A stretch of DNA of 30,093 nucleotides from a virus (lineage: Duplodnaviria; Heunggongvirae; Uroviricota; Caudoviricetes). The stretch spans positions 1 through 30,093 of the IMG/VR virus record IMGVR_UViG_2802429218_000005; one strand, written 5' to 3'. Below, one piece after another: positions 1 through 30,093 of the stretch (positions are counted from its first letter, which is position 1; every line of letters begins with the position of its first letter). Both the position numbers and the translations under genes were made by a program. The notes under the pieces are model-generated. The model ran no database searches and was not told the origin of the DNA. It worked only from the letters and a program-made list of their open reading frames with translations.

Positions 1-195
1 TCTGAGACAACATCTGGCAAGGCTGGGACGGAAGTCACTGTCGTTCTCAAAATCGGTGGAGCTGCATGACAAGGTCATCGGGCATTATCTGAACATAAAA
101 CACTATCAGTAAGTTGGAGTCATTACCCTATAGCTTTATTAACCAGTGTATACATAGGATATCGTGATTTATTAAATAAAGTATTTAATAATACA

Positions 196-864
196 GTGGT
201 TAAGTGGGGCGTAACTGGCTTTACATATTCAGTATGCTTATGGATCGCAAAGTTTAAGCTTGACATAGCTTATGGTATAGCCCCAGAAAATCTTAATTAC
301 TCAACATTAGCTTATGCTTTCATGCTCTCATTTCCAATAGGAGCAATGATTTGTGCAACTACAGTCTATATATACATATTTTTGCGAGATGTATCCCCAG
401 CAAAAATAGTAATATCCTCTATGATTTCAGTATATATTGGAAACTTGGCTCAACATCATATACAGGTGAACAATCTTCCTGAAAAAATAATATTAATAGG
501 ACTCATAATTATGGTCCCCTATAACATGGTCAATCTAGCCAGTTCATTAGTTATTAAAAGGAAATTTAATTTTAATCGTTTAGTATCAGGCTTATCCCTT
601 TTTGCTGTGTCAGTTGCTCTTTTTATTATTAGCATGACAGCAATGAAATATATTGAAAGATTTCAAGAAAAGTTTATTTTTCTTGATGCAAGAACATCTA
701 CGACATGTGGTAGCCCAGAAAGCAAATCTCTTTATATTGAAAAAAATGAAAATCAGTGTTATAAAATATCAGGAAATAAATTCTCGGAGTTAAGACTAAC
801 TCTTGTAGATAAAAACATCCCGAATATAAATAATAAGGGCACTTCAACTTATGAACAAAAATAA
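196..864 (+). CDS. Hypothetical multi-pass membrane protein (AT-rich; GTG start at 196 or first in-frame ATG at 322)
   Basis: Long ORF with several hydrophobic stretches typical of TM helices; stop overlaps start of next ORF (translational coupling). No family recognised. Confidence 0.45.
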   Translation: MVKWGVTGFTYSVCLWIAKFKLDIAYGIAPENLNYSTLAYAFMLSFPIGAMICATTVYIYIFLRDVSPAKIVISSMISVYIGNLAQHHIQVNNLPEKIILIGLIIMVPYNMVNLASSLVIKRKFNFNRLVSGLSLFAVSVALFIISMTAMKYIERFQEKFIFLDARTSTTCGSPESKSLYIEKNENQCYKISGNKFSELRLTLVDKNIPNINNKGTSTYEQK

Positions 865-1078
865 CCCTGCTAATTCATTTTCTATAGAAGCAAGGAAAGA
901 AGCTTTTCGGAGAGCTGAAGCCAGTCTTTTTTTATCAAGTAAAGATCCCAAAGGCTCCTCATTTTTTAATGAAATAAAAAATAAGGTAATCAATGGAGAG
1001 CTAACCTATGAAGAGGCAAAGAGAGAAGTGTTAAATCATCACATTGAACAATCTAAAAATAAAATTAAAAAAGGCTAA
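851..1078 (+). CDS. Small charged protein with weak VbhA/YhfG-like (Fic-antitoxin-like) resemblance
   Basis: ATG at 851 overlaps stop of upstream ORF; segments RRAEASLFLSS...VINGELTYEEAKREV resemble my recollection of VbhA helices, but the inhibitory S-x-x-x-E-G motif is S-x-x-x-S-S here. Confidence 0.4.
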   Translation: MNKNNPANSFSIEARKEAFRRAEASLFLSSKDPKGSSFFNEIKNKVINGELTYEEAKREVLNHHIEQSKNKIKKG

Positions 1079-1283
1079 CATCCAGTTAGCTGTATTAGCT
1101 CAGGCTCGAACTGACAGTTTGCGTAGGCAAAATGCAACCAAATCTGACAGTCTGCTTTGAGCGAGGAGCGGACGTAGGGAATTGGTCCTTTCCCCCAACG
1201 ATAACGTGTGTTAATCAGCCGAGAGTGGGTTATGAAACGCGGTGAATAGTTATGTTCCCAGTATCGCCATATTCCAGCCACTT

Positions 1284-2669
1284 TCAACGCATGCTTTTTG
1301 CGGCCTTATCTTGCTCCCAATGTGTGACACCTTCGACCCCACGCGTCGAGTCAGATGTAAGCATCAATGGCTGTCTAAGGAAGAGCCCCATCAAATCCGG
1401 GACACGGGCAAAGTCTTGAACAGTCTCAGCCCACTCATAGTTGTCCTCTAATGGGTAATAATTAACGGCATGCAGGAAAGCACCCAACACAGTTGTTTTA
1501 GAGGCATCGTAGGCCGAGATATGCTCCATGTTTTTATCCCTACGTAGTTCTTCAATATCTATGCCTTCGCAAGTCTCATACCAAATATGCACCACGCCAG
1601 CACGATCAGGGGGAATCTGCATGACTCCATCATTGAGCAAGCTCTTGAAATGCTTGGATCTGAGGCCAAGAGAAATCTCATGATCGCAGCGCCACTGAGC
1701 TCCAACGCACTTTGCAACATCCTCTACAAAAATGTTGAGAATATCGTTATTGGTGCCAGGACGAATAACTCTCTGAGCGATAGTCGAGATACTTCGTTTC
1801 TCATTGCTATCTAGCTCCCCAAATACCAGCAATTCATGCTGTGGGCTATTGGCTCTGACTGAAAATTTTCTGTAGTGACGTCTGAGACCTAATTTGTCGA
1901 TGGCTCGTATTCCCACACTGATTGAACCTTCATTAGCTTTTCCCGTCCCCCCTTTAATGGCTAGATTCACCGCTTTAATAACGTCTGCCGGAGTCACACT
2001 GGCGACCTGCTCATGGAAAATTATATCGACAATGTTCCATGGTGCGACTTTGAGCATATGTTGGCTCAATTGATGCCAGATGTTGGCCCAGGCTTGCTCT
2101 TCTGTCTTTGAGTACTTGGTTTGCTTATCCGACCTTTTGCACTCGACGTAGAACTCCAGATCACCTAACTTGACAAGCATATCCGGTGATTTTTTGGTCT
2201 TTCCATCGGGCCAAACAATGCTGCTTTCTGGGATGAAGGCAACCTCATAGCCGTTCTTTAGGTAGAACGATGCCGTCAGCAGCTCAAAAATTTGAGTTTC
2301 TGGTTTATTGTTATTTGCTAGCATTTTGTCCAGAACATCATCGACGTATGGGACTTTGCGAAGCTGGTCTGCAACAGCTCCGATGGCCATAGCATAGGGG
2401 TAGATACGTCTGCTGCTGTAAGTAGCATCACTATATGGAAAATCATGAGACAGATACGACGCCAGAATGTACCAGTCGATGTCATCTTCTGCTGGTATGA
2501 AGAGCTGGGGCTCTATCGGCAGATTGATGTTAAACTTAGCCTCCTTCTCTCTTATGCGCTTGAAATATGCAGCTTTGCGAGCAGCCCAGGCCTCAGTTCC
2601 AAGCCTATCCACAAGCAACTGATAAAAAGCTTTTGTTCTTAAACGCTCAACACTACTGACACTATCCAT
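1284..2669 (-). CDS. Hypothetical 461-aa protein with PD-(D/E)xK-type nuclease motif (PDMLVKLGDLEFYVECK)
   Basis: Long ORF, convergent with upstream pair; motif P162-D163...E172...E176-x-K178 encoded at 2136..2186 (verified by reverse-complement translation). Confidence 0.65.
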   Translation of the reverse strand: MDSVSSVERLRTKAFYQLLVDRLGTEAWAARKAAYFKRIREKEAKFNINLPIEPQLFIPAEDDIDWYILASYLSHDFPYSDATYSSRRIYPYAMAIGAVADQLRKVPYVDDVLDKMLANNNKPETQIFELLTASFYLKNGYEVAFIPESSIVWPDGKTKKSPDMLVKLGDLEFYVECKRSDKQTKYSKTEEQAWANIWHQLSQHMLKVAPWNIVDIIFHEQVASVTPADVIKAVNLAIKGGTGKANEGSISVGIRAIDKLGLRRHYRKFSVRANSPQHELLVFGELDSNEKRSISTIAQRVIRPGTNNDILNIFVEDVAKCVGAQWRCDHEISLGLRSKHFKSLLNDGVMQIPPDRAGVVHIWYETCEGIDIEELRRDKNMEHISAYDASKTTVLGAFLHAVNYYPLEDNYEWAETVQDFARVPDLMGLFLRQPLMLTSDSTRGVEGVTHWEQDKAAKSMR

Positions 2670-2929
2670 TGCGGTCTCTCTTGGTTGTTGTATAGAGTCT
2701 TTAGCGATATATGTGATTTCAACTTATTGGAGGTATTATCCTTCAGAAATCAAAGTTTGCTACCACAAAGAAATAGAAACTCTTTATTGCATCCTGTGTA
2801 AGTATCTATCCAAGCGGACCATTAGTTTTTTTAGATATCTGACGTCCCGCAACGTCCGCTTCTGGCACAGAGCGGACTGTCAGCTTAGGTTAAGCCCTAT
2901 GATCCTACCCACGTAATATGGACACAGGC

Positions 2930-3796
2930 CTAAGCGAGGTTCTTGTTTTCAAATTGTTCCGGACTGAGGCCGCCACACCAACTGTGCCGCCGCCACCGAT
3001 TGTAATCACATTCGATATAATTAAACACCGTTGCCCGCATTATTTCCCGGCTGATAAAGTGTTCTCCATGGATACATTCCACTTTCAGCGAATGAAAGAA
3101 GCTTTCCACGCAGGCATTATCGTAGCAGCAACCTTTTGCGCTCATACTTCCACGCAGATTATGCCGCTTCAGTTGCGCCTGATAATCTGCTGAACAGTAC
3201 TGGCCTCTACGGTCCGTGTGAACGATAACGTTCCGGGGCCTCTTACGCCGCCACAGCGCCATCTGCAGGGCATCGCAGGCCAGTTGCGCCGTCATGCGTG
3301 GCGACATTGACCAGCCAATAACGGCACGTGACCACAGGTCAATGACCACTGCCAGATACAGCCAGCCTTCATCTGTACGTAAGTACGTGATGTCTCCTGC
3401 CCACTTCTGGTTCGGGCCACTGGCGTAAAAATCCTGCTCCAACAGATTTTCTGACACAGGCAGGCCGTGTGCGCGGTAGCTGACCGGGCTGAACTTCCGG
3501 GAGGCCTTTGCCCTCAGTCCCTGACGGCGCAGGCTTGCCGCCACGGTTTTTACGTTAAAGGGGTAACCCTGAGCACGCAGTTCATCCGTCAGGCGTGGGG
3601 CACCGTAACGCTGTTTTGACCGGGTAAAAGCCGCGAGGACAACGCTGTCGCAGTGTTGGCGGAACTGCTGACGCGTGCTTATCCTTGTCCGCCGCTGACA
3701 CCACGTATACCAGCCGCTGCGGGCCACCCGGAGCACGCGGCACATTGCTTTGATGCTGAACTCAGCCTGATGTTTTTCAATAAAGACATACTTCAT
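2930..3796 (-). CDS. insF: IS3 transposase OrfB (DDE catalytic component; normally expressed as OrfAB by -1 frameshift)
   Basis: Translation [32 protein letters not shown]... with integrase-core motifs ([18 protein letters not shown]); frame is -1 relative to orfA. Confidence 0.9.
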
Positions 3797-4101
3797 TTCA
3801 GGCGCTTCGCGAAGTATGTCGCGGCCTTTTGGAGGATAGCCAGCTCTTCATCCCGTTCTGCCAGCTGGCGTTTGAGACGTGCAATCTCGGTAGACATCTC
3901 CAGTTCACGTTCAGAAGACGTCTGCTGATTTTGCTGTTTACTGCGCCAGTTGTAGAGCTGTGATTCATACAGGCTGAGTTCACGGGCTGCGGCAGTAACA
4001 CCGATGCGTTCAGCAAGCTTCAGGGCTTCACTGCGAAATTCAGGCGAATGCTGTTTACGGGGTTTTTTACTGGTTGATACTGTTTTTGTCATGTGAGTCA
4101 C
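3793..4101 (-). CDS. insE: IS3 transposase OrfA (HTH component)
   Basis: Translation [35 protein letters not shown]... matches IS3 OrfA as I recall it; ATGA overlap with orfB. Confidence 0.9.
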
Positions 4102-4213
4102 CTCTGACTGAGAGTTTACTCACTTAGCCGCGTGTCCACTATTGCTGGGTAAGATCACTATGCAGTAAAAGTGTAAGATCAAGTTTGAGCTAATACAAGT
4201 TAGCCTCTTTTCA

Positions 4214-4426
4214 CTAGTGAGCCATTTTATAGTCCCTTAATGCATTTTTAAGTAACTCAGTTTGCTCATAAGCATCATCATAATTATAAATTCCGGTAGC
4301 AGAATAATACTCTTCGATGCATAGAATATTTATCAATGGTTCACAAATCTCTTTAATAAACTCCTTGTTGTTATCGGCAAAAATAATTTTTATTCCTTCC
4401 AAAACAAAGCTATTATAATCAGCCAT
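4214..4426 (-). CDS. Hypothetical small acidic protein (70 aa) downstream of trbL
   Basis: Strong Shine-Dalgarno AAGGAGGTGGATA upstream of ATG; AT-rich; no family recognised. Confidence 0.5.
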   Translation of the reverse strand: MADYNSFVLEGIKIIFADNNKEFIKEICEPLINILCIEEYYSATGIYNYDDAYEQTELLKNALRDYKMAH

Positions 4427-4495
4427 TATCCACCTCCTTACAGGTGTTTAGTGGAAGCGTCAGTTAACGTTACCGCGCTAACTGACGCGTCTAAA

Positions 4496-5899
4496 TCAAG
4501 ATTTTTTACTGCCAGTAAAACTATCACCCTCAAACTCATCCTGTTCGTGGTTACTCTGACGATCGGCTGTGTGTTTACGTATTTGATTCGCTATTTCCCC
4601 ACCAACAGTCTGTTGTGTTCGGATAGAATTAGCACTTCCCTTCATCATCTGATACTCCGATGCTCCATTAGACAGCCCGCTCGCCATGTGAGAAGCCATG
4701 CGGCCAGCTCGTGAGAATGATGAAGCAAACCCCTGGCTTCCTCCGCTGACGCTACCTGTATTGCTCCCTGCAGAAGAACCACCGGAACCGCCTGATGGTT
4801 GTCCTCCAGAAGTATCTACGGAACCGGTATCTTCCCCGCCGCCAAATCCTCCACCTAAACCACCTTTATCACCAGAACCAGATTCTTCGGCCATCGCCGC
4901 TTGTGCAGATTCAAATGCTGCTTTTAGAGCGGAAGCACCACCACTGACTTGAGCTGTAGCGCTCATTGCCATTGCCCCAGCGCCACTGATTGCAGTAGTA
5001 GCAGCGCCAGTAATCATACCTGCTCCAAAACCACCGATCCCTTGTAAGGACGCTCCTCCAACAACGCCTGATAACAACAACGGTAATTTATTCGTCAATA
5101 CTAAAAGAATAATTGACGCCAGAAGTAAAACAATAAGACTATTAAGATCAGGAATATCATTTTTAATAATAGAAAAATACTGATCTAAAAATGATTGCCC
5201 AATCCCAATGATTAATGTCATTGTAAATAATTGAATACCAATCGATAATACTGTGCGTAAGTAATTTATTGCTATATCAGAAGTCCATTTCGAGCCACCA
5301 AACCCAAGAAAAATAACTCCTGCATAACACAACACCCATGCAGAAACTAACATTATTAGCATATTTATCGCGATAAGCGCCATTACTACTAATACTATTA
5401 TCGCGACGGTTATCATTATGGTCGAAATCATTGGAGACCAAATTGATGCCGCTGAACTGACCTTTGTTAATATCACAAAAGCTATATCAACTATGCTGGA
5501 GGGTGAAATACCAGTACTTGTTCCTAAAGCATTTGCTGCAAGTTGTCTCATTGAGTTAATTATAGATTGTGCTATGGCTGGGCCGTTGATTAAAAGATAA
5601 TAAAAAAAACCTATCACGGCAAAAAAACGAACTATTTCTGCAAGTGCATTGATTAAACCTTCCCCTTGCATCGCCAACATACCAAATGTCCAAACCATAC
5701 TGATTAATACCAGCCCCCAGAAGAGCCAATTCGCATAATCACCAATTACTAATGACCATGTGCTGGCTACTTGCTGAAACTTATCTAATAACGTATCAAG
5801 TAAACCGCTACTATCTAATTGACCAGCATAAGCATTTACAGAAAACAAAAAAATCATTCCCCAAAAAGTGAGTTTGCTTACTATTCTCATAATTACCAT
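4496..5899 (-). CDS. trbL: Conjugal transfer protein TrbL/VirB6-like (polytopic membrane protein with Gly/Ser-rich C-terminal tail)
   Basis: Multiple hydrophobic TM segments followed by a GGxGG/SGGS-rich low-complexity tail, typical of TrbL; sits in trbJ-K-L order. Confidence 0.75.
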   Translation of the reverse strand: MVIMRIVSKLTFWGMIFLFSVNAYAGQLDSSGLLDTLLDKFQQVASTWSLVIGDYANWLFWGLVLISMVWTFGMLAMQGEGLINALAEIVRFFAVIGFFYYLLINGPAIAQSIINSMRQLAANALGTSTGISPSSIVDIAFVILTKVSSAASIWSPMISTIMITVAIIVLVVMALIAINMLIMLVSAWVLCYAGVIFLGFGGSKWTSDIAINYLRTVLSIGIQLFTMTLIIGIGQSFLDQYFSIIKNDIPDLNSLIVLLLASIILLVLTNKLPLLLSGVVGGASLQGIGGFGAGMITGAATTAISGAGAMAMSATAQVSGGASALKAAFESAQAAMAEESGSGDKGGLGGGFGGGEDTGSVDTSGGQPSGGSGGSSAGSNTGSVSGGSQGFASSFSRAGRMASHMASGLSNGASEYQMMKGSANSIRTQQTVGGEIANQIRKHTADRQSNHEQDEFEGDSFTGSKKS

Positions 5900-6066
5900 T
5901 CTCGCTTAGGGCTAGGATTGTTATTACTGCGCAGGGCACATTTATCGTAGCTATGTTCGTTCAATTTATTCTCTGGCGTCGATAAACAATCGTCATCTTT
6001 TTTATCACAAGAGCATAGAATCAATGGAATGATTAGAATAAAAATGACCAAAAGTTTATCTTTCAT
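5893..6066 (-). CDS. Small lipoprotein-like ORF (57 aa), TrbK-like entry-exclusion candidate; not in supplied ORF track
   Basis: Hand translation MKDKLLVIFILIIPLILCSCDKKDDDCLSTPENKLNEHSYDKCALRSNNNPSPKREW; signal-peptide-like N-terminus with Cys; stop overlaps trbL start (GAATGGTAA); positioned between trbJ and trbL as trbK is in P-type systems. Confidence 0.4.
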   Translation of the reverse strand: MKDKLLVIFILIIPLILCSCDKKDDDCLSTPENKLNEHSYDKCALRSNNNPSPKREW

Positions 6067-6077
6067 TCAGCTATCCC

Positions 6078-6872
6078 TCACCAAATTCGCTTCGGGCTTG
6101 GTGTGTTCTCGCCAGCTAACGCTTTTTCATCAGCAACTATTTGTTGGGCCTCTTTATCGGTCTGAGCCAGCGCCAGTGTTGCTGCAGCGTTTTGTTGAGC
6201 TATCAGAAGCGAGCGGATTTGCAGCAGCTGGTTTGTTTGAGCACTGGCAAGCTGGTTAGCGGCCTGAATAGCTTCCATTTGCCCTTGCGCGCCGGTTGCC
6301 TGAGTTTGCAAATCTGTCAGGTTATCAGCATCGCTTTGCAGTGTTTCCTGCTGTTGATCGAGAGCCTTAAACACGGCGTCGTTCGCCTTTTTACGTGCCT
6401 CAGAGTTGTTCTGTTCAGCTTTACGCAGTGCGCTGATTTCATCCGCAGTACATTCAACATTACTGTTAAAGCACGGCGATGAGCGGTAGTAATTCACGTC
6501 CTGATAACGTTTCAGATATGAATCCAGACTACCGGCCTGATTTTTGTAGTAATTAAGGGTGTCCTGCGCCTGCAACAATTTGTTGATGGTCGAATTGGCC
6601 TGATCCCAGATATAGGCTGCAGGCGCGACTGTATTTTTGAGCATGTTTTCATACTGCTGCAGCTGCGTCTGGTACTGCTGGATCTGTTTAGCCACAGCCT
6701 GAACGTTATTGACTGCGCTGATTGTGGTCTGCACCACATTAGTACCATCGATGACAGGGATACCGGCTGTCGCCGGTAATGCCATGATGGATGCCAGGAA
6801 GGAAGCTGCTAAAGATTTTTTAGCTGCTAAAATCCCTCTCAGTGATGAAAATACTAGGAGCATTAACTTCAT
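6078..6872 (-). CDS. trbJ: Conjugal transfer protein TrbJ (VirB5-like)
   Basis: Signal-peptide-like N-terminus then AGIPVIDGTNVVQTTISAV and Q-rich coiled-coil region typical of TrbJ; adjacent to trbL. Confidence 0.75.
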   Translation of the reverse strand: MKLMLLVFSSLRGILAAKKSLAASFLASIMALPATAGIPVIDGTNVVQTTISAVNNVQAVAKQIQQYQTQLQQYENMLKNTVAPAAYIWDQANSTINKLLQAQDTLNYYKNQAGSLDSYLKRYQDVNYYRSSPCFNSNVECTADEISALRKAEQNNSEARKKANDAVFKALDQQQETLQSDADNLTDLQTQATGAQGQMEAIQAANQLASAQTNQLLQIRSLLIAQQNAAATLALAQTDKEAQQIVADEKALAGENTPSPKRIW

Positions 6873-6953
6873 TTGCCCACCTTAATTTTAACTGATTATT
6901 GATATTGAAAACTCGTACTTTTAACAGATACAGATATTTAGGAAGCCATAAAT

Positions 6954-7319
6954 TTATTTATCCAAGATTCTATCCATAATATTTCTTAGTTCTTGTCTGG
7001 TTGATTCTATTTTAGCAAGCAACGTTTTTATTAATGAGGGTGAAAAATCAACTGTGCGTGGATCGTTAGCTAACCACAGTTTAAGTAACCCACCAAGTCG
7101 ACCAAGATCAGCATTTACTCGGCTAAGCTCTACAACCTGATCAATATCTACAATAGACTCAACCTGATAACCCATTGCTACTTTACGAATGAAACTCGCT
7201 ACACTTAAGCCAGATGCTTCTGCATTTTCCTGGATTTGCGCTTTTTCATCTGGCAAACAATAAACTTTAATTGGTGTACTATTTTTTCTAGTCTGAGAAA
7301 CGGTCATATCATTCTCCAT
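6954..7319 (-). CDS. MobC-family relaxosome accessory (mobilisation) protein, ribbon-helix-helix type
   Basis: Motifs AEASGLSVASFIRKVAMG and RLGGLLKLWL resemble MobC family; size about 120 aa; upstream of trb genes. Confidence 0.55.
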   Translation of the reverse strand: MENDMTVSQTRKNSTPIKVYCLPDEKAQIQENAEASGLSVASFIRKVAMGYQVESIVDIDQVVELSRVNADLGRLGGLLKLWLANDPRTVDFSPSLIKTLLAKIESTRQELRNIMDRILDK

Positions 7320-7387
7320 ACAGGCGGTAGCCGATCAGCCTCGCAGAGCAGGACTCCATTGAGCAGCCCAGCTGCGAATAAGGGAAG

Positions 7388-7425
7388 GTAAAGTAGAAGC
7401 GCCGTTTACGGTGGGCCTACTTTAC
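7388..7425. repeat. 9-bp inverted repeat gtaaagtag / ctactttac with 20-nt spacer, about 70 bp upstream of MobC-like gene
   Basis: Read directly from sequence; arms are perfect reverse complements. Confidence 0.5.
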
Positions 7426-7590
7426 ATGTCCTGCCCCACTGTTGCCGTTGTATATCTGTGTACCCATTGTGTATTTCGGTGTAAGCAGTGTGTTTTTTTG
7501 ATGTATTTCTGCAGGTTTATTCATATATTAAGTGTGTAATATATGTGTTTTCTGAAAGGAAACTGATTTAAATACCAAAATTTAAGATAA

Positions 7591-7872
7591 TTATTCTTTC
7601 GGTTTTATCTTCGGTGGCCTACCTCGTTTCTTTTGAACCATTTCAGCACGCTGCATTAAATCGCGGTTTTCCAGCTCTGATTCAACAGAATTATCTATCC
7701 ACTCTTTAACATCTTCTCGACGCCACAAAAGTCGCTTATTGCCAGGAAGACGGCATCTGGGAGGGAGGCATTTAGGGTTCCGAGTTGCATCACTACGGAT
7801 ACTTTTCACTGTTTTCTTCAAAGCAAAAGCTAACTCTTCGACGGTTATAAGTTCAGGCATAACTGGTTTCAT
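7591..7872 (-). CDS. AlpA/excisionase-family HTH DNA-binding protein
   Basis: LITVEELAFALKKTVKSIR ... RLPGNKRLLWRREDVKEWI resembles HTH_17/AlpA/Xis-type regulators of integrative elements; basic C-terminal tail. Confidence 0.55.
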   Translation of the reverse strand: MKPVMPELITVEELAFALKKTVKSIRSDATRNPKCLPPRCRLPGNKRLLWRREDVKEWIDNSVESELENRDLMQRAEMVQKKRGRPPKIKPKE

Positions 7873-8180
7873 AGCAGAACCTATCTCTCAGAAAATATTT
7901 TCAGGATTTTAGCCGCTATAATTTTAGCCGCTAAATTTTGCAAACCAACGTTAAGAATTGAGAATACCCAAAAATTATCACCTGAAATATTTCTGTCAAC
8001 ACCTCAACAGCTAGAGGAAATAAAAAACCACTGGACCAGCTCTATTTTTTGTTCGTTTTTTGCACAACAATAAGGTTTTAATAAGTCTTTTAGTATTTTG
8101 GTTATATATATGGTTAAAGATCTGGTTAGAGAACAATAAAACAATAGCTAATCCGTTGTTTTGTAATTAATTTAAAAAAA

Positions 8181-8246
8181 TGCCCTACCTCATATGTCAA
8201 TAATTTGCCCCTCATATGTCATGAAATGGCCCCTCATATGTCATAA
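8181..8246. repeat. Three tandem iteron-like direct repeats, 22-bp period, core cctcatatgtca (8188, 8210, 8232)
   Basis: Direct reading: tgccctacctcatatgtcaata / atttgcccctcatatgtcatga / aatggcccctcatatgtcataa. Confidence 0.7.
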
Positions 8247-8331
8247 ACATAAAAAAACAAGCACAGGTTATAAACATAGTTACTAATAGAATTTGTGGAT
8301 AAATGCACAGGATATACGCAAAAAATATAAA

Positions 8332-8347
8332 TTGTTTAGCTAAACAA
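8332..8347. promoter_or_regulatory. Perfect 16-bp palindrome TTGTTTAGCTAAACAA (copy 1), candidate operator
   Basis: Exact self-complementary sequence; identical second copy at 8505..8520. Confidence 0.6.
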
Positions 8348-8403
8348 AATAGCAACAATAAAAATGAAACAAAATGTAAATAATGGATTTTGGCTATAGT
8401 TAC

Positions 8404-8429
8404 CCACAAAGGTTAGCTAACCTTTGTGG
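8404..8429. promoter_or_regulatory. Perfect 26-bp palindrome CCACAAAGGTTAGCTAACCTTTGTGG sharing core TTAGCTAA with the 16-bp palindromes
   Basis: Exact self-complementary sequence; followed by a 16-bp palindrome tctcataattatgaga at 8432..8447. Confidence 0.6.
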
Positions 8430-8504
8430 TATCTCATAATTATGAGAGCACCATCATTAACAACGGATATATCGAAACGAGTAACAGAAAATGCTCCTCG
8501 ATGG

Positions 8505-8520
8505 CTTGTTTAGCTAAACA
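8505..8520. promoter_or_regulatory. Perfect 16-bp palindrome TTGTTTAGCTAAACAA (copy 2), candidate operator
   Basis: Identical to copy at 8332..8347. Confidence 0.6.
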
Positions 8521-8813
8521 AATTTAAATTTTACTAAGTATGTATGAAGGGCAAAACCTGATCCCAAACAGGAAGGAATGGTCAATGGATAGGTGTTTTT
8601 GCTGCATAGCAACGCTACTCGCAATATAACCAGAAAAATAGGGATACTAAACCCGACAGGTGAGGCCGGGCTTGAGTATTTGTAGCTCTGGGCGGAGGGG
8701 ACATCCCACATTAGACGAAAAAATTCTATAATGAATTGTTGAGGTAAAGCAATTAGGTATTATCTAAAACAAGTTATCGCTGATGTAAAAGTTGTTATCT
8801 AACAAGTAGAAAG

Positions 8814-9080
8814 GTGAGAATTGTGAGGACAAAAAAGGCTGAACCAAGCACTGTAGGTGAAATACTTAATGAAGAATTCTTGAAACCCATGAATATGTCT
8901 TTATGTAAATTAGCGGAATTGACAGGAATGTCTTATAGTAGAATAAGAAAAATTATAATACATAATGATCCAATATCCATAAAAGAAGCATTATTACTTG
9001 CTGAAGTATTTCACACGGATCCGGATTTTTGGATAAACTTACAAAATGTTCATCATTACTGGCATCAAAAATGTAACTGA
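8814..9080 (+). CDS. XRE-family HTH protein, HigA-like antitoxin/antidote (solitary); alternative GTG start at 8823
   Basis: STVGEILNEEFLKPMNMSLCKLAELTGMSYSRIRKII...EALLLAEVFHTDPDFWINLQNVHHYW matches HigA/VapI-type antidote pattern; SD aaggtgag upstream of GTG 8823. Confidence 0.7.
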   Translation: MRIVRTKKAEPSTVGEILNEEFLKPMNMSLCKLAELTGMSYSRIRKIIIHNDPISIKEALLLAEVFHTDPDFWINLQNVHHYWHQKCN

Positions 9081-9134
9081 TATCAAAATCTGCCGTTAAT
9101 AATGTGTATTATCAACGGCATGTATTTAACAAGA

Positions 9135-10880
9135 TTAATTATACTCAATGCGGAATAATTTATTCTCTTGAGACAATTTCACAATGAAGTTTTTCTCATC
9201 GCTCAGTTCTTTTGGAAGTTTATCCTTCAATATAGATGCAACATACTGAATTTGAGATTTGTAACGTTCAACAAGATTAGCTATTCTGACCAGTTGATTG
9301 CCATGCATAAGTTCTTTTTTGTCATTTAACAAAAAATGGAAACAAGGAATGTTTTCTTCATCTGCAAATAAAATATATGCAATATCAAAACAAACAATTT
9401 CTCCTTGTTTTTTTCCTGAACTAAAATTGGTATTAAACGAACTGAATTTGTATATTTTTTTTCCTGTTTTTGATGCTGTAACAATATCATATTTCAAAGC
9501 ATATTGTTCACCGTATAACTCTTGAGACACAGTTGAAAAATATTTATTGAACTTATTTACTTGAGATTGAACTTCTAACTCAAAATCATCAGAAAATAAA
9601 TTATTGTTAATAGCATCAACTTGAGCGTTTAACTCTTCGATATTCTTTTCAGTTTTCTCAATTTGGTTAATAATGGCTTCGAACTCACCTTTTTTTCGGT
9701 GTTTTTCATTCAATTCTAAGACTAGTCCTTCAAGTTCATCAAACGAACCGCTTTTATTTATATTTTCAACTAATTCTTTTTCTTTGGCAAGAAGTATAGT
9801 TAAATCTTCTTGAGTTTTACTAATCTCACTAGTTATTACAGGTAATTCTTTTGATATGAATTTAACTTTTTCTTCAACCATTTGGTTGTGGAAGGAAAGT
9901 AATGATTCAAATTTTACCTGAATATTCTTTATATTATTACTGGCTTCAGTATATAGATCTTTCAATTGATTAGTGTCAATTTCCATCTTGCCACTTTCAA
10001 TATCTTTTACCGCCTCAACTATGAGTTCTTTCCGTAATTTAAGCTTACTTAATTTTGAACCTATAGTGCTCAATTGATACTTAATATCATCCAAAGCATT
10101 GAGATCATTTTCAAAGTTAGGGTTGATATAGAAAGTAGACTTTTTCAGATCTAAATCATTAATTTCCGAAATCAATAATGCTAGTGATGTCTCATATGCA
10201 GTGCGAGTTTGTTTAGACTCCAACCTATTCTTGAAGGTTGTTTCCATTCGGATGCTAGCTAACAAATTTTGTTTAAGAGCTCCTTTTCCAAAATCACATC
10301 CAAGAAGAAATAAATGAAGGGTCTCATATTCATCATCACGAGTAAATGAGCTTAGTGTTCTCAGCGTATGGGTGACACTGAGTTCTTTATATCTTATATT
10401 ATTAGATATTATTTGGGAAAAGGTAGGCTTATTACCATAATGGCCAGAAACTAATACGTCTGTTAACGTTTCTTCAAACTCTTCGATTGTTTTTTGTAGT
10501 CCATTAATTCTTCTGATACATTTTTTACGAGAGAGAAAATTTCGCTCAATGACGATGGTCTTAGCTAGCGGATCATCTAAATCCTCAACAAGTGTTAGGG
10601 TTATTAAAACCTCTGTTTCAATCAAGAAGTTTTTAACAAGTGTATATTCGCCCTTTTTAGTTTCTGGGTCAGTATAAATGCCTTTAGCATCTGCGCCTAA
10701 ACAAAAATCGACTAACATTAATACTGTTGTTTTACCAACATTATTGCCAGTGGTTTTGGTTGACTCGGTTGATGCTTCATCAACTGGCGTTTCATCAACG
10801 ATCAAATTCAAACCAGCATGAAACTTTATTAAGCGTATAACCCCATCTTTATTGGCTATCTGGAGAGATTTTATGAACAT
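9135..10880 (-). CDS. SMC/Rad50-like ABC ATPase with central coiled coil (LmuB-like / ABC-3C ATPase candidate)
   Basis: N-terminal FHAGLNLIVDE then Walker A GNNVGKTT (res 45-52); long E/K/L-rich central region; C-terminal Walker B-like ILFADEE; AT-rich; last gene of coupled 3-gene operon. Confidence 0.7.
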   Translation of the reverse strand: MFIKSLQIANKDGVIRLIKFHAGLNLIVDETPVDEASTESTKTTGNNVGKTTVLMLVDFCLGADAKGIYTDPETKKGEYTLVKNFLIETEVLITLTLVEDLDDPLAKTIVIERNFLSRKKCIRRINGLQKTIEEFEETLTDVLVSGHYGNKPTFSQIISNNIRYKELSVTHTLRTLSSFTRDDEYETLHLFLLGCDFGKGALKQNLLASIRMETTFKNRLESKQTRTAYETSLALLISEINDLDLKKSTFYINPNFENDLNALDDIKYQLSTIGSKLSKLKLRKELIVEAVKDIESGKMEIDTNQLKDLYTEASNNIKNIQVKFESLLSFHNQMVEEKVKFISKELPVITSEISKTQEDLTILLAKEKELVENINKSGSFDELEGLVLELNEKHRKKGEFEAIINQIEKTEKNIEELNAQVDAINNNLFSDDFELEVQSQVNKFNKYFSTVSQELYGEQYALKYDIVTASKTGKKIYKFSSFNTNFSSGKKQGEIVCFDIAYILFADEENIPCFHFLLNDKKELMHGNQLVRIANLVERYKSQIQYVASILKDKLPKELSDEKNFIVKLSQENKLFRIEYN

Positions 10881-11100
10881 ATTCCAATTTCCCCTTTGGA
10901 TTTAATTCAACTATTCCTGCTAGGTATAACCAGTCAAGAGATAAAACAAAAATTGATATAGACATTTCAATTTTTTTCTTTGTTTCGTAAAAAAGATCTA
11001 TCAATTCAATTTCATCGAAACGTTTCAGCGTATCTATAATAAACCCACCGTTATAATATAAGCTATCTTTAGGATGAATGTCCTTTGGTAACAACATCAT
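10849..11100 (-). CDS. Small overlapping ORF (83 aa), candidate middle component of three-gene system
   Basis: Overlaps upstream gene end and downstream gene start by 32 nt each (translational coupling); no motif recognised. Confidence 0.4.
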   Translation of the reverse strand: MMLLPKDIHPKDSLYYNGGFIIDTLKRFDEIELIDLFYETKKKIEMSISIFVLSLDWLYLAGIVELNPKGKLEYVHKISPDSQ

Positions 11101-12049
11101 TCACTCCGTTAGGGTCCCTAAAAATTTTACAGCGTATGAACGCGTCCACTGCAAGTATACTAACACAAAGCTCCAGTTCCTCTAATGGTATTTGTGTAAA
11201 ATTTGCACTTTTTCTGACCATTTCAACAGAGCTGTCAATTATTTTAAAAAATAGCTCATCTCCAGTGTATTGTGTACTCAATTTTACGAAGATAGTTCTA
11301 AAGGAAGACAAAACTGAAAGGCTTGAGTTTTTACCCATCTGGTTGAACTCTGAATAAATGCGGGATACTTTTCCATGATGGATTTTGTAATCTTCAATAA
11401 TATATTCAGCTGCATTCAAATTATTAAATGTAATCTTGTCAGTTACATCGAATGGTTGCGGGAAGTCAGTAGTTTCAACATTAGAAAAATCCTCCTTAGC
11501 TAATATATTTATAACAGCAGCAATATTTGTTTCGATTAAAACATTATCAGATTCCTCTTGTAACTCATTTTTTAGAAAACCGTGTATTTCTTTCTGTTTT
11601 GTTATGTCAAGATGTGAAATAACATTAAGTATCGATTTTACATCATGAATATCTTGCTGCGGTATAAAAACCAAAGCATGAGGATTAGTGTAAGTTTTAT
11701 TTCTTAAATCACTAGCATCTTTTGCAATTGATATAAATTTAAACTGATGGCCTTTATATAATCTTAAGTCTTTGTTCAAGGCTGAATCAATTTTTGTTTT
11801 AGTTGCAGTTGATGAAACCTGTAATACTATCTTCCCATTCTCATCGATAAGATCGATACCCTCAAAATTATGCTTCTCTTGATTAGTATTCTTTAGGGAA
11901 TACCCAAATAATAAATTAAAGAAGTGAACATAAAAATCTTCACAATGAAGATTATAGTTAAGAATATTTAACTTCCCTCTTAATTCAACGCTATAGCATA
12001 GCAACGTAAGCCTTTTCTCACATAAATCAAAATAAATAGATCTGTTCAC
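11069..12049 (-). CDS. Hypothetical 326-aa protein, candidate effector (LmuA-position) of three-gene defence-like operon
   Basis: First gene of the operon; AT-rich; no confidently recognisable catalytic motif by eye. Confidence 0.6.
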   Translation of the reverse strand: MNRSIYFDLCEKRLTLLCYSVELRGKLNILNYNLHCEDFYVHFFNLLFGYSLKNTNQEKHNFEGIDLIDENGKIVLQVSSTATKTKIDSALNKDLRLYKGHQFKFISIAKDASDLRNKTYTNPHALVFIPQQDIHDVKSILNVISHLDITKQKEIHGFLKNELQEESDNVLIETNIAAVINILAKEDFSNVETTDFPQPFDVTDKITFNNLNAAEYIIEDYKIHHGKVSRIYSEFNQMGKNSSLSVLSSFRTIFVKLSTQYTGDELFFKIIDSSVEMVRKSANFTQIPLEELELCVSILAVDAFIRCKIFRDPNGVNDVVTKGHSS

Positions 12050-12302
12050 ACATATTATCCTTAAACTATAAACTAATCCGATATTATGAACTTAGGTAAA
12101 GTAGAAAAACTCTTCACAGATCTTACAGCATCTACGAGCTGGTTCAAGGTATGTTGAGATGGATTGAGATGTGTAGCGTATCTTCTCATTCCAAAAAGAA
12201 ACCTGCCACAATTTTGCCACACTCACAACGCGCAAAAATGCACATTTGTGTTAAGAAAAGCAAAACAACGCAACAGTAACCAGATGATTTTATTAGAAAA
12301 AA

Positions 12303-12348
12303 TGGTGCCGATAATAGGAGTCGAACCTACGACCTTCGCATTACGAAT
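12303..12348 (-). tRNA. tRNA-Thr(CGU) 3' fragment, 46 nt from anticodon loop to CCA (thrW-like att-core remnant, not a complete gene)
   Basis: Reverse complement reads ATTCGTAATGCGAAGGTCGTAGGTTCGACTCCTATTATCGGCACCA; sequence 5' of the anticodon loop does not continue as tRNA. Confidence 0.7.
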
Positions 12349-12571
12349 CATAAGAATCCGCTTCTAATTCAAAGTATTACCCCATCAACACTGCGCTCAC
12401 ACGTCCCACCACATCAAAACATGTAAAGCCTTGCAAGCCATTGTGAGGCCTTATGTGTCTCAGTTTTGTCCCACTACGACCTGCACAGAAAATAAGAAAA
12501 TAGCGGTGATATCAAACAGTACAGAAGTCTTTTTTCTTTCAAATGGAGAAACTGATTAACCCGTTTAATTG

Positions 12572-12796
12572 TACTCCTCATGGGCAATCAGCAGTCCTCA
12601 GAGTAATGGAATGGCAGAAAGGTTCGTGAAAACGATGAAGGAAGACTACATCGCGTTCATGCCGAAACCGAATGTAAGAACGGCATTGCATAATCTTGCA
12701 GTGGCGATCGAACATTACAATGAAAACCATCCGCACAGTGCGTTGGGTTATCGCTCTCCGCGAGAATATCGACGTCAGCGGGTAACGTTAACTTAA
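12572..12796 (+). pseudogene. DDE transposase/integrase-core C-terminal fragment (IS3/IS481-like), 5'-truncated
   Basis: [18 protein letters not shown] ... [14 protein letters not shown] are C-terminal rve-domain motifs; in-frame stop immediately upstream, no N-terminal part present. Confidence 0.55.
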
Positions 12797-12837
12797 GATA
12801 CACCCCCTGTCTGGAAATAAGGGGGCAAGAACAATGA

Positions 12838-13590
12838 TCAGATTCCCTGGTGAGTAAGAATTTTACTTTCTGAACTCCTCTGAGAGTATTGACTTGGAGA
12901 AACACCAAAATAACGTCTAAATACATAAGTAAAGTATGAGACACTGACATAACCACAGACCTTAGCTACTTTACTAATAGGATAACAACGAGTGCTGAGT
13001 AAATATTCAGCCATTTGCATCCTCTCATCAAGTATGATCTTACTGAATGATACCCCCTCTTCTTTCAATTTCCTCTTTAGTAAACTTTCGCTGAGATATA
13101 ATCTTGATGATATATCCTTAAGACGCCATGGTGCAGATAAATCCGTATGAATAATCGTTTTAACTTTAGCCCCTGTGCTTTTCAAACATCCAAACAGAAA
13201 TACTCCAAATTGTTTTTCAGAAGAAAATGCAGAGAGACATGTAAAAGCAATAGACTCATCAAAAGTTTCTATGTATTCAGCACAGTGATTAGCCCAACTA
13301 ATTAATCCTTTAATTAAACTGAAGTCAGCAAAGTTTATTTTTAAATAAGATGGATATTCCCTACAATCAGAAATATCCCTTAAGTTATTAGCTTTCAAAT
13401 AGCGACTAATAAACTCAGCGCCAAAATCCGCCACTATCACTCTTTCAGGATATGTCAGGAAAAAATCTCTATAGCTAGAGTCGACAAGTACAGATAAACC
13501 TCTATCCAGAAACACACTCTCTTTTCCGAAATAAACATCAAAGGACTCCAAAATCAATATAACTGAACATGTAGTTGCCATATCATCCAC
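12838..13590 (-). CDS. AraC-family transcriptional regulator (AppY/EnvY-like subfamily)
   Basis: C-terminal HTH region WRLKDISSRLYLSESLLKRKLKEEGVSFSKIILDERMQMAEYLL...CGYVSVSYFTYVFRRYFGVSPSQY resembles AppY/EnvY as recalled; AT-rich. Confidence 0.8.
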   Translation of the reverse strand: MDDMATTCSVILILESFDVYFGKESVFLDRGLSVLVDSSYRDFFLTYPERVIVADFGAEFISRYLKANNLRDISDCREYPSYLKINFADFSLIKGLISWANHCAEYIETFDESIAFTCLSAFSSEKQFGVFLFGCLKSTGAKVKTIIHTDLSAPWRLKDISSRLYLSESLLKRKLKEEGVSFSKIILDERMQMAEYLLSTRCYPISKVAKVCGYVSVSYFTYVFRRYFGVSPSQYSQRSSESKILTHQGI

Positions 13591-14164
13591 CCAATTTAAC
13601 TGAAACCAGGATGAAGTATATGCATATAAAGTTCACTTTGCCAAACTTCAGTATAAAAAACCACATAAAAAATAGGGTGTGATAAAAAATACCGTAAAAA
13701 TAAAGCAAAGGATTATAAATTCCGTTACAGTTACAAATGATACTTAAGAAACAATTCCTTAGAAAACCTTATTTACAGCCAATAAGTAAGACACTTATAT
13801 GATATCAAGTTTTCATAAAACATAACTAGGCTAAATAGCTGCGCCTAATACCGCTACACTTTTGCCATCCCATGTTTGCCTCCGGGTATTGACCCCTTCT
13901 CTACGCAACTTCAGTTCCCACCACCAACTTTGCGGCAGCTTTGTAGGATCAATGTCTAAAAGAATAATGGTGACCGATAAGAAAACGACTGAATAACTGC
14001 AGATTTTCGCTCGAAACCTTCCTGTCAGATCCATAGCGAATCAAGTGCTGAATGTCACAGTATCGAACAGAAAACAGTGACGATCTAACCCTTCAAGAAT
14101 ATTCTACGATTGTTCTGTTTAGGAAAAGCAAGGCGGGAAGTCGGGAGATAAGTCATTGATAAAG

Positions 14165-14230
14165 TGGCGGAGAGAGGGGGATTTGACCCCCCGGTAGAGT
14201 TGCCCCTACTCCGGTTTTCGAGACCGGTCC
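14165..14230 (-). tRNA. tRNA-Ser(CGA) 3' fragment, about 66 nt, with T-arm substitution (GTTC to GGTC); serU-like att-core remnant
   Basis: Reverse complement reads GGACCGGTCTCGAAAACCGGAGTAGGGGCAACTCTACCGGGGGGTCAAATCCCCCTCTCTCCGCCA; 5' part of tRNA absent. Confidence 0.7.
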
Positions 14231-14309
14231 AATCATCAAACGAAACATAAAATTAATTCACATTATGAGGAAAAGTATCTTTTTTGTACTTGTAAATTCA
14301 AAGGCTTAG

Positions 14310-15179
<870 letters not shown>

Positions 15180-15239
15180 GTCTTTAAGTGATAAGCATAA
15201 ACCGCAGCACGATCTTCTTGCATACGACGTGCTACGGTT

Positions 15240-15794
15240 TCATTTATCTCCGACCGGAAACTTCTTATACAGTGTCGATATACCAACATCATAGATGATC
15301 GCCACCTTCTGGCGAGGAACGCCTGATGCAATTAATCGTCCGGCCTGCTCCCATTGTTCTGGTGTAAGTTTGGGGCGACGTCCACCAATTCGTCCCTGTG
15401 CGCGAGCTGCTTCTAGTCCAGCTTTTGTTCGTTCAACAATCAGTTCACGCTCCATTTCAGCCAGGGCACCCATCACATGAAAGAAAAAGCGCCCCATTGG
15501 GGTACTGGTATCAATTGAATCCGTCAGACTACGAAAGTTGATGCCTCGTTCGCGCAACTCCTCCACCAGCACGACAAGATGCCGCATACTGCGCCCCAGT
15601 CGGTCCAGTTTCCAGACCACCAGCGTGTCACCTGCCGATAATGTCCTGAGCAGCTTTTTCAGTCCTGGTCTGTCGGACTTTGTACCGCTTATCTTGTCTT
15701 CAAAAATTAGCTCACACCCTGCACAGTTCAGCGCATTGCGTTGTAGATCGGTATTCTGGTCATTTGTTGATACACGTACATAGCCAATAAGCAT
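15240..15794 (-). CDS. pin: Serine recombinase DNA invertase, Pin/Gin/Hin/Cin family
   Basis: MLIGYVRVSTNDQNTDLQRNAL...VVWKLDRLGRSMRHL...GRIGGRRPKLT nearly identical to my recollection of e14 Pin; SD AGGGGGA 5 nt upstream of ATG at 15794; track N-terminal extension is spurious. Confidence 0.9.
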   Translation of the reverse strand: MLIGYVRVSTNDQNTDLQRNALNCAGCELIFEDKISGTKSDRPGLKKLLRTLSAGDTLVVWKLDRLGRSMRHLVVLVEELRERGINFRSLTDSIDTSTPMGRFFFHVMGALAEMERELIVERTKAGLEAARAQGRIGGRRPKLTPEQWEQAGRLIASGVPRQKVAIIYDVGISTLYKKFPVGDK

Positions 15795-15847
15795 GTTAAA
15801 TCCCCCTGGTAAAAGCAGGAATGATGCCATTTGCTTGTTATTTCTTC

Positions 15848-16204
15848 ATTTTCATAAACGTTGGTTTGGGAGAAGCCAGATATGTCATTCAGCGAGGAGC
15901 TAATGCCAATGGTGCGTGGATACGCTGGTCAGATGGTGCAATAGAAGTCTTTGGAACGGGGGGTTCTAATGATAATGGACTGGCTAAAGTCGTTTATCCA
16001 ATTGCGCTACCTAAGCTTTCACGTTTTATCAGCATAGCGGAAAGAATAGGAACGGATTATGGGGGCACATCTAATAACGTTCACGTTTCAATGATCGTGG
16101 ATGACCAGGTCACTAATACCGGTTTTTATGTCCGCTGCCAGATGTACGACGGAACACCATCAACAAGTGCTTTTTCCTGGAGGGTTTATTGTGCGCCTGT
16201 TTAA
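15848..16204 (+). CDS. Alternate tail-fibre C-terminal variable segment (promoterless in present orientation)
   Basis: Frame runs through crossover site encoding NVGLGE, matching NLGLGE encoded at the other site within the expressed fibre gene. Confidence 0.5.
   Translation: MFINVGLGEARYVIQRGANANGAWIRWSDGAIEVFGTGGSNDNGLAKVVYPIALPKLSRFISIAERIGTDYGGTSNNVHVSMIVDDQVTNTGFYVRCQMYDGTPSTSAFSWRVYCAPV
15849..15874. repeat. Invertase crossover site (gix/pix-like), copy proximal to pin
   Basis: ttttcataaacgttggtttgggagaa; reverse complement TTCTCCCAAACCAACG... shares 14 bp with site at 17460 and resembles gix/hix consensus. Confidence 0.7.
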
Positions 16205-16388
16205 TCCTGTTACTTTGACTGAAGTAATCCCCGGTCTTCATGACGTGACCGGGGCTGTTGAATTACCAGAAGATAACTGGTTTTTTACTGCATCTGAAAT
16301 CCCTGAAGGAATGGAAATATCTGTTAACGAGAAGGGAGAACCCATTCTGATTGAGATTAAACCGTCTCAGGAGGAACTGGCCAGATGA
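16190..16388 (+). CDS. Short alternate tail-fibre assembly (Tfa-like) ORF, 66 aa, GTG start overlapping upstream stop
   Basis: VRLFNPVTLTEVIPGLHDVTGAVELPEDNWFF resembles Tfa N-termini; much shorter than typical Tfa. Confidence 0.4.
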
Positions 16389-16962
16389 CATCTGGCGCGG
16401 TGCTGGTATCTGTTGCCATCACCGCGTCAGTGTAATCCAGCACGGCGTTAAGTCGGGTGTTTTCTGCCTGCGTCAGCTTCCGCCCGGCCTGCAATTTCAG
16501 TTGAATCAGACTAATGGAAACCATTGCAGCATCAATCAGCGACTGCCGCTGTGTTTCTGCCATGTCTACTGCTGCTCTATGCTGTGCCTCGGTATCCGTC
16601 ACCCATTTCTCACCATCCCATTTATCGTATGGCGTTAACGGGGCGATAGTGGTTGTCTTTTCAGGGTAATCACCCGGAGCTGTGATTTCTTTTGATTCTC
16701 CTGTTTCGGTGCTATAGACGATTTCACCGCGATGGTCTGGCACATATTCCCATGAGTTAAAATCTGCAGAACGGCAAATTGCATAACCAGCTTTATATGA
16801 GCCAGGAGCATCTAAACAGGAACATGCCGGGATACCGACACCCACAGCAAGATATTCGGTTGATGTGGAAATATATTCTCGTGTTTCACCATCATAATTA
16901 TAAACGGTAATATCTCCCGCCTTTGTGGCGATGAGTTCCTTATTTAATATAGCTTTATCCAT
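16357..16962 (-). CDS. Tail fibre assembly protein (Tfa)
   Basis: Typical Tfa architecture with C-terminal ...RLNAVLDYTDAVMATDTSTAPDVIWPVPP; immediately downstream of fibre gene. Confidence 0.85.
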   Translation of the reverse strand: MDKAILNKELIATKAGDITVYNYDGETREYISTSTEYLAVGVGIPACSCLDAPGSYKAGYAICRSADFNSWEYVPDHRGEIVYSTETGESKEITAPGDYPEKTTTIAPLTPYDKWDGEKWVTDTEAQHRAAVDMAETQRQSLIDAAMVSISLIQLKLQAGRKLTQAENTRLNAVLDYTDAVMATDTSTAPDVIWPVPPETV

Positions 16963-17762
16963 CAGGCAGCCCTCACGATATAATTAAAGGCAATGTTACG
17001 GGGTCGATTTTCGTTTGCAGTTGGAACAATTCTTGAAGCATCAAGGCCAATCACTTTTGGGTAAACACTGCCCTCGGACCTTTCTGTCACCATACTTCTG
17101 ACTAAGGAGAAATAACTATTGTTCGTTGAGGGGTTCAAAGGCACCACTGCCCCCTTAAACGAGCCTACTGATTCCCATATTGAATAATTTTCGGTGTTTA
17201 CAGTCTTGAACTCACCATAGATATTACGTATGGCATCGCCCTGAGCGGATAATATTGTTCTCCCCGCATCCGCACTACGCCCATCATCCCAGCCACGAAT
17301 AAATTCACCGCGTAAATCAGGCAATTTATTTGTCGGGTAAGCCTTTGCCAGTTCCGGGTATTCTTCAGCAGAAAAAGCCGCACCATTGCATTTCAGCCAG
17401 CCTGTCGGCGGAGTGGCGGAAGGCCACGGAACAGGCACACCGACAGGTAATGCAGAGCCTTCTCCCAAACCAAGGTTTTCGAGAGCCGTTTTCACCGTGC
17501 CATCCGATTTGATATCGCCAAACGGATTCTTGCGGCTTAACAGCAGCGCACGAAGCGCGGTAAGCAGCTGGTCGTGCCGCGCCTTCTCCAGACTGGCACC
17601 GGATGCCTCCACCACGCTGCAGAGTTCTTCCTGCAACATATCAAAGTAGTCATCATCCAGATCGGTGGCAGGCGTGCCAGTCTGGGGGTTACCACGGGTA
17701 AAACCGTTCTTACCCGCGCCGAACTTATCCTTCTGCGCGGTTTTCGTGTCTATACGATGCAT
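16962..17762 (-). CDS. Tail fibre protein (constant N-terminal part about 100 aa outside invertible segment, variable C-terminal part inside)
   Basis: Collar-like region [23 protein letters not shown]...[16 protein letters not shown]; crossover site lies within codons for ALENLGLGE. Confidence 0.85.
17460..17485. repeat. Invertase crossover site (gix/pix-like), copy inside tail-fibre gene
   Basis: ttctcccaaaccaaggttttcgagag, inverted relative to the 15849 site. Confidence 0.7.
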
Positions 17763-17765
17763 GGA

Positions 17766-18350
17766 TTACTCCGGATATTTAAAAATTACGTAGGTATGCG
17801 AAGGGGAGAGTTTGTTAAGCACACATTCGACGACGGTGTCGCCCCAGATACGCAGCGCGGTATCACAGGGATCGCCACATGTCATCCAGGTGGTGTTGGT
17901 GGCGGCTGGCATGTTGACCTGCCAGTAATACCGCCATTCCGGCGCATTCACCGCGTCAGTACAGGCAGATGAGCAGGTGAACGTGCTTTTGTCGTATCGC
18001 GTGATGGTAGCGTCTGGTCTGCCCAGGGCAGCAAGCTGTGCAAGGTAAAAATCCTCATTGATGCCGCCCGCCAGGTTAACCTTCGCATCCAGTCGTTGCT
18101 GACGCTGGCGAAGGGTCTGTGTCCCTGCGGGAATACATTCATCCGGCAGACCGCACAGACGCTCCCAGCGGTTTATCAGTTCAGTGGTGGTGCGCGGATC
18201 CAGCTCCCGCATCAGGGCATCCGCACGCTGATGAACGCGGGTTAATGACGGTGCCGCACCGGCAATCGCCGGATCTCTGGCTGACCACGCCGGACCGGGT
18301 GGCAACAGTGCCGACAACAGACGGATGTAATCATCGTTTGTCACGTCCAT
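17766..18350 (-). CDS. Baseplate/tail protein, Mu gp48-like (YmfQ/DUF2313-like)
   Basis: Position between baseplate J-like and tail fibre; N-terminus [22 protein letters not shown] as in e14 YmfQ-type proteins as recalled. Confidence 0.75.
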
Positions 18351-19399
18351 GAAATCGTCCCCAGTACCGCCAGTTCATTTTTTGCAATGGAGATATTGTC
18401 CGCCGGTGCAAGCAACTGATGGCTGTATTCCCCGTTCGCACCGGAAATCGCTTCACTGATACGTGACACCTTCAGTTCTCCCTGCGGATAACCATCACGC
18501 AGCAGGAACGAACGCAACTCCGCGGTAATGGCAGCCCGTATTTCTGGTGTGTCCGGCGTCACGCGGATATGAAAATCCACCGTATGTGCCACCGGCCTGA
18601 ATACATACAAATCAGAGCCTGCCACCGGGGCCAGTGGCCCGATATGTTGTCTTGCTGCCGTTTCCGTTGATTCTTCCGGAATGGGATTAATCAGGTCACT
18701 GCTGGCAATCATCACACCGACAGTTCCCGTTCCCATCCAGTGGCGGTATGTCCATGCACGGGTAATGCCTGGCACTTCTTTAGCCCAGACGACATAGTCC
18801 CCGTCAGCCCCGCCCTGAGGCGTCCAGTAATACCGCTCAATGACGCGGGCGCGCCACGTTTCCAGCTCTTCAGTATCAAATCCGCCTGTCAGGGTGTCAG
18901 CCACACCGGAAGACGGCAGACCATTCACCGGCGTGACCAGGATTAATGCCGTACCGTCGTCAGCGTTACCGACCGCGCCTGTAGTTGAGCAAGTGATCGG
19001 CACACGCAGGACACCACCGGAGCTGGTTGCATCGGCAGTTGCCGTGTACTGAACCAGGTCATCGCGCTGAATCACGCTCCCGGCAGTCACCTTCAGGCCA
19101 TCGCTGACACCTTCCCAGCGCATATACCCGCTGGCAGCCGTGGCCCCCTTGCGCGGACACCGTTTCATCGCAGCATGTCGCGCCAGCCAGGACTCATCGC
19201 ACAGGTCAGGCAGCATATTCATTGCCAGATAATCGATGTACCCGTAAACCGTATGCAGCGCCGCCGCATACACCTTTGCCCGCACGTCTTCATCCATGCG
19301 CCGGAGCGTGTCGCTGACGTCCAGCCTGGCGAATAAATCGTTACGGAGCATACTGATATTTTCTGCCAGCGTCGGGCGCTGAAATTCACTGTCCGCCAT
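18341..19399 (-). CDS. Baseplate J-like protein (Mu gp47-like)
   Basis: Size and position in conserved Mu-like baseplate gene order; overlapping start/stop with neighbours. Confidence 0.8.
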
Positions 19400-19814
19400 G
19401 CGTTATCGCACTCCACAGATCATCAAAAGAAATCATTACCGGTCCGTCACGACGCCAGAGAGTGATACTGTTACCCAGTTCATTAATCCCGGTGCGGCGG
19501 ATATCCAGATCAATACGGGACACCACGCCGTCATCAATCATCCATTGCAGGCATTCGCGGATATATCCCCTTACCGTCTGCACCAGTTGATTGGTCAGTT
19601 TGCTGCGCTGAAGCAGCCACAGTCGGGAGCCGTAACGGTCATTCTGTACCGCAGGCCAGGTATCCCCCCACCATCCCATCGGGACGTCGGCGTTGTCATC
19701 AGGCTCCGCCCGCCGCCAGGTAAACAGGGAAATCACCACGGCGCGGGTCAGCGGATCCAGCGGTGCGCTGGCGCAGGTGCGTTTACCGTTCACCGTCAGC
19801 CACAGTTCCATCAT
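19386..19814 (-). CDS. Baseplate protein, Mu gp46-like
   Basis: Size and position between gp45-like and J-like genes; overlapping coupling. Confidence 0.75.
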   Translation of the reverse strand: MMELWLTVNGKRTCASAPLDPLTRAVVISLFTWRRAEPDDNADVPMGWWGDTWPAVQNDRYGSRLWLLQRSKLTNQLVQTVRGYIRECLQWMIDDGVVSRIDLDIRRTGINELGNSITLWRRDGPVMISFDDLWSAITHGGQ

Positions 19815-20359
19815 GCCTCCATCGCTTTATCCGGTTTGTCGGTGTTACTGCCCTGACCGTTCTCTCTGTGACGATGCCCGTTATAGGCAAGCCGCATCGC
19901 TGACATGGTGGTACCGCCGGAGTCGCACAGGTCTTTCACCTGTCCGGTCACTTCCAGGTCCATTTCAAAACGTGCTCTGGGCGCATTGCGAAACGTGATC
20001 GTTTTACCTGCACCGTCCACCACGATCCCCTCCCGGGTCAGCGTCACGGACTGCCCCTGATCGTCATAGACAGCCACCTCACCCGTCTGCAGCCCTTTCA
20101 GGCGGTAGCGCCGGTCCGACACCGTAACAACCACCGCATGAGAACGGTCACCATCCGGAAACAACACCACCGCTTCCGCACCGCTGTTTGCCCTTGCGGT
20201 AAAACCGTAGGGTTCAAGATGTTCAACCCCGGCTTTGGGTTCACCGGCAATCAGGGACACATCCACGGTCTGACATTTCGTGGCGGCACTGATGCTTTTC
20301 ACCACCGCCCGCCCAATCAGGCCGAGGAGTTGTCGCTGTATGGTTTCAATCGCCTTCAT
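19811..20359 (-). CDS. Baseplate assembly/spike protein, Mu gp45 (gpV-like)
   Basis: Size, position and overall pattern of gpV-like proteins. Confidence 0.75.
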   Translation of the reverse strand: MKAIETIQRQLLGLIGRAVVKSISAATKCQTVDVSLIAGEPKAGVEHLEPYGFTARANSGAEAVVLFPDGDRSHAVVVTVSDRRYRLKGLQTGEVAVYDDQGQSVTLTREGIVVDGAGKTITFRNAPRARFEMDLEVTGQVKDLCDSGGTTMSAMRLAYNGHRHRENGQGSNTDKPDKAMEA

Positions 20360-21438
20360 CAGAACGGGTCCTCCTGTACTCTGGCTTTTTTCTTTTTCCG
20401 CGCGCCGGGGGCTTCGGGTTCAGGCAGATAAGCATCAGGTGGGCCGACACGGATTTCCGTCAGGGTGCCATTCTGGTCCTGAGTAAACGTGACTTCCGAG
20501 ACAAGCAGTTCGGTATTGTCGAAACCACAGACCGGATCGAAGACAATCACCCGCTGGTTGGGCTGCCACAGCGTACCGTTACCCTGTCGCCAGCCCTGCA
20601 CCACATAGGTGGTTTCATCCGTCCGCGCCGCCCGTTGTCGGGCTTCAAAGTCAGCACGCGCAATACAGCCTGCCCCCGTAGCCTGCCCTGTCTGCCTGAT
20701 ATACATCGGACGGTAACGGGCAATAAATGCATCCTCTGTGCGGGCCCGCAGCGCGGTGGTGGTGGCCTCACCGAAATCATCGTCGTTTCCGGCACGCTGC
20801 CCCGCCACCTGGTAAACTGAAAACCGCTCCCGGATACTCTTCTCCGTATCACAGGAAAGGATGTTTTCCCCAAGTACCAGCGCGGTATGTGCCCGCGTTG
20901 AGCCAATACCACCAATCACCAGCCTGCCGTGCGGGTCGTCATAAGCCAGCGCCTGCTGCTGACCGAGTATTTTGTTGATCACCTCGATCACCGTTTCACC
21001 GTGATCAGGCTGGACATCCGGAATAACACCCGACGGCGCACCGTTGTTCACCACCTCAATGCCGAAGGGCGCAGCAAGCGCCTGCGCAATCTGTACCAGC
21101 GATCGTCCGTTAAACTGTGTCGGTTCGGCTGCACAGTCAATCAGATCAGCGGTTAGACTGCGTCCGGCAATACCGGTGCTGACCGAACGGGCATCGTAAC
21201 GAACGGGCGTCGCCTCCACCCAGCCGGTGATCACCAGCTCATCACCAATCAGCACTTCCACTTTTGAACCGTTTTTAATGCGCGGCTGAAGCGTGGTGAT
21301 ACCCTCATCTCCCGGCCACTGGCGGGTGATCTCCACACTGAAATCCCGCGCCAGTCGTTCAACACCGGCACCGATGCGCACCGATGTCCAGCCATTCCAC
21401 TCCCGGCCATTTACCCGTAGCGTGACGTTATCGTTCAT
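20359..21438 (-). CDS. Tail/baseplate hub protein, Mu gpP / late control D-like
   Basis: Size and position downstream of DNA-circulation gene in Mu-like order. Confidence 0.75.
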   Translation of the reverse strand: MNDNVTLRVNGREWNGWTSVRIGAGVERLARDFSVEITRQWPGDEGITTLQPRIKNGSKVEVLIGDELVITGWVEATPVRYDARSVSTGIAGRSLTADLIDCAAEPTQFNGRSLVQIAQALAAPFGIEVVNNGAPSGVIPDVQPDHGETVIEVINKILGQQQALAYDDPHGRLVIGGIGSTRAHTALVLGENILSCDTEKSIRERFSVYQVAGQRAGNDDDFGEATTTALRARTEDAFIARYRPMYIRQTGQATGAGCIARADFEARQRAARTDETTYVVQGWRQGNGTLWQPNQRVIVFDPVCGFDNTELLVSEVTFTQDQNGTLTEIRVGPPDAYLPEPEAPGARKKKKARVQEDPF

Positions 21439-22763
21439 TGCACTGGCACCTTCAGAGGGATCACCGGCACAAAGCCGGGATGCGTAATGGCATTACGCCG
21501 GATAATGTCCGCGTCACGCGCCGCGTTATCAAACCAGGTCGCCGCCAGCACCAGCGCGGGTAAAACCTCATCCGGCGTGCGCTGAATGATCCGTGCAGAC
21601 TGTTCAAGGCGCGTGTTGATATCCGCATTCAGATCTGCTTTCACCCGGCGCAGCGCCAGAAACAGCGCATCACTGGTTGTACGGGACAACTCCTTATCAA
21701 TTGCCGTATTCAGTGTGTCGCGAATGTCAGTCAGTTCTTCCCACGTCGGCAGGTCAACTGTGTTTTTCACCGCCGGTGCATTGTTCAGTGCCGGATGCGT
21801 GACGGAAGGCCAGCCAGTGCTCTGCGCGGGTGTTGTTGCCTGCCCCACTGCGGAATTCTGCATCACCGCGGAAGTTGTTGGCGCAGGCAATCGGGTGACG
21901 GCATACGCCGCTTCGCTGATTGCGGTCGTACGAAGGGTGCTGGCAACCACGTTACGCTGCTGCGTCGCCGTGGCGGTGGTTTTACTGTCCGTTTTCCAGA
22001 CGCCGCGCGGTTGCAGATCGCTGCCGAGGCTGACACCGGAAAGCCTTTTGATCATGGTGACCAGGTCGCTGGCGTTACCATAAAGGCGTTTCCCGGTACG
22101 CCACATTTTCTGCACCTGCTCAACGAAATTTTTGCCTGACGATGGCGGCGGCAGAAGTACCGAGATATCCCCCTGCAACAGCCTGGCGGCATCCGATACG
22201 GCAGAATCCACCACTTTCATCGCATCAGAAACATACCCCAGCATTATGCTGGCATTACCGATAACGTCGTTCTGCACGAAATCCGCCACACCATCGATAC
22301 TGAAACCGCTGAAGCTGTCACTGATGCAGTCATCCAGTGCAGAACAGGATGACATCAGCGTCTGCGCCGTCGCCGCACCTGATGTGGGGTAAGAGAGTTC
22401 TCCTGCTTCGACAAACTTCAGGTCAAAGCGGACAATACGCCCTTCACTTTTCGATGTGCTGACCCGAACTTCCCCGTCAACACAGACTTTCAGCTCACCA
22501 TATGTCGGGTGGACAAGCGTGCCGGGACCGGGTTTATTCAGCGCGTCAATCAGGCGATCGCGCTGGTCAAAGCAGTCATCTCCCACCACATAAGCTGTGA
22601 TGGACGGGCGGAAAGTGACTTTTCCCAGATCTTCGGTATAGGGCTTGTCGCGGTTCGGATATTCGTGTGTTTCCACACGGCGACCGGTTCCCGCACTTTC
22701 TTCTTCAACCTTAAACGGTACGCCGCGAAATGACGCATCCTGAAGCCTGTCTTTCCACGTCAT
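21435..22763 (-). CDS. DNA circulation protein (Mu gpN-like)
   Basis: N-terminus MTWKDRLQDASFRGVPFKVEEES...HEYPNRDKPYTEDLG typical of Mu N family; SD GGAG upstream. Confidence 0.8.
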   Translation of the reverse strand: MTWKDRLQDASFRGVPFKVEEESAGTGRRVETHEYPNRDKPYTEDLGKVTFRPSITAYVVGDDCFDQRDRLIDALNKPGPGTLVHPTYGELKVCVDGEVRVSTSKSEGRIVRFDLKFVEAGELSYPTSGAATAQTLMSSCSALDDCISDSFSGFSIDGVADFVQNDVIGNASIMLGYVSDAMKVVDSAVSDAARLLQGDISVLLPPPSSGKNFVEQVQKMWRTGKRLYGNASDLVTMIKRLSGVSLGSDLQPRGVWKTDSKTTATATQQRNVVASTLRTTAISEAAYAVTRLPAPTTSAVMQNSAVGQATTPAQSTGWPSVTHPALNNAPAVKNTVDLPTWEELTDIRDTLNTAIDKELSRTTSDALFLALRRVKADLNADINTRLEQSARIIQRTPDEVLPALVLAATWFDNAARDADIIRRNAITHPGFVPVIPLKVPVQ

Positions 22764-22777
22764 ATAAACTCCGGATA

Positions 22778-22834
22778 CAAAAAACCCGCCAAATCTGCTT
22801 TGTCAGTTATTTACATCGCAGAAGATGTGGCGGG
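22778..22834 (-). terminator. Imperfect hairpin followed by T6 on minus strand downstream of moron ORF (possible leaky terminator)
   Basis: Minus-strand cccgcca ... tggcggg stem followed by tttttt; loop is long, so weak. Confidence 0.3.
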
Positions 22835-22853
22835 AACCTAATATTTTTAATTA

Positions 22854-23366
22854 CTATCTGAGTTGAACATCAATGGAATAAATATCACCACTCTTTATAA
22901 ATTTAGAATCTGTCCTTTCATCAAAAGATTCAAATGACTGTACCTTTAAAAACTTTTTCATTTTATTTTCAAAAATACTTTCATTAACACCAGTTAAATA
23001 CTTGAACGCTCTACCAGCAAGGACCTCATTACTTAAATCCATTGTGTTTTTATTGTCTTTGAAAAACCAAACAATAACCTTTTGTGGGCATGATGGATTA
23101 TAAACAGATATATAAAACTGCGGCTCATATTTTTCATCAGCGTCATCACTAAGCATTTCTTCAGAAGATAATTCTCTTCTGAATTCATATTGCCGCTTAG
23201 TTATTCCTTCATCCTTTATTATCTCTTGCTTAACTGGTGCAATACCTATAGAAGAGATTAATTCTGACTCATTAAAGCTGAACTTACACTCTTCCGCAGC
23301 CAAGTTAAAAGATAAAAGTGCAGATATAAAAAAAACAAAGATACGCATAATCATCCCTTCAATCAT
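22854..23366 (-). CDS. Low-GC secreted protein of unknown function (moron inserted in tail operon)
   Basis: N-terminal signal-peptide-like MRIFVFFISALLSFNLAAEE; markedly AT-rich versus flanking tail genes; flanked by non-coding gaps. Confidence 0.6.
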   Translation of the reverse strand: MIEGMIMRIFVFFISALLSFNLAAEECKFSFNESELISSIGIAPVKQEIIKDEGITKRQYEFRRELSSEEMLSDDADEKYEPQFYISVYNPSCPQKVIVWFFKDNKNTMDLSNEVLAGRAFKYLTGVNESIFENKMKKFLKVQSFESFDERTDSKFIKSGDIYSIDVQLR

Positions 23367-23447
23367 TTGTAAGGAATGATTATATTAACTACTTAAAGCT
23401 GAAAACCCAAATTATGCCAGACAAAAACACATTAATCATTTTGTACA

Positions 23448-25280
23448 CTACCTGAACCGCGTATAGCCAACATCATGGCTGACATCAAAACCGCTGGATC
23501 GCGTTTCCATAACCCGCATACCCGGAGGCGAATTCACAAAAGATACCTTGATCTCACCATCAACTTTTGGCACAGAAGCTTTGTTAATCATGAAGGGATT
23601 CGAGCCTGTGGCATCGGAGGCGTTGTTTGACTGAGCCGGATCCACCGCCGGATAAGGTGTGTATCCCCGCGCCGGTATTCCCGTCCCATAAGCATCATAA
23701 GCACCCGCGCCCCACTGCGCAGAGTTAATGGCATCGACCGTGTCACCGGAACTGTCGGTAAACCACTCAATAATTGGCTTCAGCTTGTCCCACATATCCT
23801 GAAACCACTTAACAACCGGTCCCCAGTTATTGATCACCATCCCCAGCGGCGACCAGGCAAAAACCTTCTTCAGAAGTTCCCAACCTGCCTCAAAATAAGG
23901 ACCAATGGTTTCCCAGAGCTTCTTGAAATAAGGTCCGACAACATCCCAGTTAGTGATAATTAATCCCGCAGCCAGAGCAATCGCCGTCGCAATCATGCCA
24001 ATCGGCGTCATCGACATAATCCTGCTGACAATACTGATGGCACTGCCCACGCCCATCAATCCCAGTTTCAGAATCGCAAGACCGGCAGCAAGCCCGACGA
24101 CGCCGCGAATAACCCGGGGATTTTCATCCGCAAACTTCGTGAATTTCTCCCCCAACTCCCCCAGCCATTGTGTGATATTTTTAGCGTCACCAGAAAATGC
24201 GCCGCCAATAGCCGCAAGGCCGTTAGTTGCGGTCCCTGTCATTGCCTCCCACAGGTTGGACAGCGTACCAAGCTGTGCCTGAACACGTTTATTCAGGCTG
24301 GCCTGTTTATTCATCTTCTGCTGGATCTGATCGTAGCCATCCTTTCCTTTATCGATCAGAGCATTGACCACCTGAAGGGTTTCAGCATCATCACCAAATA
24401 TTGCCTTAAGTACACCTGTTCGCTTAACGTCGGTCAGTTTTCGCAGCTTTGCCAGTTGCCTGAACATGTTATCAAGACCGCCAAAACTTCCTTTGCCGTC
24501 AGTAAAATCGAGCTGTACCCCGAGTTTCTGGCGGGCCATAACTTTATTAACGTCCCTGATTTTCTTAACGCTTAATCCGGACTGGATAACTTTTCGCAGG
24601 GCATTACCTGCCGACTCCCCGTTCATCCCCATCTGATCCATCATGACGCTGATGGGGGCAAGGCTCTGTGCAGCCTGAAGACCGTCCTTGTTCACCATCT
24701 TCAGAACAGAACTGGTTTTAGTGAAGAAGGACAACATGTTGGTATCGTCAACGCCCAGATAAAACGCCTTCTGGATAGTGTCGAACAGCCCCATCATGTC
24801 TTCTGACGTCGTTCCGGTAGCATCCTGCATCTTTGCAGCAAACTCAGCAGCCGCTTCCGGTGTTTTTTTCAGTTGTACCGCAAGATAAGCTGTCGCTTTA
24901 CCCACACCACCCAGAATGTTTTCTGCCGGGATCCCCTGACGCACCAGCATCTGCATCATGTTCTGGAAATCAGCCGTTGTACCGGGTAGCTGGTTACCCA
25001 GGCCAATAGCCAGTTTATTGATGTCCTGAAAGCTCTTTCCAACCTCGCCGTTCGCATCCATCATGGCGACTTTCAGCCCGGTGGCGGCGTTTTCCTGATC
25101 GGCATAAGATTTCAGGGAAAGCGTCAGACCCGCTGCCAGTCCGCCACCAAGCGCCAGCCCACCCTGTGACGCTTCTTCCGCCTGGCGTTTAAATCCCCGG
25201 ATTTTCTTTTGCATTTTCGACAGCGCGGGAGAAAGCCTGTCGACACCGGTGATCAACGCCTTAAGCTCAAATTCAGCCAT
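23448..25280 (-). CDS. Tail tape measure protein
   Basis: 610 aa, Ala/Gly-rich helical and hydrophobic segments, located after chaperone pair. Confidence 0.85.
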   Translation of the reverse strand: MAEFELKALITGVDRLSPALSKMQKKIRGFKRQAEEASQGGLALGGGLAAGLTLSLKSYADQENAATGLKVAMMDANGEVGKSFQDINKLAIGLGNQLPGTTADFQNMMQMLVRQGIPAENILGGVGKATAYLAVQLKKTPEAAAEFAAKMQDATGTTSEDMMGLFDTIQKAFYLGVDDTNMLSFFTKTSSVLKMVNKDGLQAAQSLAPISVMMDQMGMNGESAGNALRKVIQSGLSVKKIRDVNKVMARQKLGVQLDFTDGKGSFGGLDNMFRQLAKLRKLTDVKRTGVLKAIFGDDAETLQVVNALIDKGKDGYDQIQQKMNKQASLNKRVQAQLGTLSNLWEAMTGTATNGLAAIGGAFSGDAKNITQWLGELGEKFTKFADENPRVIRGVVGLAAGLAILKLGLMGVGSAISIVSRIMSMTPIGMIATAIALAAGLIITNWDVVGPYFKKLWETIGPYFEAGWELLKKVFAWSPLGMVINNWGPVVKWFQDMWDKLKPIIEWFTDSSGDTVDAINSAQWGAGAYDAYGTGIPARGYTPYPAVDPAQSNNASDATGSNPFMINKASVPKVDGEIKVSFVNSPPGMRVMETRSSGFDVSHDVGYTRFR

Positions 25281-25455
25281 GTGTGCGTTTCTCCTGCTCT
25301 ATCCTGTTTGCCTGACTGACCAGTAAGGGAATTTCACTGATCGGCATATTCAGCAATTCGAAAGGATTAATGCGCCAGTAGCTGGCGCAGTCAAAGAAGC
25401 GATCAGTGAGGTATTCAGCCGTCAGGCCTGGAGGAAAAAACCAGCCACAAGCCAC
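25273..25455 (-). CDS. Tail assembly chaperone frameshift extension (-1 frame, expressed as fusion with upstream ORF)
   Basis: Overlaps 3' end of chaperone ORF in -1 frame; slippery heptamer T TTT TTC in overlap; stop overlaps tape-measure ATG. Confidence 0.5.
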   Translation of the reverse strand: MACGWFFPPGLTAEYLTDRFFDCASYWRINPFELLNMPISEIPLLVSQANRIEQEKRTHG

Positions 25456-25691
25456 GCCGCTGCATTCAGGTCTGCCGGAGACATCTGGTCGACAGAGCTT
25501 TGCGGCACTTTCGCCAGCCGCACAATGTATTTCGACACCACATGCGCCAGAAGTCTGACTGACTCATCCTGATTCATCTGGTAGGGATACCCCAGCTCGC
25601 GGACATCCTTCCCGGTGGGCTCATCAAACTCCAGTACGGAGAGTGTCTCGCCATGAGCAGTAATCGGTTTCTTTAACTCAAGCTCTTTCAT
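25422..25691 (-). CDS. Tail assembly chaperone (gpG/gpE-like)
   Basis: Small ORF between tube and tape measure with downstream overlapping -1 ORF. Confidence 0.6.
   Translation of the reverse strand: MKELELKKPITAHGETLSVLEFDEPTGKDVRELGYPYQMNQDESVRLLAHVVSKYIVRLAKVPQSSVDQMSPADLNAAAWLVAGFFLQA
25423..25429 (-). promoter_or_regulatory. Programmed -1 ribosomal frameshift slippery heptamer (minus-strand T TTT TTC)
   Basis: Heptamer in 0-frame X XXY YYZ configuration within the overlap of the two chaperone ORFs (plus-strand gaaaaaa). Confidence 0.55.
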
Positions 25692-26047
25692 TACTGGTAA
25701 TCCCCTTCTTCACCGTGGAACTCAAGATCAACCGTGCCTTCTTCGGCATTATGGTTCGCTTCGCCGTGCAGCCATGCAGACGACAGTACATAGACCTGAC
25801 CGTTCGCCAGCTCGGCAGTGATTGTCATCTCATCAGACGAGGTGATTTTGCTCACCGGAAAATTCTTCGGCACCTTGAAGGTCCCTTTGACATAAGGCGC
25901 ACGGTGAGTTTCCTTGCGGTCCACTGAACCGTCCAGGCCGATGATGTCATCATTGACCGTCCTGTTCATGGGCACCTCAATGCCGCCGGTCAGCGATAGC
26001 TGCTGACCGTCAATTTTGAAATAACAGGTTCCCCCGATACGGGCCAT
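25691..26047 (-). CDS. Tail tube protein (Mu gpM-like)
   Basis: Size and position immediately after sheath gene. Confidence 0.75.
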   Translation of the reverse strand: MARIGGTCYFKIDGQQLSLTGGIEVPMNRTVNDDIIGLDGSVDRKETHRAPYVKGTFKVPKNFPVSKITSSDEMTITAELANGQVYVLSSAWLHGEANHNAEEGTVDLEFHGEEGDYQ

Positions 26048-27543
26048 TATGCAGACTCCTCTGAATACTGAAGACGGAACTGGTTAACCACGGCAAAGAC
26101 ACGCAACTGGTTAACATAGTCAGGCGGGAACAGCGTGTTCAGGCGGTTCGGATCGCTGGCATCACGCTCCACAACCAGGTACTGCTTGAACAGTTCGTAG
26201 TTTTCCACGATCCCCGCACGCTCGAGCTGACGGTAGGTTGCCAGCAGTTCCCCTTTGATCACTGCCGGGGTGACAATCGCCTGACCGGGACCAAAGCGGG
26301 TACCGTCACTGGCAAGCTTGTGACGCCCGTACTTACTGGTAATGACGGATTTCAGTTTGCGCAGCACATACGCGCTGGTATGCAGCGTCTCGCTGTCGAG
26401 GTAGCTGTTATCCGCAACACCGTAAGCGTTTTTCCTGTACGTGGTGACATCACGCTGAATGCGCAGCACCCCGCTTTCGACATACGCCGTTGCCACGCCA
26501 TGAGACAGCAGGGTCTGTTGTTCGGTCATCGTGAACCGTTTCCCCTTCGGCGCAGGCAGCATACCCACCAGCTCACCGGTCTGCGTGGGACGTGCCGGAT
26601 CGTTGCGAATAAACACCGCTGCGCGGGCGGTACGGCTTGCCGCCAGCTCGTCGGCAGGCGTCTGGGTCTCTTTTTCGTATCCCGCCAGGGTAATGTGCTG
26701 CTGGTTAAACTGGTCACCTGCGGTCACCAGTTCTGACAGCGTGCCGATCTTTGCCGTATACACATGACCATACAGCTGACGCGCATAGCTCCAGCGACCG
26801 CTGGTATCGTTCATCTCGGTCACCAGCGTGTTAACGGAGGCTGTGTCGTTGAACGGCAGGCCGATATAATCAAACGGCTCATCCGCCATTGCAGCCACCG
26901 CGCCGGTGAGAACAGGAGCGCCCGTTCCGGCGGTACCCGTCGCCACGGCAATCTGTACGCCCGCTGGCAACACTTCGCCCCCACCAAAGCCGTAGTAATT
27001 GAGGCTGACAGGAATTTCATTCCCGCAAAGCCCCTTATGACGCGCGGTCAGTGTGACCACGCCTGCCGAAGATGAGGCAGTAAACGGCAGGGTCGGAACG
27101 GCATTGATGGCATCCTGGATACTGCTGGCAATCGTCGCGACGTTATCGCCGTTGGTCACCGGTGCCTGCACGCGGGTACGTCCCACATAAACATTCACCG
27201 TGCCGGTTTCGGTTGCCGCGCCGGTCACCGTCAGCGTAACTGTTGCCGCCGCGCCCGTGGATTCAGGAACGGCAATCACATACAGTTCACCAAACGGGTC
27301 GGTCTGGCGATAAGCCTCGACCATACGCGCCAGCTGACTTCCCGCACCACAAATCTGGCGTGCATAGTCTGCCGATGGCATCAGCACCAGACTGTTGGCA
27401 ACAATCTCTGCACCGTTATTGGCATGACCAATCAGCAGCGATGCTCCGCTGTCCTGTGCAGTATTCGCAGCCTGGTTATCCATTTCCGCATAAAACAGCG
27501 GAACCAGCGTATTCGACGGAATGGTGTTAAAGCTTATCGTCAT
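26047..27543 (-). CDS. Tail sheath protein (Mu gpL-like)
   Basis: 498 aa, position before tube gene. Confidence 0.8.
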   Translation of the reverse strand: MTISFNTIPSNTLVPLFYAEMDNQAANTAQDSGASLLIGHANNGAEIVANSLVLMPSADYARQICGAGSQLARMVEAYRQTDPFGELYVIAVPESTGAAATVTLTVTGAATETGTVNVYVGRTRVQAPVTNGDNVATIASSIQDAINAVPTLPFTASSSAGVVTLTARHKGLCGNEIPVSLNYYGFGGGEVLPAGVQIAVATGTAGTGAPVLTGAVAAMADEPFDYIGLPFNDTASVNTLVTEMNDTSGRWSYARQLYGHVYTAKIGTLSELVTAGDQFNQQHITLAGYEKETQTPADELAASRTARAAVFIRNDPARPTQTGELVGMLPAPKGKRFTMTEQQTLLSHGVATAYVESGVLRIQRDVTTYRKNAYGVADNSYLDSETLHTSAYVLRKLKSVITSKYGRHKLASDGTRFGPGQAIVTPAVIKGELLATYRQLERAGIVENYELFKQYLVVERDASDPNRLNTLFPPDYVNQLRVFAVVNQFRLQYSEESA

Positions 27544-27705
27544 CGGTATTCACCTTTTTATTCACGCGCCGGATATCACCCGCTGCTTCACGGCGCAGCC
27601 AGTAGTTGTTCTCGTCAACATTTCGCCCTTCGGCGGGCAAAAGGTCGCCGCGGGCAGGGTCAGGAACTGACCGCCCTTTAACAGGTTTCACAAACATGAA
27701 GATTC

Positions 27706-28266
27706 TCAGGTAGGAAGGGTTATTTCGGTGTGATGTTCGATATCGCCGTCAGGCCCGTTACCGGGATCGAGATAATCAACATCAATCGCCAGCGTTCGCA
27801 GTTCATCCAGACTGTTCAGGTCATCCTGCTGGCGGGTATCGTCTTCGGTCAGCTCGCTGATGACCGAAAAATCGAACTGATAAATCAGCTCATGACGATT
27901 CAGATCCAGCAGCGTGCCGCCGTCATAGGTAATCGGGTTACCGCACGCCTCCGGGTTCCAGCCCAGCAGAGCCTTAAAGAGCATCTGCCGGACATCGTCC
28001 ACCACATCATACGAGGCAAACTGACCGCGCTCATCACGCCCGTTACTCAGTATGACAACCACGGAGAAACCCTCTTTCAGCTCCTGCCAGTAGTCGGTCT
28101 GGCTTTTGTTTTCTCCCGGAGAATCATCACCCGGTACCACATACGCCGCCGGGAGTCTCAGCTTTCCGACCTCCGGCAGATTTTTGAACTGTGCCGCGCC
28201 TGCCACCCGGTTTTCAAAATACGGACAGCGGGCACGCAGTGCAGCAATAACGGGCGTCAGTTTCAT
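27706..28266 (-). CDS. Virion protein, Mu gp37-like (tail terminator/completion candidate)
   Basis: Position between head-joining genes and sheath; acidic C-terminus. Confidence 0.5.
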   Translation of the reverse strand: MKLTPVIAALRARCPYFENRVAGAAQFKNLPEVGKLRLPAAYVVPGDDSPGENKSQTDYWQELKEGFSVVVILSNGRDERGQFASYDVVDDVRQMLFKALLGWNPEACGNPITYDGGTLLDLNRHELIYQFDFSVISELTEDDTRQQDDLNSLDELRTLAIDVDYLDPGNGPDGDIEHHTEITLPT

Positions 28267-28769
28267 CTGTGTCGTCGCTCCGGCTTCAGTGATTTACGCA
28301 ATTCCCGCGCCAGAAAATAGCGTGTCCAGCTGCGGTTCTTTTCAAGAGTTTCCACCATGAAGTTATTACGTGGAGCCAGTCGCCAGCCGCTGCCACCGGA
28401 TGCACCACGATGATGGCCGCGACGACGCTTTGCCCCTCGCCTCACGCCATAGAACAAAAAAGCCGGATAAAAATCACCGGTGATACGGCGGTTTCCCTCT
28501 CCATTACGCTGGTTAGGGGCTATACGTGCCATAAAACCAGGGCGATGTTTACTGGCTCTGGGTACCATGTAACCAATTGAACGAGCCAGGCGTCCGGTCT
28601 GATAACCGGGGTTTTCACCCGGTGCCGACCGCGCACGGCGCATCACCAGCCGACGGGCATCACGCATATGACGCTGACCAATCGTGACAAACGCCCGCCG
28701 GACACGGGCGCGGTTAAAGCGCATCTCCGCGGGCTGCTGAAAATCAACGTGCAAAAAGGAAGTCGTCAT
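28263..28769 (-). CDS. HK97 gp10-like tail-component/morphogenesis protein
   Basis: Basic protein, position after head-closure gene. Confidence 0.6.
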   Translation of the reverse strand: MTTSFLHVDFQQPAEMRFNRARVRRAFVTIGQRHMRDARRLVMRRARSAPGENPGYQTGRLARSIGYMVPRASKHRPGFMARIAPNQRNGEGNRRITGDFYPAFLFYGVRRGAKRRRGHHRGASGGSGWRLAPRNNFMVETLEKNRSWTRYFLARELRKSLKPERRHR

Positions 28770-29154
28770 TGTTGCCTCCGTGACTCTGCCTACATTCGCC
28801 CAGCTCCGTACACTCCAGCAGCAGAAAGCGCCGCGCCCCGTTCAGATCGCGCTGACGTTTCACCCGGTACACACTGTCACCGCAGACCACCTCATAATCA
28901 GCGGTGATCCCCCGGCGGTAACGAATGGTGATGTAATGGGTGATGGCGTCCCCGGTCTGCGCGGTTTCCTGCCAGGTGGTGGCACTGGTCTGGATAACCT
29001 TCGCCCATGTCCGGAACGTAACCGGGTATTGAGGCTCCACGCCAAAGTTATCCGCGGGCATATCCACCCGCTGGCGGATCAGGACGCGTTTATTCAGTTC
29101 ACCGGGGTCCGGCAGAATGTAGGTTGCGCTGGTCTGCGCCTGACGAATTTTCAT
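28744..29154 (-). CDS. Head closure / head-tail adaptor protein
   Basis: Size and position after gp6-like connector gene. Confidence 0.6.
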   Translation of the reverse strand: MKIRQAQTSATYILPDPGELNKRVLIRQRVDMPADNFGVEPQYPVTFRTWAKVIQTSATTWQETAQTGDAITHYITIRYRRGITADYEVVCGDSVYRVKRQRDLNGARRFLLLECTELGECRQSHGGNNDDFLFAR

Positions 29155-29474
29155 TGCGGGAAATACCTGTACGGGCCGACAAGCCAGTTAAAGCTCATTG
29201 GCAACTCCATTTTCTCAACGTCTGTAACCGACGAGCGATTTTCGTAAAAATGGCTGATAAGCATCAGCATCCCCAGACGAATATCATCCGGCAGGTGCAG
29301 CCCGTCCGGATCGCTGTCCGGAATGGTTTCATCCGGAGAATAGAGCTTCCGGTTCAGATACGTTTCCGTCCGCTTTTGCGCCGCACAGGCCAGCAGTTGC
29401 AGATGGCGGTCATCAGCATCGAAATCCTCATCCAGCCGGAGTTGGGCTTTAATCTCTTCCATTGTCAGAAGCAT
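29151..29474 (-). CDS. Head-tail connector protein (gp6-like)
   Basis: N-terminus MLLTMEEIKAQLRLDEDFDADDRHLQLLACAAQKRTETYLNRKL matches gp6-like connector pattern. Confidence 0.7.
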   Translation of the reverse strand: MLLTMEEIKAQLRLDEDFDADDRHLQLLACAAQKRTETYLNRKLYSPDETIPDSDPDGLHLPDDIRLGMLMLISHFYENRSSVTDVEKMELPMSFNWLVGPYRYFPQ

Positions 29475-29476
29475 AC

Positions 29477-29677
29477 TCAGCCCTCTTTACTGGTCGTGGC
29501 TTTTTTCTCTTTTGTCGCTTTACTGCTTTTTGCACTGGTTCCGCGCTCTGCTAACCCGGCCTGAAGTGCAATCTCCTGCACCCGGGCAGGAAGCGCCCCG
29601 TCGTCATACTCACCGGCCCGAATGACCTCAACACGCATACCGTCCGGTGACCATTTCAGATCTTGTTTCAGGATCAT
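29477..29677 (-). CDS. Hypothetical small virion-module protein (66 aa, Lys/Ser-rich tail)
   Basis: ORF tightly packed between capsid and connector genes. Confidence 0.45.
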   Translation of the reverse strand: MILKQDLKWSPDGMRVEVIRAGEYDDGALPARVQEIALQAGLAERGTSAKSSKATKEKKATTSKEG

Positions 29678-29726
29678 GATTCTTCACCCGTCAGAACAGG
29701 GGGCGCGGTTCCGCGCCCCTGAGTGA

Positions 29727-30093
29727 TTACGCCGCTGCAATCTTCAGCAGTTTGATGGCCTGCGAATCGACCAGCATGCCGCCGGTGCGCTTGGTGGTAT
29801 AAAAACCGACAAACGGTTTATTGGTGTACGGATCGCGAAGAATGCGGGTACCGATACGGTCAACGATGGTGTAACCCCGTTTGAAGTTACCAAATGCAAT
29901 GGCTTTCGCATCCGCGGCAATATCCGGCATCTGCTCGTTTTCAGCGATACCGTAACCCGCCAGAGAGGATGGCTGCCCCGGTTCCAGCCCCGGACGCCAC
30001 AGATAGTTACCCTCGGTGTCTTTCAGCAGACGGATGGCAAACAGGCTGTTGTTGTTCATCATGAACTTCGCGCCAGTGCGGTGTGCCTTACGC
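29727..30093 (-). CDS. Major capsid protein, HK97-fold family, C-terminal part (gene continues beyond window edge)
   Basis: C-terminal motif RILRDPYTNKPFVGFYTTKRTGG typical of HK97-type capsid proteins. Confidence 0.7.
   Translation of the reverse strand, partial: RKAHRTGAKFMMNNNSLFAIRLLKDTEGNYLWRPGLEPGQPSSLAGYGIAENEQMPDIAADAKAIAFGNFKRGYTIVDRIGTRILRDPYTNKPFVGFYTTKRTGGMLVDSQAIKLLKIAAA

Follow-up and report, generated by a model that had tools for sequence, protein, structure and literature searches.

Shedu (SduA, DUF4263) is a single-protein defence nuclease, and NucC, Cap4, and HamA need a partner, either a cyclic-nucleotide synthase or the HamB helicase. Hjc-type cores are marked by a Glu in helix 1, an Asp in strand 2, and a Glu-x-Lys in strand 3, and Hjc is ~120–140 aa in length. 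In reference phage P2, the slot between genes G and FI carries Fun(Z), a 528-aa protein that is annotated as blocking T5 and encoded opposite to the tail-gene strand. The fun locus holds three validated defence systems (Vassallo 2022, PMC9519451), and the slot has been named the Z/fun hotspot (preprint 10.1101/2024.10.15.618418). According to Nilsson 2004, as cited in PMC8987985, inverted repeats flanking fun allow its site-specific exchange between phages and bacteria. Of the P2 defence systems, 16% lie in a tail-gene hotspot downstream of GpL, and six of eight randomly chosen P4 hotspot loci of unknown function protected against phages (PMC13586616). Non-defence cargo of P2 hotspots includes partition systems, cytolethal distending toxin, and tail-fibre swaps (PMC9122126; 10.1101/2024.10.15.618418), and machine-learning scores call only 15–32% of unknown P2 proteins defence-like (PMC13586616).

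We analysed a gene for a 461-aa protein in a DNA stretch of 30,093 nt, which as a whole is referred to here as the window. Copies of this gene occupy the same slot as P2 Fun(Z), with the same flanking inverted repeats. Homology between the two proteins was rejected (BLASTP E 1.7; hhalign probability 0.4%). Structural likeness to Shedu was limited to the nuclease core, with no sequence, Pfam, or PADLOC match, and, unlike Shedu, the 461-aa protein has its nuclease in mid-chain, followed by a large conserved C-terminal domain. Closest to the core in both sequence and structure were Hjc, AHJR-like, and Mrr_cat, and Hjc-type cores share their Glu...Asp...Glu-x-Lys set with the 461-aa protein. However, the core is only one third of this protein, the Pfam scores all fell below the curated cut-offs, and the gene lies among mobile-element cargo and not among recombination genes. 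The restriction-endonuclease-like protein AF1548 (PDB 1y88; 184 aa), itself uncharacterised, aligned at 9% identity, a match that spans the core only. In contrast to NucC, Cap4, and HamA, the gene has no conserved partner.

Gene, protein, and family

The features of the locus, in order of window position, are as follows.

1136..1175, minus strand: downstream boundary repeat (ACGTCCGCTCCTCGCTCAAAGCAGACTGTCAG...), the inverted partner of the upstream copy (inverted-repeat search, 18-copy alignment)
1284..2669, minus strand: coding sequence of the 461-aa protein (ORF list, RefSeq, full-length PHROG match, full-length homologs of ~460 aa)
1380..1994, minus strand: C-terminal alpha/beta domain, ~residues 226–430, with near-invariant Q351, H361, E365, and E415
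1587-1589 and 1617-1619, minus strand: codons of H361 and Q351, respectively
1995..2309, minus strand: predicted PD-(D/E)xK nuclease core, ~residues 121–225, comprising a helix with E129, three strands, a helix with E190, and a fourth strand
2136..2186, minus strand: motif PDMLVKLGDLEFYVECK with predicted catalytic D163, E176, and K178 (translation and alignment of 107 sequences)
2283-2285, minus strand: codon of E129
2310..2669, minus strand: N-terminal all-helical region, ~residues 1–120 (AF2 secondary structure and conservation; boundary approximate)
2670..2851, minus strand: 5' non-coding part of the cassette, with a presumed own promoter and the ribosome-binding site GAGAGA ahead of the ATG
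2852..2891, plus strand: upstream boundary repeat (ACGTCCGCTTCTGGCACAGAGCGGACTGTCAG...), a 7-bp-stem hairpin followed by TGTCAG (inverted-repeat search, 18-copy alignment)

The gene was confirmed as a single unpaired ORF by the ORF list and by the lack of any conserved neighbour in 15 loci. Its product is RefSeq WP_000378754.1, annotated 'hypothetical protein' in an identical record from the E. coli TW14425 chromosome. A PHROGs search matched it over 461/461 residues to PHROG 37220, a same-protein family of unknown function, and literature searches by accession and keyword found no description of the protein in the papers covered. The AT-rich setting reported in the preliminary description applied to the flanks, with a GC content of 35.4% (1–1283) and 40.9% (2670–2901), but not to the gene itself (46.2% vs a window mean of 46.3%). 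The nearby IS3 end was also recovered: its left end, TGATCCTACCCAC, begins at 2900 and lies 230 nt from the ATG, rather than the 231 bp given before. Window 2660–2889 was 99.1–99.6% identical to the prophage copies (blastn). The promoter within this region is termed presumed because a simple sigma-70 scan predicted no strong promoter upstream of the gene.

The protein had been called an orphan, a label that did not survive our homolog searches. A word-indexed search yielded a close family of 132 clusters. The best 120 of these were 53–98% identical to the query and mostly full length (~460 aa); they came from Enterobacteriaceae, Pseudomonas, Aeromonas, Stenotrophomonas, Comamonas, and others, and wherever a source named them, the name was 'hypothetical' or an equivalent. 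A profile run exhaustively against 1.84 billion representatives detected 513 distant proteins at E <= 0.001, of which 263 were at E <= 1e-10. These representatives, taken at 50% identity, span Pseudomonadota, Bacteroidota, and Spirochaetota and include members from Aeromonas, Alteromonas, Chryseobacterium, and uncultured Treponema. They were mostly 430–470 aa long and matched end to end. The single labelled member carried the automatic name 'Restriction endonuclease', and a second search with the distant-family profile returned mostly the close family again, with no new names. The layout of an N-terminal helical region, a nuclease core, and a C-terminal alpha/beta domain was constant across the family. 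Some Aeromonas copies were broken into fragments.

Nuclease core and conserved residues

We modelled the protein with AlphaFold2 (AF2) from a 45-sequence alignment (pLDDT 86.7, pTM 0.87). The model contained a helix at residues 123–138, strands at 142–145, 164–168, and 171–179, a helix at 188–208, and a strand at 212–218. This alpha-beta-beta-beta-alpha-beta order around the motif is that of the restriction-endonuclease core, the core fold of the PD-(D/E)xK superfamily. The preliminary description had proposed looking for exactly this core in a predicted structure, and the model displays it at the motif. In the model, D163 stands at the start of the second strand (164–168), E176-x-K178 lies in the third (171–179), and E129 lies in the first helix. 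The residues that characterize the superfamily, namely an Asp in strand 2, a (D/E)-x-K in strand 3, and a Glu in helix 1, were thus all in place and conserved.

Conservation was assessed in 106 near-full-length distant representatives with a median identity of 22% to the query (107 sequences including the query). Over the full chain, conservation was highest at seven positions: E129 (100%), E176, K178, E190, Q351, and H361 (99% each), and D163 (97%, the other 3 being Glu). Counted over all 107 aligned sequences, E129 was present in 107, E176 and K178 each in 106, and D163 in 104 (plus 3 with Glu). Conservation of the motif among homologs, on which the earlier proposal depended, was therefore upheld for D163, E176, and K178, and our translation agreed with the earlier numbering (P162, D163, E172, E176, and K178 at 2136..2186). 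E172 fared differently: it was kept in just 33% of distant relatives and is not part of the site, so that the conserved set reads E129...D163...E176-x-K178, plus E190. Nor did the spacing of the motif carry weight by itself, as the pattern D-x(8-25)-[DE]-x-K was present in 96% of shuffles of the 461-aa protein and PD-x(8-25)-[DE]-x-K in 17%. Because the motif alone is not beyond chance, the case for a nuclease rests on fold and conservation together.

Database comparisons gave a similarity confined to the core. Structural likeness covered only ~110 residues, at modest Z. Foldseek found no match in the PDB at E <= 0.001; the PD-(D/E)xK homing endonuclease I-Ssp6803I was among its local matches. 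PDB sequence searches with the protein, the family profile, and a C-terminal profile returned nothing meaningful. The 461-aa protein had no Pfam match at the curated threshold and no significant match in NCBIfam. AHJR-like (PF18743) scored 16.5 bits (E 0.0065), below its gathering threshold of 26.1, and weak matches to Hjc (PF01870) or Mrr_cat (PF04471) appeared in just 1–2 of 53 relatives. Searched with the protein, PADLOC-DB v2, which includes Shedu, PD-T4/T7/lambda, and PDC candidates, returned nothing up to an E-value of 10; with the 53 relatives, it gave only scattered single matches at E 0.002–0.009, which is the level of chance. Judged from the model and the conserved residues, the 461-aa protein very probably has a nuclease fold with an intact predicted active site.

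Outside the core, the N-terminal region was modelled as a series of helices (residues 3–23, 25–44, and 64–73 through to 109–117), with conserved W28, R31, D62, Y67, P91, and G97. The C-terminal domain matched no solved fold, and its near-invariant Q351, H361, E365, and E415 suggest a specific role in binding or catalysis. We propose that this domain may act as a sensing, regulatory, or target-recognition module.

Cassette, boundary repeats, and slots

The DNA common to the window and the prophage copies extended over window 1110/1144..2889. A 40-nt inverted repeat brackets this DNA, and the gene with its own upstream region thus forms a 1.75-kb cassette. The repeat, of which 18 boundary copies were aligned, has the consensus AACGTCCGCT-N10-AGCGGAC-TGTCAG, a pattern that occurs exactly twice in the 30-kb window, where none is expected by chance. 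Homologs of the repeat were found at both slot edges in reference P2, five other prophages, and three integrative elements. Their orientation was constant, with cargo followed by repeat and then by backbone, and in a prophage with two cargo genes, two repeat copies stood back to back between the genes. The same repeats flanked unrelated cargo (Fun(Z), Lit, Shedu, DUF3800, DUF4365, and hypothetical proteins), indicating that they belong to the slot and not to this gene. The repeat was absent at the Pseudomonas, Pantoea, and other homologs.

The upstream repeat folds into a hairpin of -9.2 kcal/mol (z -3.3), whereas the downstream class folds poorly (-1.7 kcal/mol), which suggests that the conserved feature is the sequence rather than the hairpin. 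A terminator or structured RNA was considered and rejected, as just one of the two classes is stable, there is no T-run, and Rfam contained no match for the boundary repeat. Given this single stable class and the empty Rfam search, we read the repeat as a putative recombination or protein-binding site. Inverted-repeat-bounded cargo of the kind that PMC8987985 describes for the P2 Z/fun slot was found here, with the repeats at 1136-1175 and 2852-2891. By that description, the repeat element is known in kind and marks the gene as exchangeable cargo.

In E. coli, the gene was present in 42 of 5,426 complete genomes and was always chromosomal. Five of the 42 copies shared the context of the window, and the other 37 fell into three P2-prophage boundary classes. 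One example of each class was inspected (strains HCP5S3_I4, E15, and CUVET20-PYO2); all three were P2-like prophages, in which the gene has the tail-fibre-assembly gene on one side and the tail-sheath gene on the other and is either the sole cargo (HCP5S3_I4) or accompanied by a DUF3800 gene. Escherichia phage 899 carries the gene in this same slot, and the unannotated 33.8-kb record of Yersinia phage GMG73 contains a 99.3% copy. The stretch that holds the gene matched two other genomes at 100% identity and a fourth at 99.9%. Prophages with different cargo in the P2 slot carry either Lit together with a DUF2634 protein or hypothetical proteins; MS 69-1 is among those with Lit.

In the window, the gene lies in the slot of a tRNA-Ser integrative element. 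The backbone of this element runs integrase, 296-aa membrane protein, VbhA-family small protein, [slot], 70-aa ORF, and TrbL-TrbJ-TraJ. Here, IS1 has deleted the integrase along with the beginning of the 296-aa gene, and IS3 has inserted at 2900, just beyond the cassette edge. Sister elements carry different cargo in the slot: Shedu SduA in strain CT282, a DUF4365 protein with two hypothetical proteins in strain 2017.06.05CC, and other genes in strain M3. The VbhA-family gene is present also where the slot carries other cargo. The convergent membrane-protein/small-protein pair noticed earlier is therefore real, but it is part of the element backbone and not a partner of the gene. As the same repeat bounds the P2 Z/fun slot and the tRNA-Ser element slot, the cassette appears to have been exchanged between them.

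We then compared the flanking ORFs of 15 loci all against all, including 14 genomes of other genera. Only this gene was common to the loci, and no conserved partner gene was found among the flanking ORFs. These 106 ORFs included five integrases, TraI, and a transposase, together with LmuB, CapP/CapH/Cap4, AriA, RmrA/RmrT, HamA, ABC-3C parts, Schlafen, and AbiL. A Lamassu system and AbiTii flank the P. aeruginosa copy within an island bounded by an integrase, and in Aeromonas the gene lies on a conjugative element. Distant relatives adjoin type I R-M and CHAT, SIR2-pAgo and ArdA, Gabija, HamA (Hachiman), or SIR2 and AbiE. The gene thus occupies the hotspots and islands that are typical locations of defence genes and swaps with known defence genes at the same site. 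The context had previously been described as that of a stand-alone defence or toxin nuclease. The defence half of this claim was supported by the P2 Z/fun cargo and by Shedu in the same slot; the toxin half found no support, because no antitoxin-like partner is conserved.

Candidate functions

On the basis of the model and these genomic contexts, a role in defence is probable for the 461-aa protein. For the fuller picture, we lean toward a stand-alone anti-phage nuclease that is carried by mobile elements and whose flanking regions restrain it and sense infection, or else target it. In such a scheme, the gene would encode a superinfection-exclusion protein whose effector is a metal-dependent PD-(D/E)xK DNA endonuclease, Hjc/Mrr-like and using E129, D163, and E176-x-K178. 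The N-terminal helical region, the C-terminal alpha/beta region, or both would keep the nuclease inactive or without a target as long as the cell is not infected, and one or both would sense infection or recognise phage DNA. The engaged nuclease would then cut DNA, and phage replication would stop. The cassette would be swapped between the P2-like Z/fun slot and the tRNA-Ser element slot via the shared 40-nt inverted repeat. Here we infer that the protein is active as a nuclease, that its substrate is DNA, that it protects against phages, and that the flanking domains regulate it.

A type IV-like restriction enzyme, in which the C- or N-terminal domain would read phage DNA, by a modified base or some other feature, and the Mrr/Hjc-like core would cut it directly, appears rather unlikely. 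It would amount to a constitutive, non-suicidal immunity and would thus be a mechanistic form of the defence reading, not its denial. Consistent with it, the putative nuclease stands alone, with no cognate methyltransferase or other conserved partner in the 15 loci and as the sole cargo in HCP5S3_I4, some relatives have weak Mrr_cat matches, and the nuclease is joined to extra conserved domains that are constant across the family. It would also account for a host that tolerates an unpartnered nuclease. We consider it unlikely that the gene serves its mobile element in repair, recombination, or junction resolution, as an Hjc-like resolvase or a replication or packaging helper. The Holliday-junction resolvases Hjc and AHJR-like are indeed among the nearest relatives of the core, and the gene is carried by phages and by conjugative or integrative elements; however, it is rare in E. 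coli, and the sampled P2-like prophages hold unrelated cargo in its slot, which shows that it is replaceable there. Moreover, the same cassette occurs in non-phage islands, where it alternates with Shedu, the protein is much bigger than a resolvase, with two further conserved domains, and no recombination or replication genes are conserved beside the gene.

The least probable of the readings is a selfish gene, either a homing-endonuclease- or transposase-like nuclease moving its own cassette or an addiction toxin stabilising the element. Although the inverted repeat brackets the gene and I-Ssp6803I was among the local Foldseek matches, self-mobilisation was rejected, as the repeats also bound unrelated cargo; in addition, the Pseudomonas, Pantoea, and other homologs lack the repeat. 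As for addiction, a toxin-antitoxin pair with the nearby VbhA-family gene was rejected, this being a gene of the element backbone, and the comparison of flanking ORFs found no adjacent, co-conserved gene resembling an antitoxin. Very unlikely, too, is a fold without nuclease activity, that is, a DNA-binding or scaffold protein or a decaying remnant gene. The modest similarity of the core and the fragmented Aeromonas copies would fit such a protein, but the four predicted catalytic residues were kept at 97–100% across relatives of ~22% identity, which argues for selection on catalysis, and the ORF is intact, within a stretch that is identical or nearly so in the other genomes noted above.

To return to the anti-phage nuclease that we favour, it is of a familiar kind, a single-gene PD-(D/E)xK defence nuclease in a prophage hotspot, although the family itself is unnamed. 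A bolder version of the idea is possible but doubtful: the C-terminal domain may be a new fold that senses infection, or that provides a second centre for catalysis or ligand binding (Q351/H361/E365/E415), and that controls an Hjc-like nuclease, and the protein may be the founding member of a cross-phylum, single-protein defence family. If this were true, the protein would represent a new sensor-effector coupling and not one more restriction-like enzyme. The C-terminal residue cluster is as conserved as the catalytic set, and it is where a lesson on how a lone nuclease is kept safe and triggered would most likely be found. If the defence role is confirmed, the gene would add one more single-gene anti-phage family, one that PADLOC v2, Pfam, and NCBIfam miss and that is found in P2-like prophages from clinical lineages of E. 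coli as well as in islands of Pseudomonas, Aeromonas, Chryseobacterium, and others. The same 1.75-kb cassette with its 40-nt repeats, present in both a phage tail-gene slot and an integrative-element slot, would then provide a clean natural example, across two types of mobile element, of how defence genes move.

Boundary repeat of the cargo slots

A 40-nt boundary element with the pattern AACGTCCGCT-N10-AGCGGAC-TGTCAG was present at every cargo/backbone junction, and was common to the Z/fun slot of phage P2 and one slot of the tRNA-Ser integrative element. Where a slot carried two genes, a separate inverted pair of the element surrounded each cargo gene. It probably corresponds to a repeat that Nilsson et al. 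(2004) described. Its copies were located as follows.

Positions of the boundary element
Window: 1136-1175 and 2852-2891
Phage P2 (L037): about 1325-1362 and 3431-3496
Strain CT282 (L038): 6037-6073 and 7453-7503
Sister element L039: 6045-6075 and 10075-10105
Strain E15 (L002): 10490-10549, 11960-12050 and 13709-13746

The IS3 copy beside the cassette (window 2900 to about 4157) was inserted 9 nt beyond the upstream boundary repeat, with the cassette on one side and the 70-aa ORF/TrbL backbone on the other. Strain A30 carried the same cassette without IS3, and its sequence differed past window position 2873, continuing into another, integrase-containing segment.

Backbone, second slot and adjoining prophage

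Two overlapping genes lay at the left end of the window.

196-864, + strand: multi-pass membrane protein
851-1078, + strand: VbhA-family 'antitoxin'

They overlapped by 14 nt and are translationally coupled, and no Fic/VbhT toxin was found near the VbhA-family gene. The membrane protein was cut short by IS1 in the window, where it matched phrog_26661 (296 aa) over residues 75-296. Both genes formed a conserved backbone module that came immediately after the integrase in the sister elements L038, L039 and L043.

The window's integrative element also contained a second variable defence slot, past an orphan HigA-family antitoxin gene.

About 8823-12049 (L001 23823-27049): ABC-three-component system, consisting of a DUF2326 protein, middle component 6 and an ABC-3C protein

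The corresponding place in strain CT282 was occupied by the anti-phage peptidase IteS.

The right half of the window (about 17469-30093; L035) had a high GC content (about 58%) and comprised a Mu-like prophage's tail and baseplate region, in which a pinE-type invertase adjoined alternative tail-fibre-assembly genes. Immediately outside this region was a gene for a LEM-3-like GIY-YIG nuclease, and IS1 copies separated it from corA.

Relatives in other genomes

In some genomes of Aeromonas hydrophila and A. veronii (P0123 cluster), the family member was present as adjacent fragments of 300 and 177 aa or of 300 and 83 aa. These copies are frameshifted or decaying, whereas the gene in E. coli is intact. 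On one metagenomic contig (L024, 1325-6703), GajA-GajB (Gabija) was followed on the same strand by the distant relative P0140, only 44 nt downstream. P0140 could be an add-on co-transcribed with Gabija rather than a mere neighbour; this arrangement was not observed at other loci.

DUF3800 co-cargo

A 348-aa DUF3800 protein (phrog_12991) was the co-cargo adjoining the 461-aa gene in both two-gene boundary classes.

L002 (strain E15), 10815-11861: DUF3800 gene
L004 (Escherichia phage 899), 7666-8712: DUF3800 gene

Of the 42 E. coli genomes with the 461-aa gene, 36 fell into these classes, a count assigned by boundary class, with two examples and phage 899 inspected. Because the DUF3800 gene was bracketed by its own boundary-repeat pair, it forms an independent cassette and is a further candidate defence gene.

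Follow-up and report, generated by a model that had tools for sequence, protein, structure and literature searches.

A thrW-associated genomic island that combines an IncP-type transfer core with defense-like cargo and probably depends on a helper plasmid for movement

The DNA analyzed here is a 30,093-nucleotide stretch (the window) in which positions 4214-7872 hold a compact series of genes, all intact and all on the minus strand. The preliminary description of these genes stands in part, as their coordinates and intactness were borne out and the assignments of trbJ and trbL hold, while one gene proved to be something else. trbJ (6078-6872; NF010452, E = 1.2e-113) encodes a VirB5-type subunit and trbL (4496-5899; TIGR02783, E = 9.5e-80; Pfam TrbL PF04610, E = 4e-30) a VirB6-type inner-membrane subunit of a type IV secretion system (T4SS). 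Comparison with the IncP-like plasmid pCCRI24236-3 (NZ_CP081317.1) gave 94% nucleotide identity for trbJ across 700 bp (90% for the protein) versus 69.5% for trbL (60% for the protein; dN/dS 0.13), a disparity that suggests recent recombination with that plasmid clade. Between the two genes lies one for a 57-residue TrbK-like entry-exclusion lipoprotein (5893-6066), which equals the annotated TrbK of the IncP plasmid in position and length and has in common with it Cys27/Cys43, a C-terminal SPxxxW and a lipobox Cys20 with Asp directly after it; identity to the plasmid TrbK is only 26%, and an HMM search gave no match. A functional role for a small lipoprotein gene between trbJ and trbL comes from earlier work (PMC8923210).

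The gene at 6954-7319, previously called MobC-like, is instead traJ, encoding the ribbon-helix-helix (RHH) relaxosome protein that recognizes the IncP oriT (NF010451, E = 4.3e-48; Pfam PF21983 NikA-like RHH, E = 6e-24), and its product is 62-63% identical to TraJ of pCCRI24236-3 (62.4% and 63%). The AlpA-like label of the next gene (7591-7872) holds only at the level of the fold, the sequence match to Pfam HTH_17 being weak (E = 0.09), with PF12728 present in some homologues. The encoded winged-helix protein has an AT-hook-like C-terminal tail, and its AF2 model (pLDDT 74) matched the excisionases RdfS, GIsul2 Xis and BldC with Foldseek probabilities of 0.96-0.99, the GIsul2 excisionase structure 8c3t being among the matches; dN/dS for the gene is 0.03-0.11. 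Divergent from alpA, on the plus strand, is an orphan HigA-family (XRE HTH) gene (8814-9080; TIGR02607, E = 2.3e-19), a conserved core gene found at every island locus, whose product is 51% identical to the HigA encoded beside oriV in pCCRI24236-3. At the other end, a 70-residue open reading frame (ORF; 4214-4426) left unexplained in the preliminary description is conserved and comes after trbL as the final gene in islands of the thrW type. It is present in the islands L003, L007, L008, L009 and L010, is 70% identical to its L007 counterpart at the protein level (dN/dS 0.28) and gave no match in Pfam or NCBIfam searches.

Directly upstream of traJ is an IncP-type oriT (7331-7436, plus strand) with an imperfect inverted repeat (arms 7381-7405 and 7408-7432) and the nick region ACATGTCCTG/CCC at 7424-7436, where the slash marks the nick predicted on the plus strand between 7433 and 7434. 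An alignment pairs it column for column with the oriT between traK and traJ in pCCRI24236-3 and also with what we take to be the oriT sequence of RP4. All island lineages have this nick motif, which departs at a single base from the ACATATCCTG/CCC of the plasmid, every island having G rather than A at position -6, a point that we count against the interpretation favored below. None of the plasmids in PLSDB has a traJ-oriT segment more than 75% identical to that of the island. The preliminary description had missed this oriT as well as the plasmid-type cis sites of 7900-8520.

These cis sites occupy the spacer between alpA and higA. A putative alpA promoter with two tandem KorB operators lies at 7908-7999 on the minus strand; its -35 (TTGACA, 7999-7994) and -10 elements (TAATTT, 7977-7972, with TG ahead of the -10) were read by eye and were not called by a promoter scan. 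Downstream of it, one operator is an exact match (7923-7935) and the other a single-mismatch match (7908-7920) to the KorB consensus TTTAGCSGCTAAA (PMC11790492), and a further near-consensus site, TTTAGCTGCTAAA with one mismatch, lies in the 5' end of trbJ (6819-6831). At no more than one mismatch, the window contains three KorB operators versus 0.11 expected, and the -35 element and the operator pair are kept in five diverged islands. Further along, two exact KorA operators (GTTTAGCTAAAC, 8334-8345 and 8508-8519; operator sequence from PMC11790492) flank a palindrome (GGTTAGCTAACC, 8411-8422) and a 13-mer (8464-8476), each of which is conserved; the two operator matches compare with none in 100 shuffles. 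Both operators are kept in L003, L007 and L010, while one copy is mutated in L008; in the helper-type plasmid the KorA operator overlies the -10 of the plasmid's own promoters. In the islands, the KorA and KorB operators are located in island-specific DNA. Since KorA and KorB are repressors, operators at alpA alone do not account for helper-induced excision.

Between these operator groups lies an oriV-like module (8071-8302, minus strand) in the IncP order of DnaA box, iterons and AT-rich block. The DnaA box (TTATCCACA, 8294-8302) is also found in pCCRI24236-3, and the TrfA-type iteron TGACATATGAGGGGC, present three times at 22-bp spacing (8229-8243, 8207-8221 and a degenerate copy at 8185-8199), is identical to iterons immediately downstream of trfA in that plasmid, where nine occur, also 22 bp apart. 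The AT-rich block (8071-8131) consists of repeats ending in AACC and contains an exact match of 18-21 nt to the start of the plasmid's AT-rich region. The plasmids matching the oriV-like stretch are exclusively of the IncP-like conjugative kind and number only 59 records, all from enterobacterial genera and 58 of them typed as conjugative; among the matches listed, similarity is confined to the iterons. Across five islands the cis sites are 81% invariant versus 48% for the surrounding spacer, in footprint blocks partly picked after the alignment had been viewed. The array is nonetheless short, with 3-4 copies in the islands versus nine in the plasmid, and in the Enterobacter vonholyi island (L010) all three copies lack the GGGGC end, so the array may be the degenerating vestige of a trfA replicon since lost. 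Similarly, all four 13-mers of the RK2 unwinding element are required (PMC4980987), whereas the AACC repeats of the island are looser, number just 3-4 and have no GC-rich segment beside them.

The right end of the island is marked by an att repeat at 12302-12348, where 47 bp duplicate the 3' portion of the tRNA-Thr gene thrW and match the thrW 3' end exactly; a contractile-tail prophage follows in tandem, and ARAGORN found no intact tRNA in the window. The island has two hotspots of variable, defense-like cargo. The first holds a three-gene ABC-three-component (ABC-3C) system (9135-12049, minus strand), named from the RefSeq annotation of identical DNA and matched by PADLOC to PDC-M68B/LmuB-like and Aga REase; it recurs in the Enterobacter copy L008, and other islands hold different cargo there. 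The left arm (130-2669) begins where a tblastn match to a 296-residue protein of L003 starts, at window position 130, and comprises a membrane-protein gene truncated by IS1 (196-864), a VbhA-family antitoxin gene (851-1078; 39% identical to the pCCRI24236-3 protein) and a 461-residue cargo ORF (1284-2669, minus strand) with a weak AHJR-like nuclease match. The IS1 junction is visible in L002 and L026. An IS3-family element (orfA/orfB, 2930-4101, minus strand; rve and HTH_Tnp_1 domains, and annotated as IS3 in identical genomes) splits the cargo from the 70-residue ORF; it is absent from L003, L007 and L008 and does not belong to the element proper. In this copy an IS1-flanked 16-kb polysaccharide locus splits a left-end gene, and in the closest relatives the integrase lies 17.6 kb further left (NCTC9038) or persists only as a fragment (TB06052). 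IS1 and IS3 have inserted into the left side of the window copy and partly crippled it; oriT and the trb/tra genes are intact. Its integrase is displaced outside the window or lost and, with this gene absent from the window, the copy is perhaps no longer able to excise.

A tblastn search with all IncP-plasmid ORFs of at least 60 residues matched only homologues of trbJ, trbL, traJ, higA and vbhA in window positions 1-12400, and no other IncP transfer gene was found there. The reported absence of a relaxase, coupling protein (T4CP), VirB4-type ATPase and integrase from the window was confirmed, and about 20 kb of surrounding DNA in near-identical genomes likewise contained no relaxase, T4CP or VirB4, the sole exception being the island's own integrase; nor were the remaining trb genes and a relaxase seen contiguous with the region over that distance. 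The island has its own oriT, TraJ, TrbJ, TrbK and TrbL, the excisionase-fold AlpA-like protein and the HigA-type HTH protein, and it lacks pilus genes, ATPases, a coupling protein and a relaxase. In addition, Pfam and NCBIfam searches found no Rep domain in thrW islands, and this lineage lacks a replicase gene.

The same core occurs in 104 of 5426 complete Escherichia coli genomes, and the matching integrase in 94. Complete islands of 11-18 kb in E. coli and Enterobacter carry a tyrosine integrase at their tRNA-distal end and are flanked by thrW repeats of 49-50 bp (L003, L007 and L008). Unbroken and in one constant gene order, this minimal set is found together with att repeats and integrases in E. 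coli, Enterobacter, Shigella, Dickeya, Erwinia, Phytobacter and Pseudomonas; some E. coli genomes (H103-H106) contain just half of it. In a Pseudomonas relative, a TrfA-family gene directly follows alpA (49% identity), and next come traJ-trbJ-trbL and an integrase (51% identity), an arrangement that supports loss of the replicase in the thrW lineage. All six genes are under purifying selection across island lineages, with dN/dS of 0.03-0.3 at dS values up to more than 1. An Enterobacter quasiroggenkampii copy is 95.4% identical to the window over 8 kb while the adjacent proA is 78% identical, which shows recent movement between genera.

Islands with traJ, trbJ, trbK, trbL, alpA and an integrase, IncP helpers and defense cargo have been described (PMC5704250; bioRxiv 10.64898/2026.01.12.698999), and a core of this composition, with no further trb or tra genes, is native to and conserved in the family formed by GIsul2, the IncP islands and the PIMEs. 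With the PIMEs (above all PIME1 EcRHB23-C07 and EcPF16; bioRxiv 10.64898/2026.01.12.698999) the island shares the traJ-trbJ-trbK-trbL module (the trbL-to-oriT block is 85% identical in nucleotide sequence to that of strain EcPF16, a PIME1 host), an IncP-like oriT with the identical nick motif, an AlpA-type gene and an orphan higA, KorB operators, large defense-gene cargo and, where copies are complete, a tyrosine integrase; as in PIME4, the core genes are oriented opposite to the integrase. The thrW lineage nevertheless differs from the published PIME subfamilies: it lacks the replicase repA, one of five PIME-defining markers, and has a TrfA-type iteron array at the place of its relatives' replicase; it lacks the luxR-type regulator; and its integrase is 32% identical to the guaA-type enzyme and uses thrW, not guaA. 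The AlpA-like proteins of PIME1 and the window have no detectable sequence similarity (hhalign probability 5.6%), and the PIME text makes no mention of KorA, KorB, TrfA or thrW. GIsul2 and the Burkholderia and Brucella IncP islands likewise have only TrbJ, TrbK and TrbL of the IncP T4SS and have been proposed to remodel the mating apparatus and to draw on the relaxosome and T4SS of IncP; both integrate at guaA, GIsul2 has RepA/RepC and lacks TraJ, and the IncP islands encode RepA along with a TraI relaxase and a TraK of their own (PMC5704250). SGI1, with IncC helper plasmids, is likewise an integrative mobilizable element (IME) without a relaxase that carries three replacement T4SS subunits and is tied into its helper's regulatory circuit, and it takes over the parABS partition system of the helper (PMC5704250; PMC10954446). 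Its genes are unrelated, with MPF-F TraN/TraG/TraH, a Rep_3 replicase of its own and control by AcaCD, and the T4SS in the case of the thrW island is MPF-T. Enterobacterial IncP-like conjugative plasmids of about 50 kb, such as pCCRI24236-3, are the candidate helper clade: their iteron, DnaA box, AT-rich region start and KorA and KorB operator sequences are identical to those of the island spacer, while they have full trb/tra sets together with trfA, korA, korB and incC.

The preliminary description saw here the remnant of a decayed conjugative element. On such a reading, an integrative and conjugative element or an integrated IncP plasmid would have lost trbB-I, relaxase, coupling protein and the rest by deletion, leaving non-functional debris that lies beside defense genes by chance. 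The absence of relaxase, T4CP, VirB4 and pilin from the window and its surroundings, the IS elements in this copy (IS1 and IS3), the integrase fragment in TB06052, the half-cores in some E. coli genomes and iterons without trfA would all fit such a history. We nonetheless regard it as highly improbable, as the minimal set recurs in order in many hosts with att repeats and integrases, evolves at low dN/dS at saturating dS and has moved recently between genera, and relatives have been shown by experiment to excise, replicate and transfer (bioRxiv 10.64898/2026.01.12.698999). Moreover, the plasmid homologues derive from at least four separate, non-adjacent plasmid regions joined by short conserved spacers, so simple deletion decay does not explain the layout. 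The mobilizable island with defense cargo that was also proposed survives; decay as its headline does not. Equally hard to credit is self-sufficient replication through an unrecognized replicase, such as a variable left-arm protein, with the iterons and operators as inherited passengers that play no role in helper dependence. Family-less ORFs do adjoin the core (465 residues in L008, 296 in L003, and the 70-residue ORF), but the left-arm ORF of L003 is broken up in L007, where several small ORFs stand in its place (66% identity), is only 22% identical in L009 and is replaced in L008 by the unrelated 465-residue ORF, which opens with a hydrophobic stretch and in which no Rep domain was found. 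The identity of the TrfA-type iterons to those of the helper-type plasmid and the TrfA-family gene at the corresponding position in the Pseudomonas relative also argue against it.

A domesticated, immobile anti-plasmid module is unlikely but deserves more weight than either of these readings. The host would here retain TrbK (with TrbJ/TrbL), the iterons and the KorA/KorB operators for their power to exclude, destabilize or silence incoming IncP-like plasmids through entry exclusion, TrfA titration or handcuffing, or KorB titration, which would suit a location among defense genes. Iteron arrays are classical incompatibility determinants of iteron plasmids. The 342 matching records come from 341 genomes, which leaves at most one complete genome with both an island and an IncP-like trbJKL plasmid; by our rough estimate, however, about four would be expected under independence, and the scarcity is not significant. 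[quoted passage not shown] Furthermore, exclusion alone needs neither the conserved oriT and TraJ nor the integrase and att repeats of most copies, and the recent spread between genera does not fit an immobile module.

Taken together, the region is probably the transfer and regulation core of an IME of the GIsul2, IncP-island and PIME kind, inserted at the thrW 3' end and dependent on a helper for its movement. On the model of SGI1 and the PIME1 elements that have been tested, a co-resident IncP-like conjugative plasmid would supply TraI as the relaxase, together with the coupling protein and T4SS; island TraJ would guide the helper relaxosome to the island oriT, TrbJ and TrbL would be built into the helper mating apparatus, and the diverged TrbK may confer a separate entry-exclusion specificity. 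PIME1 EcRHB23-C07, the only relaxase-less E. coli PIME tested, excised but was not mobilized by pB10 or pKJK5 (bioRxiv 10.64898/2026.01.12.698999). For thrW-type islands we infer excision, TrfA-dependent replication and transfer; the helper TrfA would replicate the excised island, and the alpA/higA switch, possibly with partition, would be wired to helper KorA and KorB. The functions borrowed by the thrW lineage would then include the replication initiator itself.

The window consists of E. coli chromosomal DNA. Six intact ORFs, all on the minus strand, occupy 4214-7872, and the surrounding sequence (4100-8000) is 100% identical to several complete E. coli genomes, where it adjoins tRNA-Thr (thrW) and proA. 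Both trbL (4496-5899; TIGR02783, E=9.5e-80, and Pfam TrbL) and trbJ (6078-6872; NF010452, E=1.2e-113) were recovered by family profiles, while Pfam and NCBIfam gave no match for the TrbK-like 57-aa lipoprotein encoded between them (5893-6066), for the 70-aa ORF (4214-4426) or for the variable left-arm proteins of the island. The 121-aa gene (6954-7319), called MobC-like in the preliminary description, is traJ: the Pfam scan found only NikA-like ribbon-helix-helix (6e-24) and RHH_1 matches, the NCBIfam TraJ equivalog NF010451 scored 162.7 bits against a cut-off of 134, and the protein is 63% identical to TraJ of an IncP-type plasmid; the MobC family was thus rejected. The 57-aa protein shares with the annotated plasmid TrbK its position, its length, a lipobox Cys followed by Asp, two more Cys and a C-terminal SPxxxW, at an identity of only 26%; IncP plasmids and their relatives have their entry-exclusion gene, likewise encoding a small lipoprotein, at this trbJ-trbL position (PMC8923210). 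The C-terminal ends of the island TrbJ (...PSPKRIW, 6078-6100) and TrbK (...PSPKREW, 5893-5915) are also alike, the plasmid TrbK carrying SPEKKW; such a motif common to a VirB5-type subunit and an exclusion lipoprotein might mean that the two compete for the same partner.

The remaining 93-aa gene (7591-7872) has a marginal Pfam HTH_17 match (E=0.09), and PF12728 was found in a few of its 68 homologues. Alignment to the AlpA of PIME1, a subfamily of the islands discussed below, was weak (hhalign E=0.007, probability 5.6%) and a family profile searched against PDB sequences returned only spurious ETV6 matches, so that a fold search was needed. Foldseek relates the AlphaFold model (pLDDT 74) to two excisionases, RdfS and GIsul2 Xis, and to the Xis-like BldC (probability 0.96-0.99, TM 0.6-0.7 normalised to target); the predicted protein is AlpA-like at the level of the fold only.

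When every ORF of at least 60 aa from the IncP plasmid was searched by tblastn against 1-12400, the only matches were trbJ, trbL, traJ, higA and vbhA, with no other plasmid transfer gene in that interval. A relaxase, a VirD4-type coupling protein, a VirB4 ATPase and a full mating-pair-formation set are absent from the window, from the flanks of the identical genomes and from complete att-bounded copies of the island, so that the element does not qualify as an MPF-T ICE or an integrated IncP plasmid.

An origin of transfer lies directly upstream of traJ at 7331-7436, where the sequence can be aligned, position for position, with the oriT lying between traK and traJ in pCCRI24236-3, an enterobacterial IncP-like conjugative plasmid. 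The same stretch aligns with what we take to be the RP4 oriT, a lead rather than a database result. The oriT contains an inverted repeat (arms 7381-7405 and 7408-7432) and, on the plus strand at 7424-7436, the nick motif ACATGTCCTG|CCC, which differs by one base from the plasmid motif ACATATCCTG|CCC; the G variant occurs in every island lineage examined. The best plasmid match to the island traJ-oriT segment reaches 75% identity, and a search for a sequenced plasmid with a close copy found none, so that traJ-oriT identifies no parent or helper. IncP transfer has a 5'-to-3' polarity. Nicking at 7433|7434 on the plus strand would bring alpA, the oriV-like region, higA and the cargo into the recipient first, and in an island copy unable to excise the same nick would drive Hfr-like transfer towards thrW-proA.

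Further plasmid-type sites lie in the 940 bp that separate alpA from the divergent higA in the thrW islands. An IncP-type oriV was defined by the succession of one or more DnaA boxes, clustered 17-bp TrfA iterons spaced ~22 bp apart, and an AT-rich unwinding element containing 13-mers. In the island, a DnaA box TTATCCACA (8294-8302) is followed by three iterons at 22-bp spacing (8229-8243, 8207-8221 and the degenerate 8185-8199) and an AT-rich block (8071-8131), which is the order of the IncP oriV (PMC4980987). The iteron TGACATATGAGGGGC is identical to those of the nine-copy array directly after trfA in pCCRI24236-3, and island and plasmid also have in common the DnaA box and the initial 18-21 nt of the AT-rich region. 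Order and sequences fit the helper-type plasmid, but the module has only two exact and one degenerate iterons and a single DnaA box, its AT-rich repeats are looser and the GC-rich segment is missing; RK2 requires its full set of four 13-mers (PMC4980987). Of the 59 PLSDB plasmid records matching the stretch, 58 are typed as conjugative and every one comes from an enterobacterial genus; among the matches listed, alignment is confined to the iterons. Because the array is short and every iteron copy in Enterobacter vonholyi lacks the GGGGC end, it may be a decaying relic. PIME1 islands of the guaA type, which encode their own RepA, keep a single TrfA-type iteron by higA (15490-15504 in L006, the PIME1 used for comparison; 2299-2313 in L012; 11934-11948 in L015), which suggests that iteron and higA were gained together, in one segment taken from the oriV-higBA region of such a plasmid as the IncP-like ones.

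Two exact KorA operators (OA; GTTTAGCTAAAC) are present in the spacer at 8334-8345 and 8508-8519, with none in 100 shuffles. Tandem KorB operator (OB) matches, one exact (7923-7935) and one with a single mismatch (7908-7920), sit just downstream of the alpA promoter-like pair, and a third near-match in the 5' end of trbJ brings the total to three against 0.11 expected; the searches used the RK2 KorA and KorB operator sequences (PMC11790492). The promoter-like pair TTGACA/TAATTT is conserved and was read by eye, a generic promoter/terminator scan of 4100-9100 having been uninformative: it called fewer sites than in shuffled sequence and did not pick up the conserved TTGACA that precedes alpA. 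In the candidate helper plasmid there are 14 OB sites and 4 OA sites, and OA overlaps the -10 element of the plasmid's own promoters; guaA-type PIME1 also has OA and OB sites. Across a five-island alignment, the IncP-type sites together with a few other blocks, some of them picked after the alignment was seen, are 81% invariant versus 48% for the remaining alignable spacer. Between the two OA sites lie a perfect 26-bp palindrome (8404-8429) and the 13-mer TTCGATATATCCG (8464-8476). Each of the five thrW islands keeps the 13-mer, and four of them keep the palindrome core GGTTAGCTAACC, the E. coli island L007 being one base off; both are absent from the IncP plasmid and PIME1. The core resembles, but is not, a KorA operator, and assignment to TrbA or another IncP operator was rejected, the plasmid lacking it and the literature consulted yielding no matching operator; palindrome and 13-mer may be putative sites for the island's own HigA or AlpA.

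The preliminary description had interpreted this region as a decayed conjugative-element remnant. Apart from the renaming of traJ and the cis sites that it missed (oriT, the oriV-like module, OA and OB), its account of which genes are present and which transfer functions are missing was largely right, but for the element itself the reading as a decayed remnant is wrong. Comparison of the window with the diverged E. coli islands L003 and L007 and with PIME1 gave dN/dS values of 0.03-0.3 for trbJ, trbK, trbL, traJ, alpA and the 70-aa ORF, with dS up to >1. Complete copies, which have direct repeats of the thrW 3' end (49-50 bp) at both boundaries and a tyrosine integrase (PF00589) at their distal end, were found in E. 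coli PSS-13 (18 kb), E. coli ES2 (14 kb) and Enterobacter quasiroggenkampii (10.9 kb). The Enterobacter copy carries the same ABC-3C cargo as the window and is 95.4% identical to it over 8 kb, versus 78% for the neighbouring proA, indicating that the island moved between these genera long after their divergence. At least 80% of the core is present in 104 of 5426 complete E. coli genomes, with a matching integrase in 94. The plasmid-derived parts (oriT-traJ, trbJKL, oriV-higA and vbhA) come from separate plasmid regions and are joined by short conserved spacers, a layout that simple deletion of an integrated plasmid would not yield. Selection, complete copies, recent transfer, prevalence and layout all therefore speak against a remnant, although decayed copies do exist, as half-cores (H103-H106).

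For the copy in the window, the idea of decay is only partly right. The right side, which runs from the 70-aa ORF as far as the att copy (12302-12348), is collinear with the intact Enterobacter island; the left side is disrupted by an IS3 (2930-4101) and by the IS1 in which the window starts and which truncates a membrane-protein gene. NCTC9038 (L026) is 100% identical over 1-12348, and there this IS1 forms one end of a composite transposon within the left-arm membrane-protein gene of the island, the integrase and distal att lying 17.6 kb to the left. Simple deletion of the integrase in this lineage was accordingly rejected, the transposon having displaced it in NCTC9038; TB06052 has an integrase fragment only, and the genome of the window may have either arrangement. 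The transposon (L026 2910-20167; compare window 1-130) is ~17 kb long, IS1-flanked and carries a 16-kb locus for polysaccharide export and glycosyltransferases (GumC, galE and others), so that the island is now a vehicle for a capsule or EPS locus.

A 461-aa ORF (1284-2669) lies in the second cargo hotspot; its AHJR-like restriction-endonuclease match is weak (E=0.0065, below the cut-off), PADLOC gave no match, and it is a candidate uncharacterised defence gene. The integrase end keeps a VbhA-family antitoxin-like gene (851-1078, with 196-864, in the window; 9771-10875 in L003; 11714-13304 in the Enterobacter copy, L008), always preceded by a variable gene without a family match that is not a Fic toxin, is quite different in sequence between islands and in L008 has a hydrophobic N-terminus. 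In the IncP-like plasmid, too, a VbhA-family gene follows korB. At the thrW att copy, the island is followed in tandem by a contractile-tail prophage or tail cluster (12350-30093). It encodes an AraC-type regulator (12838-13590), a GIY-YIG protein (14355-15179) and, next to the genes for tail fibre and tail-fibre assembly, a Hin/Gin-type invertase (15240-15830); also encoded are a Mu Gp48-like baseplate protein, a sheath protein (26047-27543) and a tape-measure protein (23448-25280).

The element is of a known kind. GIsul2 and the 'IncP islands' are integrative mobilisable elements with only TrbJ, TrbK and TrbL of the IncP T4SS, proposed to use IncP plasmids and reshape the mating apparatus by analogy with SGI1 (PMC5704250). 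Pseudomonadota Integrative Mobilizable Elements (PIME) is the wider family name, under which defence cargo is documented, IncP-dependent excision, replication and transfer are reported for one member, and a relaxase-less E. coli member excised without transfer and was not mobilised by pB10 or pKJK5 (bioRxiv 10.64898/2026.01.12.698999). Like PIMEs, the window island has trbJ and trbL homologues without a complete T4SS (NCBIfam equivalog matches) and an IncP-like oriT (alignment, inverted repeat and nick motif). For the alpA-type regulator, a further PIME feature, the fold evidence is supportive and the sequence evidence weak. An integrase with att-flanked integration, another such feature, is absent from the window; it is present with the 49-50 bp thrW repeats in L003, L007 and L008. 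The trbL-to-oriT block is 85% identical to that of strain EcPF16, one host of PIME1, where it resides at guaA with int, a luxR-type gene, alpA and repA, and the gene orientation of the thrW lineage is similar to that of PIME4. In contrast, the PIME definition requires a replicase gene (repA), and no Rep, RepA or TrfA domain was found in any ORF of the window island or of L003, L007 and L008, nor did tblastn with the PIME1 RepA give a match. PIME1 integrates next to guaA rather than at thrW, the thrW integrase is only 32% identical to the guaA-type enzyme, and the luxR-family regulator divergent from alpA in PIME1 is replaced in position by higA, with no LuxR homologue found. GIsul2, defined as int-alpA-repA-repC plus trbJ-trbK-trbL at guaA without relaxosome genes (PMC5704250), differs in that the thrW island lacks repA and repC, has traJ and is at thrW. 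Thus, the thrW lineage falls outside the published PIME definition and is a previously undescribed replicase-less, thrW-specific variant. A Pseudomonas relative (L023) likely represents the ancestral state: immediately after its AlpA homologue (49%) comes a gene of the TrfA family (PF07042), and traJ-trbJ-trbL, cargo and an integrase (51%) lie beyond.

The island combines an oriT, its cognate TraJ, three T4SS-associated genes, an excisionase-fold protein, an orphan XRE-type HigA, a plasmid-type oriV-like module and OA and OB sites, and has no relaxase, coupling protein, ATPases, pilin or replicase. Its identity to pCCRI24236-3 is uneven, with trbJ at 94% (nucleotide), trbL at 69.5% (nucleotide) and TrbK at 26% (protein), a pattern suggesting recent recombination with this plasmid clade, hence co-residence, which makes the clade the best helper candidate. 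A co-resident IncP-like plasmid would provide TraI, coupling protein and T4SS, the island TraJ would mark the island oriT, and, following an SGI1-like model (PMC5704250), TrbJ and TrbL would join the helper apparatus while the diverged TrbK would confer a separate exclusion specificity. Helper TrfA would replicate the excised circle, and KorA and KorB would link alpA/higA expression, perhaps also partition, to the helper.

KorA and KorB are repressors, a property that does not alone explain induction by a helper. A stronger version of the helper model, which we consider possible but rather unlikely, is that the thrW islands are pure 'cis-site parasites' of enterobacterial IncP-like plasmids: having discarded their own trfA, they would keep only oriV, oriT and KorA/KorB operators and receive from the helper TrfA, a partition/silencing clamp (KorB with IncC and KorA), relaxase and T4SS, with the divergent alpA-higA switch and its OB and OA sites serving as the helper sensor of PIME-type islands and the orphan HigA perhaps titrated by a plasmid RelE/HigB-type toxin. 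A live alternative, which could also be an added function, is that the island acts against plasmids, by excluding them or by titrating TrfA or KorB. Among the E. coli complete genomes (342 matching records in 341 genomes), at most 1 of 341 holds both a PIME-type island and a trbJKL-bearing IncP-like plasmid; the two are almost never together, but the expected count is only a few, too small to call exclusion.

Neither KorA, KorB nor TrfA is mentioned in the text of the PIME preprint (10.64898/2026.01.12.698999), and in the literature searched we found no paper that links GIsul2 with such sites. The KorA/KorB operators and TrfA-type iterons bear on the question, open in that work, of how an island senses and exploits its helper, and direct attention to one particular plasmid clade as natural helper. 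Were the cis-site dependence true in full, this would be the first IME shown to borrow the replication initiator of its helper, and the inducer that the PIME authors call still unknown would have a name. The survey behind that family required a replicase marker and so would have missed the thrW lineage, which is present in ~2% of complete E. coli genomes. As these islands take varied anti-phage cargo from genus to genus, forecasts of how defence genes spread, and with them the resistance genes of relatives such as GIsul2, would benefit from knowing which plasmid moves the islands and how. Should the iterons and operators interfere with the plasmid as well, the island could affect which cells hold IncP-like resistance plasmids.

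Follow-up and report, generated by a model that had tools for sequence, protein, structure and literature searches.

The three direct repeats at positions 8181-8246 of the window (the whole stretch of DNA analysed, 30,093 nucleotides) are probably TrfA-type iterons within a reduced IncP-1 clade II oriV; judged by homology, they would belong to a helper-dependent replication origin that is served by TrfA supplied in trans. The element that harbours them is an integrative mobilizable island of approximately 11 kb at tRNA-Thr (thrW), and genes for TrfA, KorA and KorB are absent from the islands of this type.

The repeat array at 8181-8246

The core CCTCATATGTCA was present in exactly three copies in the 30-kb window (8188-8199, 8210-8221 and 8232-8243, all on the plus strand), with a start-to-start distance of exactly 22 bp in both intervals. 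A chance repeat is ruled out by the shuffled sequences (0.15 matches expected with one mismatch allowed; at least three copies in 0 of 100 shuffles) and by Tandem Repeats Finder, which reported positions 8188-8244 with a period of 22, 2.6 copies and a score of 86. The repeats are surrounded by a 941-bp stretch (7873-8813) with a GC content of 0.33 and no convincing gene: the four overlapping open reading frames comprise 41-65 aa, and none of them is annotated in RefSeq. On its left lies a gene for an HTH-like protein of 93 aa (7591-7872, minus strand), and on its right a gene of the HigA family/XRE type runs on the plus strand (8814-9080). Both the three repeats at 22-bp spacing and the AT-rich non-coding region of about 900 bp, as described in the sequence-only reading of this DNA, were therefore borne out. 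The individual units are as follows:

8185-8199, minus strand: iteron 1 (CTACCTCATATGTCA on the plus strand, TGACATATGAGGTAG on the minus strand; "CTACC" variant class)
8207-8221, minus strand: iteron 2 (GCCCCTCATATGTCA on the plus strand, TGACATATGAGGGGC on the minus strand)
8229-8243, minus strand: iteron 3 (GCCCCTCATATGTCA on the plus strand; same sequence as iteron 2)

Identity of the iterons

The TrfA iteron consensus of RK2/RP4 is given in PMC9499019 as TGACA(G/C)(A/T)TGAGGGGC, and this published consensus, not the RK2 sequence itself, was used for the comparison. Read on the minus strand (TGACATATGAGGGGC), repeat copies 2 and 3 agree with it at 14 of 15 positions; their position 6 is T, as in the iterons of clade II plasmids. 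Indeed, a search for the same repeat in plasmids, as had been proposed from the sequence alone, revealed identical 15-mers beside trfA in the IncP plasmid pMCR3_025943 (locus L002, 5998-6012). Iteron 1 reads ...GAGGTAG, a class that is also present in the IncP-type oriVs of loci L018 and L025; a GGTAG-type iteron is described for pMNCG080-1 in PMC9499019. The period is 22 bp here and in the compared plasmids (22/23 bp at canonical IncP-1 loci), and the orientation and head-to-tail order of the units agree with those of the IncP-1 oriV. The earlier assignment of the repeats to plasmid-type replication-initiator sites thus gains support from the consensus match and from the collinearity with the oriV next to trfA.

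Some features of the units count against their reading as an origin. According to the same source (PMC9499019), iteron positions 13-15 contact TrfA, and iteron 1 as well as many other island iterons deviate at these positions. Whereas the plasmid arrays examined were homogeneous in iteron class, the islands often mix classes within one array, which could weaken cooperative TrfA binding. In favour of the origin reading, the iteron variants go with the plasmid classes: the TrfA proteins of GCCCC-type and GTACC-type plasmids are only 76-78% identical, and per island the iterons were of the GCCCC type, of the GTACC type, or of both types mixed.

Architecture of the reduced oriV

Positions 8070-8302 of the window are collinear with the trfA-adjacent oriV of IncP-1 plasmids adapted to E. 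coli; in the alignment of the islands with four plasmids, the shared order is unwinding-element 12-mers, spacer, iterons and DnaA box. Besides the iterons, the following elements were assigned:

8070-8135, no strand: A+T-rich DNA-unwinding element (DUE) with GGTTAAAGATCT-type 12-mer repeats, from the alignment with plasmid oriVs
8294-8302, minus strand: DnaA box without mismatch (TTATCCACA), located downstream of the iteron array

Within the DUE, window and plasmid agree fully over TGGTTAAAGATCTGGTTAGAG, and Tandem Repeats Finder detected a period of 12 at 8099-8132. The offset from the DUE to the first iteron was 60 in all four plasmids and in six of the nine island copies, compared with 57 in the window and 57-58 in its lineage; the exact spacing between DUE and iterons is described as important in RK2, and the gap of the window lineage, 3 bp shorter than in the plasmids, counts against an origin. 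The DnaA box is not significant when taken alone (at least one box in 29 of 100 shuffles); its position is retained in six of the nine island copies and aligns with the DnaA-box region of the plasmids. Exactly three contiguous iterons were found in 9 of 9 island copies versus seven contiguous plus two in the plasmids. As the origin of RK2 is described with five iterons, the three-iteron array falls short of the number (at least five) in working IncP-1 origins, which likewise argues against the origin reading. The G+C-rich block located next to the unwinding element in the plasmid (L002, 5740-5850) is absent from the window and from the islands, a further point against an origin.

In the scan of 7400-8900 for sigma-70-like promoters, no site passed (5.7 expected), and therefore no promoters were assigned. 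A permissive Rfam search of 7300-8900 for structured RNA returned traJ-II alone.

Conservation across the islands

The sequence-only reading had named the lack of the repeat in any related element, combined with a lack of protein binding, as grounds for its rejection; on the contrary, the array with its 22-bp period was kept in every diverged relative examined. Mean column conservation in eight islands amounted to 0.96-0.98 for the iteron cores compared with 0.69-0.77 for the spacers; it reached 0.92 for the DUE, 0.97 for the KorB operators (OB) and 1.00 for the KorA operators (OA), set against spacer values of 0.69-0.81. While the surrounding non-coding DNA differs by approximately 25-30% between islands, iteron cores, OA, OB and DUE are near-invariant, a pattern that indicates purifying selection on these four kinds of site.

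KorA and KorB operators in the intergenic region

The intergenic region also contains operator sequences that are identical to those in the IncP-1 plasmid replicon (OB consensus from PMC2680271):

7908-7935, no strand: two tandem KorB operators, just upstream of the alpA-like gene
8334-8345, no strand: KorA operator copy 1, perfect (GTTTAGCTAAAC), invariant across the islands
8508-8519, no strand: KorA operator copy 2, perfect (GTTTAGCTAAAC)
8404-8429, no strand: 26-bp perfect palindrome with the core GGTTAGCTAACC, a symmetric OA variant

The OB copy TTTAGCCGCTATA (7908-7920) has one mismatch to the consensus, and the copy TTTAGCCGCTAAA (7923-7935) is perfect, with 0.11 matches expected by chance; plasmid pEC187_3 contains 12 OB sites. 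For OA the chance expectation was 0, and the two copies together make up a 27-nt inverted repeat. The palindrome core GGTTAGCTAACC is present in all islands and not in pEC187_3. A further conserved block, CAACGGATATATCGAA, was observed at 8461-8476; we suspected it to be a TrbA operator, which we take to read CGATATATCG, and the exact motif did not occur in pEC187_3.

The thrW island: genes, ends and decay

The intact island of strain 19KM1776 comprises 11,084 bp between 50-bp att repeats within tRNA-Thr, which are copies of the tRNA-Thr 3' end, and intact relatives carry a gene with a Phage_integrase domain at the island end; a near-identical island copy is present in Enterobacter quasiroggenkampii. 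The host is thus a genuine mobile element. The following features of the island were recognized in the window:

2930-4101, minus strand: IS3-family insertion inside the island
4496-5899, minus strand: trbL, of the mating-pore/entry-exclusion set (4496-6872)
5893-6066, minus strand: trbK-like gene for a 57-aa lipoprotein, of the same set
6078-6872, minus strand: trbJ, of the same set
6954-7319, minus strand: traJ, relaxosome accessory protein (Pfam NikA-like; NCBIfam TraJ NF010451, E=4e-48)
7337-7436, minus strand: Rfam traJ-II motif, overlapping the probable oriT
7591-7872, minus strand: HTH-like, excisionase/AlpA-like gene (93 aa), present in all islands
8814-9080, plus strand: solitary HigA-family/XRE regulator (TIGR02607, E=2e-19), divergent from the alpA-like gene
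9135-12049, minus strand: ABC-three-component (ABC-3C) defence system, cargo
12302-12348, no strand: remnant of the right-end att, duplicating the tRNA-Thr(CGT) 3' end; no intact tRNA there

Several of these genes have counterparts in the plasmids: island and plasmid TraJ share 69% amino-acid identity, and the HigA-family protein is 50% identical to the HigA adjoining the plasmid oriV. The 93-aa AlpA-like protein gave a weak HTH_17 match only (E=0.09). The probable oriT consists of an inverted repeat (7381-7432) and the nic-like ATGTCCTGCCC, called against what we take to be the nic consensus; compared with the leader of traJ in IncP plasmids, the region shows 88-90% identity. The related islands carry retron Ec78, Avs2, CBASS, a NACHT protein and methyltransferase/HEPN genes as cargo. 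Just left of the window, an IS1 cuts the island so that its integrase end is gone; the window island is defective because of this loss, and the origin in this window is, as a result of the missing integrase, probably stranded in the chromosome.

The missing initiator

No match to TrfA, KorA, KorB, TrbA, Ssb, TraI or TraK was obtained by tblastn in the window or in six islands (for TrfA, two proteins were used as queries with a cut-off of E<=1e-3). Among the other conserved island genes, neither a Rep domain (Pfam and NCBIfam) nor a RepA homologue was found. Next to the integrase there is a variable gene (296, 309 or 465 aa) without a recognisable domain; it might conceivably encode a novel initiator, but it differs between islands. 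The absence of both initiator and integrase from the window, as claimed earlier, was confirmed, with no TrfA detected and the integrase end lost to IS1. Of the accompanying statement that the partner protein is unknown, the part that no partner gene is present in the window stands; the partner itself can now be named, by homology, as the TrfA protein of a clade II plasmid of the IncP-1 group, presumably acting in trans. Because a TrfA-type origin occurs in an island that lacks an initiator gene, the island probably relies on an incoming IncP plasmid for its replication (and regulation).

Comparison with known systems

The IncP-1 oriV (RK2/RP4; clade II plasmids pMCR3_025943, pCFSA664-2, pEC187_3 and pKPC2_sg2) and the island have iteron sequence, period and orientation in common, as well as a homologous 12-mer unwinding element at near-equal distance and DnaA boxes. 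Unlike these plasmids, the island lacks trfA, ssb, korA and korB and is a chromosomal integrative element.

A related group is the PIME family (Perta et al., bioRxiv 10.64898/2026.01.12.698999), for which excision, replication and transfer of two PIME1 elements were obtained experimentally only with IncP helpers, which speaks for a similar helper dependence here. TrfA, KorA and KorB are not mentioned in that preprint, and its survey required repA. The PIME-like sequence used for our comparison, L028, is a guaA-integrated element that fits the PIME1 description; its proteins share 89% (TraJ), 89% (TrbJ), 74% (TrbK) and 86% (TrbL) amino-acid identity with those of the thrW island. PIMEs and the thrW island also share an oriT of IncP-like type, divergently arranged regulators, a large cargo of defence genes and operators for KorB; traJ occurs in some PIMEs. 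A tyrosine integrase with site-specific integration and an alpA regulator further characterise the PIME family. In contrast, PIMEs are defined by their own replicase (repA/repC) and their own iterons, whereas the thrW island possesses neither and has the three-iteron TrfA-type origin instead; in L028, a 21-bp repeat array (GACAGAACATGCGCA-type, three copies detected) is located beside repA, together with a single TrfA-like iteron only. Furthermore, the integration sites differ (tRNA-Thr versus guaA), the integrase and AlpA-like genes of the thrW island have no detectable homology to those of L028, and blastp found no similarity between the 93-aa AlpA-like protein and the 75-aa HTH protein of L028.

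GIsul2 and the "IncP islands" of Brucella suis and Burkholderia glumae are integrative mobilizable elements that carry trbJ-trbK-trbL of IncP type, as does the thrW island, and sometimes also traJ/traK/traI of this type, and they have been proposed to remodel the mating pore of the helper. They differ in that they reportedly encode RepA or RepC and integrate at guaA; a helper-type oriV is not reported for them. With SGI1 and its IncC helpers there is functional analogy, not homology; neither sequences nor helper family are related. SGI1 is described to excise and replicate only if accompanied by the helper plasmid, to replace mating-pore subunits, to hijack the ParAB-parS partition of the helper via mimicked cis sites, and to destabilise the helper. 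SGI1 has its own replication initiator and oriV, whereas in the thrW island the initiator itself would be borrowed.

In principle, an RK2-type oriV without linked trfA replicates when TrfA is supplied elsewhere, as in the copy-control systems of E. coli EPI300, a strain described with an inducible copy-number control system. Such oriV-only vectors are engineered and contain the full RK2 oriV, whereas the origin of the thrW island would be a natural one with three iterons.

A probable helper-dependent origin and its alternatives

Sequence identity of the sites, collinearity with the plasmid oriV, selective site conservation and the lack of trfA, korA and korB in the islands are established, whereas we infer that TrfA binds, that the origin fires and that the island excises and depends on a helper. 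The most probable course is as follows. With an IncP-1 plasmid in the cell, its TrfA would bind the island iterons and, together with host DnaA, open the adjacent unwinding element, which would allow TrfA-driven replication of the excised circular island. KorB and KorA of the plasmid would bind the island OB and OA and thereby tie island expression, and possibly island partition too, to the helper; the island would finally exit via the conjugation pore of the latter. More tentatively, the thrW-island subfamily may quite possibly have given up its replicase altogether and mimic the cis sites of its helper, i.e. a mini TrfA origin plus operators of KorB (ParB-type) and KorA, so that the helper would supply initiator, partition/silencing clamp and timing; the mixed arrays could then serve the TrfA proteins of several IncP-1 subgroups. 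In the literature searched, no experiments on the thrW-island subfamily and no report of replication piracy by site mimicry for integrative mobilizable elements were found. In a set of 5,426 complete genomes of E. coli, no more than one holds both the island and an IncP plasmid of matching type; as only about three such genomes are expected under independence, this count is not informative, and natural co-residence gives the origin model no support.

Alternatively, the iterons might bind the TrfA of the helper without firing, either as a decoy that titrates or "handcuffs" the helper origin, with lower copy number or incompatibility as the result, or as a sensor, in which TrfA occupancy signals the arrival of the helper and alters the divergent transcription of the alpA-like and XRE genes. 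Such a role would fit the presence of only three iterons, the missing GC-rich block and the position of the array in promoter/operator DNA densely packed with OA and OB sites; in the PIME study, moreover, the island sharply cut the amplification of the helper pB10, and incompatibility was suggested (bioRxiv 10.64898/2026.01.12.698999). That the repA-bearing L028 retains one TrfA-like iteron as well as OB and OA-like sites despite an origin of its own also fits a non-origin function of these sites. We nevertheless regard this alternative as unlikely: a pure decoy needs neither 12-mers nor a defined DUE-iteron spacing nor a DnaA box, yet these are retained (DUE conservation 0.92, plasmid-like spacing); three single-copy chromosomal iterons would be a weak sink; and the islands are without any other replication function, although related integrative mobilizable elements need replication for efficient transfer.

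It is more doubtful still that oriV fragment and KorA/KorB operators are functionless leftovers of a backbone derived from an IncP-1 plasmid. The clearly plasmid-derived traJ, trbJ and trbL (69-88% amino-acid identity), the truncation of the origin in comparison with the plasmids, and the decay of the window island by IS1 and IS3 insertions with loss of the integrase would be in line with such a relic. A relic would not be expected, however, to keep its iteron cores, OA, OB and DUE while the spacers drift, or to retain three in-phase iterons in all nine island copies; in addition, the class-determining bases shifted in step with the plasmid iteron classes, implying that interaction with plasmids, or exchange with them, is still going on. 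A role as target of a protein encoded by the island, i.e. as arm-type sites of the integrase or operators of the AlpA-like or HigA-like regulator, was suggested by the same-face direct repeats, which are typical of arm-type sites, and by their location between two regulator genes. This explanation was rejected and is very improbable, because plasmids with neither this integrase nor the AlpA-like gene have 7+2 copies of the 15-mer beside trfA, and because the guaA-type relative with its unrelated integrase and AlpA still has one such repeat. The arm-type recombinase sites offered by the sequence-only reading are not supported by the position of the array either, which is approximately 6 kb away from the integrase end, whereas the att sites are situated elsewhere, in the tRNA-Thr 3'-end copies.

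Implications and distribution

The characterised integrative mobilizable elements that exploit IncP or IncC plasmids (SGI1, GIsul2, IncP islands, PIMEs) all carry their own replication initiator. If the helper-dependent origin holds true, replication, and perhaps partition and regulation, would be parasitised via cis sites alone, which would help to explain the mobility of 11-kb elements that consist mostly of anti-phage cargo. The question raised by the PIME study of how IncP helpers are sensed may find its answer in the KorA, KorB and TrfA sites of the island control region. In Enterobacterales, the islands could furthermore influence how stable the IncP plasmids with mcr and bla genes are and how many copies of them are kept. 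Any search in which a replicase gene is obligatory will overlook such islands. The iteron motif proved specific, as a scan for paired iterons in one genome per species (185,579 species) yielded only 13 stretches: six of them had IncP backbone genes (TrfA, KorA/KorB or TrbA) in the retrieved DNA, two were thrW-type islands in Enterobacter, and the remaining five were without a tested marker nearby, with RK2-like arrays in four of these.

Structure of the repeat array

The window contains three copies of the 12-mer CCTCATATGTCA (8188, 8210 and 8232), on one strand and at a spacing of exactly 22 bp; with up to one mismatch, 0.15 copies were expected per 30-kb window, and none of 100 dinucleotide-preserving shuffles contained three. 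The array was detected independently by Tandem Repeats Finder (8188-8244, period 22, score 86), and the sequence-only reading, which had described three same-strand, iteron-like direct repeats of 22-bp period, was accurate on these points. The array lies within a 941-bp A+T-rich stretch (7873-8813, GC 0.33) without a convincing gene, any overlap being limited to four unannotated ORFs of 41-65 aa. A consensus scan of 7400-8900 (1.5 kb of A+T-rich DNA) revealed no sigma-70-like promoter against 5.7 expected from shuffles; as this region must hold at least two promoters, the blank suggests that they are unusual or activator-dependent.

Features of the intergenic region and its flanks
One flank of 7873-8813, minus strand: 93-aa HTH-like (alpA-like) gene
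7908-7920: KorB operator 1, TTTAGCCGCTATA, just upstream of the alpA-like gene
7923-7935: KorB operator 2, TTTAGCCGCTAAA, perfect, in tandem with operator 1
8294-8302, minus strand: the one perfect DnaA box of the island origin
8334-8345 and 8508-8519: two KorA operators, GTTTAGCTAAAC, both perfect
8404-8429: 26-bp palindrome CCACAAAGGTTAGCTAACCTTTGTGG with KorA operator-like core GGTTAGCTAACC, kept in the islands, absent from plasmid pEC187_3
Within 8404-8447: 16-bp palindrome TCTCATAATTATGAGA
8461-8476: invariant block CAACGGATATATCGAA
8814-9080, plus strand, other flank: HigA-family/XRE gene

Relationship to IncP-1 replication origins

On the complementary strand, repeat copies 2 and 3 read TGACATATGAGGGGC, to be compared with the iteron consensus of the RK2/RP4 initiator TrfA, 5'-TGACA(G/C)(A/T)TGAGGGGC-3' (PMC9499019). 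With the whole intergenic region as query in a sensitive DNA search against 72,556 plasmids, only the repeat block was matched (88% identity). Two such matches were present in each of 58 conjugative plasmids, many of which are typed IncP. In the IncP plasmid pMCR3_025943 the matching block directly adjoins trfA, beside which seven contiguous iterons and two more, with the unit GCCCCTCAnnTGTCA, are arranged at a 22-bp period. The island and four plasmid origins are collinear in alignment: an A+T-rich unwinding element (DUE), including a stretch TGGTTAAAGATCTGGTTAGAG identical in window and plasmids, is followed by spacer, iterons and DnaA-box region. Last 12-mer and first iteron core are offset by 60 in each of the four plasmids and in six of the nine island copies; for the window lineage and one other the value is 57-58. 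When one genome per species (185,579 species) was scanned for two iteron units 22 bp apart, only 13 loci were retrieved: six had, in the flanking DNA examined, genes of the IncP backbone (TrfA, KorA/KorB or TrbA), two were copies of the window's island in Enterobacter chromosomes, and five had none of the tested markers in the flanks examined, four of these with RK2-like iteron arrays.

Together, plasmid match, collinear origin and paired-iteron scan identify the repeats, at the level of sequence, as IncP-1 iterons within a reduced IncP-1 oriV; consensus match and collinearity thus bear out their interpretation as iterons. By sequence, iterons and layout belong to the IncP-1 oriV family, three features of which are lacking at the locus (an array of at least five iterons, a trfA gene linked to the origin, and the GC-rich block); compared with the clade II plasmid oriV, three iterons stand against 7+2, and the G+C-rich block of IncP-1 oriV is missing. 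The partner protein, left unnamed by the sequence-only reading, can be named by homology: presumably TrfA, supplied in trans by IncP-1 plasmids.

Plasmid operators without plasmid genes

The KorB and KorA operator sequences are those described previously (PMC2680271), one of the two KorB sites being a perfect TTTAGCSGCTAAA; chance expectation in the window is 0.11 for the KorB operator (up to one mismatch) and 0.00 for the KorA operator. Both types are kept in the control region across islands, and the complete clade II IncP-1 plasmid pEC187_3 contains 12 KorB and 2 KorA operators with sequences as in the window. The elements CAACGGATATATCGAA, CCACAAAGGTTAGCTAACCTTTGTGG and TCTCATAATTATGAGA are candidate operators for AlpA-like or XRE proteins that the island itself encodes.

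TrfA (two classes), KorA, KorB, TrbA, Ssb, TraI and TraK gave no tblastn match in the window and six islands, in agreement with the earlier remark that no replication initiator is visible; TrbJ (88%), TrbL (60%) and TraJ (69%) were readily recovered in the same search. Nor was a replication domain found in the remaining conserved island genes (Pfam, NCBIfam). By these blank searches, the island encodes none of the three plasmid proteins whose predicted cis sites it carries.

The carrier island

The window is E. coli chromosome: 7300-9200 is present at 99% identity or more in 33 complete genomes, and relatives in about 120 further E. coli chromosomes are 70-80% identical in the non-coding region. 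Intact relatives show an invariant order of tyrosine integrase, variable gene, 70-aa gene, trbL, 57-aa TrbK-like lipoprotein gene, trbJ, traJ, traJ-II/oriT, alpA-like gene, oriV-like intergenic region, HigA-like gene, variable defence cargo (including retron Ec78, Avs2, CBASS, a NACHT protein and a methyltransferase/HEPN module; ABC-3C in the window copy) and tRNA-Thr. In strain 19KM1776 the element comprises 11,084 bp between perfect 50-bp direct repeats corresponding to the 3' end of tRNA-Thr(CGT). A chromosome of Enterobacter quasiroggenkampii holds a copy that is nearly identical (98-100% at the amino-acid level), which shows recent movement between genera. The HigA-family gene lacks a HigB partner and is 50% identical to HigA of the higBA pair flanking oriV in IncP plasmids (pMCR3_025943, locus L002, 4678-5294); it is probably a regulator, not an antitoxin.

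The window copy itself is defective and decayed, and the integrase, which the sequence-only reading noted as not visible, was lost with the end removed by IS1. The copy lies within a tandem pile of mobile DNA (1-4500 and 12350-30093).

Mobile DNA in and around the window copy
Just left of the window: IS1, which removed the integrase end
2930-4101: IS3, inside the island
12302-12348: att remnant, sole mark of the right end
12838-13590: AraC-like gene
14355-15179: GIY-YIG gene
15240-15830: Pin-type invertase
About 16300-30000: GC-rich phage tail and baseplate module

Comparison with known mobilizable elements

The nearest family are the Pseudomonadota integrative mobilizable elements (PIMEs), described in January 2026 as carrying int, alpA, repA, traJ, trbJ and trbL, which excise, replicate and transfer with IncP helpers and bear defence cargo (bioRxiv 10.64898/2026.01.12.698999). 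That survey admitted only elements with the complete core set, repA included, and its authors state that variants without a core component may exist. As the island has a PIME-like transfer module without replicase together with the helper's origin, the locus is filed as a replicase-less, thrW-integrating PIME relative. Since the preprint makes no mention of KorA and KorB (nor of TrfA), the KorA/KorB sites could be what allows these islands to detect an IncP helper or to take over its partition system.

L028, a guaA-integrated element fitting the PIME1 description, has the transfer module in common with the window (amino-acid identity: TraJ 89%, TrbJ 89%, TrbK 74%, TrbL 86%), but its integrase and AlpA have no detectable homology to those of the window-island family, and it encodes RepA with its own 21-bp iterons (GACAGAACATGCGCA-type, three copies detected at 15914-15976, next to repA). 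It also contains four perfect KorB operators (14742, 15552, 18446 and 19674), a single TrfA-like unit CTACCTCATGTGTCA (15620-15634), a KorA operator-like site and a DnaA box; the latter three look like remains of the same helper-type origin, which hints at a common ancestor with IncP oriV for the guaA-type and thrW subfamilies. GIsul2 and the "IncP islands" differ from the window island in encoding RepA/RepC. The best functional analogue is SGI1, whose replication is triggered by the helper and which remodels the pore and hijacks the helper's partition system, but which has its own initiator. A control region apparently assembled from the helper's TrfA, KorB and KorA sites, with the corresponding genes all missing, has no prior report in the literature searched, and is straightforward to test experimentally.

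Conservation, iteron classes and possible function

Across eight islands, columns of the three iteron cores are conserved at 0.96-0.98 on average, those of the DUE and of the DnaA-box region at 0.92 each, and those of the KorB and KorA operators at 0.97 and 1.00, respectively; inter-iteron spacers reach 0.69-0.77 and other non-coding DNA 0.76-0.81. Exactly three in-phase iterons were present in all nine island copies. Iteron positions 12-15, among which lie TrfA contacts (PMC9499019), are represented by the four bases preceding the core on its 5' side. In islands the bases 5' of the core fall into classes also present in plasmids: GCCCC (pMCR3_025943, pCFSA664-2), GTACC (pEC187_3, pKPC2_sg2) and CTACC (IncP-type oriVs of Pantoea-like and Salmonella diarizonae), TrfA proteins of one class being 87-99.7% identical to each other, and those of GCCCC (class A) and GTACC (class B) plasmids 76-78%. 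Each plasmid array examined had one class. Some islands are homogeneous (730V1 and PS_131_S11, three GTACC units each), and arrays with mixed CTACC, GCCCC and GTACC flanks are frequent: the window (8185-8243: CTACC, GCCCC, GCCCC) and the related loci L004 (20308-20369), L005 (12314-12369) and L007 (9315-9370). Such mixing might widen the range of usable helpers or reflect gene conversion under way.

A helper-dependent origin is considered the likeliest function of the iteron region, and is favoured with some reserve. In the scheme that we infer, the three iterons would be bound by TrfA from a clade II IncP-1 plasmid residing in the same cell; jointly with DnaA, TrfA would open the neighbouring DUE on the excised island, so that the origin fires; helper KorB and KorA would occupy the operators, and the island would leave via the helper's pore with its own TraJ/oriT and TrbJ-K-L. 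Against this stand the presence of only three iterons (the RK2 origin is described with five), the missing GC-rich block, the mixed classes, a DUE-iteron gap 3 bp shorter in the window lineage (this spacing matters in RK2) and a natural co-residence with IncP plasmids of essentially nil (at most one complete E. coli genome versus about three expected).

The main rival, that the iterons serve not as an origin but to titrate TrfA, to handcuff, or to sense the helper, appears unlikely, though two observations favour it: in the PIME study an active island lowers helper amplification, and the repA-bearing L028 keeps its TrfA-like iteron and operator sites beside an origin of its own. That the region is an inert relic is rather improbable given the conservation pattern; the distribution of iteron classes, too, fits ongoing interaction or exchange with helper plasmids and not inert DNA. 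Binding of the repeats by island-encoded proteins is very improbable, as plasmids that lack those proteins have identical units beside trfA.

Additional observations

The approximately 290 bp upstream of the HigA-like gene (8520-8813) are of higher G+C content than their surroundings (e.g. 8640-8720) and, among aligned islands, common to strain 19KM1776 only; this stretch has no annotated gene, one 65-aa ORF (8514-8711, minus strand) and no Rfam match. The Rfam traJ-II RNA motif (7337-7436, minus strand; 90 bits) overlaps an inverted repeat (7381-7432) and a nic-like ATGTCCTGCCC. An IncP-type oriT is expected at this place, directly upstream of traJ; what is conserved as an "RNA structure" may therefore at least partly be a DNA-level oriT signal. 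At the integrase end of islands, RefSeq lists a 112-nt "tRNA-Ser" (L004 13995-14106; also L005, L006 and L008) in which ARAGORN found no tRNA; as its initial 50 bp constitute the attL copy of the tRNA-Thr(CGT) 3' end, it looks like an annotation artefact.

Follow-up and report, generated by a model that had tools for sequence, protein, structure and literature searches.

Two 12-bp cores within a cluster of palindromes to the left of an orphan higA gene are, as judged from their sequences, KorA operators (OA) of the IncP regulon, and a third core between them is a near-consensus version of the same operator. The cluster lies in a 30,093-bp stretch of DNA (the window, meaning the whole of the DNA analysed) and forms a conserved set of OA sites on a chromosomal island that has neither korA nor repA. 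The best explanation, to which we assign a probability of about 0.75, is that a full-consensus OA pair with a near-consensus third site is carried by an IncP-dependent island, on which KorA and KorB of a helper plasmid would act in trans.

The palindromes are real and are far beyond chance. A perfect palindrome, TTGTTTAGCTAAACAA, was found at 8332-8347 with a second copy at 8506-8521, and a perfect palindrome of 26 bp, CCACAAAGGTTAGCTAACCTTTGTGG, occupies 8404-8429 (sequence and repeat finder). With a 16-bp palindrome at 8432-8447 they make four, all within 8332-8521, and the whole window has no other perfect even palindrome of at least 14 bp. Shuffling the 941-bp intergenic region 2000 times with dinucleotides preserved never (0/2000) gave four palindromes of at least 16 bp, and gave one in 3.4% of cases. 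The four perfect palindromes described in the initial annotation are present, although the second 16-mer, which had been placed at 8505-8520, is one base further right. The proposal that they form a family with a shared core holds for the three that contain TTAGCTAA, but not for the palindrome at 8432-8447, which is without this core. The flanks of both 16-mers are mutually inverted, giving 27-nt arms of 85% complementarity (repeat finder). A miniature transposable element bounded by these arms was considered and rejected, because the two ends have only the 12-mers in common in the relatives.

The published consensus of OA is the 12-bp sequence 5'-GTTTAGCTAAAC-3', and KorA, a 101-residue helix-turn-helix (HTH) dimer, is a global repressor of IncP-1 plasmids (PMC2665229). 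At the composition of the window this 12-mer is expected about 0.002 times per 30 kb, whereas two exact copies were observed, 174 bp apart. The elements of the cluster are the following.

8334..8345, no strand: OA1, exact GTTTAGCTAAAC with 0 mismatches, the core of the palindrome at 8332-8347
8346..8381, no strand: A+T-rich block AAATAGCAACAATAAAAATGAAACAAAATGTAAAT beside OA1
8411..8422, no strand: central OA variant GGTTAGCTAACC with 2 mismatches to OA, the core of the 26-mer at 8404-8429
8432..8447, no strand: 16-bp palindrome TCTCATAATTATGAGA, specific to the sub-lineage of the window and not found in other lineages; probably no operator
8464..8476, no strand: invariant 13-bp block CGGATATATCGAA, a possible TrbA operator (OT)
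8508..8519, no strand: OA2, exact GTTTAGCTAAAC, the core of the palindrome at 8506-8521

The central variant departs from OA solely at the symmetric positions 2 and 11 of the 12-mer. In the crystal structure with the 18-mer CTTGTTTAGCTAAACATT, Arg48 contacts G4, and Gln53 contacts T7, C10 and T11 (PMC2665229); these four bases (18-mer numbering) are found in both half-sites of OA1, OA2 and GGTTAGCTAACC. Because the differences are limited to positions 2 and 11, every KorA-contacted base is kept in the central variant, from which we infer that it can be bound by KorA. OA1 and OA2 resemble the class I operators, the high-affinity operators that are perfectly symmetric (PMC2665229). The earlier suggestion of a multi-operator region for an HTH dimer is therefore still the best reading of the locus, since the core 12-mers equal the published operator of KorA and KorA is such a dimer.

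On IncP plasmids, GTTTAGCTAAAC with a KorB operator (OB) about 32 bp away was found at the korA promoter of the E. coli plasmid p14EC001a and at korAp and trfAp of R751. The KorA of p14EC001a keeps Arg48 and Gln53, residues of the RGAVSQ recognition motif, and its plasmid has only two TTAGCTAA cores, upstream of korA and of the kfr-region genes.

The palindrome cluster is the rightmost of several IncP-type cis sites in the intergenic region, which from left to right are the OB pair, the GGTTA repeats, three iterons, the DnaA box and the cluster itself.

7908..7935, no strand: tandem OB, TTTAGCCGCTATA and TTTAGCCGCTAAA, in the 5' leader of the gene for a 93-aa protein
8100..8131, no strand: A+T-rich GGTTA repeats of the origin, in which GGTTAAAGATCTGGTTAGAG is identical to oriV of p14EC001a
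8185..8253, plus strand: three TrfA-type iterons at 22-bp spacing, CTACCTCATATGTCA followed by two copies of GCCCCTCATATGTCA (repeat finder)
8294..8302, minus strand: DnaA box TTATCCACA (plus-strand reading TGTGGATAA), mean pairwise identity 0.92

The core of OB is TTTAGCGGCTAAA (PMC13584720). One member of the OB pair is an exact match and the other has a single mismatch; the tandem pair was found in every lineage, and it provides the OA sites with a KorB operator partner on the same DNA, about 410-585 bp away. The TrfA-type iterons at 22-bp spacing, the DnaA box and the A+T-rich repeats are the features of an IncP oriV. The identical iteron 15-mer is repeated at the oriV of p14EC001a, adjoining trfA; the iterons of R751 are CCCCTCAAGTGTCA. 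No counterpart of the A+T-rich block after OA1 (8346-8381) was found in p14EC001a, R751 or pRX7.1. The reverse complement of the 13-bp block, TTCGATATATCCG, has 11 consecutive bases in common with TTCGATATATCGT of R751, which sits 52 nt upstream of trbB and contains the sole CGATATATCG in the 50 kb of R751 examined; the block also resembles the sequence upstream of trbB in p14EC001a, given as TTTCGGTATATCGTTT and CGGTATATCG. As TrbA operators overlap the -10 of trbBp (PMC13584720), this likeness makes the block at 8464-8476 a lead that may be a TrbA operator.

The genes around the intergenic region, and the transfer origin, are those of a mobilizable element.

4496..7319, minus strand: trbL (4496-5899), a trbK-like lipoprotein gene (5893-6066), trbJ (6078-6872) and traJ (6954-7319)
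7337..7436, minus strand: IncP-type oriT (Rfam motif traJ-II, 90.1 bits, E = 1.2e-17)
7591..7872, minus strand: 93-aa excisionase/HTH_17-like protein, called AlpA-like in the initial annotation (phrog_66 'excisionase and transcriptional regulator', E = 1.6e-5)
8814..9080, plus strand: orphan HigA-family XRE protein (TIGR02607, E = 2.3e-19), the first gene to the right of the cluster

The oriT region has 88-90% nucleotide identity to the regions upstream of traJ in IncP plasmids, and TrbJ, TraJ and TrbL are 90-92%, 63% and 57% identical, respectively, to those of p14EC001a. The 93-aa protein has no Pfam or NCBIfam match of its own, some of its homologues carry PF12728, and it has no detectable homology to the AlpA of guaA-type elements. 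An ABC-three-component defence system lies to the right of higA. In the intact relatives, the element is located between an integrase gene and the tRNA-Thr gene next to proA, with variable defence cargo between higA and the tRNA gene. IS elements have truncated the island copy analysed here, which accounts for the lack of an integrase in the window; integrases are present in two relatives (L006 and L019). The cluster is part of an integrative mobilizable island of the IncP-dependent PIME or IncP-island kind, in which the trbJ and trbL homologues, traJ and the IncP-like oriT that mark such elements are all present. However, repA is absent from the window and from the thrW-type relatives examined, whereas it is present in guaA-type relatives. 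The thrW-type element is thus a replicase-less branch that departs from the published PIME definition, and it would be missed by searches that require repA.

None of KorA, KorB, IncC, TrfA, TrbA and KorC is encoded in the window, and the same six proteins are absent from the loci of relatives that jointly span the island from integrase to tRNA-Thr (NCBIfam, Pfam and tblastn in both cases). Since korA is absent in cis, the protein must come from another replicon, and an island with KorA operators but no korA probably reads the regulators of its helper plasmid.

Conservation was compared in 11 lineages retrieved without use of the motif, namely the window itself, seven E. coli lineages that came from a BLAST search with the region, two Enterobacter loci reached by way of the 93-aa protein and one locus reached by way of a 60%-identical homologue of this protein. 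Mean pairwise identity over 8174-8549 was 0.76, and it was distributed as follows.

OA1: 12 of 12 columns invariant, mean pairwise identity 1.00
13-bp block CGGATATATCGAA: 13 of 13 columns invariant, mean pairwise identity 1.00
OA2: 10 of 12 columns invariant, mean pairwise identity 0.96
36-bp block after OA1 (8346-8381): 28 of 36 columns invariant, mean pairwise identity 0.93
Central 12-mer: 5 of 12 columns invariant, mean pairwise identity 0.88
Outer arms of the 26-mer: 1 of 7 and 2 of 7 columns invariant, mean pairwise identity 0.56 and 0.81
16-mer at 8432-8447: 1 of 16 columns invariant, mean pairwise identity 0.61
Spacers: 3 of 29 columns invariant in each, mean pairwise identity 0.58-0.62

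OA2 is exact in eight of the 11 lineages and has one mismatch in the other three, and the central core is kept in 10 of 11, being lost in L008 only. This column comparison shows that selection is purifying on the 12-bp cores and acts also on the 13-bp block, and not on the long palindromes. A scan of metagenomes for two exact OAs 155-182 bp apart yielded about 25 further island-type sequences, as well as unrelated elements; the conservation of OA in this set is by construction and is not counted as evidence for the operators. Two sequences of this yield, L042 and L027, are close relatives of the lineage of the window, and in both of them the outer arms of the 26-mer and the 16-mer at 8432-8447 have decayed. 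The view that all of the long palindromes are operators has therefore to be given up: neither the palindrome at 8432-8447 nor the outer arms of the 26-mer, which are private to the sub-lineage of the window, should count as operators. Without selection, perfect long palindromes can arise through template-switch correction of quasi-palindromes, and this may perhaps be the origin of the private ones.

The same comparison bears on the idea that the palindromes serve as nucleic-acid structure, that is, as a cruciform, as a single-strand hairpin for priming after transfer, or as an RNA stem-loop. The region adjoins an origin, the 26-bp palindrome could form a hairpin of about 11 bp, and its arms vary among lineages and yet partly keep the dyad (CCACAAAGG/CCTTTGTGG versus CTTATAAA..GG/CCTTTATAAG). 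However, the inner 12 bp alone are conserved, the arms decay independently in L042 and L027, and in other lineages they need a 3-nt bulge. The searches for structure also speak against this idea: no terminator-like site was found by the consensus scan of 7850-8850, an Rfam search of 7300-9300 matched the oriT-associated traJ-II motif alone, and 8522-8815 folds no better than shuffled sequences (z = -0.28). We regard a structural role as highly improbable.

Two proteins encoded next to the cluster had been named as candidate binders, and neither fits the pattern of conservation. HigA antitoxins commonly bind palindromes in their own promoters, and the sites could be autoregulatory operators of the adjacent HigA-like XRE protein. 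In every thrW-type lineage higA is the gene next to the cluster on its right, in the short lineages OA2 comes within about 45 nt of the higA start codon, on its upstream side, and a degenerate third copy, GTTGAGGTAAAG at 8738-8749, adjoins a predicted higA-proximal promoter. But HigA proteins of the islands are 46-51% identical to that of the window and differ across the HTH, while OA1 is unchanged in all 12 of its columns; the gene is an orphan, and a search upstream of it for a remnant of higB or of a DinQ-like toxin found none; and in guaA-type islands higA comes after trbL with no OA nearby. The initial annotation had also called for the core palindromes to be sought upstream of homologous regulators: p14EC001a encodes a HigA homologue (51% identical), and the promoter of its higBA has no TTAGCTAA site. 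With the sites fitting the KorA consensus at 12 of 12 positions, autoregulation by HigA seems very improbable.

As for the 93-aa protein, its gene is always adjacent to the sites and it belongs to an HTH_17/excisionase-like family, so that recombination-directionality or activator sites might be imagined. Excisionase-type winged-helix proteins, however, usually bind direct repeats near attachment sites, not perfect dyads of 12 bp. The protein falls to 60% identity in L019 and all four sites there are the same, and close members of its family are found in unrelated filamentous-prophage contexts. Binding by this protein would make the exact match to the KorA operator a coincidence, and for either neighbour that coincidence would have to occur amid a full set of IncP cis sites. 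We consider the chance that the 93-aa protein is the binder to be slight in the extreme.

The cluster might also be a non-functional fossil of an IncP plasmid promoter region that once integrated. The window is a mosaic region of an E. coli chromosome with IS3 and IS1 scars, in which the truncated island copy lies among prophage remnants, and chromosomal KorB operators of IncP origin have a precedent in Pseudomonas putida (Chiu and Thomas 2004, as it is cited in PMC7314908). Fossils decay, however, whereas the 12-mers and the 13-bp block are invariant between spacers of 58-62% identity in E. coli, Enterobacter and metagenomic lineages. The gene order (traJ by trbJ, and the origin by higA) is stable and unlike that of any plasmid: a near-identical copy of 7880-8815 exists on 33 E. 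coli chromosomes and on no plasmids, and more diverged versions occupy up to 128 chromosomal places in E. coli. Moreover, a 936-bp query against the plasmids of PLSDB gave no match to 8332-8520 at an E-value of 0.01 or better. A fossil is improbable on these grounds, although one further point in its favor is that our promoter scans tied no promoter to the OA sites.

Those scans gave the following picture. A consensus scan of 7850-8850 detected no sigma-70 promoter, and a weight-matrix scan of nine lineages found no conserved candidate promoter overlapping OA1 or OA2. The only conserved promoter-like sites in the latter scan were these two.

7972..7999, minus strand: predicted promoter of the 93-aa gene (TTGACA, 16 nt, TAATTT), which reads through the OB pair
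8049..8076, plus strand: predicted rightward promoter, which reads into the origin and the OA cluster

The first is predicted as the best or second-best sigma-70-like site of the minus strand in all nine lineages scanned. The second reads TTGACC, 16 nt, TAAGGT in L004, L006, L009 and L010. In L011 and L014 it is weaker, and in the window it is degraded, its -35 reading TTGTTC. A lineage-specific candidate (TTGAGT, 17 nt, TAACCT) ends 13 nt before OA2 in some relatives, in a stretch that is deleted in the window; taken as a higA promoter, it would have OA2 at about +6 to +18, going by its position. In the plasmid promoters, the right half of OA plus one base (TAAACT) is the -10, 17 nt after TTGACC or TTGACG, and the island is without a good -35 at this plasmid-like distance from OA. 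A canonical OA lies over the -10 of a strong promoter; for OA1 and OA2, the scans gave no conserved sigma-70 promoter that overlaps either site. Small ORFs in 8300-8830 were not conserved; the one after OA1 that begins MKQNVN varies in length from 10 to 24 codons among lineages.

In the preferred reading, that of an IncP-dependent island using its helper's KorA and KorB, the island copies many cis sites of the helper (oriT, OB, the iterons with the DnaA box, and probably OT) and encodes none of their readers. In a cell that also has an IncP plasmid of the p14EC001a type, KorA dimers from the plasmid would occupy OA1, the central site and OA2. KorB would load as a CTP-dependent clamp at the tandem OB, slide over the intervening distance and be captured by operator-bound KorA; the helper would supply TrbA, besides KorA and KorB, to the assembly between the OB pair and the OA cluster. 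Such capture has been described for RK2, in which KorB clamps loaded at OB slide up to kilobases and are captured by operator-bound KorA or TrbA, resulting in a stable repressive complex (PMC13584720). On the island, the complex would form across the origin and up to higA, and the transcription of the region (read-through coming from the side of the origin, the higA promoter, or both) would therefore be set by the presence of the helper. We infer the cooperation with KorB and the transcription unit under control from this arrangement of sites. In the collection of complete E. coli genomes, none has both the island's origin region on the chromosome and a matching plasmid, though fewer than one is expected by chance.

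KorA and KorB are repressors, whereas helpers induce islands, and simple repression alone leaves the induction unexplained. PIMEs are reported to need IncP helpers for excision, replication and transfer, as was shown for two other PIMEs; the helpers induce excision and replication, and the inducing signal is still under investigation according to the authors of that study (bioRxiv 10.64898/2026.01.12.698999). A more ambitious and still doubtful extension is that the cluster of OA, OA variant and OT-like block, together with OB and the iterons, is a helper-sensing switch of a replicase-less IncP satellite. The helper's KorA, KorB and TrbA would in that case shut off in trans an island function that keeps the element quiescent, such as the orphan HigA-like XRE repressor, whose transcription would run across OA2; alternatively, the Kor and TrbA proteins might gate transcription into the origin. 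The origin of the island would then be fired by TrfA of the helper. In such a double-negative circuit, the repressors of the helper would themselves be the inducing signal. If the copy number is high, the sites could in addition titrate the Kor proteins and thereby derepress the transfer genes of the helper.

Several known systems resemble the island in part. The IncP-1 plasmids RK2/RP4 and R751 have the identical 12-bp GTTTAGCTAAAC, a perfect dyad of the class I type, with KorB operators TTTAGC(C/G)GCTAAA alongside. In these plasmids, however, each OA lies over the -10 of a single promoter and korA is carried in cis, with an OA-OB spacing of 32-92 bp in the RP4 promoters (PMC2665229), whereas the island has three sites within 190 bp, 410-585 bp from the OB pair, and no korA. 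The clamp system of RK2 has the same combination of an OB loading site with distal OA sites and OT-like sites at distances of the kilobase range (PMC13584720); this silencing is described within a plasmid, and on the island its target would be a satellite element, either chromosomal or excised. The putative origin of the island is like RK2 oriV with TrfA supplied in trans, in that iterons spaced by 22 bp, a DnaA box (or boxes) and A+T-rich repeats exist with no initiator gene in cis; it has only three iterons, compared with seven plus two in p14EC001a.

IncP islands and GIsul2 are IncP-dependent integrative mobilizable elements (PMC5704250). Like the present island, PIMEs, IncP islands and GIsul2 have trbJ-trbK-trbL and traJ with an IncP-like oriT; they also encode an excisionase-like regulator and an antitoxin-like HigA, carry defence cargo and are integrated at tRNA or guaA sites. 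The published PIME definition includes a replicase (repA); the thrW-type element lacks it and has iterons for a helper-type TrfA instead. Two guaA-type relatives, which do have repA, carry one or two iterons and exact OB sites, with no more than a single, degenerate OA. Neither KorA nor KorB is mentioned in the PIME preprint (bioRxiv 10.64898/2026.01.12.698999), and neither name is found in a 2017 review of integrative mobilizable elements that treats GIsul2 and IncP islands. SGI1 with its IncA/C helper is likewise a chromosomal island with cis sites for the master regulator of the helper, the AcaCD boxes (PMC5704250), and for the parABS partition system of the helper plasmid, which it hijacks (PMC10954446); by means of both it times its own functions. 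AcaCD, however, is an activator, whereas KorA, KorB and TrbA are repressors, and the logic of the present island must thus be inverted or indirect.

IncP-dependent mobilizable islands carry defence systems and resistance genes, and about a thousand putative elements of the PIME kind have been reported across Pseudomonadota. With its exact operators and iterons, and without the matching genes, the locus described here is a concrete candidate for how such islands sense their helper. If this is true, the capture of KorB sliding clamps by KorA would reach beyond control inside one plasmid and take in the cross-talk of a plasmid with a chromosomal element.

The island copy in the window is truncated and set within a mosaic (1-4101 and 12657-30093), and its location is not the tRNA-Thr/proA site that is occupied by the intact relatives. 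The features discussed here, in the numbering of the window, are as follows.

1-4101: left flank, with an IS3-family element at 2930-4101 and two unassigned ORFs
6819-6831: KorB operator (OB) with one mismatch, TTTAGCTGCTAAA, within the 5' end of trbJ
7337-7436 (-): Rfam "traJ-II RNA" motif (90 bits), directly upstream of traJ
9135-12049 (-): ABC-three-component defence system, carried as island cargo (DUF2326 protein, middle component and SMEK-domain protein)
12657-30093: right flank, with an AraC/YdeO-like regulator, a LEM-3-like GIY-YIG nuclease, a Pin-type invertase and phage tail genes (tape measure, baseplate V and tail-fibre assembly)

The cargo position is filled differently in other lineages, for example by Pycsar, by restriction-modification, or by an S8 peptidase together with an AAA ATPase.

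The 152 bp around this motif (7303-7454), which extend into the start of traJ, share 88-90% identity with the traJ region in IncP plasmids. The traJ-II motif thus coincides with the oriT region and probably represents an origin of DNA transfer, not a cis-regulatory RNA.

Immediately after the exact KorA operator OA1 lies an A+T-rich block of 36 bp (8346-8381), 28 columns of which are invariant, so that its conservation is nearly equal to that of the operators. The block includes a DnaA-box-like sequence, TGTAAATAA, and a short ORF (MKQNVN...) of variable length, and the IncP plasmids examined yielded no counterpart of the block. As a separate observation, the invariant 13-bp CGGATATATCGAA block of the island (8464-8476) is resembled (11/13) by TGGATATAACGAAAAAAC of the IncP plasmid p14EC001a. 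This plasmid has two copies of TGGATATAACGAAAAAAC, one between traJ and traK and the other just past the OB of the korA promoter (35659-35676 and 42594-42611).

Upstream of higA, the stretch 8643-8724 shows 74% identity to a repeat that is present four times in the IncP plasmid pRX7.1, in which one copy precedes dqlB, which encodes a DinQ-like type I toxin, by about 250 nt. Because the window contains no toxin ORF, the stretch looks like what is left of the control region of a type I toxin-antitoxin system. The short island lineages lack it.

The motif GTTTAGCTAAAC is also used by metagenomic elements unrelated to the island (loci L020, L024, L025, L032, L037, L041, L046, L047 and L052-L054; L026, L031 and L055). 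Some of these are segments of about 185-197 bp flanked by terminal inverted repeats of 20-24 bp that end in GTTTAGCTAAAC, and in others a unit that carries (G)GTTTAGCTAAAC(C) is repeated in tandem about every 60 bp. They may represent arrays of KorA-like operators, or centromere arrays, that belong to other plasmids.

At the position of the OB within trbJ, an exact OB exists on both p14EC001a (8468-8480) and R751 (25579-25591), and the same site also recurs among the island relatives. Two guaA-integrated relatives, E. coli HS (L015, 13480-13800) and L016 (13560-13800), both of which encode repA and a 76-aa AlpA, harbor exact OBs together with one or two TrfA-like iterons, and a single near-consensus OA, TTTTAGCTAAAC, was recognized in E. 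coli HS. Based on these sites in the guaA-integrated relatives, Kor-type sites seem to be widespread across this island family.

Follow-up and report, generated by a model that had tools for sequence, protein, structure and literature searches.

The window, the whole stretch of 30,093 nt analysed from the viral record IMGVR_UViG_2802429218_000005, carries three overlapping reading frames on the minus strand at 11069-12049 (326 aa, GTG start), 10849-11100 (83 aa) and 9135-10880 (581 aa), exactly where the first-pass annotation had placed them. The longest stop-free run in the operon region reached 588 codons; in 1000 shuffles that preserved composition, the longest run averaged 84 codons and never exceeded 192. 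The three genes are real, with lengths far beyond chance. An AAGGA Shine-Dalgarno sequence was located 8 nt upstream of the 326-aa frame, an LmuA-type effector gene that is also annotated in RefSeq. Overlaps of 32 nt had been reported at both junctions, which holds for the longest reading frames, but the effector/middle overlap is probably 29 nt. The small-protein homologues all begin with MLLP, and the second ATG (11097) is preceded at a distance of 6 nt by a GGAG, so the LmuC-type middle gene probably occupies 10849-11097 (82 aa); both versions are annotated in RefSeq. The N-terminal start of the ATPase, MF[IL]KSL, was conserved in the alignment. A consensus scan alone placed a terminator-like 13-bp hairpin with a weak T-tract (9091-9120, minus strand) immediately past the stop codon of the ATPase gene, in the gap that separates it from the convergent HigA-like gene.

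The three proteins were searched against profile HMMs, as the first-pass annotation had proposed. The 326-aa protein consisted of Pfam SMEK_N (2.6e-38) and the ABC-3C C-terminal domain CTD10 (1.5e-32), and is identical to RefSeq WP_001082070.1, named 'ABC-three component system protein'. The SMEK_N domain (aa 1-164; 11558-12049, minus strand) has a predicted PD-(D/E)xK / Mrr-like nuclease fold with family-invariant H35, E37, D66, D69, Q77, V78, S79 and K86, and in a profile search matched the nuclease domain (Mrr/SMEK) whose structure is solved from the short-pAgo system of Kordia jejudonensis (E = 4.7e-18). Its motif reads E...D...QxS with a downstream Lys instead of the canonical (D/E)xK, and because of this departure we only infer that the domain is catalytically competent. 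CTD10 (aa 175-310; 11120-11527, minus strand) is an all-helical ABC-3C C-terminal domain and is presumed to be the docking and oligomerisation module. The earlier statement that this protein had no recognisable catalytic domain, and might represent a new effector, is superseded by these matches; SMEK is moreover already listed among the short-Lamassu effectors (10.1101/2025.04.02.646746). The only Foldseek match of the effector with a probability above 0.9 was YydB of Bacillus subtilis (E = 0.012), a 481-aa protein with a different effector domain.

The small reading frame matched Pfam PF20293, ABC-3C middle component 6 (MC6; 1.2e-23). Homologues of 75-77 aa shared 26 invariant columns, and MC6 was encoded between the effector and the ATPase in all seven diverged loci compared; the first-pass annotation had named loss of this frame from homologous loci as grounds for abandoning the operon reading. 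Comparison of the MC6 profile with the PDB gave no meaningful match and no detectable relative among the solved LmuC chains, to which MC6 was therefore not relatable. Its role could differ, because its size is far below that of typical protein domains.

The 581-aa protein, an LmuB-type ATPase (9135-10880, minus strand) identical to RefSeq WP_000470135.1, matched Pfam DUF2326 (7.5e-23), an SMC/Rad50-like ABC ATPase family, and the PADLOC HMMs PDC-M68B (2e-33) and LmuB (2.1e-11). For the AlphaFold2 model (pLDDT 83), the best Foldseek match was B. subtilis YydD (E = 1e-21, 17% identity), and the closest solved relatives were the Salmonella LmuB chains 9hqx_B and 9hqu_A (approximately 1e-11). No LmuB sequence was recovered from the PDB by phmmer or by the family profile, which returned only coiled-coil noise, so the link between this ATPase and LmuB rests on the PADLOC HMM and the fold comparison. 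Wadjet (JetABCD) was considered and rejected: kleisin, KITE and Toprim partners (JetA, JetB, JetD) were absent, the ATPase has 581 aa against approximately 1100 aa for the Wadjet SMC protein, and the JetC fold matches were weaker (1e-6 to 4e-7).

The ATPase motifs proposed earlier fared unequally. The P-loop had been read as GNNVGKTT and was recovered as TGNNVGKTT (aa 44-52; 10725-10751, minus strand), invariant in the ATPase alignment and with K50 present in 118/120 sequences of the family alignment. The suggested coiled-coil middle corresponds to a near-unbroken helical region in the model (DSSP helices, aa 198-456; 9513-10289, minus strand), with an apex near aa 317-323. The CxxC zinc hook was absent from the middle region in all 119 family representatives; cysteines of the ATPase occur only at 60, 121, 195, 497 and 513. 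The ABC signature motif FSSGKKQGE (aa 486-494; 9399-9425, minus strand) was invariant in the ATPase alignment, with G489 and K491 near-invariant across the family. By contrast, the string ILFADEE, taken earlier for a Walker B-like motif, proved to be residues 503-509 within the helix that follows FSSGKKQGE, of which 507-509 vary across the family. The true motif comprises a strand (516-519 in the model) and the residues after it, F516-L-L-N-D520-K521-K-E523 (9312-9335, minus strand), and has Lys where the catalytic Glu would normally stand. D520 and E523 were each present in 118/120 family members, whereas position 521 was K in 59, Q in 24, R in 20 and S in 9, and never mainly E; the motif residues were still invariant in relatives of 29-44% identity. 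An alternative register, with N519 in the Asp position and D520 in the Glu position, was rejected because residue 519 is variable (N, H, Y, Q or T), in contrast to the invariant D520. LmuB proteins naturally carry a deviant Walker B (10.1101/2025.04.02.646746, 10.1101/2025.03.14.643221, 10.1101/2025.06.23.660979). The Lys after the Asp is a variant of the same deviation and lies outside the published D[Q/S/T/E] logo, for which reason ATP handling may differ.

The same gene order, SMEK_N+CTD10 / MC6 / DUF2326, was found in 7/7 diverged loci ranging from Proteobacteria to a Priestia plasmid. Order and overlaps were kept in Pseudomonas, Caballeronia, Photorhabdus, Delftia, Aeromonas, a metagenomic contig and the Priestia plasmid, with unrelated flanks in each. 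Among complete E. coli genomes the operon occurred in 49/5426, under 1%, and here it occupies the end of an integrative element recognised by an att-type 46-nt 3' fragment of tRNA-Thr (12303-12348). That fragment, an IS3-family fragment and trbL/trbJ/traJ conjugative-transfer remnants were all found in the window, in agreement with the tRNA piece, IS3 copy and conjugative debris described before. In strain NT1F10 the operon adjoins a type II restriction-modification system and a GIY-YIG nuclease gene. This distribution bears on the reading of the 581-aa protein as a housekeeping SMC/RecN/RecF-type factor of chromosome maintenance or repair with no role in defence, a match that the first-pass annotation had held would count against its own interpretation. 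The fold is indeed common to SMC, Rad50 and RecN heads, but the gene is confined to that small fraction of E. coli genomes rather than to the core genome, always lies in a mobile, variable context and is always coupled to SMEK_N+CTD10 and MC6; the Walker B is D-K, lacking the catalytic Glu of the canonical D-E, and in fold the protein comes closest to LmuB and YydD rather than to housekeeping SMCs. Distribution and operon coupling effectively refute the housekeeping reading, which we regard as scarcely credible.

The GC content of the operon region was 31%, as against approximately 51% for the host, bearing out its earlier description as AT-rich. No convincing sigma-70 promoter was found upstream; the promoter scan gave nothing above shuffle background and placed no candidate in the 150 nt 5' of the effector gene, and the AT-rich operon may be silenced. 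Together with the near-identity (at least 99%) of 43 of the 49 E. coli copies, which is compatible with recent spread, these observations would suit an operon that is intact yet transcriptionally silent or non-functional in its host, a horizontally acquired AT-rich cargo retained only through recent clonal spread. We consider this unlikely, as none of the three frames is disrupted, the ribosome-binding sites are good, the catalytic motifs are conserved and the family is under strong purifying conservation across phyla.

Beside the cassette at the element end lies an orphan HigA-like gene, which was rejected as a component of the system because it is convergent with the ATPase gene and absent from all seven diverged loci. 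Its presence next to a cassette at the very end of the element could suggest an addiction or stabilisation module for that element, toxin-antitoxin-like, in which LmuB and LmuC would keep a nuclease toxin in check and invading DNA would not be sensed; the published Lamassu mechanism is itself the sequestering of a toxic nuclease. Simple addiction would, however, have no need of an ABC ATPase that is conserved, senses DNA and carries a coiled coil, and the HigA-like gene is missing from the diverged loci, so this explanation was judged very improbable.

No homologue was found in 50,697 phage records. This null result, and the adjoining conjugative-transfer remnants and att-type tRNA-Thr fragment, would agree with machinery that acts mainly against plasmids or other replicons, shielding the host or the carrier integrative element from competing mobile DNA, as does V. 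cholerae DdmABC, a module discovered through its elimination of plasmids and activated by palindromic DNA (PMC11707656; 10.1101/2025.03.14.643221). Against it, the Lamassu systems assayed so far protect against both phages and plasmids, and the sequence holds nothing to separate the two targets. A mainly anti-plasmid role is possible, and is given a minor share of our confidence.

We conclude that the locus likely encodes a full Lamassu system of the short form (type II, the equivalent of ABC-3C), which an E. coli integrative element carries as cargo at its end and which, by analogy, would work through a sequestered nuclease. ABC-3C is treated as equal to type II Lamassu, and the second Lamassu sub-family is defined by CTD6-12, MC2-8 and an LmuB of approximately 600 aa (10.1101/2025.04.02.646746, 10.1101/2025.03.14.643221, 10.1101/2025.06.23.660979). 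All three components conform: an N-terminal effector domain fused to one ABC-3C CTD (LmuA), a small middle component coded between LmuA and LmuB (LmuC), and a Rad50/SMC-like ABC ATPase with Walker A, signature motif and coiled-coil insertion (LmuB). Every component scored above the gathering score of its family (Pfam CTD10, MC6, SMEK_N, DUF2326), with no family-level difference from the ABC-3C classification. That classification is reportedly the computational work of Krishnan, Burroughs, Iyer and Aravind (2020), and the ABC-3C definitions used here are second-hand, from the Lamassu papers and Pfam names. The first-pass annotation had proposed a Lamassu/ABC-3C operon in the order effector, middle protein, SMC-like ATPase. 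The family matches, the gene order recurring in 7/7 loci, the RefSeq names and the 2025 survey show that call to have been right, and the PADLOC LmuB match and the fold agree with it. The subtype is already catalogued, and the identical E. coli proteins already have names in RefSeq. The discovery value is accordingly small, since the system type, the domain families and the exact E. coli protein set are on record in Pfam, NCBIfam and RefSeq, and the SMEK subtype in the 2025 survey. In the searchable literature we found no experiment on any SMEK/CTD10/MC6 Lamassu, and the practical value of the locus is as a handy native E. coli representative of the large branch that combines DUF2326 LmuB, MC6, CTD10 and SMEK.

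A mechanism can be drawn by analogy from the solved Vibrio and Salmonella Lamassu complexes. An LmuB dimer with one MC6 would hold a single effector monomer through CTD10 near the coiled-coil apex, keeping the nuclease inactive. LmuB and LmuC would bind the DNA of a phage or plasmid at its ends or at aberrant structures arising from replication or palindromes, and this binding, with ATP turnover, would release the effector. Once free, the effector would form oligomers by way of CTD10, in which the SMEK domains would assemble an active site, and would then degrade DNA indiscriminately, so that the infected or plasmid-bearing cell would die (abortive infection).

The proteins differ from V. cholerae DdmABC and Salmonella enterica LmuACB (PDB 9hqu, 9hqx, 9hr5) as follows: the effector nuclease is of the SMEK/Mrr type where theirs is Cap4, CTD10 stands in place of CTD7 as C-terminal domain and MC6 (75-82 aa) in place of MC3 as middle component, and the Walker B is D-K rather than D-Q. 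Salmonella LmuACB has a zinc hook, which is lacking here, and no HMMER-level sequence similarity connects these proteins with the solved chains. An invariant Asp-Lys Walker B with an invariant Glu three residues on, the missing zinc hook and a middle component of approximately 75 aa make an ATP-binding switch or a relocated catalytic base possible, unlike DdmABC. The DUF2326 / MC6 / CTD10 / SMEK branch might thus be a mechanistically distinct Lamassu, with different ATP use and/or a different oligomeric geometry activating a non-canonical (QxS...K) SMEK nuclease, although we hold this as a tentative and rather doubtful proposal. If this is true, a major and uncharacterised Lamassu clade, numbering over 1600 clusters at 50% identity, would gain in this locus its first model native to E. 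coli. The Asp-Lys Walker B and the very small middle component could also show how far the DdmABC/LmuACB mechanism generalises.

Four further systems were compared. YydD of the B. subtilis YydD-YydB pair (PDB 9a6c, an integrative model) belongs, like the ATPase here, to the DUF2326 family; a literature search found no functional work on YydD or YydB. The match to the PADLOC candidate system PDC-M68 extends over the full length of the ATPase, whereas the effector and middle protein match no PDC-M68 model, and PDC systems are themselves candidates. Rad50-Mre11 / SbcCD, the proposed Lamassu ancestor, likewise has an ABC ATPase head interrupted by an antiparallel coiled coil and senses DNA ends and hairpins. 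Here the coiled coil is much shorter, the zinc hook and Mre11-type phosphoesterase are absent, and the Walker B has lost its Glu. The nuclease is proposed to be set free instead of being positioned, and the genes, unlike core ones, are sporadic and mobile. With the Kordia jejudonensis short-pAgo system SPARMA (SMEK/Mrr-APAZ with pAgo; Mrr domain PDB 26bh) the effector shares homology over its N-terminal 164 residues, including conservation at the E, D, Q-x-[ST] and K positions. Collateral DNase activity is reported for the Kordia system (PMC12205087, citing Kim et al. 2020), and in both cases the nuclease would, by analogy, be a collateral effector held by a sensor. The sensor in SPARMA is a guide-RNA-loaded Argonaute with APAZ, whereas here it would be the SMC-like ATPase with MC6 and CTD10.

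Three minus-strand ORFs appeared in the ORF listing with the coordinates and lengths of the first-pass annotation: an effector of 326 aa with a GTG start (11069-12049), a middle protein of 83 aa in its longest form (10849-11100) and an ATPase of 581 aa (9135-10880). The GC content of the operon segment was 31%, and its longest stop-free run was 588 codons. In 1000 shuffles the longest run averaged 84 codons and never exceeded 192, so the three ORFs are not due to chance. AAGGA lies 8 nt upstream of the effector GTG (12049), and the ATPase ATG (10880) opens the MF[IL]KSL conserved in the homologue alignment. For the middle protein, the second ATG (11097) is judged the most likely start, because MLLP begins the homologues and GGAG is found 6 nt upstream. 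An overlap of 32 nt had been proposed at both junctions. The middle/ATPase overlap is indeed 32 nt, whereas the effector/middle overlap would be 29 nt with the start at 11097. Homologues usually overlap by 10 nt at the middle/ATPase junction; the extra length here comes from a 7-residue C-terminal extension of the enterobacterial middle protein. A 13-bp hairpin was located 3' of the ATPase stop codon.

Profile searches placed all three proteins in curated families, well above threshold, with ABC-three-component (ABC-3C) names for effector and middle protein. The effector was matched by SMEK_N (2.6e-38, a call also given by NCBIfam) and by C-terminal domain 10 of ABC-3C systems (CTD10, 1.5e-32), the middle protein by ABC-3C Middle Component 6 (MC6, 1.2e-23), and the ATPase by DUF2326 (7.5e-23). 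Among PADLOC models, the ATPase matched PDC-M68B (2e-33) and LmuB (2.1e-11), and the effector N-terminus an Argonaute-associated REase (8.6e-23). Many complete E. coli chromosomes carry the operon DNA at 100% identity, and the operon was present in 49 of 5426 E. coli genomes. RefSeq product names already read 'ABC-three component system protein', 'ABC-three component system middle component 6' and 'DUF2326 domain-containing protein'; an annotation of this exact sequence already exists, and the Lamassu/ABC-3C system is of a known kind.

The N-terminal 164 residues of the effector resembled the 'Mrr domain from Kordia jejudonensis Mrr-APAZ pAgo' (PDB 26bh), with E = 4.5e-9 from the single sequence and 4.7e-18 using a 35-sequence profile. 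The Kordia protein is also named SMEK-APAZ, and PMC12205087, citing Kim et al. 2020, describes it as a weak collateral nuclease that acts on both double- and single-stranded DNA; the short-pAgo system is named SPARMA (10.1101/2025.04.08.647717). An alpha-beta-beta-beta-alpha core was present in the effector AlphaFold2 model (pLDDT 81.5), and alignment placed family-invariant residues in its first helix (E37), first strand (64-69, D66), next strand (74-79, Q77-V-S79) and the helix past that strand (K86). On the 26bh and CTD10 matches and this core with its invariant residues, the effector is predicted to be a recognised nuclease domain joined to a recognised Lamassu docking domain. The earlier suggestion of a possibly new effector was set aside on the SMEK_N, CTD10 and 26bh profile matches. 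Catalysis by the effector is only inferred, because the QxS...K motif is non-canonical.

The ATPase was modeled with AlphaFold2 from 34 homologues (pLDDT 83, pTM 0.64), giving an N-terminal beta-sheet with the P-loop, a near-continuous helical region (198-456) in keeping with the coiled-coil middle first proposed, and a C-terminal half-head. Sequence-only searches of the PDB with the ATPase returned nothing. The top Foldseek match in the PDB was an integrative model of B. subtilis YydD (1e-21), followed by Salmonella Lamassu LmuB chains (9hqx and 9hqu, ~1e-11), and then by SMC, Rad50 and condensin heads and the LmuAB structure 9ux7. The cross-linking-based YydD-YydB model (PDB 9a6c) was both the best structural match of the ATPase and the sole probable Foldseek match of the effector.

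Motifs were tabulated for 34 close homologues, and again for 119 full-length representatives (25-58% identity) from an exhaustive profile search, which returned 1607 clusters at E<=1e-3. The Walker A lysine already noted (K50) was present in 118/120 family sequences, and the signature motif was [GS]-x-G-K-K across the family. A Walker B assignment to ILFADEE (503-509) was rejected, as this segment belongs to a helix past the signature motif and varies at positions 507-509; the Walker B strand is instead F516-x-x-x, closing with D520 (kept in 118/120). The catalytic-Glu position that follows was K in 59, Q in 24, R in 20 and S in 9 sequences, with Lys invariant in the sub-clade of this ATPase, and E523, three residues past the Walker B Asp, was invariant (118/120; aa 520-523, window 9312-9323). 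One hallmark of LmuB in the literature is a deviant Walker B, described as Glu replaced by Gln (10.1101/2025.03.14.643221) and as the pattern hhhhD[Q/S/T/E] (10.1101/2025.04.02.646746). Lys therefore falls outside the published logo as a further variant, of which no description was found in the literature. The CxxC hook was absent from all 119 representatives. The structural matches to YydD-YydB suggest that the B. subtilis yydB-yydD genes are a Lamassu relative in the same DUF2326 clade.

Gene order was compared across diverged homologue neighbourhoods from Pseudomonas chlororaphis, Caballeronia udeis, Photorhabdus tasmaniensis, Aeromonas veronii, an uncultured contig, a Delftia contig (assigned from the source named for the protein) and a Priestia megaterium plasmid, with ATPases 43-65% identical to that of the window and unrelated flanks in every locus. 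The order SMEK_N+CTD10, MC6, DUF2326 was co-directional and mostly overlapping, with genes abutting rather than overlapping at one junction in each of two loci (L006 and L010). MC6 was kept in all diverged loci, so the small ORF is conserved, and the refuting case named at first pass, a small ORF not conserved across homologous loci, does not hold. Homologues were found on 11 plasmids and in 0 of 50,697 phage records. Clostridium botulinum plasmid pRSJ19_2 encodes MC6 together with a DUF2326 ATPase 29% identical to that of the window (2058-4659). Ahead of them, in the usual place of SMEK_N+CTD10, is a 220-aa protein lacking any Pfam match; it could be an LmuA effector not yet classified, or the locus could be an effector-less variant. 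The arrangement fits effectors being swapped on a common chassis. On Acinetobacter seifertii plasmid pAS78-1, annotation divides the DUF2326 homologue (3001-4802) into two CDSs (3001-3726 and 3891-4802). It lies beside a YoeB/Phd toxin-antitoxin pair and the S subunit gene of a type I restriction-modification system, and the split suggests a disrupted, decaying copy.

The Lamassu/ABC-3C reading was thus borne out by the three curated families, the LmuB HMM and fold matches, and the gene order kept in diverged loci. A diverged Lamassu sub-family is defined by LmuA CTD6-12, LmuC MC2-8 and LmuB of ~600 aa (10.1101/2025.03.14.643221), which CTD10, MC6 and the 581-aa ATPase fit exactly, and SMEK is listed as an effector particular to short Lamassu (10.1101/2025.04.02.646746); on these grounds the system is placed, with high confidence, in short/type II Lamassu. 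According to three structural studies from 2025, on type II Lamassu of Vibrio and Salmonella, an LmuB dimer and one LmuC hold one LmuA monomer by its C-terminal domain, close to the coiled-coil apex; this assembly binds DNA ends or structures derived from replication or palindromes, LmuA is let go with ATP turnover, and free LmuA tetramerises via its C-terminal domain into an active nuclease site, so that DNA is degraded and infection aborted (10.1101/2025.04.02.646746; 10.1101/2025.03.14.643221; 10.1101/2025.06.23.660979). By analogy, and with moderate confidence, LmuB/LmuC of this operon would sequester the effector, sense DNA and release the effector, which would then oligomerise. The operon could serve as a native E. 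coli example of a very large predicted Lamassu branch, one whose Walker B motif is unusual and whose middle component is minimal.

The tRNA fragment, IS3-family fragment and conjugative debris noted at first pass were all present around the operon. On one side are remnants of trbL, trbJ and traJ (4496-5899, 6078-6872 and 6954-7319), with a traJ-II RNA upstream of traJ (7337-7436, minus strand; Rfam, 90 bits); these belong to a P-type conjugative transfer region, broken by an IS3 element further left. A HigA-family antitoxin/XRE HTH gene (8814-9080, plus strand, TIGR02607 2.3e-19) is convergent with the ATPase gene. It was rejected as a system component, being missing from all diverged Lamassu loci and having no intact HigB-like ORF within ~300 nt upstream, and is probably a toxin-antitoxin remnant rather than an operon regulator. 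On the other side, ~250 nt beyond the effector start, lies a 46-nt tRNA-Thr 3' fragment including the CGT anticodon loop (12303-12348, minus strand), identical to a tRNA-Thr gene present in 5017 E. coli genomes. The same distance to the operon was kept in two E. coli carrier strains (NT1F10 and TW14425), with flanks differing past the fragment, which looks like an att repeat at the end of an integrative element bearing the operon. Given the transfer remnants, fixed fragment and diverging flanks, the operon looks like terminal cargo of such an element, in a variable, defence-rich spot beside a prophage. Past the fragment, the window and TW14425 carry an IS3-family fragment and an AraC-type gene, and NT1F10 a hypothetical gene, a type II restriction-modification pair and then a GIY-YIG nuclease gene also found in the window (14355-15179). 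Most carrier strains have a hypothetical gene and a type II restriction endonuclease/C5-methyltransferase pair between the operon and the LEM-3-like GIY-YIG gene; relative to NT1F10 (18043-23595), this segment, hypothetical gene included, is swapped in the window (12350-15179) for the IS3-family fragment and AraC-type regulator. The region past the operon is a variable defence hotspot beside an e14/Mu-like prophage tail region.

Follow-up and report, generated by a model that had tools for sequence, protein, structure and literature searches.

A tRNA fragment inside a genomic island is usually taken as proof of local integration. The window analysed here, the whole stretch of 30,093 nucleotides, contains two such fragments, derived from tRNA-Thr(CGU) and tRNA-Ser(CGA), on the same strand and 1.8 kb apart. 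The question is whether each of them was generated at the place where it now stands. An earlier note on this DNA had regarded both as displaced att-core copies left by tRNA-targeting integrases, bracketing an AraC/transposase islet that was acquired in tandem or nested fashion. The coordinates, strand and length which it gave for the two pieces proved to be exact (Table 1). The Thr piece is identical to thrW in all of its positions, and the Ser piece deviates from serU by a single T to G exchange in the T-loop, which changes GGGGGTTCAAATCCCCC to GGGGGGTCAAATCCCCC, as had been stated. Within the window alone, the chance expectation is E = 5e-22 for the 46-nt match and 2e-31 for the 66-nt match, so that both are far beyond chance. 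ARAGORN detected no tRNA gene in the window, and Rfam at its gathering threshold detected no tRNA; by both programs, neither piece has the complete cloverleaf of a functional tRNA gene, in agreement with the note. Both pieces are genuine integration scars, left by tRNA-targeting integrases of the tyrosine type. Of the two, the Thr piece alone was made at its present locus. Judging from the alignments, it is likely that the locus is a tandem array at thrW in which the Thr piece is an in-situ junction and the Ser piece imported phage cargo.

Table 1. Features of the window; positions refer to its first nucleotide.
Feature	Position	Strand	Evidence
Island A, right-hand 12.3 kb of a thrW-integrated genomic island	1..12302		Identity to TW14425; A23 junction
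Thr piece, 3' 46 nt of tRNA-Thr(CGU) thrW	12303..12348	-	thrW nt 31-76 = 12348..12303, 46/46
Int-distal arm, P22/SfV-type attP	12349..12582		Alignment to SfV, SfII, SfI, SfIV
IS3-family (ISEc48-like) transposase, C-terminal fragment	12583..12833	+	rve_3 and IS3/IS2 TnpB C-terminus matches
AraC-family regulator, intact	12838..13590	-	HTH_AraC/HTH_18 and YdeO/GadX-like matches
AraC upstream region	13591..13830		One promoter-like site
IS630-family element (ISEc33), terminal 56 bp	13831..13886		52/56 to ISEc33 end
E. coli chromosomal DNA, normally directly downstream of serU, 278 bp	13887..14164		K-12 collinearity
Ser piece, 3' 66 nt of tRNA-Ser(CGA) serU	14165..14230	-	serU nt 25-90 = 14230..14165, 65/66
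Int-distal arm, ST64B-like attP(serU)	14231..14354		ST64B alignment; RMDEC332 context
LEM-3-like GIY-YIG protein gene	14355..15179	+	Pfam PF22945; RefSeq annotation of sister genomes
SfV/ST64B-like prophage body	15240..30093	-	Sister-genome annotation; runs on past the window

The junction at thrW

The comparisons place the window in the thrW integration hotspot of E. coli, between yagP'/paoD and thrW-proA. Its left part, island A, is 100% identical to the corresponding region of E. coli TW14425 and carries an IS3 copy, remnants of the conjugation genes trbL, trbJ and traJ, a HigA antitoxin and an ABC-3C three-gene system. The end seen in the window is the tRNA-proximal one. At the far end, as present in TW14425, the island's own integrase lies beside a 49-nt thrW copy that adjoins yagP'. 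The length of this copy suggested a CP4-6/IntF-type element, which likewise leaves 49 nt of thrW, but the two integrases are only 25% identical over the catalytic domain, and the assignment was rejected.

To the right of the Thr piece, the sequence corresponds to the arm of an SfV-type attP. The attP of SfV contains exactly the 46 thrW nucleotides of the Thr piece, and its identity to positions 12300-12473 is 96.6%. Positions 12350-12473 are 96-98% identical in SfII, SfI, SfIV and SfV, and the matching stretch is labelled as attP in the SfII record. Furthermore, positions 12391-12588 are 97% identical to the lambdoid phages PhiR29_1/2, close to the ends of their records.

Genomes that lack one of the two elements locate the junction, a comparison which the earlier note had proposed. 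In genomes without island A, the match to the window runs from 12301 to the right; in SCU-118, for example, the Thr copy adjoins yagP'. In genomes without the prophage the match runs to the left, and in many genomes it stops exactly at 12348. In strain A23, which lacks the prophage, island A DNA directly adjoins a complete thrW gene, and proA comes next. At its other end, as seen in SCU-118 and TW14425, the prophage has an integrase beside thrW-proA; that of TW14425 is 98% identical to SfV Int. The far ends of the elements lie outside the window and are deduced from such sister genomes, as the complete genomes do not include that of the window; the whole stretch 9500-17500 occurs in none of the complete E. 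coli genomes. These matches identify the Thr piece as an att copy made in situ, at the junction common to island A on its left and the SfV-type prophage on its right. The tandem acquisition claimed previously is correct for this piece. The Thr copy probably still works as an excision partner.

The order of events that we infer would begin with the insertion of island A at thrW. An SfV-type temperate phage would later have entered the thrW regenerated after island A, its integrase recombining thrW with the 46 bp that attP has in common with it. On the integrase side, beyond the window, this recombination would have restored a complete thrW; the displaced 46-nt 3' copy would have been left at the opposite end, at 12303-12348, between island A and the int-distal arm of the phage. 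All DNA from 12349 rightwards, the islet included, would then be cargo at the int-distal end of this prophage, in the position occupied by the gtr genes in SfV. The placement of the islet inside the excisable unit follows from the geometry of the att sites alone: there is no sequenced virion with the exact thrW-type arrangement of SfV arm and cassette, and phage records pair the cassette with other attP types.

Origin of the Ser piece

A transposase fragment and an AraC regulator between the two tRNA pieces had been noted before, and both were recovered. The cassette reads IS3 stub, AraC gene, IS630 stub, serU flank and Ser piece. The IS3 fragment, which is 96-98% identical to ISEc48-type IS3 copies, forms its left end as retained in the window; O157 and phage ev099 retain an additional 223 bp. 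The AraC gene has an annotated start at 13581 and codes for 247 aa. Upstream, a promoter-like site was found on the minus strand at 13644-13615, as a consensus match only. The ISEc33 stub points with its outer end towards AraC and is cut internally at 13886; the 52/56 match in strain AH04 spans the IS terminus and the last transposase codons. No integrase is present in the 1.8-kb stretch between the Thr and Ser pieces. Contrary to the earlier proposal, the islet is no separate element delimited by a pair of att sites; it is phage cargo, carried by the thrW prophage at its int-distal end.

The origin of the Ser piece is indicated by the DNA attached to it. Positions 13887-14230 are 97.4% identical to K-12 2043190-2043533 and collinear with the 3' end of serU. 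The 278-bp stretch preceding the Ser piece is the serU-proximal half of the yodB-serU spacer, and adjoins yodB in strain 41 and in RMDEC332. An alternative assignment of this DNA as a phage attP arm, resulting from a tandem dilysogen or a hybrid attP, was rejected for this reason. In the window, the flank ends after 278 bp, being joined at 13886/13887 to the interior of ISEc33, 56 bp from the IS end. Because the ISEc33 end is truncated internally, the junction is illegitimate, that is, neither an att site nor a site of homology. Host DNA contiguous with an att junction thus lies inside phage DNA, and its locus is thrW, not serU.

A sister prophage at the true serU locus has the same junction in its original context. 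In RMDEC332 and MB15, the serU locus runs without interruption from yodB through the full spacer and the 66-nt Ser copy to the GIY-YIG gene. RMDEC332, which was the one examined in full, has a perfect 66-nt copy at the int-distal end of its serU-resident prophage, and the context is identical to the region 14231..14354. The prophage is 97% identical to the window over 17461-22787 and 23455-30093. Its integrase is 83% identical to that of Salmonella phage ST64B and unrelated to the SfV-type Int. ST64B itself matches positions 14149-14289 with 74% identity, in the region between its integrase and pin genes. In the window, the GIY-YIG gene with its annotated start at 14406 is the first gene of the prophage proper, followed by a Pin-type invertase, an invertible tail-fibre segment, a Mu-like baseplate/tail module and head-tail connector genes. 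According to these identities, one phage backbone is combined with two alternative integration modules, the serU/ST64B-type and the thrW/SfV-type. The Ser piece had also been said to coincide with a switch from AT-rich to GC-richer DNA. This is loosely right: the GC content rises gradually from 34-35% at 13001-14000 to 41-48% at 14001-17000 and exceeds 54% only from about 17500, with no switch at the Ser piece.

The same-backbone prophages at serU and thrW in different strains could also suggest that homologous recombination between them inverted or translocated a chromosome segment and thereby moved the serU junction to thrW. The two tRNA genes are oppositely oriented in K-12, which would be compatible with such an event. 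However, the serU flank comprises just 278 bp and ends at an IS stub, with no yodB or zinT past it, and yodB is found at a separate place in sister genomes. Moreover, the identical junction occurs in lambdoid phage genomes and in prophages at other sites. A rearrangement of this kind is therefore very unlikely.

Equally relevant are these observations for the model of two independent local integrations, one by a Thr- and one by a Ser-targeting integrase, whose att scars bound a nested or tandem AraC islet. It accommodates two real tRNA 3' ends that point the same way and lie so close together, and the Thr piece is indeed a real junction of a tandem array. Yet the thrW locus offers neither a serU gene nor a serU attB as a target, the stretch between the pieces lacks an integrase, and the cassette, Ser piece included, also occurs in phage genomes and in prophages at att-lambda and argW. 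The model is already contradicted by the serU-flanking chromosome attached to the Ser piece, and we regard it as extremely improbable. The serU flank, the unchanged context in phages and at other sites, and the backbone at the true serU locus argue for the Ser piece as an imported fossil of a serU/prophage junction, and not as the scar of a nested insertion at the present locus. With regard to this piece, the earlier claim of tandem or nested acquisition did not hold.

The backbone of the phage probably goes back to an ST64B-like ancestor once resident at serU. The int-distal serU junction, consisting of the 66-nt copy and 278 bp of host DNA, would have joined the phage genome via the illegitimate link to the IS630 stub by the AraC (PatE-like) gene. 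This step resembles imprecise excision of the lambda-bio type, but the capture may also have come about by illegitimate recombination between phage and prophage or by an IS-mediated recombination. The serU-specific integration module would have been exchanged for an SfV-type module. No intermediate with a full IS630 element or a longer serU flank was found. In the literature on serU/thrW att fossils and on ev099/PhiR70, we found no description of the serU relic.

Distribution of the cassette

The cassette is portable. Positions 12583-14224/6 are 98.6-99% identical in the phages mEp332, ev099 and PhiR70_1, and in mEp332 and ev099 the cassette has attP/int on one side and the side tail fibre genes on the other. 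mEp332 is plaque-forming (PMC3442831). The cassette also occurs within prophages at att-lambda and argW, and its core of IS3 stub, AraC gene and IS630 stub is present in 644 of 5,426 complete E. coli genomes (~12%). The Ser relic accompanies it in those examined copies that were not cut by IS1 events. The possibility that the AraC cassette is native chromosomal DNA by yodB/serU was rejected: a chimeric query of yodB and cassette found the two together in 0 of the 5,426 genomes, and in none of them does the cassette lie within ~1.5 kb of yodB.

Two types of arm are joined to the Ser core, an ST64B-like arm after 66 nt in the window versus a lambda-like tail-fibre arm after 60-62 nt in mEp332, ev099 and the L018 and L020 prophages. 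Both types are also found at the real serU locus. From the two arm types on one Ser core it follows that at least one exchange took place within or beside the relic. This exchange would fit a relic that is kept because it is used, either as an insulator upstream of AraC or as a portable site, a secondary att or a 344-bp patch of homology, at which serU-type phages recombine with resident prophages. Against such a use, thrW-resident copies carry one T-loop substitution, as in the window, or two, as in the copies examined in three other genomes, which is consistent with neutral decay; the copies in lambda-like phages are wild type. In TW14425, the closest relative, whose left part is identical to the window, an IS1-corA-IS1 insertion removed the Ser piece. 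IS1 events have removed or cut the relic in both TW14425 and CT265, and the prophage was kept in each. Finally, neither a promoter nor a terminator-like site was predicted within 13887-14230. We therefore consider retention by use unlikely. Most likely, the Ser copy is inert and decaying.

A more specific proposal is that the 344-bp relic serves as a portable docking site, at which serU phages and prophages recombine with unrelated lambdoid prophages at thrW, att-lambda or argW. We hold this to be rather doubtful. If it were true, tail-fibre arms and a PatE-type regulator would be shuffled between siphovirus-type and myovirus-type phages, and the two arm classes on one cassette would be the footprint of the exchange.

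For the interpretation of islands, the locus demonstrates that a tRNA fragment can arrive as phage cargo, still attached to part of the chromosomal DNA that originally flanked it. As the relic travels with a cassette core carried by about an eighth of the complete E. coli genomes, counting att scars would overestimate the number of events there. The main value of the analysis lies in annotation and interpretation; it is otherwise ordinary mobile-element archaeology. In addition, a probable PatE acid-resistance regulator could be traced as a cassette common to different lambdoid phages.

Comparison with known systems

The thrW prophage is most similar to the P22-type serotype-converting phages SfV, SfII, SfI and SfIV of Shigella and E. 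coli, with which it shares the thrW block, the arm, a cargo locus directly after the arm and, as seen in its sister prophages, the integrase type. In the SfV-type system, the cargo consists of gtrA, gtrB and gtr(type), whereas the window contains the IS3 stub, AraC, the IS630 stub and the serU fossil, followed by the GIY-YIG and pin genes. The thrW pseudogene ptwF at the far end of the K-12 cryptic prophage CP4-6 is likewise a displaced 3' thrW copy, on the yagP side of the hotspot. However, ptwF is a 49-nt copy (nt 28-76) left by an IntF-type element, in contrast to the shorter copy of an SfV-type phage in the window; the 49-nt copy beside the island A integrase in TW14425 is a separate one.

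With regard to the AraC gene, the probable counterpart is PatE of the O157:H7 prophage CP-933H. The gene is 98.9% identical at the DNA level to the single AraC gene of the homologous O157:H7 thrW prophage and occupies the same position. PatE is located on CP-933H according to secondary citations (PMC3681947, PMC11879457). On the basis of these citations and of locus homology, the AraC gene is probably the PatE orthologue; the database names of its protein in a large protein collection are generic, reading 'AraC family' only.

The Ser piece has its closest parallels in Salmonella phage ST64B and the E. coli SerU-LTIIb lambdoid prophage. Their int-distal end, where the tail-fibre genes lie, carries a displaced 3' copy of serU of 62-66 nt, after which the yodB-serU spacer begins. 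These junctions lie at serU itself: yodB comes after the spacer, and the opposite end of the prophage has an intact serU, whereas in the window only 278 bp of the spacer are left, inside a thrW prophage. The bio and gal transducing phages of lambda are similar in that att-contiguous host DNA is part of a viable phage genome, the junction is illegitimate and the original integration module is lost. Compared to them, the relic in the window retains only 278 bp with no host gene, goes back to an ancient event, and circulates in a mobile cassette among different lambdoid phages.

The thrW junction

Both tRNA pieces lie exactly where the earlier note had placed them. The Thr piece matches nucleotides 31-76 of the E. 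coli reference thrW tRNA-Thr(CGU) in 46 of 46 positions, and the Ser piece matches nucleotides 25-90 of serU tRNA-Ser(CGA) in 65 of 66; the single mismatch is the T-arm change already noticed, GGGGGTTCAAATCCCCC to GGGGGGTCAAATCCCCC. Neither fragment is a complete tRNA: in the whole window, ARAGORN found no tRNA gene and Rfam at gathering threshold no tRNA match. Between them, where the note had seen a transposase fragment and an AraC regulator, lie a C-terminal fragment of an IS3-family transposase and an intact AraC-family gene. The GC content does rise at the Ser piece, but gradually, from 34–35% (13001-14000) through 41–48% (14001-17000) to more than 54% only from about 17500, and the proposed coincidence is only approximate.

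Features of the window and their coordinates
Feature	Position (strand)	Content
Left window edge	196-1078	222-aa hypothetical ORF, then VbhA-family antitoxin gene (851-1078)
trbL	4496-5899	P-type conjugation module remnant
trbJ	6078-6872	P-type conjugation module remnant
traJ	6954-7319	P-type conjugation module remnant
traJ-II cis-regulatory RNA	7337-7436 (-)	Rfam, 90 bits
ABC-three-component (ABC-3C) system	9135-12049 (-)	SMEK_N/CTD10 protein, middle component 6, DUF2326 protein
Thr piece	12303-12348 (-)	thrW 3' fragment
Cassette	12583-14224/6	IS3 stub, AraC, IS630 stub, serU flank, Ser piece
IS630 stub	13831-13886	terminal 56 bp of ISEc33
serU flank and Ser piece	13887-14230	278 bp of yodB-serU spacer directly downstream of serU, last 66 nt of serU
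Ser piece	14165-14230 (-)	serU 3' fragment
ST64B-like arm	14231-14289	resembles attP arm of Salmonella phage ST64B, pin/tail-fibre side
Pin-type invertase	15240-15830	
Invertase and tail-fibre segment	15240-17762	oppositely oriented tail-fibre and tail-fibre-assembly ORFs

The window is the E. coli thrW integration hotspot. From 1 to 12400 it matches strain TW14425 with 100% identity. In that strain, paoD, yagP', a 49-nt thrW copy, an integrase and an island of ~30 kb are followed by the 46-nt thrW copy, the IS3 stub, AraC, a GIY-YIG gene, a prophage, an integrase, intact thrW and proA; an IS1-corA insertion separates AraC from the GIY-YIG gene. Because no complete E. coli genome has the exact arrangement of the window over 9500-17500, the far ends of the elements were drawn from sister genomes.

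Comparison with genomes lacking one element, as the note had proposed, placed the Thr junction. In genomes without the left-hand island (1..12302, island A), such as SCU-118, the match starts at 12301 and extends rightwards. In this arrangement, 124 bp separate the Thr copy from the yagP' fragment, and the other end of the element is marked by an integrase, beyond which come an intact thrW and proA. In genomes without the prophage, such as A23, the match covers the left-hand side and reaches exactly to 12348; there, the same 46 nt belong to an intact thrW as its 3' part, and proA comes next. The attP of phage SfV holds exactly thrW nucleotides 31-76 and is 96.6% identical to window 12300-12473. 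These three comparisons identify the Thr piece as an in-situ att junction common to two tandem elements. The corresponding arm of SfII, SfI and SfIV is 96–98% identical to that of the window and is labelled attP in the SfII record; the TW14425 integrase adjoining thrW is 98% identical to SfV Int. In the simplest history, with an order taken from att geometry, island A would have integrated at thrW first and an SfV-type phage into the regenerated thrW, leaving the displaced 46-nt copy between the tRNA-proximal end of the island and the int-distal arm of the phage.

The traJ-II RNA lies just upstream of traJ within a conjugation remnant, which gives island A the look of a decayed integrative conjugative element. 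Its tRNA-proximal tip carries the ABC-3C system; another, different ABC-3C set is found on the P4-like satellite that O157 has in this hotspot. The left window edge possibly encodes a Fic/VbhT-type toxin-antitoxin pair. The hotspot has received an IS1-flanked segment with corA and ysgD from the chromosome in TW14425 (L007 32089-35300), where it takes the place of window 14073-14257 including the Ser piece, and in strain DAM (L001 11990-15201), where it lies left of the Thr copy. The 112-nt 'tRNA-Ser' annotated by RefSeq at TW14425 968443-968554 (L010 13444-13555) contains just the 49-nt 3' thrW copy and unrelated island DNA, was negative in an ARAGORN tRNA search, and is probably a mis-annotation.

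Provenance of the Ser piece

Window 13887-14230 is collinear with K-12 2043190-2043533 (97.4% identity). The ISEc33 stub directly to its left has its outer end towards AraC, and its other end breaks off within the transposase gene, which makes 13886/13887 an illegitimate join and not an IS insertion site. The earlier note had taken both tRNA pieces as local scars of tandem or nested acquisition. This holds for the Thr piece as a tandem junction but not for the Ser piece, which has a serU flank and is phage-borne. It is a genuine att scar of another locus, imported inside the phage, and the two pieces do not bound one element.

A sister prophage resides at serU itself. With a chimeric query, two complete genomes, RMDEC332 and MB15, were found to contain yodB, the full 569-bp spacer, a 66-nt Ser copy (66/66 to serU in RMDEC332) and the same GIY-YIG gene contiguously at the true serU locus. 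The RMDEC332 prophage extends to an integrase that shares 83% identity with ST64B Int; beyond it lie three hypothetical genes, intact serU and mtfA. This prophage is ~97% identical to the window from 13887 on (13887-15242, 17461-22787, 23455-30093). Its homology to the TW14425 thrW prophage extends to the yfdS region, and from there on the integration modules differ; the two integrases show no relation beyond family level. One phage backbone thus occurs with two alternative integration modules, and its thrW version retains the int-distal host junction of the serU version.

Two routes to the relic fit the evidence: an imprecise, lambda-bio-type excision of a serU prophage, or illegitimate recombination that joined an IS630 copy, located in the cargo region of a related phage, to the spacer at a point 278 bp past serU. 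By either route, the serU-type integration module would have been lost and another put in its place. The IS630/spacer junction is identical in all copies, which argues for a single origin. At the Ser core, the cassette is joined to an ST64B-like arm after 66 nt or to a lambda-like tail-fibre arm after 60-62 nt. Both arm classes are likewise present at real serU loci. The relic, or the DNA beside it, was therefore the site of at least one later exchange.

serU itself, the junction at the true serU locus and every lambda-like copy have the wild-type T-loop (GAACCCCC, plus strand). The window contains one change (GACCCCCC, 14176-14177), and the three other thrW copies examined (L001 17973 of strain DAM; loci L002 17876 and L014 15593) contain two (GCCCCCCC). 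Such a series fits slow decay of a non-functional fragment. The C run grows with each step.

The cassette as portable cargo

The 'islet' between the pieces is, judged by its distribution, portable phage cargo. The cassette is 98.6–99% identical in lambdoid phages mEp332, ev099 and PhiR70_1; mEp332, a plaque-forming phage (PMC3442831), and ev099 have it positioned with attP/int on one side and the side tail fibre genes on the other. Lambda-like prophages of strain 200112 (at att-lambda beside bioA-ybhB) and strain EC19 (at argW/intS) contain it with a Ser piece of 62 nt; in CT265 it is cut by IS1. In EC19, the IntS integrase gene directly adjoins the cassette and tail-fibre genes (L020 5401-8459), a gene order that is unusual for an integrated prophage and may reflect a rearranged remnant or the deletion of a large internal part.

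The cassette core (12583-13886) was found in 644 of 5,426 complete E. coli genomes, including O157:H7, where a P4-like satellite, the 46-nt Thr copy and the SfV arm precede it. In no complete genome does the cassette lie within about 1.5 kb of yodB, and thus nothing indicates that AraC ever belonged to the serU locus. The AraC-family protein resembles YdeO/GadX and, from its position in the O157 prophage, is probably PatE, the acid-resistance activator of CP-933H (PMC3681947, PMC11879457).

Relation to known systems

In SfV, the attP arm is followed by gtrA, gtrB and gtrV, whereas in the window the cassette occupies this cargo position. The invertase and the adjoining tail-fibre ORFs are likely an invertible host-range segment of the kind known from Mu, e14 and ST64B. 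As a displaced att copy at a hotspot that is well known, the Thr piece is a textbook case, and ptwF of K-12 is its 49-nt analogue; an RNA antisense to ptwF has been reported to be a candidate site of A-to-I editing by TadA (PMC13170351). The plus strand of the Thr piece reads ...GCATTACGAAT...; since the 5' half of the anticodon stem is missing from this 46-nt copy, the corresponding antisense hairpin would be incomplete. The main use of the window is as a caution against reading att fragments as local events. Integration at tRNA sites, tandem arrays, capture of host DNA and swapping of integration modules are already known processes, of which it is a new instance.

Follow-up and report, generated by a model that had tools for sequence, protein, structure and literature searches.

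The last 251 bp of ISEc48 abut the attachment arm of an SfV-like prophage of Escherichia coli

The window, by which we mean the whole 30,093-nt stretch of DNA analysed, carries an SfV/SfI-like prophage on its right, and at the edge of this prophage lies an islet that includes the C-terminal end of a DDE transposase. The initial annotation had placed this fragment beside a tRNA-Thr scar, in an islet between two tRNA scars. The islet contains the following features, left to right in window coordinates.

12303-12348, minus strand: nt 31-76 of thrW (tRNA-Thr CGU), a 46-nt att core, 100% identical to K-12 thrW
12349-12582, no strand assigned: phage attP arm, the non-coding leader of the cargo region; 234 bp of native sequence joined to the IS stub
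12569-12796, plus strand: 75-codon open reading frame with a TTG start, a pseudogene; codons 1-5 (MYSSW) are att-arm DNA and codons 6-75 are ISEc48 OrfB
12583-12833, plus strand: ISEc48 3' remnant, the last 251 bp of an IS3-family (IS2-group) element of ~1,336 bp
12838-13590, minus strand: open reading frame for an AraC-family regulator (PGAP, "AraC family transcriptional regulator"), convergent with the IS stub
13832-13886, no strand assigned: scrap from the end of an IS630-family element (55 bp), with a 90.9% match in the terminus and 3' end of an IS630-family transposase gene on plasmid pJNE23-001_1
13887-14230, minus strand: captured host DNA, comprising 278 bp of the yodB-serU intergenic region (13887-14164) and the 3' 66 nt of tRNA-Ser serU (14165-14230)

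The product of the 75-codon frame matched the Pfam integrase core family rve_3 (E=6.7e-17; score 61.4 bits, cut-off 26.5) over positions 12-67 only, and the NCBIfam model "IS2 transposase TnpB" over positions 223-290 of 301 (E=1.6e-28); both matches are far above chance. The frame is nevertheless a pseudogene and not a gene. Upon inspection of the sequence, we saw no Shine-Dalgarno-like motif before it, and PGAP, in near-identical genomes, treats the DNA from 12584 onward as a pseudogene for an "integrase core domain-containing protein", incomplete and missing its N-terminus. About 75 transposase codons had been thought to survive; the remnant is real, and 70 of the 75 codons derive from the IS while the first five belong to the phage att arm. 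The in-frame stop noticed immediately upstream is also present (TAA, 12566-12568, directly before the frame), and it lies in att-arm DNA, not in the IS.

Searching plasmids by tblastn and E. coli genomes by blastn led to an IS3-family element that PGAP names ISEc48. Window positions 12583-12833 aligned without gaps to the ISEc48 copy on an E. albertii plasmid (246/251, 98%; E=5e-124) and matched nt 1085-1335 of the complete E. coli 3R copy at 96.8% identity; ISEc48 numbering throughout is that of the 3R copy (NZ_CP049348.1; the E. albertii copy, our first reference, is without the outer left repeat). At the protein level, tblastn matched OrfB residues 225-294 to 12584-12793 (70 residues, 100% identical, E=7e-44), and with the stop codon these codons occupy 12584-12796. 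The remnant runs 37 bp beyond this stop to 12833 and contains the complete 41-bp right inverted repeat of ISEc48 (12793-12833), which ends ...GGGGGCAAGAACA with a terminal CA. Elements are called the same IS in ISfinder at >90% DNA or >95% protein identity, and the surviving part exceeds both levels (96.8-98% over 251 bp of DNA; 100% over 70 residues). The blastn and tblastn alignments thus supply both the parent element and the extent of its truncation: the stub shares with ISEc48 the 70 OrfB residues, the stop codon, and the right repeat, amounting to 19% of the element.

The ISEc48 copies used as references have features of their own. A direct repeat of 15-16 bp, AGCACAACGATGCAC[T], borders the complete 3R copy on both sides (NZ_CP049348.1, ~265-280 and 1616-1631) and is much longer than the few bp expected of IS3/IS2-type target duplications. 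In the E. albertii plasmid pESA118_1, the end of another IS3-family element stands in place of the outer ~20 bp of the left repeat (~1380-1435), and a similar insertion of one IS into another is seen at ISEc48 nt 839 in E. coli strain E3 and in phage Lambda_ev099.

No other ISEc48 DNA or protein (IS nt 1-1084, OrfA, or OrfB residues 1-224) was found by blastn or tblastn within the 30-kb window. When the full OrfA and OrfB were run by tblastn against the whole window, OrfB residues 225-294 alone were returned, which bears out the statement that no N-terminal part survives; the sole other significant match was to an unrelated IS3 copy (2951-3412, 26% identity). Similarly, the 5' half of ISEc48 was not found elsewhere in the window, where the sole other rve-type match is that same IS3 copy (2930-4101). 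Intact ISEc48 copies are annotated with a programmed frameshift, and in contrast to them, the stub has no orfA/orfB pair with a programmed -1 frameshift region. Terminal inverted repeats of the form 5'-TG...CA-3' are not present at both ends; the right one is intact and the left one is gone. The DDE triad of the rve integrase core is likewise incomplete. By likeness to other IS3-family transposases, we assign its residues provisionally to WCSDGFEF, WQTDNGSAY, and SNGMAERF of OrfB; the stub keeps the Glu of SNGMAERF alone, and both Asp motifs lie upstream of the breakpoint. Because OrfA, the frameshift site, both catalytic Asp residues, and the left inverted repeat have been lost, the stub should be inert, able neither to make transposase nor to move as a two-ended element. 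It is at most a 251-bp stretch of homology for recombination with other ISEc48 copies. The stub itself is already known, as both PGAP and the Sakai reference annotation mark a partial transposase here.

To the left of the stub, the thrW piece is not the scar it had been taken for. A tRNA-Thr fragment is indeed present, but it lies 234 bp from the transposase fragment and is an exact att core rather than a decayed gene. SfI, SfV, SfII, SfX, and P22 duplicate a 46-nt core, ATTCGTAATGCGAAGGTCGTAGGTTCGACTCCTATTATCGGCACCA, when they integrate (PMC3636060), and window positions 12348-12303 are identical to it. These 46 nt are the 3' end of thrW, and a phage attP arm and SfV-like structural genes lie beside them. 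Because the match to the phage att core is exact, what is seen here is an ordinary junction for the SfV-like prophage to the right. The core marks the prophage-host junction distal to int, the integrase end of the prophage falling outside the window. Simpler genomes confirm this, since in them the core, arm, stub, and AraC gene adjoin the chromosomal yagP'-paoD side of the thrW locus. ARAGORN found no intact tRNA in the window, and an Rfam scan missed the thrW piece, which was too short for it and was identified by alignment to K-12.

The DNA between core and stub is a continuous phage att arm. Window positions 12300-12473 are 96.6% identical to the attP core and arm of SfV upstream of gtrA, and positions 12414-12588 have a 94.9% match in O157:H7 strain 2149, next to an icd' fragment, where the sequence goes on ...CATGGG/TAATGTTAAGG (...CTCATGGGTAATGTTAAGG) and not into an IS. 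About 4,000 E. coli genomes contain homologues of the arm (80-90% identity). A suspicion that the 41 bp at 12542-12582 were filler, or the end of a further IS, arose from their likeness to the IS end that abuts ISEc48 in strain E3; it was rejected, the whole 175 bp, these 41 included, being continuous beside icd' in strain 2149.

At the breakpoint, ISEc48 reads ...CACAACGGCAATCAGCAG and the window reads ...CTCATGGGCAATCAGCAG. The junction itself is CATGGGTAAT in the native form, AACGGCAATC in the IS, and CATGGGCAATC in the window, so that the switch from arm to IS at 12583-12584 falls on a shared GG (a 2-bp microhomology) inside a GGnAAT patch in which five of six positions agree. A 2-bp overlap on its own is weak evidence, and the parental arm is represented in this comparison by a 95%-identical stand-in. 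The change from continuous phage att arm left of 12584 to IS nt ~1085 across the GG agrees with the deletion or rearrangement that had been proposed for this junction.

On the right, the stub ends at 12833, and the stop codon of the AraC gene (12838-12840) follows 4 bp beyond. We found the same junction in other genomes: window positions 12583-12900 are 99.4-99.7% identical to the corresponding loci of O157:H7 and strain E3. Nor is the truncation itself private to the source genome, as it recurs in at least 137 complete E. coli genomes. The junction between IS and AraC gene is common to all variants, and the left breakpoints differ (IS nt 839, 862, and 1085), as follows.

IS nt 862-1335: O157:H7 variant, in prophage Sp1 at thrW; 327 complete genomes
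IS nt 839-1335, abutted by another IS end: variant of strain E3 (at bio-ybhB) and phage Lambda_ev099; 185 complete genomes
IS nt 1085-1335: window variant; at least 137 and at most 246 complete E. coli genomes

A whole ISEc48 joined to the AraC gene was found in none of 5,426 complete E. coli genomes searched with a chimeric query (ISEc48 plus the AraC 3' end). Coverage of this query never exceeded 82%, the share of the IS alone, and therefore no complete genome has an intact IS at the AraC site; whole copies at other sites are present in 255 genomes. A shared IS-AraC junction with stubs of varied length, and no whole ISEc48 at the site, points to one old insertion that was truncated repeatedly. 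The simplest reading is a single ancestral insertion, which would have been full length at the AraC site, followed by at least three separate left-side truncations, with the stub travelling along with the AraC gene.

Among the closest known systems is the O157:H7 counterpart of the locus. The Sakai genome (NC_002695.2) carries in Sp1, at the chromosomal thrW locus shared with the window, an annotated "ISEc48 Family: IS3 partial", with thrW on one side and a second thrW att core on the other. The Sakai remnant meets the AraC gene at the junction seen in the window, and the gene too is shared (99.4% over 12583-12900). The Sakai copy differs in retaining ~223 bp more of the IS, in an att arm that is 88.7% identical, and in a left breakpoint that formed separately. 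Where the two were compared, the window AraC gene and the Sp1 AraC gene at thrW share ~99.4% DNA identity, and from the location of this Sp1 counterpart the gene is probably PatE (z0321, OI-8). PatE is a reported activator of acid resistance and repressor of the LEE (PMC10877973).

Beyond the AraC gene, the islet continues as a patchwork. The IS630 scrap is cut off exactly at its junction with the serU flank, and the AraC gene is thus bracketed by two IS stubs, each of which keeps its gene-facing end. The adjoining block, 13887-14230, is 97.4% identical to K-12 over 344 bp; Rfam gave only a weak tRNA-clan match for the serU piece (14176-14246), and the scar was identified by alignment to K-12. 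The serU block is also carried by phages Lambda_ev099 and PhiR70_1, and it looks like host DNA captured from a serU attachment site that is now carried with phages. Indeed, these two phages contain the whole block 12583-14226 at about 99% identity, and thus the islet is a travelling patchwork cassette rather than debris made locally. Its parts are the ISEc48 stub, the AraC gene, the IS630 scrap, and the captured serU flank. The view of the islet as a decayed composite gains support from the serU scar and the IS630 scrap: the 1.9 kb beside the prophage att site are a patchwork of IS scraps, host DNA from the serU flank, and phage att-arm sequence.

We consider it very probable that the stub is a nonfunctional relic of one old ISEc48 insertion beside the AraC gene, later truncated onto an SfV-like att arm. 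In the sequence of events that we propose, ISEc48 would have inserted 4 bp after the stop codon that ends a prophage-borne AraC-family gene, within the variable cargo region beside the attachment site of temperate phages. Illegitimate recombination would then have deleted ~1,085 bp from the start of the IS, along with whatever cargo lay to its left, through a crossover at the 2-bp GG microhomology within the GGnAAT patch. The product would be IS nt ~1085 fused to the attP arm, 234 bp from the 46-nt thrW core of the SfV-like prophage. The identity and boundaries of the stub, the absence of the rest of the IS, the right junction with its three left breakpoints, and the att context are all direct observations, and from them we infer how the events were ordered, that microhomology mediated the fusion, and that the stub has no function.

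As such, the stub is ordinary genome debris, the dead last fifth of ISEc48 at the edge of an E. coli SfV-like prophage. It is of little weight in itself, and the IS pseudogene has already been flagged automatically in hundreds of E. coli genomes; what is newly specified is the parent IS, where exactly its remnant begins and ends, and what the thrW piece is. It has modest value as a marker: the shared IS-AraC junction, together with the breakpoints at 839, 862, and 1085, traces the descent of an AraC cassette that has moved around among lambdoid, SfV-like, and remnant prophages and whose O157:H7 counterpart sits where PatE was reported.

The stub is kept at about 99% identity in several hundred genomes, a persistence that hitch-hiking with the neighbouring AraC gene would explain equally well. 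One could imagine instead that the right repeat of ISEc48 was kept as the 3' end or terminator of the convergent PatE-like AraC gene, or that the ISEc48 and IS630 stubs serve as recombination handles; we regard this pair of ideas as improbable. If the stubs did act as handles, the AraC cassette could pass from the cargo slot of one temperate phage to that of an unrelated one (lambdoid ev099, SfV-like, and Sp1).

Three other accounts of the stub itself were weighed. The element might have been interrupted rather than deleted, split by an inserted island or second IS with its 5' part still nearby. Strain E3 and phage Lambda_ev099 show what such an event looks like: ISEc48 nt 839 is abutted there by the end of another IS3-family transposase gene, and therefore an insertion into the AraC-side IS copy has occurred in a sister lineage. 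In the window, however, there is no second IS end at 12583, the flank is a contiguous att arm, and the 5' part of ISEc48 is nowhere within the 30 kb, leaving a split element very unlikely, although the genome extends beyond the window and might hold a 5' part farther away.

Retention might also be explained if the stub had been co-opted, either as a small integrase-core-like protein or with its inverted repeat serving as the AraC 3' UTR or terminator. On the AraC strand, the right inverted repeat holds a G+C-rich hairpin of 7 bp, beginning 15 nt downstream of the AraC stop, and all three truncation variants keep this end of the element. However, the hairpin folded no better than shuffled sequences (z = -0.43; 61 of 200 shuffles were equal or better), and a scan for the terminator consensus gave no match at its position. 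As for a protein, the 210 coding nt differ from the E. albertii ISEc48 copy by synonymous changes only, but there are just two of these, which have no statistical weight; moreover, the TTG start is att-arm DNA, the frame has no visible Shine-Dalgarno-like motif, and two of the three catalytic residues are gone. Physical linkage to the AraC gene accounts for the retention of the stub, and we judge co-option to be highly unlikely.

Finally, a complete ISEc48 broken by frameshifts or point mutations, with a full transposase gene still recoverable, can be dismissed as next to impossible: the programmed -1 frameshift usual in IS3-family transposases means that apparent breaks are expected even in intact copies, but the DNA directly left of the stub is SfV-type attP arm, and no frameshift, including the single one by which the initial annotation thought a full-length frame might be regained, restores the gene because the window contains no other ISEc48 sequence.

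The islet occupies a known cargo slot. To its right, the tail and baseplate genes of the prophage are 97-98% identical to those of SfV, SfI, and SfII. In the Shigella phages SfV and SfI, the region from attP to the tail-fibre genes is a serotype-conversion cargo slot that holds gtrABV; the window has the same 46-nt core and an arm that remains 96.6% identical for 125 bp past it, whereas gtrA-gtrB-gtrV of SfV are replaced by the ISEc48 stub, the AraC gene, the IS630 scrap, the serU-flank DNA, a GIY-YIG gene, and a pinE invertase gene. The last two are a LEM-3-like GIY-YIG nuclease gene (14355-15179) and a pinE-type invertase gene (15240-15830), and they precede tail-fibre and assembly genes of opposite orientation. 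By analogy with e14 and Mu, the 14355-15830 region is probably an invertible host-range segment.

On the left of the thrW core, the window carries a further island with a three-gene ABC-three-component system, HigA, TraJ, TrbJ, TrbL, and an IS3 element. The three genes that PGAP annotates in near-identical genomes as an "ABC-three component system" (9135-12049, minus strand) directly abut the thrW att core and encode a 326-residue ABC-3C protein, an 83-residue "middle component 6", and a 581-residue DUF2326 protein; a HigA antitoxin gene lies near them (8823-9080). The remnants of a conjugative element (TrbL, TrbJ, and TraJ) span 2930-7319 by the IS3 copy at 2930-4101, and no integrase gene lies beside the thrW core. 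Conjugative remnants with no integrase suggest a decayed island downstream of thrW. A different variant of the ABC-three-component system occupies the equivalent place in a P4-like island of O157:H7.

Follow-up and report, generated by a model that had tools for sequence, protein, structure and literature searches.

The window, by which we mean the whole stretch of 30,093 nucleotides, retains the full Mu-like tail gene set. Downstream of its YmfQ/Mu gp48-like (17766-18350) and baseplate J (18341-19399) genes lies a tail fibre gene, the 3' part of which falls inside a segment bounded by two inverted crossover sites (pix); the gene for a serine DNA invertase, pin, adjoins. The features of the locus are as follows.

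15240..15794, minus strand: pin, serine DNA invertase, 184 aa, with a Resolvase N-domain and HTH_7
15705..15776, minus strand: putative recombinational enhancer, positioned as in P1 cin (pin nt 19-90)
15821..16204, plus strand: pin-proximal ORF, a 17-aa leader outside the segment plus the 110-aa alternative tip (15872-16204)
15849..15874, no strand assigned: pin-proximal crossover site (pix), central TT at 15861-15862; TTTTCATAAACGTTGGTTTGGGAGAA
15861..17473, no strand assigned: invertible segment, 1613 bp between the crossover dinucleotides
16191..16388, plus strand: 65-aa ORF, by its sequence a stand-alone Tfa N-domain, with a GTG start and 65 codons plus stop
16357..16962, minus strand: tfaE-like tail fibre assembly protein, 201 aa, Caudo_TAP, paired with the present tip
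16962..17473, minus strand: 3' part of the fibre gene as presently oriented, encoding the variable C-terminal 166 aa, StfE type, collar domain
17460..17485, no strand assigned: pin-distal crossover site (pix), central AA at 17472-17473; reverse complement CTCTCGAAAACCTTGGTTTGGGAGAA
17474..17762, minus strand: 5' part of the fibre gene, encoding the constant N-terminus, about 96 codons to the crossover

As sequenced, the fibre is 266 aa long, with 100 constant and 166 variable residues; the first 100, through LGLGE, are common to both forms of the fibre. The present tip matches the Pfam Collar family (PF07484, 1.2e-15, residues 108-155) and is 95% identical to the tip of E. coli D1. The fibre gene overlaps the gene of the 201-aa Tfa by ATGA, and this Tfa matches Caudo_TAP in Pfam (6.7e-30, residues 78-199) and phrog_105 (1e-95); its counterparts in E. 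coli relatives are annotated as tfaE. The ORFs and the Caudo_TAP match agree with the first-pass annotation, which had the present orientation express a 166-aa C-terminal fibre part and a 201-aa Tfa.

The invertase and the crossover sites

Pin has the architecture of the small serine recombinases of the Din group, a catalytic N-domain with Ser9 followed by a C-terminal HTH. It matches PF00239 (1.3e-51) and PF02796 (3.9e-13) in Pfam, among solved structures its best match is that of Mu Gin (3UJ3, E = 1e-95), to which it is about 80% identical, with Ser9 present, and it aligns end to end with Gin in 3UJ3 and 4M6F. It is 97-99% identical to the annotated pinE of E. coli strains STEC1575 and D1. 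The initial call of a Pin-type invertase is borne out by the Pfam matches, the roughly 80% identity to Mu Gin and the catalytic serine. The extent then given for pin, 15240-15830, is correct for the maximal ORF but not for the gene, since the alignment with Mu Gin places the start at MLIGYVRVS and the gene at 15240-15794. Judged by its sequence, the invertase beside the sites is intact and Gin/Cin-like.

In P1, the recombinational enhancer is annotated at nt 19-90 of cin. The window is 78% identical to P1 cin in this interval and 75% over the whole gene, so that the interval does not stand out from the remainder of pin; synonymous-codon identity among pin homologues peaks in codons 1-40. A scan with the Fis consensus (GNNYRNNWNNYRNNC) was uninformative, with fewer matches than in shuffled sequence. 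By its position, nt 19-90 of pin may tentatively be marked as a putative enhancer. A consensus scan found no sigma-70-like promoter upstream of pin.

The two pix sites, 26 bp each, form an inverted repeat of 20 nt that is 95% complementary, and they share an exact 14-bp core, TTGGTTTGGGAGAA. When up to two mismatches are allowed, this core occurs at just these two positions in the 30-kb window, against a chance expectation of 0.24. The pin-distal site falls inside the fibre gene, at the codons for NLGLGE, and reading frames are open through both sites, as NLGLGE in the fibre on the minus strand and as NVGLGE in ORF 15821-16204 on the plus strand. The repeat scan and the ORF frames thus agree with the earlier description of inverted sites that share a 14-bp core and encode in-frame N(L/V)GLGE junctions. 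Alignment with the sites of known invertible segments had been named beforehand as a check. The core is identical to the repeat of the K-12 e14 P segment, TTGGTTTGGGAGAAGG, up to the 15th base of that repeat, and inversion at the K-12 repeat has been shown experimentally (PMC12529663). The pix sites also align with the annotated cixL and cixR of P1, with the crossover at the same TT. As in the Gin/Hin/Cin/Pin (Din) systems, there are two inverted, imperfectly palindromic 26-bp sites with identical central dinucleotides.

Inversion in silico at the central TT/AA keeps both reading frames and turns the 266-aa fibre into a 210-aa fibre of 100 constant and 110 alternative residues. It swaps the fibre C-termini on a constant N-terminus, with a helper gene downstream of each, which is the arrangement of the Din systems. 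As the segment now lies, the alternative tip is separate from the fibre gene; it belongs to ORF 15821-16204, which starts at an ATG of its own with a leader from outside the invertible segment. A consensus scan upstream of this ORF found no sigma-70-like promoter.

Orientations in related genomes and the alternative tip

Of 5426 complete E. coli genomes, 115 contain the cassette. In 5 complete E. coli genomes the e14 constant part runs into the alternative tip, which is the flipped state, and the 600-nt junction made in silico is matched along its full length at 93.5-96.7% identity; 7 E. coli genomes have the window arrangement. The window strain itself is one assembled sequence in one orientation, and the evidence for both states comes from its relatives. 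The annotation of FDN-24 shows the flipped form, with ORFs of 210 aa and 65 aa. The sibling chicken isolates DG341-1 and DG342-2, the cassettes of which are about 99% identical to that of the window, differ by exactly this inversion: the chromosomes are of equal length, and a 1616-bp centre is colinear with the flanks reversed at 100% identity and the breakpoints at the cores. The in-frame junction in silico and the two states in relatives uphold the proposal that inversion would swap the fibre C-terminus. The switch may still be active in the window strain.

The repeat could also be read as a chance similarity, or as no more than a conserved LGLGE peptide motif, with no inversion taking place. 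The single orientation in the window and the retention of LGLGE at invertase-free fibre junctions, e.g., in Kosakonia, would fit such a reading. However, the exact core occurs just twice in the window and is identical to the experimentally inverted K-12 sites, an intact invertase adjoins it, and a precise inversion separates sibling isolates with a cassette about 99% identical. We regard the chance reading as effectively refuted.

We compared the 110-aa tip with known fibre domains. Its match to Gp53-like_C in Pfam (PF21882; 21.0 bits, E = 5e-4) is below the curated cut-off of 24.9. An AF2 monomer model of the tip has a pLDDT of 78.5, and in a Foldseek search it matched 6CT8, 6CXB, 6CL5, 6CL6, and 4MTM (E = 3e-5 to 2e-3, prob 1.00, TM 0.53-0.61), which are the foot domains of R2 and R1 pyocin fibres and gp53 of AP22. 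The tip thus falls short of the Pfam sequence cut-off for the gp53-like/R-pyocin foot group and shares the foot-domain fold in the model. With moderate confidence, it is predicted to have the R-pyocin/AP22 gp53 foot fold; the sequence identity to these domains is only 14-19%. R-pyocin fibres use a full-size chaperone of the Tfa type.

The 65-aa gene downstream of the alternative tip

In the flipped orientation, the fibre had been expected to end in a tip of about 110 aa and to be followed by a Tfa-like ORF of 66 aa. The tip stands as described; the ORF encodes 65 residues, the stop having been counted. Its start overlaps the end of the tip ORF by 14 nt, and a GGAGG at 16179-16183 is located ahead of its GTG. 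Residues 1-55 form a conserved core and the tail is variable; the last ten or so residues come from read-through into DNA that is antisense to the 3' end of tfaE. An SD-like GGAG is found 7-10 nt ahead of the short ORF in 15 of 15 loci examined. This GGAG is also kept where it is outside the fibre coding sequence.

Homologues of the 65-aa ORF fall into 141 protein clusters, almost all of 57-90 aa, from Escherichia, Enterobacter, Salmonella, Kosakonia, Cronobacter, Hafnia, Yersinia, and Citrobacter. The ORF matches phrog_5400 (unknown function, 2.6e-23) and phrog_188 (Tfa, 3.6e-4), and had no match in Pfam (E < 0.01) or NCBIfam. Within the family the median pN is 0.23 and the median pS 0.76; where it is definable, dN/dS is 0.06-0.2, about 0.1. 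Synonymous sites are saturated and the core is under purifying selection. The truncation point, …GEP[IV]L[IV][DE], is alike in many genera and beside unrelated neighbours. On these sequence comparisons, the 65-aa ORF is a member of a conserved Enterobacterales family of 55-65-aa proteins and not a product of decay.

A profile search found distant relatives of 123-180 aa that carry the N-domain of the short ORF at residues 1-58. The C-terminal parts of these relatives are Caudo_TAP (P0133, with a profile match of 1.4e-11, P0141, and P0156), Phage_tail_APC (P0143 and P0144), or DUF4376 (P0158). Two further apparent relatives of 128-131 aa, P0124 and P0136, look like translations of frameshifted reads and were ignored. 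In Cronobacter phage JK004, a homologous tip is followed by a full Tfa of 128 aa (gene_1) that contains the N-domain of the short ORF, at 34% identity over 64 aa; in the alignment, the 65-aa ORF stops where the C-domain begins. A comparison with a K-12-type TfaP in hhalign was positionally sensible and weak (probability 31%, E = 5e-4), and was set aside as evidence. In its N-terminal, fibre-specific domain the short ORF is thus homologous to recognised Tfa proteins, and it is without their C-terminal helical Caudo_TAP core (ending ...W.KYR..L.RVD......WP..P). Because this N-domain also occurs in longer relatives, joined there to Caudo_TAP, Phage_tail_APC, or DUF4376, the 65-aa ORF is, by homology, a stand-alone Tfa N-domain. 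The comparison with full-length Tfa proteins, also named in advance, therefore gave a divided answer: the N-domain aligns with JK004 gene_1 and the C-domain is absent, so that the label Tfa-like applies to the N-terminal, fibre-specific half, but not to a Caudo_TAP C-domain. A C-domain that is frameshifted or hidden 3' of the short ORF was considered and rejected; in the window this DNA is antisense tfaE, and in Kosakonia and Erwinia the sheath gene follows after a short intergenic spacer.

In every confirmed locus, the short ORF is directly downstream of a homologue of the 110-aa tip, with either a 14-nt overlap or a 10-16-nt gap to the fibre gene. As with Tfa genes, it lies directly 3' of its cognate fibre gene and co-varies with the type of tip. 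In P2-like prophages of Kosakonia sacchari, Erwinia aeris, and Ca. Erwinia dacicola, it stands alone between fibre gene H and sheath gene FI, and these Kosakonia and Erwinia loci have neither an invertase nor a second Tfa. In Mu-like prophages of Yersinia enterocolitica and Y. pekkanenii, it is the sole Tfa-like gene. The non-invertible loci have 110-130 bp of intergenic DNA after the short ORF. LGLGE is kept at fibre junctions in loci that have no invertase, such as that of Kosakonia. No plaque-forming isolated phage with the short ORF in an expressed position was found in a collection of 50,697 phage records, where the only matches were the prophage-derived S164, which has it in the silent orientation, and the distant JK004. 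A role of the short ORF in a virion is therefore putative.

The first-pass annotation had left a choice between a degenerate alternate orientation and a minimal chaperone. In the former case, the 65-aa ORF would be the remnant of a Tfa whose C-domain was deleted against the 3' end of tfaE, the flipped fibre would not assemble, and the segment would be an ON/OFF or decaying switch. The Caudo_TAP domain that defines Tfa is indeed absent; the existence of full-length relatives with the same N-domain implies that the short form is derived; the last ten or so codons are nothing but antisense tfaE read-through; and none of the isolated phages in the 50,697-record collection uses the short ORF. A remnant would, however, not be expected to have the same truncation point across many genera with unrelated neighbours, a core under purifying selection despite saturated synonymous sites, or a conserved SD and coupling to the fibre gene. 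In addition, the short gene is the only one in chaperone position in P2-like tail modules that look otherwise intact and have no invertase, and in cassette-bearing e14-like prophages the flipped state is about as frequent as that of the window (5 versus 7 genomes). Degeneration of the alternate orientation is thus improbable, and the conserved family, the purifying selection, and the P2-like prophages with this gene as the sole one in chaperone position favour a minimal chaperone.

Comparison with known switches and the proposed mechanism

The inversion switch itself follows the e14/Mu/P1 paradigm and is nothing new. The K-12 e14 P segment with PinE (stfP/tfaP - tfaE/stfE) has the same crossover core, TTGGTTTGGGAGAAG, as the window; in both, the constant fibre part is downstream of ymfQ/jayE homologues, the StfE-type tip and the TfaE half are shared, and a pin-proximal leader ORF is present. 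The K-12 segment measures 1797 bp and that of the window 1613 bp. K-12 e14 has an StfP tip and a TfaP of 137-139 aa, whereas the window has the 110-aa tip and the 65-aa protein that comprises the N-domain only; in the position of K-12 mcrA, the window has a GIY-YIG gene, and in contrast to e14 it retains the full Mu-like tail gene set. The Mu G segment (Gin; S/U, S'/U') and the P1 C segment (Cin) are recombined by homologous invertases, 80-83% identical to the Pin of the window, at 26-bp sites with the same central TT/AA crossover. In them, too, the constant fibre N-terminus is encoded outside the segment, within which two tip-plus-Tfa cassettes converge. In Mu and P1, however, both cassettes encode a full-length Tfa (U, U', about 175 aa) and the segments measure 3-4.2 kb, whereas one helper in the window is an N-domain only.

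Tfa proteins with Caudo_TAP (Mu U/TfaMu, lambda Tfa, P2 gpG) are encoded, as is the 65-aa ORF, directly after the fibre gene and are translationally coupled to it, and the 65-aa ORF is homologous to the fibre-specific N-domain of the Tfa proteins P0133, P0141, P0156, and JK004 gene_1. Those proteins are 125-200 aa long and have a C-terminal helical domain thought to mediate trimerisation; the short ORFs, at 55-65 aa, are without it. In the Mu Tfa work summarised in PMC9608196, the N-domain binds the fibre and the C-domain trimerises. The role in trimerisation that current models give to the missing domain counts against assembly of a fibre with the short helper alone.

In K-12, inversion of the e14 P segment is reported to create StfE2, which consists of the pin-proximal leader and a gp53-like tip and blocks adsorption of T2 (Kirigo et al. 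2025). The locus might likewise serve host defence: a lysogen would make the product of the pin-proximal ORF as a free tip that blocks receptors against superinfecting phages, with the 65-aa protein as its folding partner or cap. The effect of StfE2 on T2 speaks for this, as does the shared layout, in which ORF 15821-16204, with its own ATG and a leader from outside the segment, carries a tip of the gp53/pyocin-foot type and is followed by the 65-aa ORF. Nevertheless, we consider defence an unlikely function here. The consensus scan found no sigma-70-like promoter ahead of the pin-proximal ORF, and the tip belongs to another sequence family than K-12 StfP. Moreover, the full Mu-like tail module is kept, unlike in K-12 e14, which makes a role in a virion or tailocin available, and the short gene also occupies the fibre-sheath position in P2-like prophages that have neither an invertase nor a pin-proximal ORF.

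The locus is probably an e14-type P-segment switch of an E. coli prophage with a Mu-like contractile tail, in which the flipped tip is served by a stand-alone N-domain helper. Pin, a member of the Gin/Hin/Cin family, would recombine the two inverted 26-bp pix sites at the central dinucleotide and flip 1613 bp; to judge from Gin, Hin, and Cin, the reaction is likely to depend on Fis and on an enhancer within the 5' portion of pin. Because the 100 constant fibre codons are outside the segment, each orientation would join them to a different receptor-binding tip, with the helper gene of that tip downstream. As sequenced, this would be the 166-aa collar-domain tip, then the full 201-aa Tfa; after the flip, it would be the 110-aa tip, with its predicted R-pyocin/gp53 foot fold, then the translationally coupled 65-aa protein. 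From its homology, the latter may bind the 110-aa tip and either aid its folding or cap it. Both orientations would then give a working fibre, and the switch would alternate the host range, or the target range of a tailocin. It is a more tentative proposal, to which we give slightly less than an even chance, that a tip of the pyocin-foot type needs no helper beyond the 55-residue Tfa N-domain, or is permanently capped by it.

A literature search on the protein accession, and for truncated Tfa proteins in invertible segments, found nothing relevant. The inversion switch is already known; the partner that comprises an N-domain only appears to be undescribed. The phrog_5400 family, which is annotated as "hypothetical protein" everywhere, can now be interpreted as the half of Tfa that binds the fibre, kept alone under selection. 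If the short N-domain suffices for assembly, at least one widespread class of fibres could do without the conserved C-terminal "trimerisation" domain, which would qualify the two-domain model of Tfa action. The N-domain would then be an independent module for shuffling, which occurs by itself or with Caudo_TAP, Phage_tail_APC, or DUF4376 fused to it. A very small cognate helper would also be at hand for phage or tailocin fibres engineered to have a receptor-binding tip of the 110-aa type. The annotation of prophages would gain as well, in that a fibre gene followed by an ORF of about 60 aa should not be scored as chaperone-less in such elements.

Tail-end layout and crossover sites

Positions 9000-15200 of the window are 99.5% identical to E. 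coli TW14425, and the window DNA is, judged by its sequence, E. coli. A Mu-like contractile-tail module, including further tail-size ORFs, occupies the minus strand from 17766 to the right end. Downstream of this module, the gene order is fibre, Caudo_TAP (tail fibre assembly, Tfa) protein, two plus-strand ORFs, recombinase, and GIY-YIG protein. The same layout is annotated in E. coli relatives as ymfQ, phage tail protein, tfaE, two hypothetical proteins, and pinE; we therefore identified it as an e14-type tail end.

Features of the tail end and invertible segment
18341-19399 (-), baseplate J
17766-18350 (-), YmfQ/Mu gp48-like
16962-17762 (-), fibre gene, 266 aa, tail-collar domain
17460-17485, pin-distal pix site, 26 bp, reverse complement CTCTCGAAAACCTTGGTTTGGGAGAA
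16357-16962 (-), Caudo_TAP protein, 201 aa, ATGA overlap with the fibre stop
16191-16388 (+), short ORF, convergent with the fibre and Tfa genes
15821-16204 (+), pin-proximal (silent tip) ORF, likewise convergent
15849-15874, pin-proximal pix site, 26 bp, TTTTCATAAACGTTGGTTTGGGAGAA
15240-15794 (-), serine recombinase (pin)
14355-15179 (+), GIY-YIG protein, LEM-3-like domain, directly adjoining pin

The two 26-bp sites have in common a 14-bp core, made up of the central TT and the identical inner half-site. With up to two mismatches allowed, this core occurs only at these two places in the window (chance expectation 0.24). The reading frames across the sites encode NLGLGE and NVGLGE, both in frame. 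In-silico inversion of 15861-17473 shortens the fibre from 266 to 210 aa and leaves its first 100 residues unchanged. The first-pass annotation had proposed these sites, their core and the in-frame N(L/V)GLGE junction, with tips of 166 aa and about 110 aa; the sites and frames were borne out, and the arithmetic was right. The sites also align with those of known invertases, as that annotation had asked to see: both align with cixL and cixR as annotated in phage P1, where the annotated crossover falls at the same central dinucleotide, and both match the first 15 of the 16 bases of the K-12 e14 repeat. Inversion of the K-12 e14 P segment was shown experimentally at TTGGTTTGGGAGAAGG / CCTTCTCCCAAACCAA (PMC12529663).

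The GIY-YIG gene (WP_000355484.1) also adjoins pinE in E. coli STEC1575 and D1; K-12 e14 has mcrA in this place. Further left, 9135-12049 (-) and its neighbours include two large ORFs of 581 and 326 aa. Near-identical E. coli genomes annotate the corresponding genes as DUF2326 and ABC-three-component (ABC-3C) system proteins and have a HigA antitoxin close by. This neighbourhood looks like a defence island adjoining the prophage end. Between the ABC-3C genes and the prophage end lie the C-terminal fragment of an IS3-type transposase (12569-12796, +) and an AraC-family regulator ORF (12838-13590, -). ARAGORN found no tRNA genes in the window, though the ORF translation near 12300 looked tRNA-like.

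The invertase and both orientations in relatives

Residues 1-181 of Pin align with Mu Gin (PDB 3UJ3/4M6F, E 1e-95), Ser9 is present, and the gene is 97-99% identical to annotated pinE genes. The proposed Pin-type invertase was thus upheld and is intact. The P1 record annotates the cin enhancer at nt 19-90; the equivalent stretch of pin is 78% identical, vs 75% for the whole gene. Among eleven pin homologues (the window and relatives' loci L001-L003, L005, L007, L010-L012, L016, and L020), synonymous-codon identity was highest in codons 1-40 (0.53-0.66 vs 0.46 overall) and about 0.3 in codons 116-145. The raised values coincide with the position of the P1 cin enhancer, which is no more than suggestive of an enhancer there; a Fis consensus scan for the expected enhancer in the 5' end of pin was uninformative. 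The best match to Pin in the phage collection (94.6%) was ON470584.1, the "partial genome" of Escherichia phage vB_EcoM-689R6. This record also carries host genes (icd, mnmA, hflD, and others), and is therefore not a packaged genome but a predicted prophage that covers the e14 attachment region at icd.

As query for the flipped state we used 600 nt over the in-silico junction, comprising the constant part and the alternative tip. This junction was matched end to end in five complete E. coli genomes (93.5-96.7% identity); the annotation of strain FDN-24 shows this flipped form, with a 210-aa ORF and, after it, the 65-aa protein WP_001236015.1. Seven genomes share the arrangement of the window across 80% or more of 15100-17900. 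With about 99% identity over tip and small ORF, the cassette also resides, in opposite orientations, in a P2-like prophage of the chicken isolates DG341-1 and DG342-2 (L005 and L006), whose chromosomes are equal in length (5,067,659 bp). Between these two isolates, flanks of 1933 bp are 100% identical but reversed, the 1616-bp centre is colinear, and the breakpoints fall at the 14-bp cores; these siblings thus differ by a precise inversion of the Pin type. The invertible tail-fibre segment is thereby substantiated: to judge from these relatives it does flip in nature, the window itself being one sequence.

The alternative tip scored below the cut-off for Pfam Gp53-like_C. Its AF2 model (pLDDT 78.5) matches the C-terminal foot of the R1/R2 pyocin fibre and AP22 gp53 in Foldseek (probability 1.00, TM 0.53-0.61), which suggests that the receptor-binding domain is complete. 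The silent tip ORF brings its own ATG, with a 17-aa leader, MMPFACYFFIFINVGLGE (15821-15871, +), that is encoded beyond the invertible segment; annotations of many relatives show similar leaders. StfE/StfE2 of K-12 e14 have the same leader layout, and in K-12 the pin-proximal ORF is reported to block T2 adsorption when carrying a gp53-like tip (Kirigo et al. 2025, PMC12529663). With this layout and now a pyocin-foot-type tip, the ORF at 15821-16204 could therefore, on a second and less probable reading, act in defence by blocking phage adsorption; a promoter scan at this ORF found none.

The short ORF of the flipped cassette

The first-pass annotation had given the flipped state only a 66-aa Tfa-like ORF, either degenerate or a minimal chaperone. 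The ORF is present; the 66 are 65 codons plus the stop. Among 5.8 billion proteins searched, 141 clusters matched, nearly all of 57-90 aa, from Escherichia, Enterobacter, Salmonella, Kosakonia, Cronobacter, Hafnia, Yersinia, and Citrobacter. Their alignment has a 55-residue conserved core (MRLFNP.T.TEVIPG.HD..GA.ELP.DNWFF...EIP.G..L.VN..GEP.L..), then 2-10 variable residues; in the window, the last residues (KPSQEELAR) are antisense read-through of the last tfaE codons. Over 15 loci, the core had a median pN of 0.23 vs a pS of 0.76, and dN/dS was 0.06-0.2 wherever dS was computable. A GGAG-type Shine-Dalgarno sequence lies 7-10 nt upstream in 15 of 15 loci; in four of them the fibre gene stops earlier, and the Shine-Dalgarno is outside the fibre coding sequence. 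In every confirmed locus, a homologue of the same fibre tip (30-97% identity) lies immediately upstream of the short ORF. These patterns mark the ORF as a conserved small gene under selection, tied to its tip, rather than debris, and a degenerate alternate orientation is unlikely.

The loci of Kosakonia sacchari, Erwinia aeris, and Ca. Erwinia dacicola run V-W-J-I-H, short ORF, sheath, tube; they contain neither an invertase nor a second Tfa, so the short ORF alone fills the P2 gpG position. It is likewise the only Tfa-like gene in the Mu-like prophages of Yersinia enterocolitica and Y. pekkanenii. Among the isolated phages of the phage collection (50,697 records), none has it in the expressed position. 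The Kosakonia sacchari prophage (L008) has a single pix-like sequence, TTGGTTTGGCAGAAG, at the fibre constant/tip junction (about 3665-3691); lacking invertase and partner site, its arrangement is fixed, and may descend from an invertible one.

The short protein had no Pfam or NCBIfam matches. It matched phrog_5400, of unknown function (E 2.6e-23, profile positions 1-66 of 145), and weakly the Tfa PHROG phrog_188 (E 3.6e-4). Profile searching against 1.84 billion representatives yielded 41 relatives: close ones of 55-85 aa, and distant ones of 123-180 aa with the domain at residues 1-58. The C-terminal parts of the latter are Caudo_TAP (P0133, P0141, P0156), Phage_tail_APC PF16778 (P0143, P0144), or DUF4376 PF14301 (P0158). 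Because it is fused to Phage_tail_APC or DUF4376 instead of Caudo_TAP, the N-domain of about 55 aa appears to shuffle between different helper C-modules. In Cronobacter phage JK004, a tip homologue (gene_2) is followed by a 128-aa Caudo_TAP protein (gene_1), whose first 64 residues share 34% identity with the short ORF.

"Tfa-like" therefore holds only for the N-domain, by homology to JK004 gene_1, P0133, P0141, and P0156; the protein fails the defining Caudo_TAP feature and is not to be filed in the Tfa family. Published work on Tfa (PMC9608196, summarising Mu work) assigns fibre binding to a non-conserved N-terminal domain and trimerisation to a conserved helical domain at the C-terminus; on this picture and the N-domain homology, the 65-aa ORF is the N-terminal module alone. 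AF2 models it as a small beta domain (pLDDT 82.7), for which solved structures gave no significant match, so the Tfa link rests on sequence and context, not fold. The protein is best described as a Tfa N-domain-only protein; we found no description of such a protein in the searchable literature.

In JK004 (L004, 93.8 kb, 2987-5387), the gene_2 tip cassette starts at LGE. Both gene_2 and gene_1 share their strand with the expressed 417-aa fibre gene, gene_3, from which an unannotated gap of 400 nt separates them; the invertase maps to 91204-91740 of the record, which is circular. The arrangement may be a multi-cassette one, as in p15B Min.

Comparison with e14 and the proposed switch

The system belongs to the e14/Mu/P1 inversion family and has all of its testable features, apart from the enhancer, which stays a candidate. 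Compared with K-12 e14, one cassette is a 110-aa tip plus a 65-aa helper instead of StfP plus a 137-139-aa TfaP, hence a segment of 1613 bp vs 1797 bp; the GIY-YIG gene replaces mcrA, and the full tail module is kept.

We consider the observation confirmed and its interpretation as a fibre switch supported. Pin, probably with Fis and an enhancer, would flip the segment in the strain of the window. The flipped fibre would assemble with the 65-aa protein as helper or cap, though this protein is without the Tfa C-domain; its chaperone role is presumptive. By this switch, a phage or tailocin would alternate its receptor specificity. As an inversion switch the system is unremarkable; what is unusual, genuinely though modestly, is the N-domain-only helper.

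Follow-up and report, generated by a model that had tools for sequence, protein, structure and literature searches.

A single-gene accessory cassette, probably a long-standing resident of a cargo slot in the tail module of SfV-type prophages

Some phages export proteins that block phage entry, examples being T4 Spackle (Sp), T5 Llp, phi80 Cor and TP-J34 Ltp. The gene for Llp is linked to that of the tail protein which Llp counters. Morons, in the definition of Hendrix and Juhala, consist of extra DNA between genes that are adjacent in related phages, with a deviant composition, their own promoter and terminator, and expression from the prophage (PMC3594210). The original moron, HK97 gp15, lies beside the tape-measure gene and confers superinfection exclusion by blocking genome entry (Juhala 2000, Cumby 2012; PMC3594210). 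Hot spots for accessory and defence genes are also known in prophages, P2/P4 being an example (Rousset 2022, as cited in PMC11364771).

The locus described here lies in a 30,093 nt stretch of Caudoviricetes DNA (positions 1 to 30,093 of the IMG/VR record IMGVR_UViG_2802429218_000005), the whole of which we refer to as the window. It shares with the moron definition both its position, as extra DNA between otherwise adjacent genes, and a composition unlike that of its surroundings. Like HK97 gp15, it is a single, small, GC-deviant gene of the tail operon beside the tape measure, absent in relatives and with a product bound for the envelope. The two differ in that gp15 lies upstream of the tape-measure gene whilst the window gene lies downstream, and in that gp15, of the YebO family, is small, sits in the inner membrane and has bacterial homologues elsewhere, whilst the window protein is a predicted soluble, exported alpha/beta protein with homologues in this slot only. 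Promoter activity and exclusion have been demonstrated for gp15; for the window gene both are putative. We consider it likely that the region is an accessory cassette of one gene, occupying a fixed cargo slot, and an old, patchily kept resident of the tail module, a claim which concerns its anatomy and evolution and not its function.

Setting and anatomy of the insert

The right half of the window (~17.4–30.1 kb) holds the tail module of an SfV-type prophage, encoded on the minus strand. Prophages of this type have a lambdoid head joined to a contractile tail like that of Mu, and the genes of the module follow the order sheath, tube, assembly chaperone, tape measure, DNA-circulation protein and baseplate genes. 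Several complete E. coli chromosomes are 100% identical to the window over 1 kb centred on the insert, and Escherichia phage SKA5 is 99% identical over 2.2 kb around it. The other tail genes abut or overlap, the insert gene being the exception with gaps. The slot is bounded at one end by the stop codon of the tape-measure gene and at the other by a terminator-like hairpin, which abuts the ribosome-binding site (RBS) of the DNA-circulation gene (GGAG, 22769–22772, immediately after the T-run of the hairpin). Feature coordinates are given in Table 1.

The insert itself (22764–23447) is 684 nt long with 31.6% GC and contains one minus-strand open-reading frame (ORF; 22854–23366, 170 aa from the first ATG). 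Measured against 214 segments of the tail module, each 495 nt long (mean GC 0.561, sd 0.030, minimum 0.479), the GC of the ORF (0.313; GC3 0.26) lies at z = −8.1. An earlier interpretation of this DNA, made from its letters and open-reading frames (the sequence-only reading), had described a strongly AT-rich ORF which interrupts a GC-rich, tightly packed tail operon, with non-coding gaps on both sides and a hairpin plus T-run downstream, and all of these features are borne out by our analysis. It had also given the ORF 170 aa and a signal-peptide-like N-terminus, of which the leader holds and the length probably does not. The NCBI PGAP annotation of the identical E. coli records begins at the ATG at 23348, as do the PHROG profile and every homologue, and a Shine-Dalgarno sequence (AAGGG, 23355–23359) lies 6 nt 5′ of it. 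The true start is probably this ATG, 18 nt downstream of the one chosen previously, giving a protein of 164 aa.

Compared with alleles sharing 94–98% identity, the ORF exhibits a dN/dS of 0.15–0.20, which implies purifying selection, if somewhat more relaxed than in the genes next to it (0.06–0.13), and rules out a non-coding AT-rich spacer. With this dN/dS, conserved columns that include a cysteine pair, and a confident structural model, the insert ORF is a real gene. The marks of transposition (target-site duplication, flanking direct repeats, terminal inverted repeats) were not found at the insert, nor were any Rfam elements within it.

The left half of the window contains no phage tail DNA and is a mosaic of mobile and accessory DNA (29–48% GC), with genes for an IS3-type transposase (rve), a TrbL/VirB6-like protein, an AraC-type regulator and a LEM-3-like GIY-YIG protein (2930–3796, 4496–5899, 12838–13590, 14355–15179). 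A block of GC 0.29–0.36 in this half (7800–13800) contains two adjacent minus-strand genes (9135–12049), encoding a DUF2326 protein (581 aa) and a SMEK_N + CTD10 protein (326 aa), parts of the predicted ABC-3C (ABC-three-component) conflict system, outside the tail module.

Table 1 Features of the slot in the window, and alternative cargos in related loci (coordinates are those of the sequence named in the second column).
Feature	Sequence	Position	Strand	Details
DNA-circulation (Mu gp43/N-like) gene, downstream slot border	window	21435..22763	−	PF07157, E 3e-34
Downstream non-coding gap	window	22764..22853	−	90 nt
Terminator-like hairpin	window	22779..22834	−	7-bp GC stem 22785–22791 / 22828–22834 plus inner stem; T6 22779–22784
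Gene for 164-aa protein, predicted exported (PHROG 8976)	window	22854..23348	−	start ATG 23348; first in-frame ATG 23366; GC 0.313
Mature acidic alpha/beta domain (predicted)	window	22857..23294	−	146 aa; conserved Cys pair C21 and C87 (precursor numbering)
Signal peptide (predicted, manual criteria)	window	23295..23348	−	residues 1–18, MRIFVFFISALLSFNLAA; predicted cleavage before EEC
Shine-Dalgarno (SD)-sequestering hairpin (predicted)	window	23346..23384	−	AAGGG paired with upstream anti-SD arm; MFE −16.5 kcal/mol, z = −4.0
Upstream non-coding gap, tape-measure stop to ORF start	window	23349..23447	−	99 nt, GC 0.28; 81 nt if first ATG used
Candidate extended −10 element, TGgCATAAT	window	23411..23419	−	found by eye; −35 match 3/6
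Tail tape-measure gene, upstream slot border	window	23448..25280	−	PF10145, E 4e-27; called tape measure in identical E. coli and SKA5 records
bPH_1 domain cargo	L014	828–1205		125 aa; cytoplasmic; 24 E. coli genomes
tRNA_anti-like OB-fold cargo	L015; L019	875–1321; 793–1179	antisense to operon	128–148 aa; N-terminal TM segment; 70 genomes
TM-anchored cargo	L016	826–1356		176 aa; no Pfam match; includes ETEC H10407; 174 genomes
Lipoprotein cargo	L017 and L018	818–1495		225 aa; LLGGC lipobox; 54 genomes

The predicted product

The N-terminus of the window protein reads MR, followed by IFVFFISALLSF and N-L-A-A/E (the slash marks the predicted cleavage site), with a hydrophobic core of 12 residues (mean Kyte-Doolittle 2.7). 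Signal peptides were called by manual criteria, namely a basic n-region, a core of 10–15 residues, small residues at −1/−3, and conservation, and by these the window protein and its homologues carry a predicted Sec-type signal peptide (signal peptidase I). The layout of the cleavage site is kept in close homologues (VNA/E, ATA/E, VIA/D, SIA/E), and the n-region, hydrophobic leader and small −1 residue are kept in 14 of 15 aligned homologues. No lipobox ([LVI][ASTVI][GAS]C) is present, as LAAEEC puts the Cys three residues past the predicted cleavage site, and a lipoprotein is thereby ruled out. The protein resembles T4 Spackle, T5 Llp and phi80 Cor in being a small phage protein with a signal peptide, those three acting in the periplasm or at the outer membrane and the window protein, by prediction, in the periplasm; however, it shares no sequence or fold similarity with them, and Llp and Cor, unlike the window protein, are lipoproteins.

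The mature part is hydrophilic and acidic with two cysteines, of which C87 is invariant and C21 nearly so in the homologue alignment, and AlphaFold2 (13 sequences) returned a confident alpha/beta model (pLDDT 88, pTM 0.80). These features point to a product that would be soluble and periplasmic, and not part of the virion. The sequence-only reading had recognised no family, which agrees with our searches: the window protein matches PHROG 8976 over its full length (E 3.2e-107, profile 1–164 of 164, ORF residues 7–170), a family without functional annotation, and nothing in Pfam, NCBIfam or PADLOC. The remote homology and structure search which that reading had proposed likewise led to no known family or solved fold, a sequence-profile search of the PDB giving chance-level hits only (E ≥ 0.04) with no solved relative, and the fold search a single BFVD match of unknown function.

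Occupants of the slot and history of the gene family

A comparison with related prophages lacking the insert had been proposed in the same reading, and such prophages exist. In SfV, SfII and SfI both flanks are 96.5–96.9% identical to those in the window and the junctions are empty, the tape-measure and DNA-circulation genes of SfII lying ~60 nt apart. The two tail genes are also adjacent in SfIV, but there with a different tape-measure gene. Amongst 5,426 complete E. coli genomes the flanks occur in ~1,094, an empty junction of the SfII type in 542, and the window gene in 84, with a 68%-identical allele in one further genome. The window gene is dispensable, as near-identical prophages and isolated phages are found without it.

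Elsewhere the slot is filled by at least four other unrelated, AT-rich, single-gene cargos, which we found by sampling genomes with matching flanks and a different spacing, their position in the slot being confirmed in the sampled loci only. The GC of these four is 0.34–0.42 vs. 0.53–0.54 in the flanks. Envelope-targeted products are encoded by three of the four (four of five counting the window protein), and comparison of all five cargos with the PADLOC models gave no match. The possibility that the 176-aa and 225-aa cargos are remote homologues of the window family was rejected (hhalign probability below 2%). The slot is a cargo hot spot, either empty or holding unrelated AT-rich genes. As in the P2/P4 hot spots, a fixed intergenic slot holds alternative, unrelated, AT-rich cargos in near-identical prophages; unlike there, the five cargos are without a PADLOC match, are single small genes and are mostly envelope-targeted. 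A search of the literature returned no description of the window gene or of the slot.

Homologues of the window protein are few. A word-indexed search of 5.8 billion proteins gave 16 matches, a full HMM search of 1.84 billion representatives gave 12, all in the same family, and a scan of one genome per species gave two loci only. Family members are all named “hypothetical protein” and come from Escherichia, Shigella, Salmonella, Citrobacter, Kosakonia, Atlantibacter, Kluyvera, Pantoea (phage AH07) and many Yersinia species. In each of the 24 homologue-bearing loci retrieved, the tape-measure gene lies upstream and the DNA-circulation gene downstream, and no homologue was found outside the slot across the range of 27–100% identity in 1.8–5.8 billion proteins.

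The identity of each ORF to the window protein tracks that of its flanks, with a Spearman rho of 0.92 for either flank (n = 12, p 2e-5), the 12 loci being phylogenetically non-independent. At ORF identities of 100%, 94–98%, 57–62%, 42%, 36–37% and 27%, the tape measure shares 99%, 98–99%, 69–79%, 71%, 59% and 57% identity and the DNA-circulation protein 99.5%, 98–100%, 67–76%, 51%, 55–57% and 43%, respectively, and the window-family genes diverge faster than the flanking tail genes. AT-richness is found in every homologous locus (gene GC 0.31–0.40 vs. 0.47–0.57), and the low GC is a stable property of the gene, not a fading foreign signature. The simplest reading is long residence in the tail module with frequent loss or replacement; the co-divergence would look no different if the gene and its flanks had been transferred jointly by homologous recombination, and the two readings are equivalent. 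Down to 27% identity, the AT-rich gene has accompanied its tail module.

Expression and candidate roles

The junction hairpin in the window (CCCGCCA-N36-TGGCGGG, 22785–22834) has an MFE of −22.3 kcal/mol (z = −2.6), a stability reached by 1 of 200 shuffled sequences. In SfII, which has no cargo and is the single empty site read for this element, CCCACTCCGGTGGGATTTTTT lies directly 5′ of the DNA-circulation RBS and is annotated as a terminator in the record (L001 ~2274–2312). The sequence of the hairpin varies between cargos: CCCGCTTCGGCGGGTTTTTTT is present in divergent alleles of the window gene and with the lipoprotein cargo, and the bPH and 176-aa cargos have other variants. A hairpin and T-run 5′ of the DNA-circulation RBS occur in all SfV-type modules read (the window, L001, L004, L005, L007, L010, L020, L021, L024, L014, L016 and L017), except for the two with the antisense OB cargo, where a hairpin lies between the convergent genes instead. 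As the hairpin is also present at the empty SfII site, it is not peculiar to the insert and gives no evidence of an autonomous unit. It may be the scar of a lost cargo, or an element of the backbone. An element resembling an intrinsic terminator is kept mid-way in this late tail operon. In the SfII record (KC736978, L001) the DNA-circulation CDS (936–2306) begins 42 nt upstream of the ATG used elsewhere, so that the annotated CDS overlaps the record’s own terminator (2274–2312); this start is probably mis-called.

Upstream of the window gene, a sigma-70 consensus scan of the 99 nt gap found no promoter. The candidate extended −10 element in Table 1 was not reported by the scan because just 3 of 6 positions match in its −35, and a lone TATAAT (23379–23384), also seen by eye, overlaps the 5′ arm of the SD-sequestering hairpin. 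Compared with three alleles whose ORFs have a dS of 0.07–0.15, the gap shows 2 differences in 99 nt and is more conserved than synonymous sites, which is a hint of function. The SD hairpin corresponds to inverted repeat I3, with 13-nt arms that are 92% complementary. A comparable hairpin is present in two of five divergent alleles with a long gap (L004 and L007, not L005, L010 or L031), one close allele carries an uncompensated mismatch in it, and because it is not conserved across all alleles we leave it out of our main claim. In distant homologues the gene starts only 10–17 nt after the tape-measure gene, with a Shine-Dalgarno sequence, as an ordinary operon gene.

Since the window gene shares the strand of the tail operon and precedes the junction hairpin, we infer that it would be co-transcribed with the tape-measure gene in lytic growth, and a weak promoter of its own, for which there is a candidate, may also drive transcription in the lysogen. 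More speculatively, translation could be switched by promoter, in that transcripts started from the TATAAT would not include the anti-SD arm and would undergo translation in the lysogen, whilst late read-through transcripts would be masked and silent.

After export, the window protein would act in the periplasm. By analogy with the entry-blocking proteins above, we tentatively suggest that it is a periplasmic factor which blocks the entry of incoming phage tails, a suggestion that draws on its predicted export, its non-structural nature, its faster evolution than its neighbours and its mostly envelope-targeted slot-mates. Such a function would explain its permanent linkage to the genes of tail proteins that enter the envelope. 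No sequence or fold likeness to described superinfection-exclusion or anti-phage defence families was found in Pfam, NCBIfam, PADLOC, BFVD or the PDB. A more far-reaching proposal, which we regard as unlikely, is that the protein founds a new family of periplasmic superinfection-exclusion proteins in contractile-tailed temperate phages of the Enterobacterales, staying beside the tape-measure and DNA-circulation genes and co-evolving with them because it recognises their products on the way through the periplasm, with the slot as a dedicated hot spot for exclusion cargos that act on the envelope. If the window protein or its slot-mates do block phage entry, the slot would be a ready source of a compact group of exclusion genes acting at the envelope and would provide, in the window protein, a periplasmic counterpart to the inner-membrane case of HK97 gp15; the slot is present in about one fifth of complete E. 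coli genomes and in other Enterobacterales, which would be relevant to phage-therapy host range.

The protein might instead have a periplasmic role in the lytic cycle, made with the late tail genes and not from the prophage, for example to stop injection by progeny or superinfecting phage into infected cells or debris, or to tune lysis timing, which we consider possible though somewhat doubtful. The shared strand and position upstream of the junction hairpin, the short gaps with a Shine-Dalgarno sequence in distant homologues, and the empty promoter scan are all in its favour, yet read-through transcripts would carry the SD-sequestering hairpin, against efficient late translation, and the upstream gap is conserved. 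The slot is also open to more than late genes, as one of the alternative cargos is antisense and must be transcribed from a promoter of its own.

A factor for host fitness or virulence with no part in phage defence, e.g. in periplasmic binding or stress protection (compare lambda Bor, Lom and prophage SodC), is on balance unlikely. Export, as judged by the manual signal-peptide criteria, would suit such a factor, as would its carriers, which are commensal and pathogenic isolates from many hosts, and one remote viral fold match is automatically named a periplasmic binding protein. However, that match is at 13% identity with a machine-given name, known virulence and stress families gave no match, and strict linkage to one slot and one tail type over the whole family history is unexpected for a general fitness factor.

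Turning from function to origin, the sequence-only reading had seen in the insert a horizontally acquired moron carrying lysogenic conversion, exclusion or virulence cargo. Taken as a recent arrival out of an AT-rich donor, in the form of a self-contained unit of promoter, gene and terminator which would serve the lysogen as conversion or virulence cargo, this we judge distinctly unlikely. The low GC (z = −8.1), the close relatives without the gene, the gaps on both sides with a hairpin and T-run downstream, the conserved upstream gap and the candidate −10 element are as it would predict. Against it, homologues are found in this slot alone, their identity tracks the flanks and their AT-richness persists to 27% identity, all of which points away from a recent import; horizontal spread among different phage contexts, which is expected of a moron, was not seen either, all 24 loci having the same neighbours. 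Its autonomy is likewise doubtful, since the consensus promoter scan was empty and the same kind of hairpin and T-run is present at the empty SfII site and after each same-strand cargo; target-site duplications and terminal repeats are also absent. What remains of the moron reading is the cargo part, i.e. an optional, AT-rich gene for a predicted exported protein in a hot spot. The insert is a real, ordinary phage accessory gene for which the label “moron” is right broadly and probably wrong on recency and autonomy, and the locus is a clear reminder that a gene of low GC with the anatomy of a moron is not necessarily a recent arrival.

A structural or assembly part of the tail, to which the conserved position in tail operons of many genera might have pointed, is hardly credible and is ruled out on our reading by the conserved signal peptide together with dispensability, as the slot is empty in plaque-forming SfV-type phages and in 542 E. 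coli genomes with near-identical flanks, and the gene is replaceable by unrelated genes. The sequence-only reading had offered conservation as a structural component in related tail operons, with matching composition, as the finding that would overturn it; the position is indeed conserved, but neither the matching composition nor the structural role was found.

Additional genes were also seen at two other positions of related tail modules. In the Atlantibacter locus (L007, 9980–11778), two extra genes (506 and 93 aa, no Pfam match) lie between the DNA-circulation and gp44-like baseplate genes and seem to mark a second variable slot, one gene beyond the first in the tail operon. In two Kosakonia loci (L005 and L006, 14691–16378), a umuD/umuC-like pair (Peptidase_S24 and IMS polymerase) lies right after the tail-fibre genes as further cargo at the end of the module.
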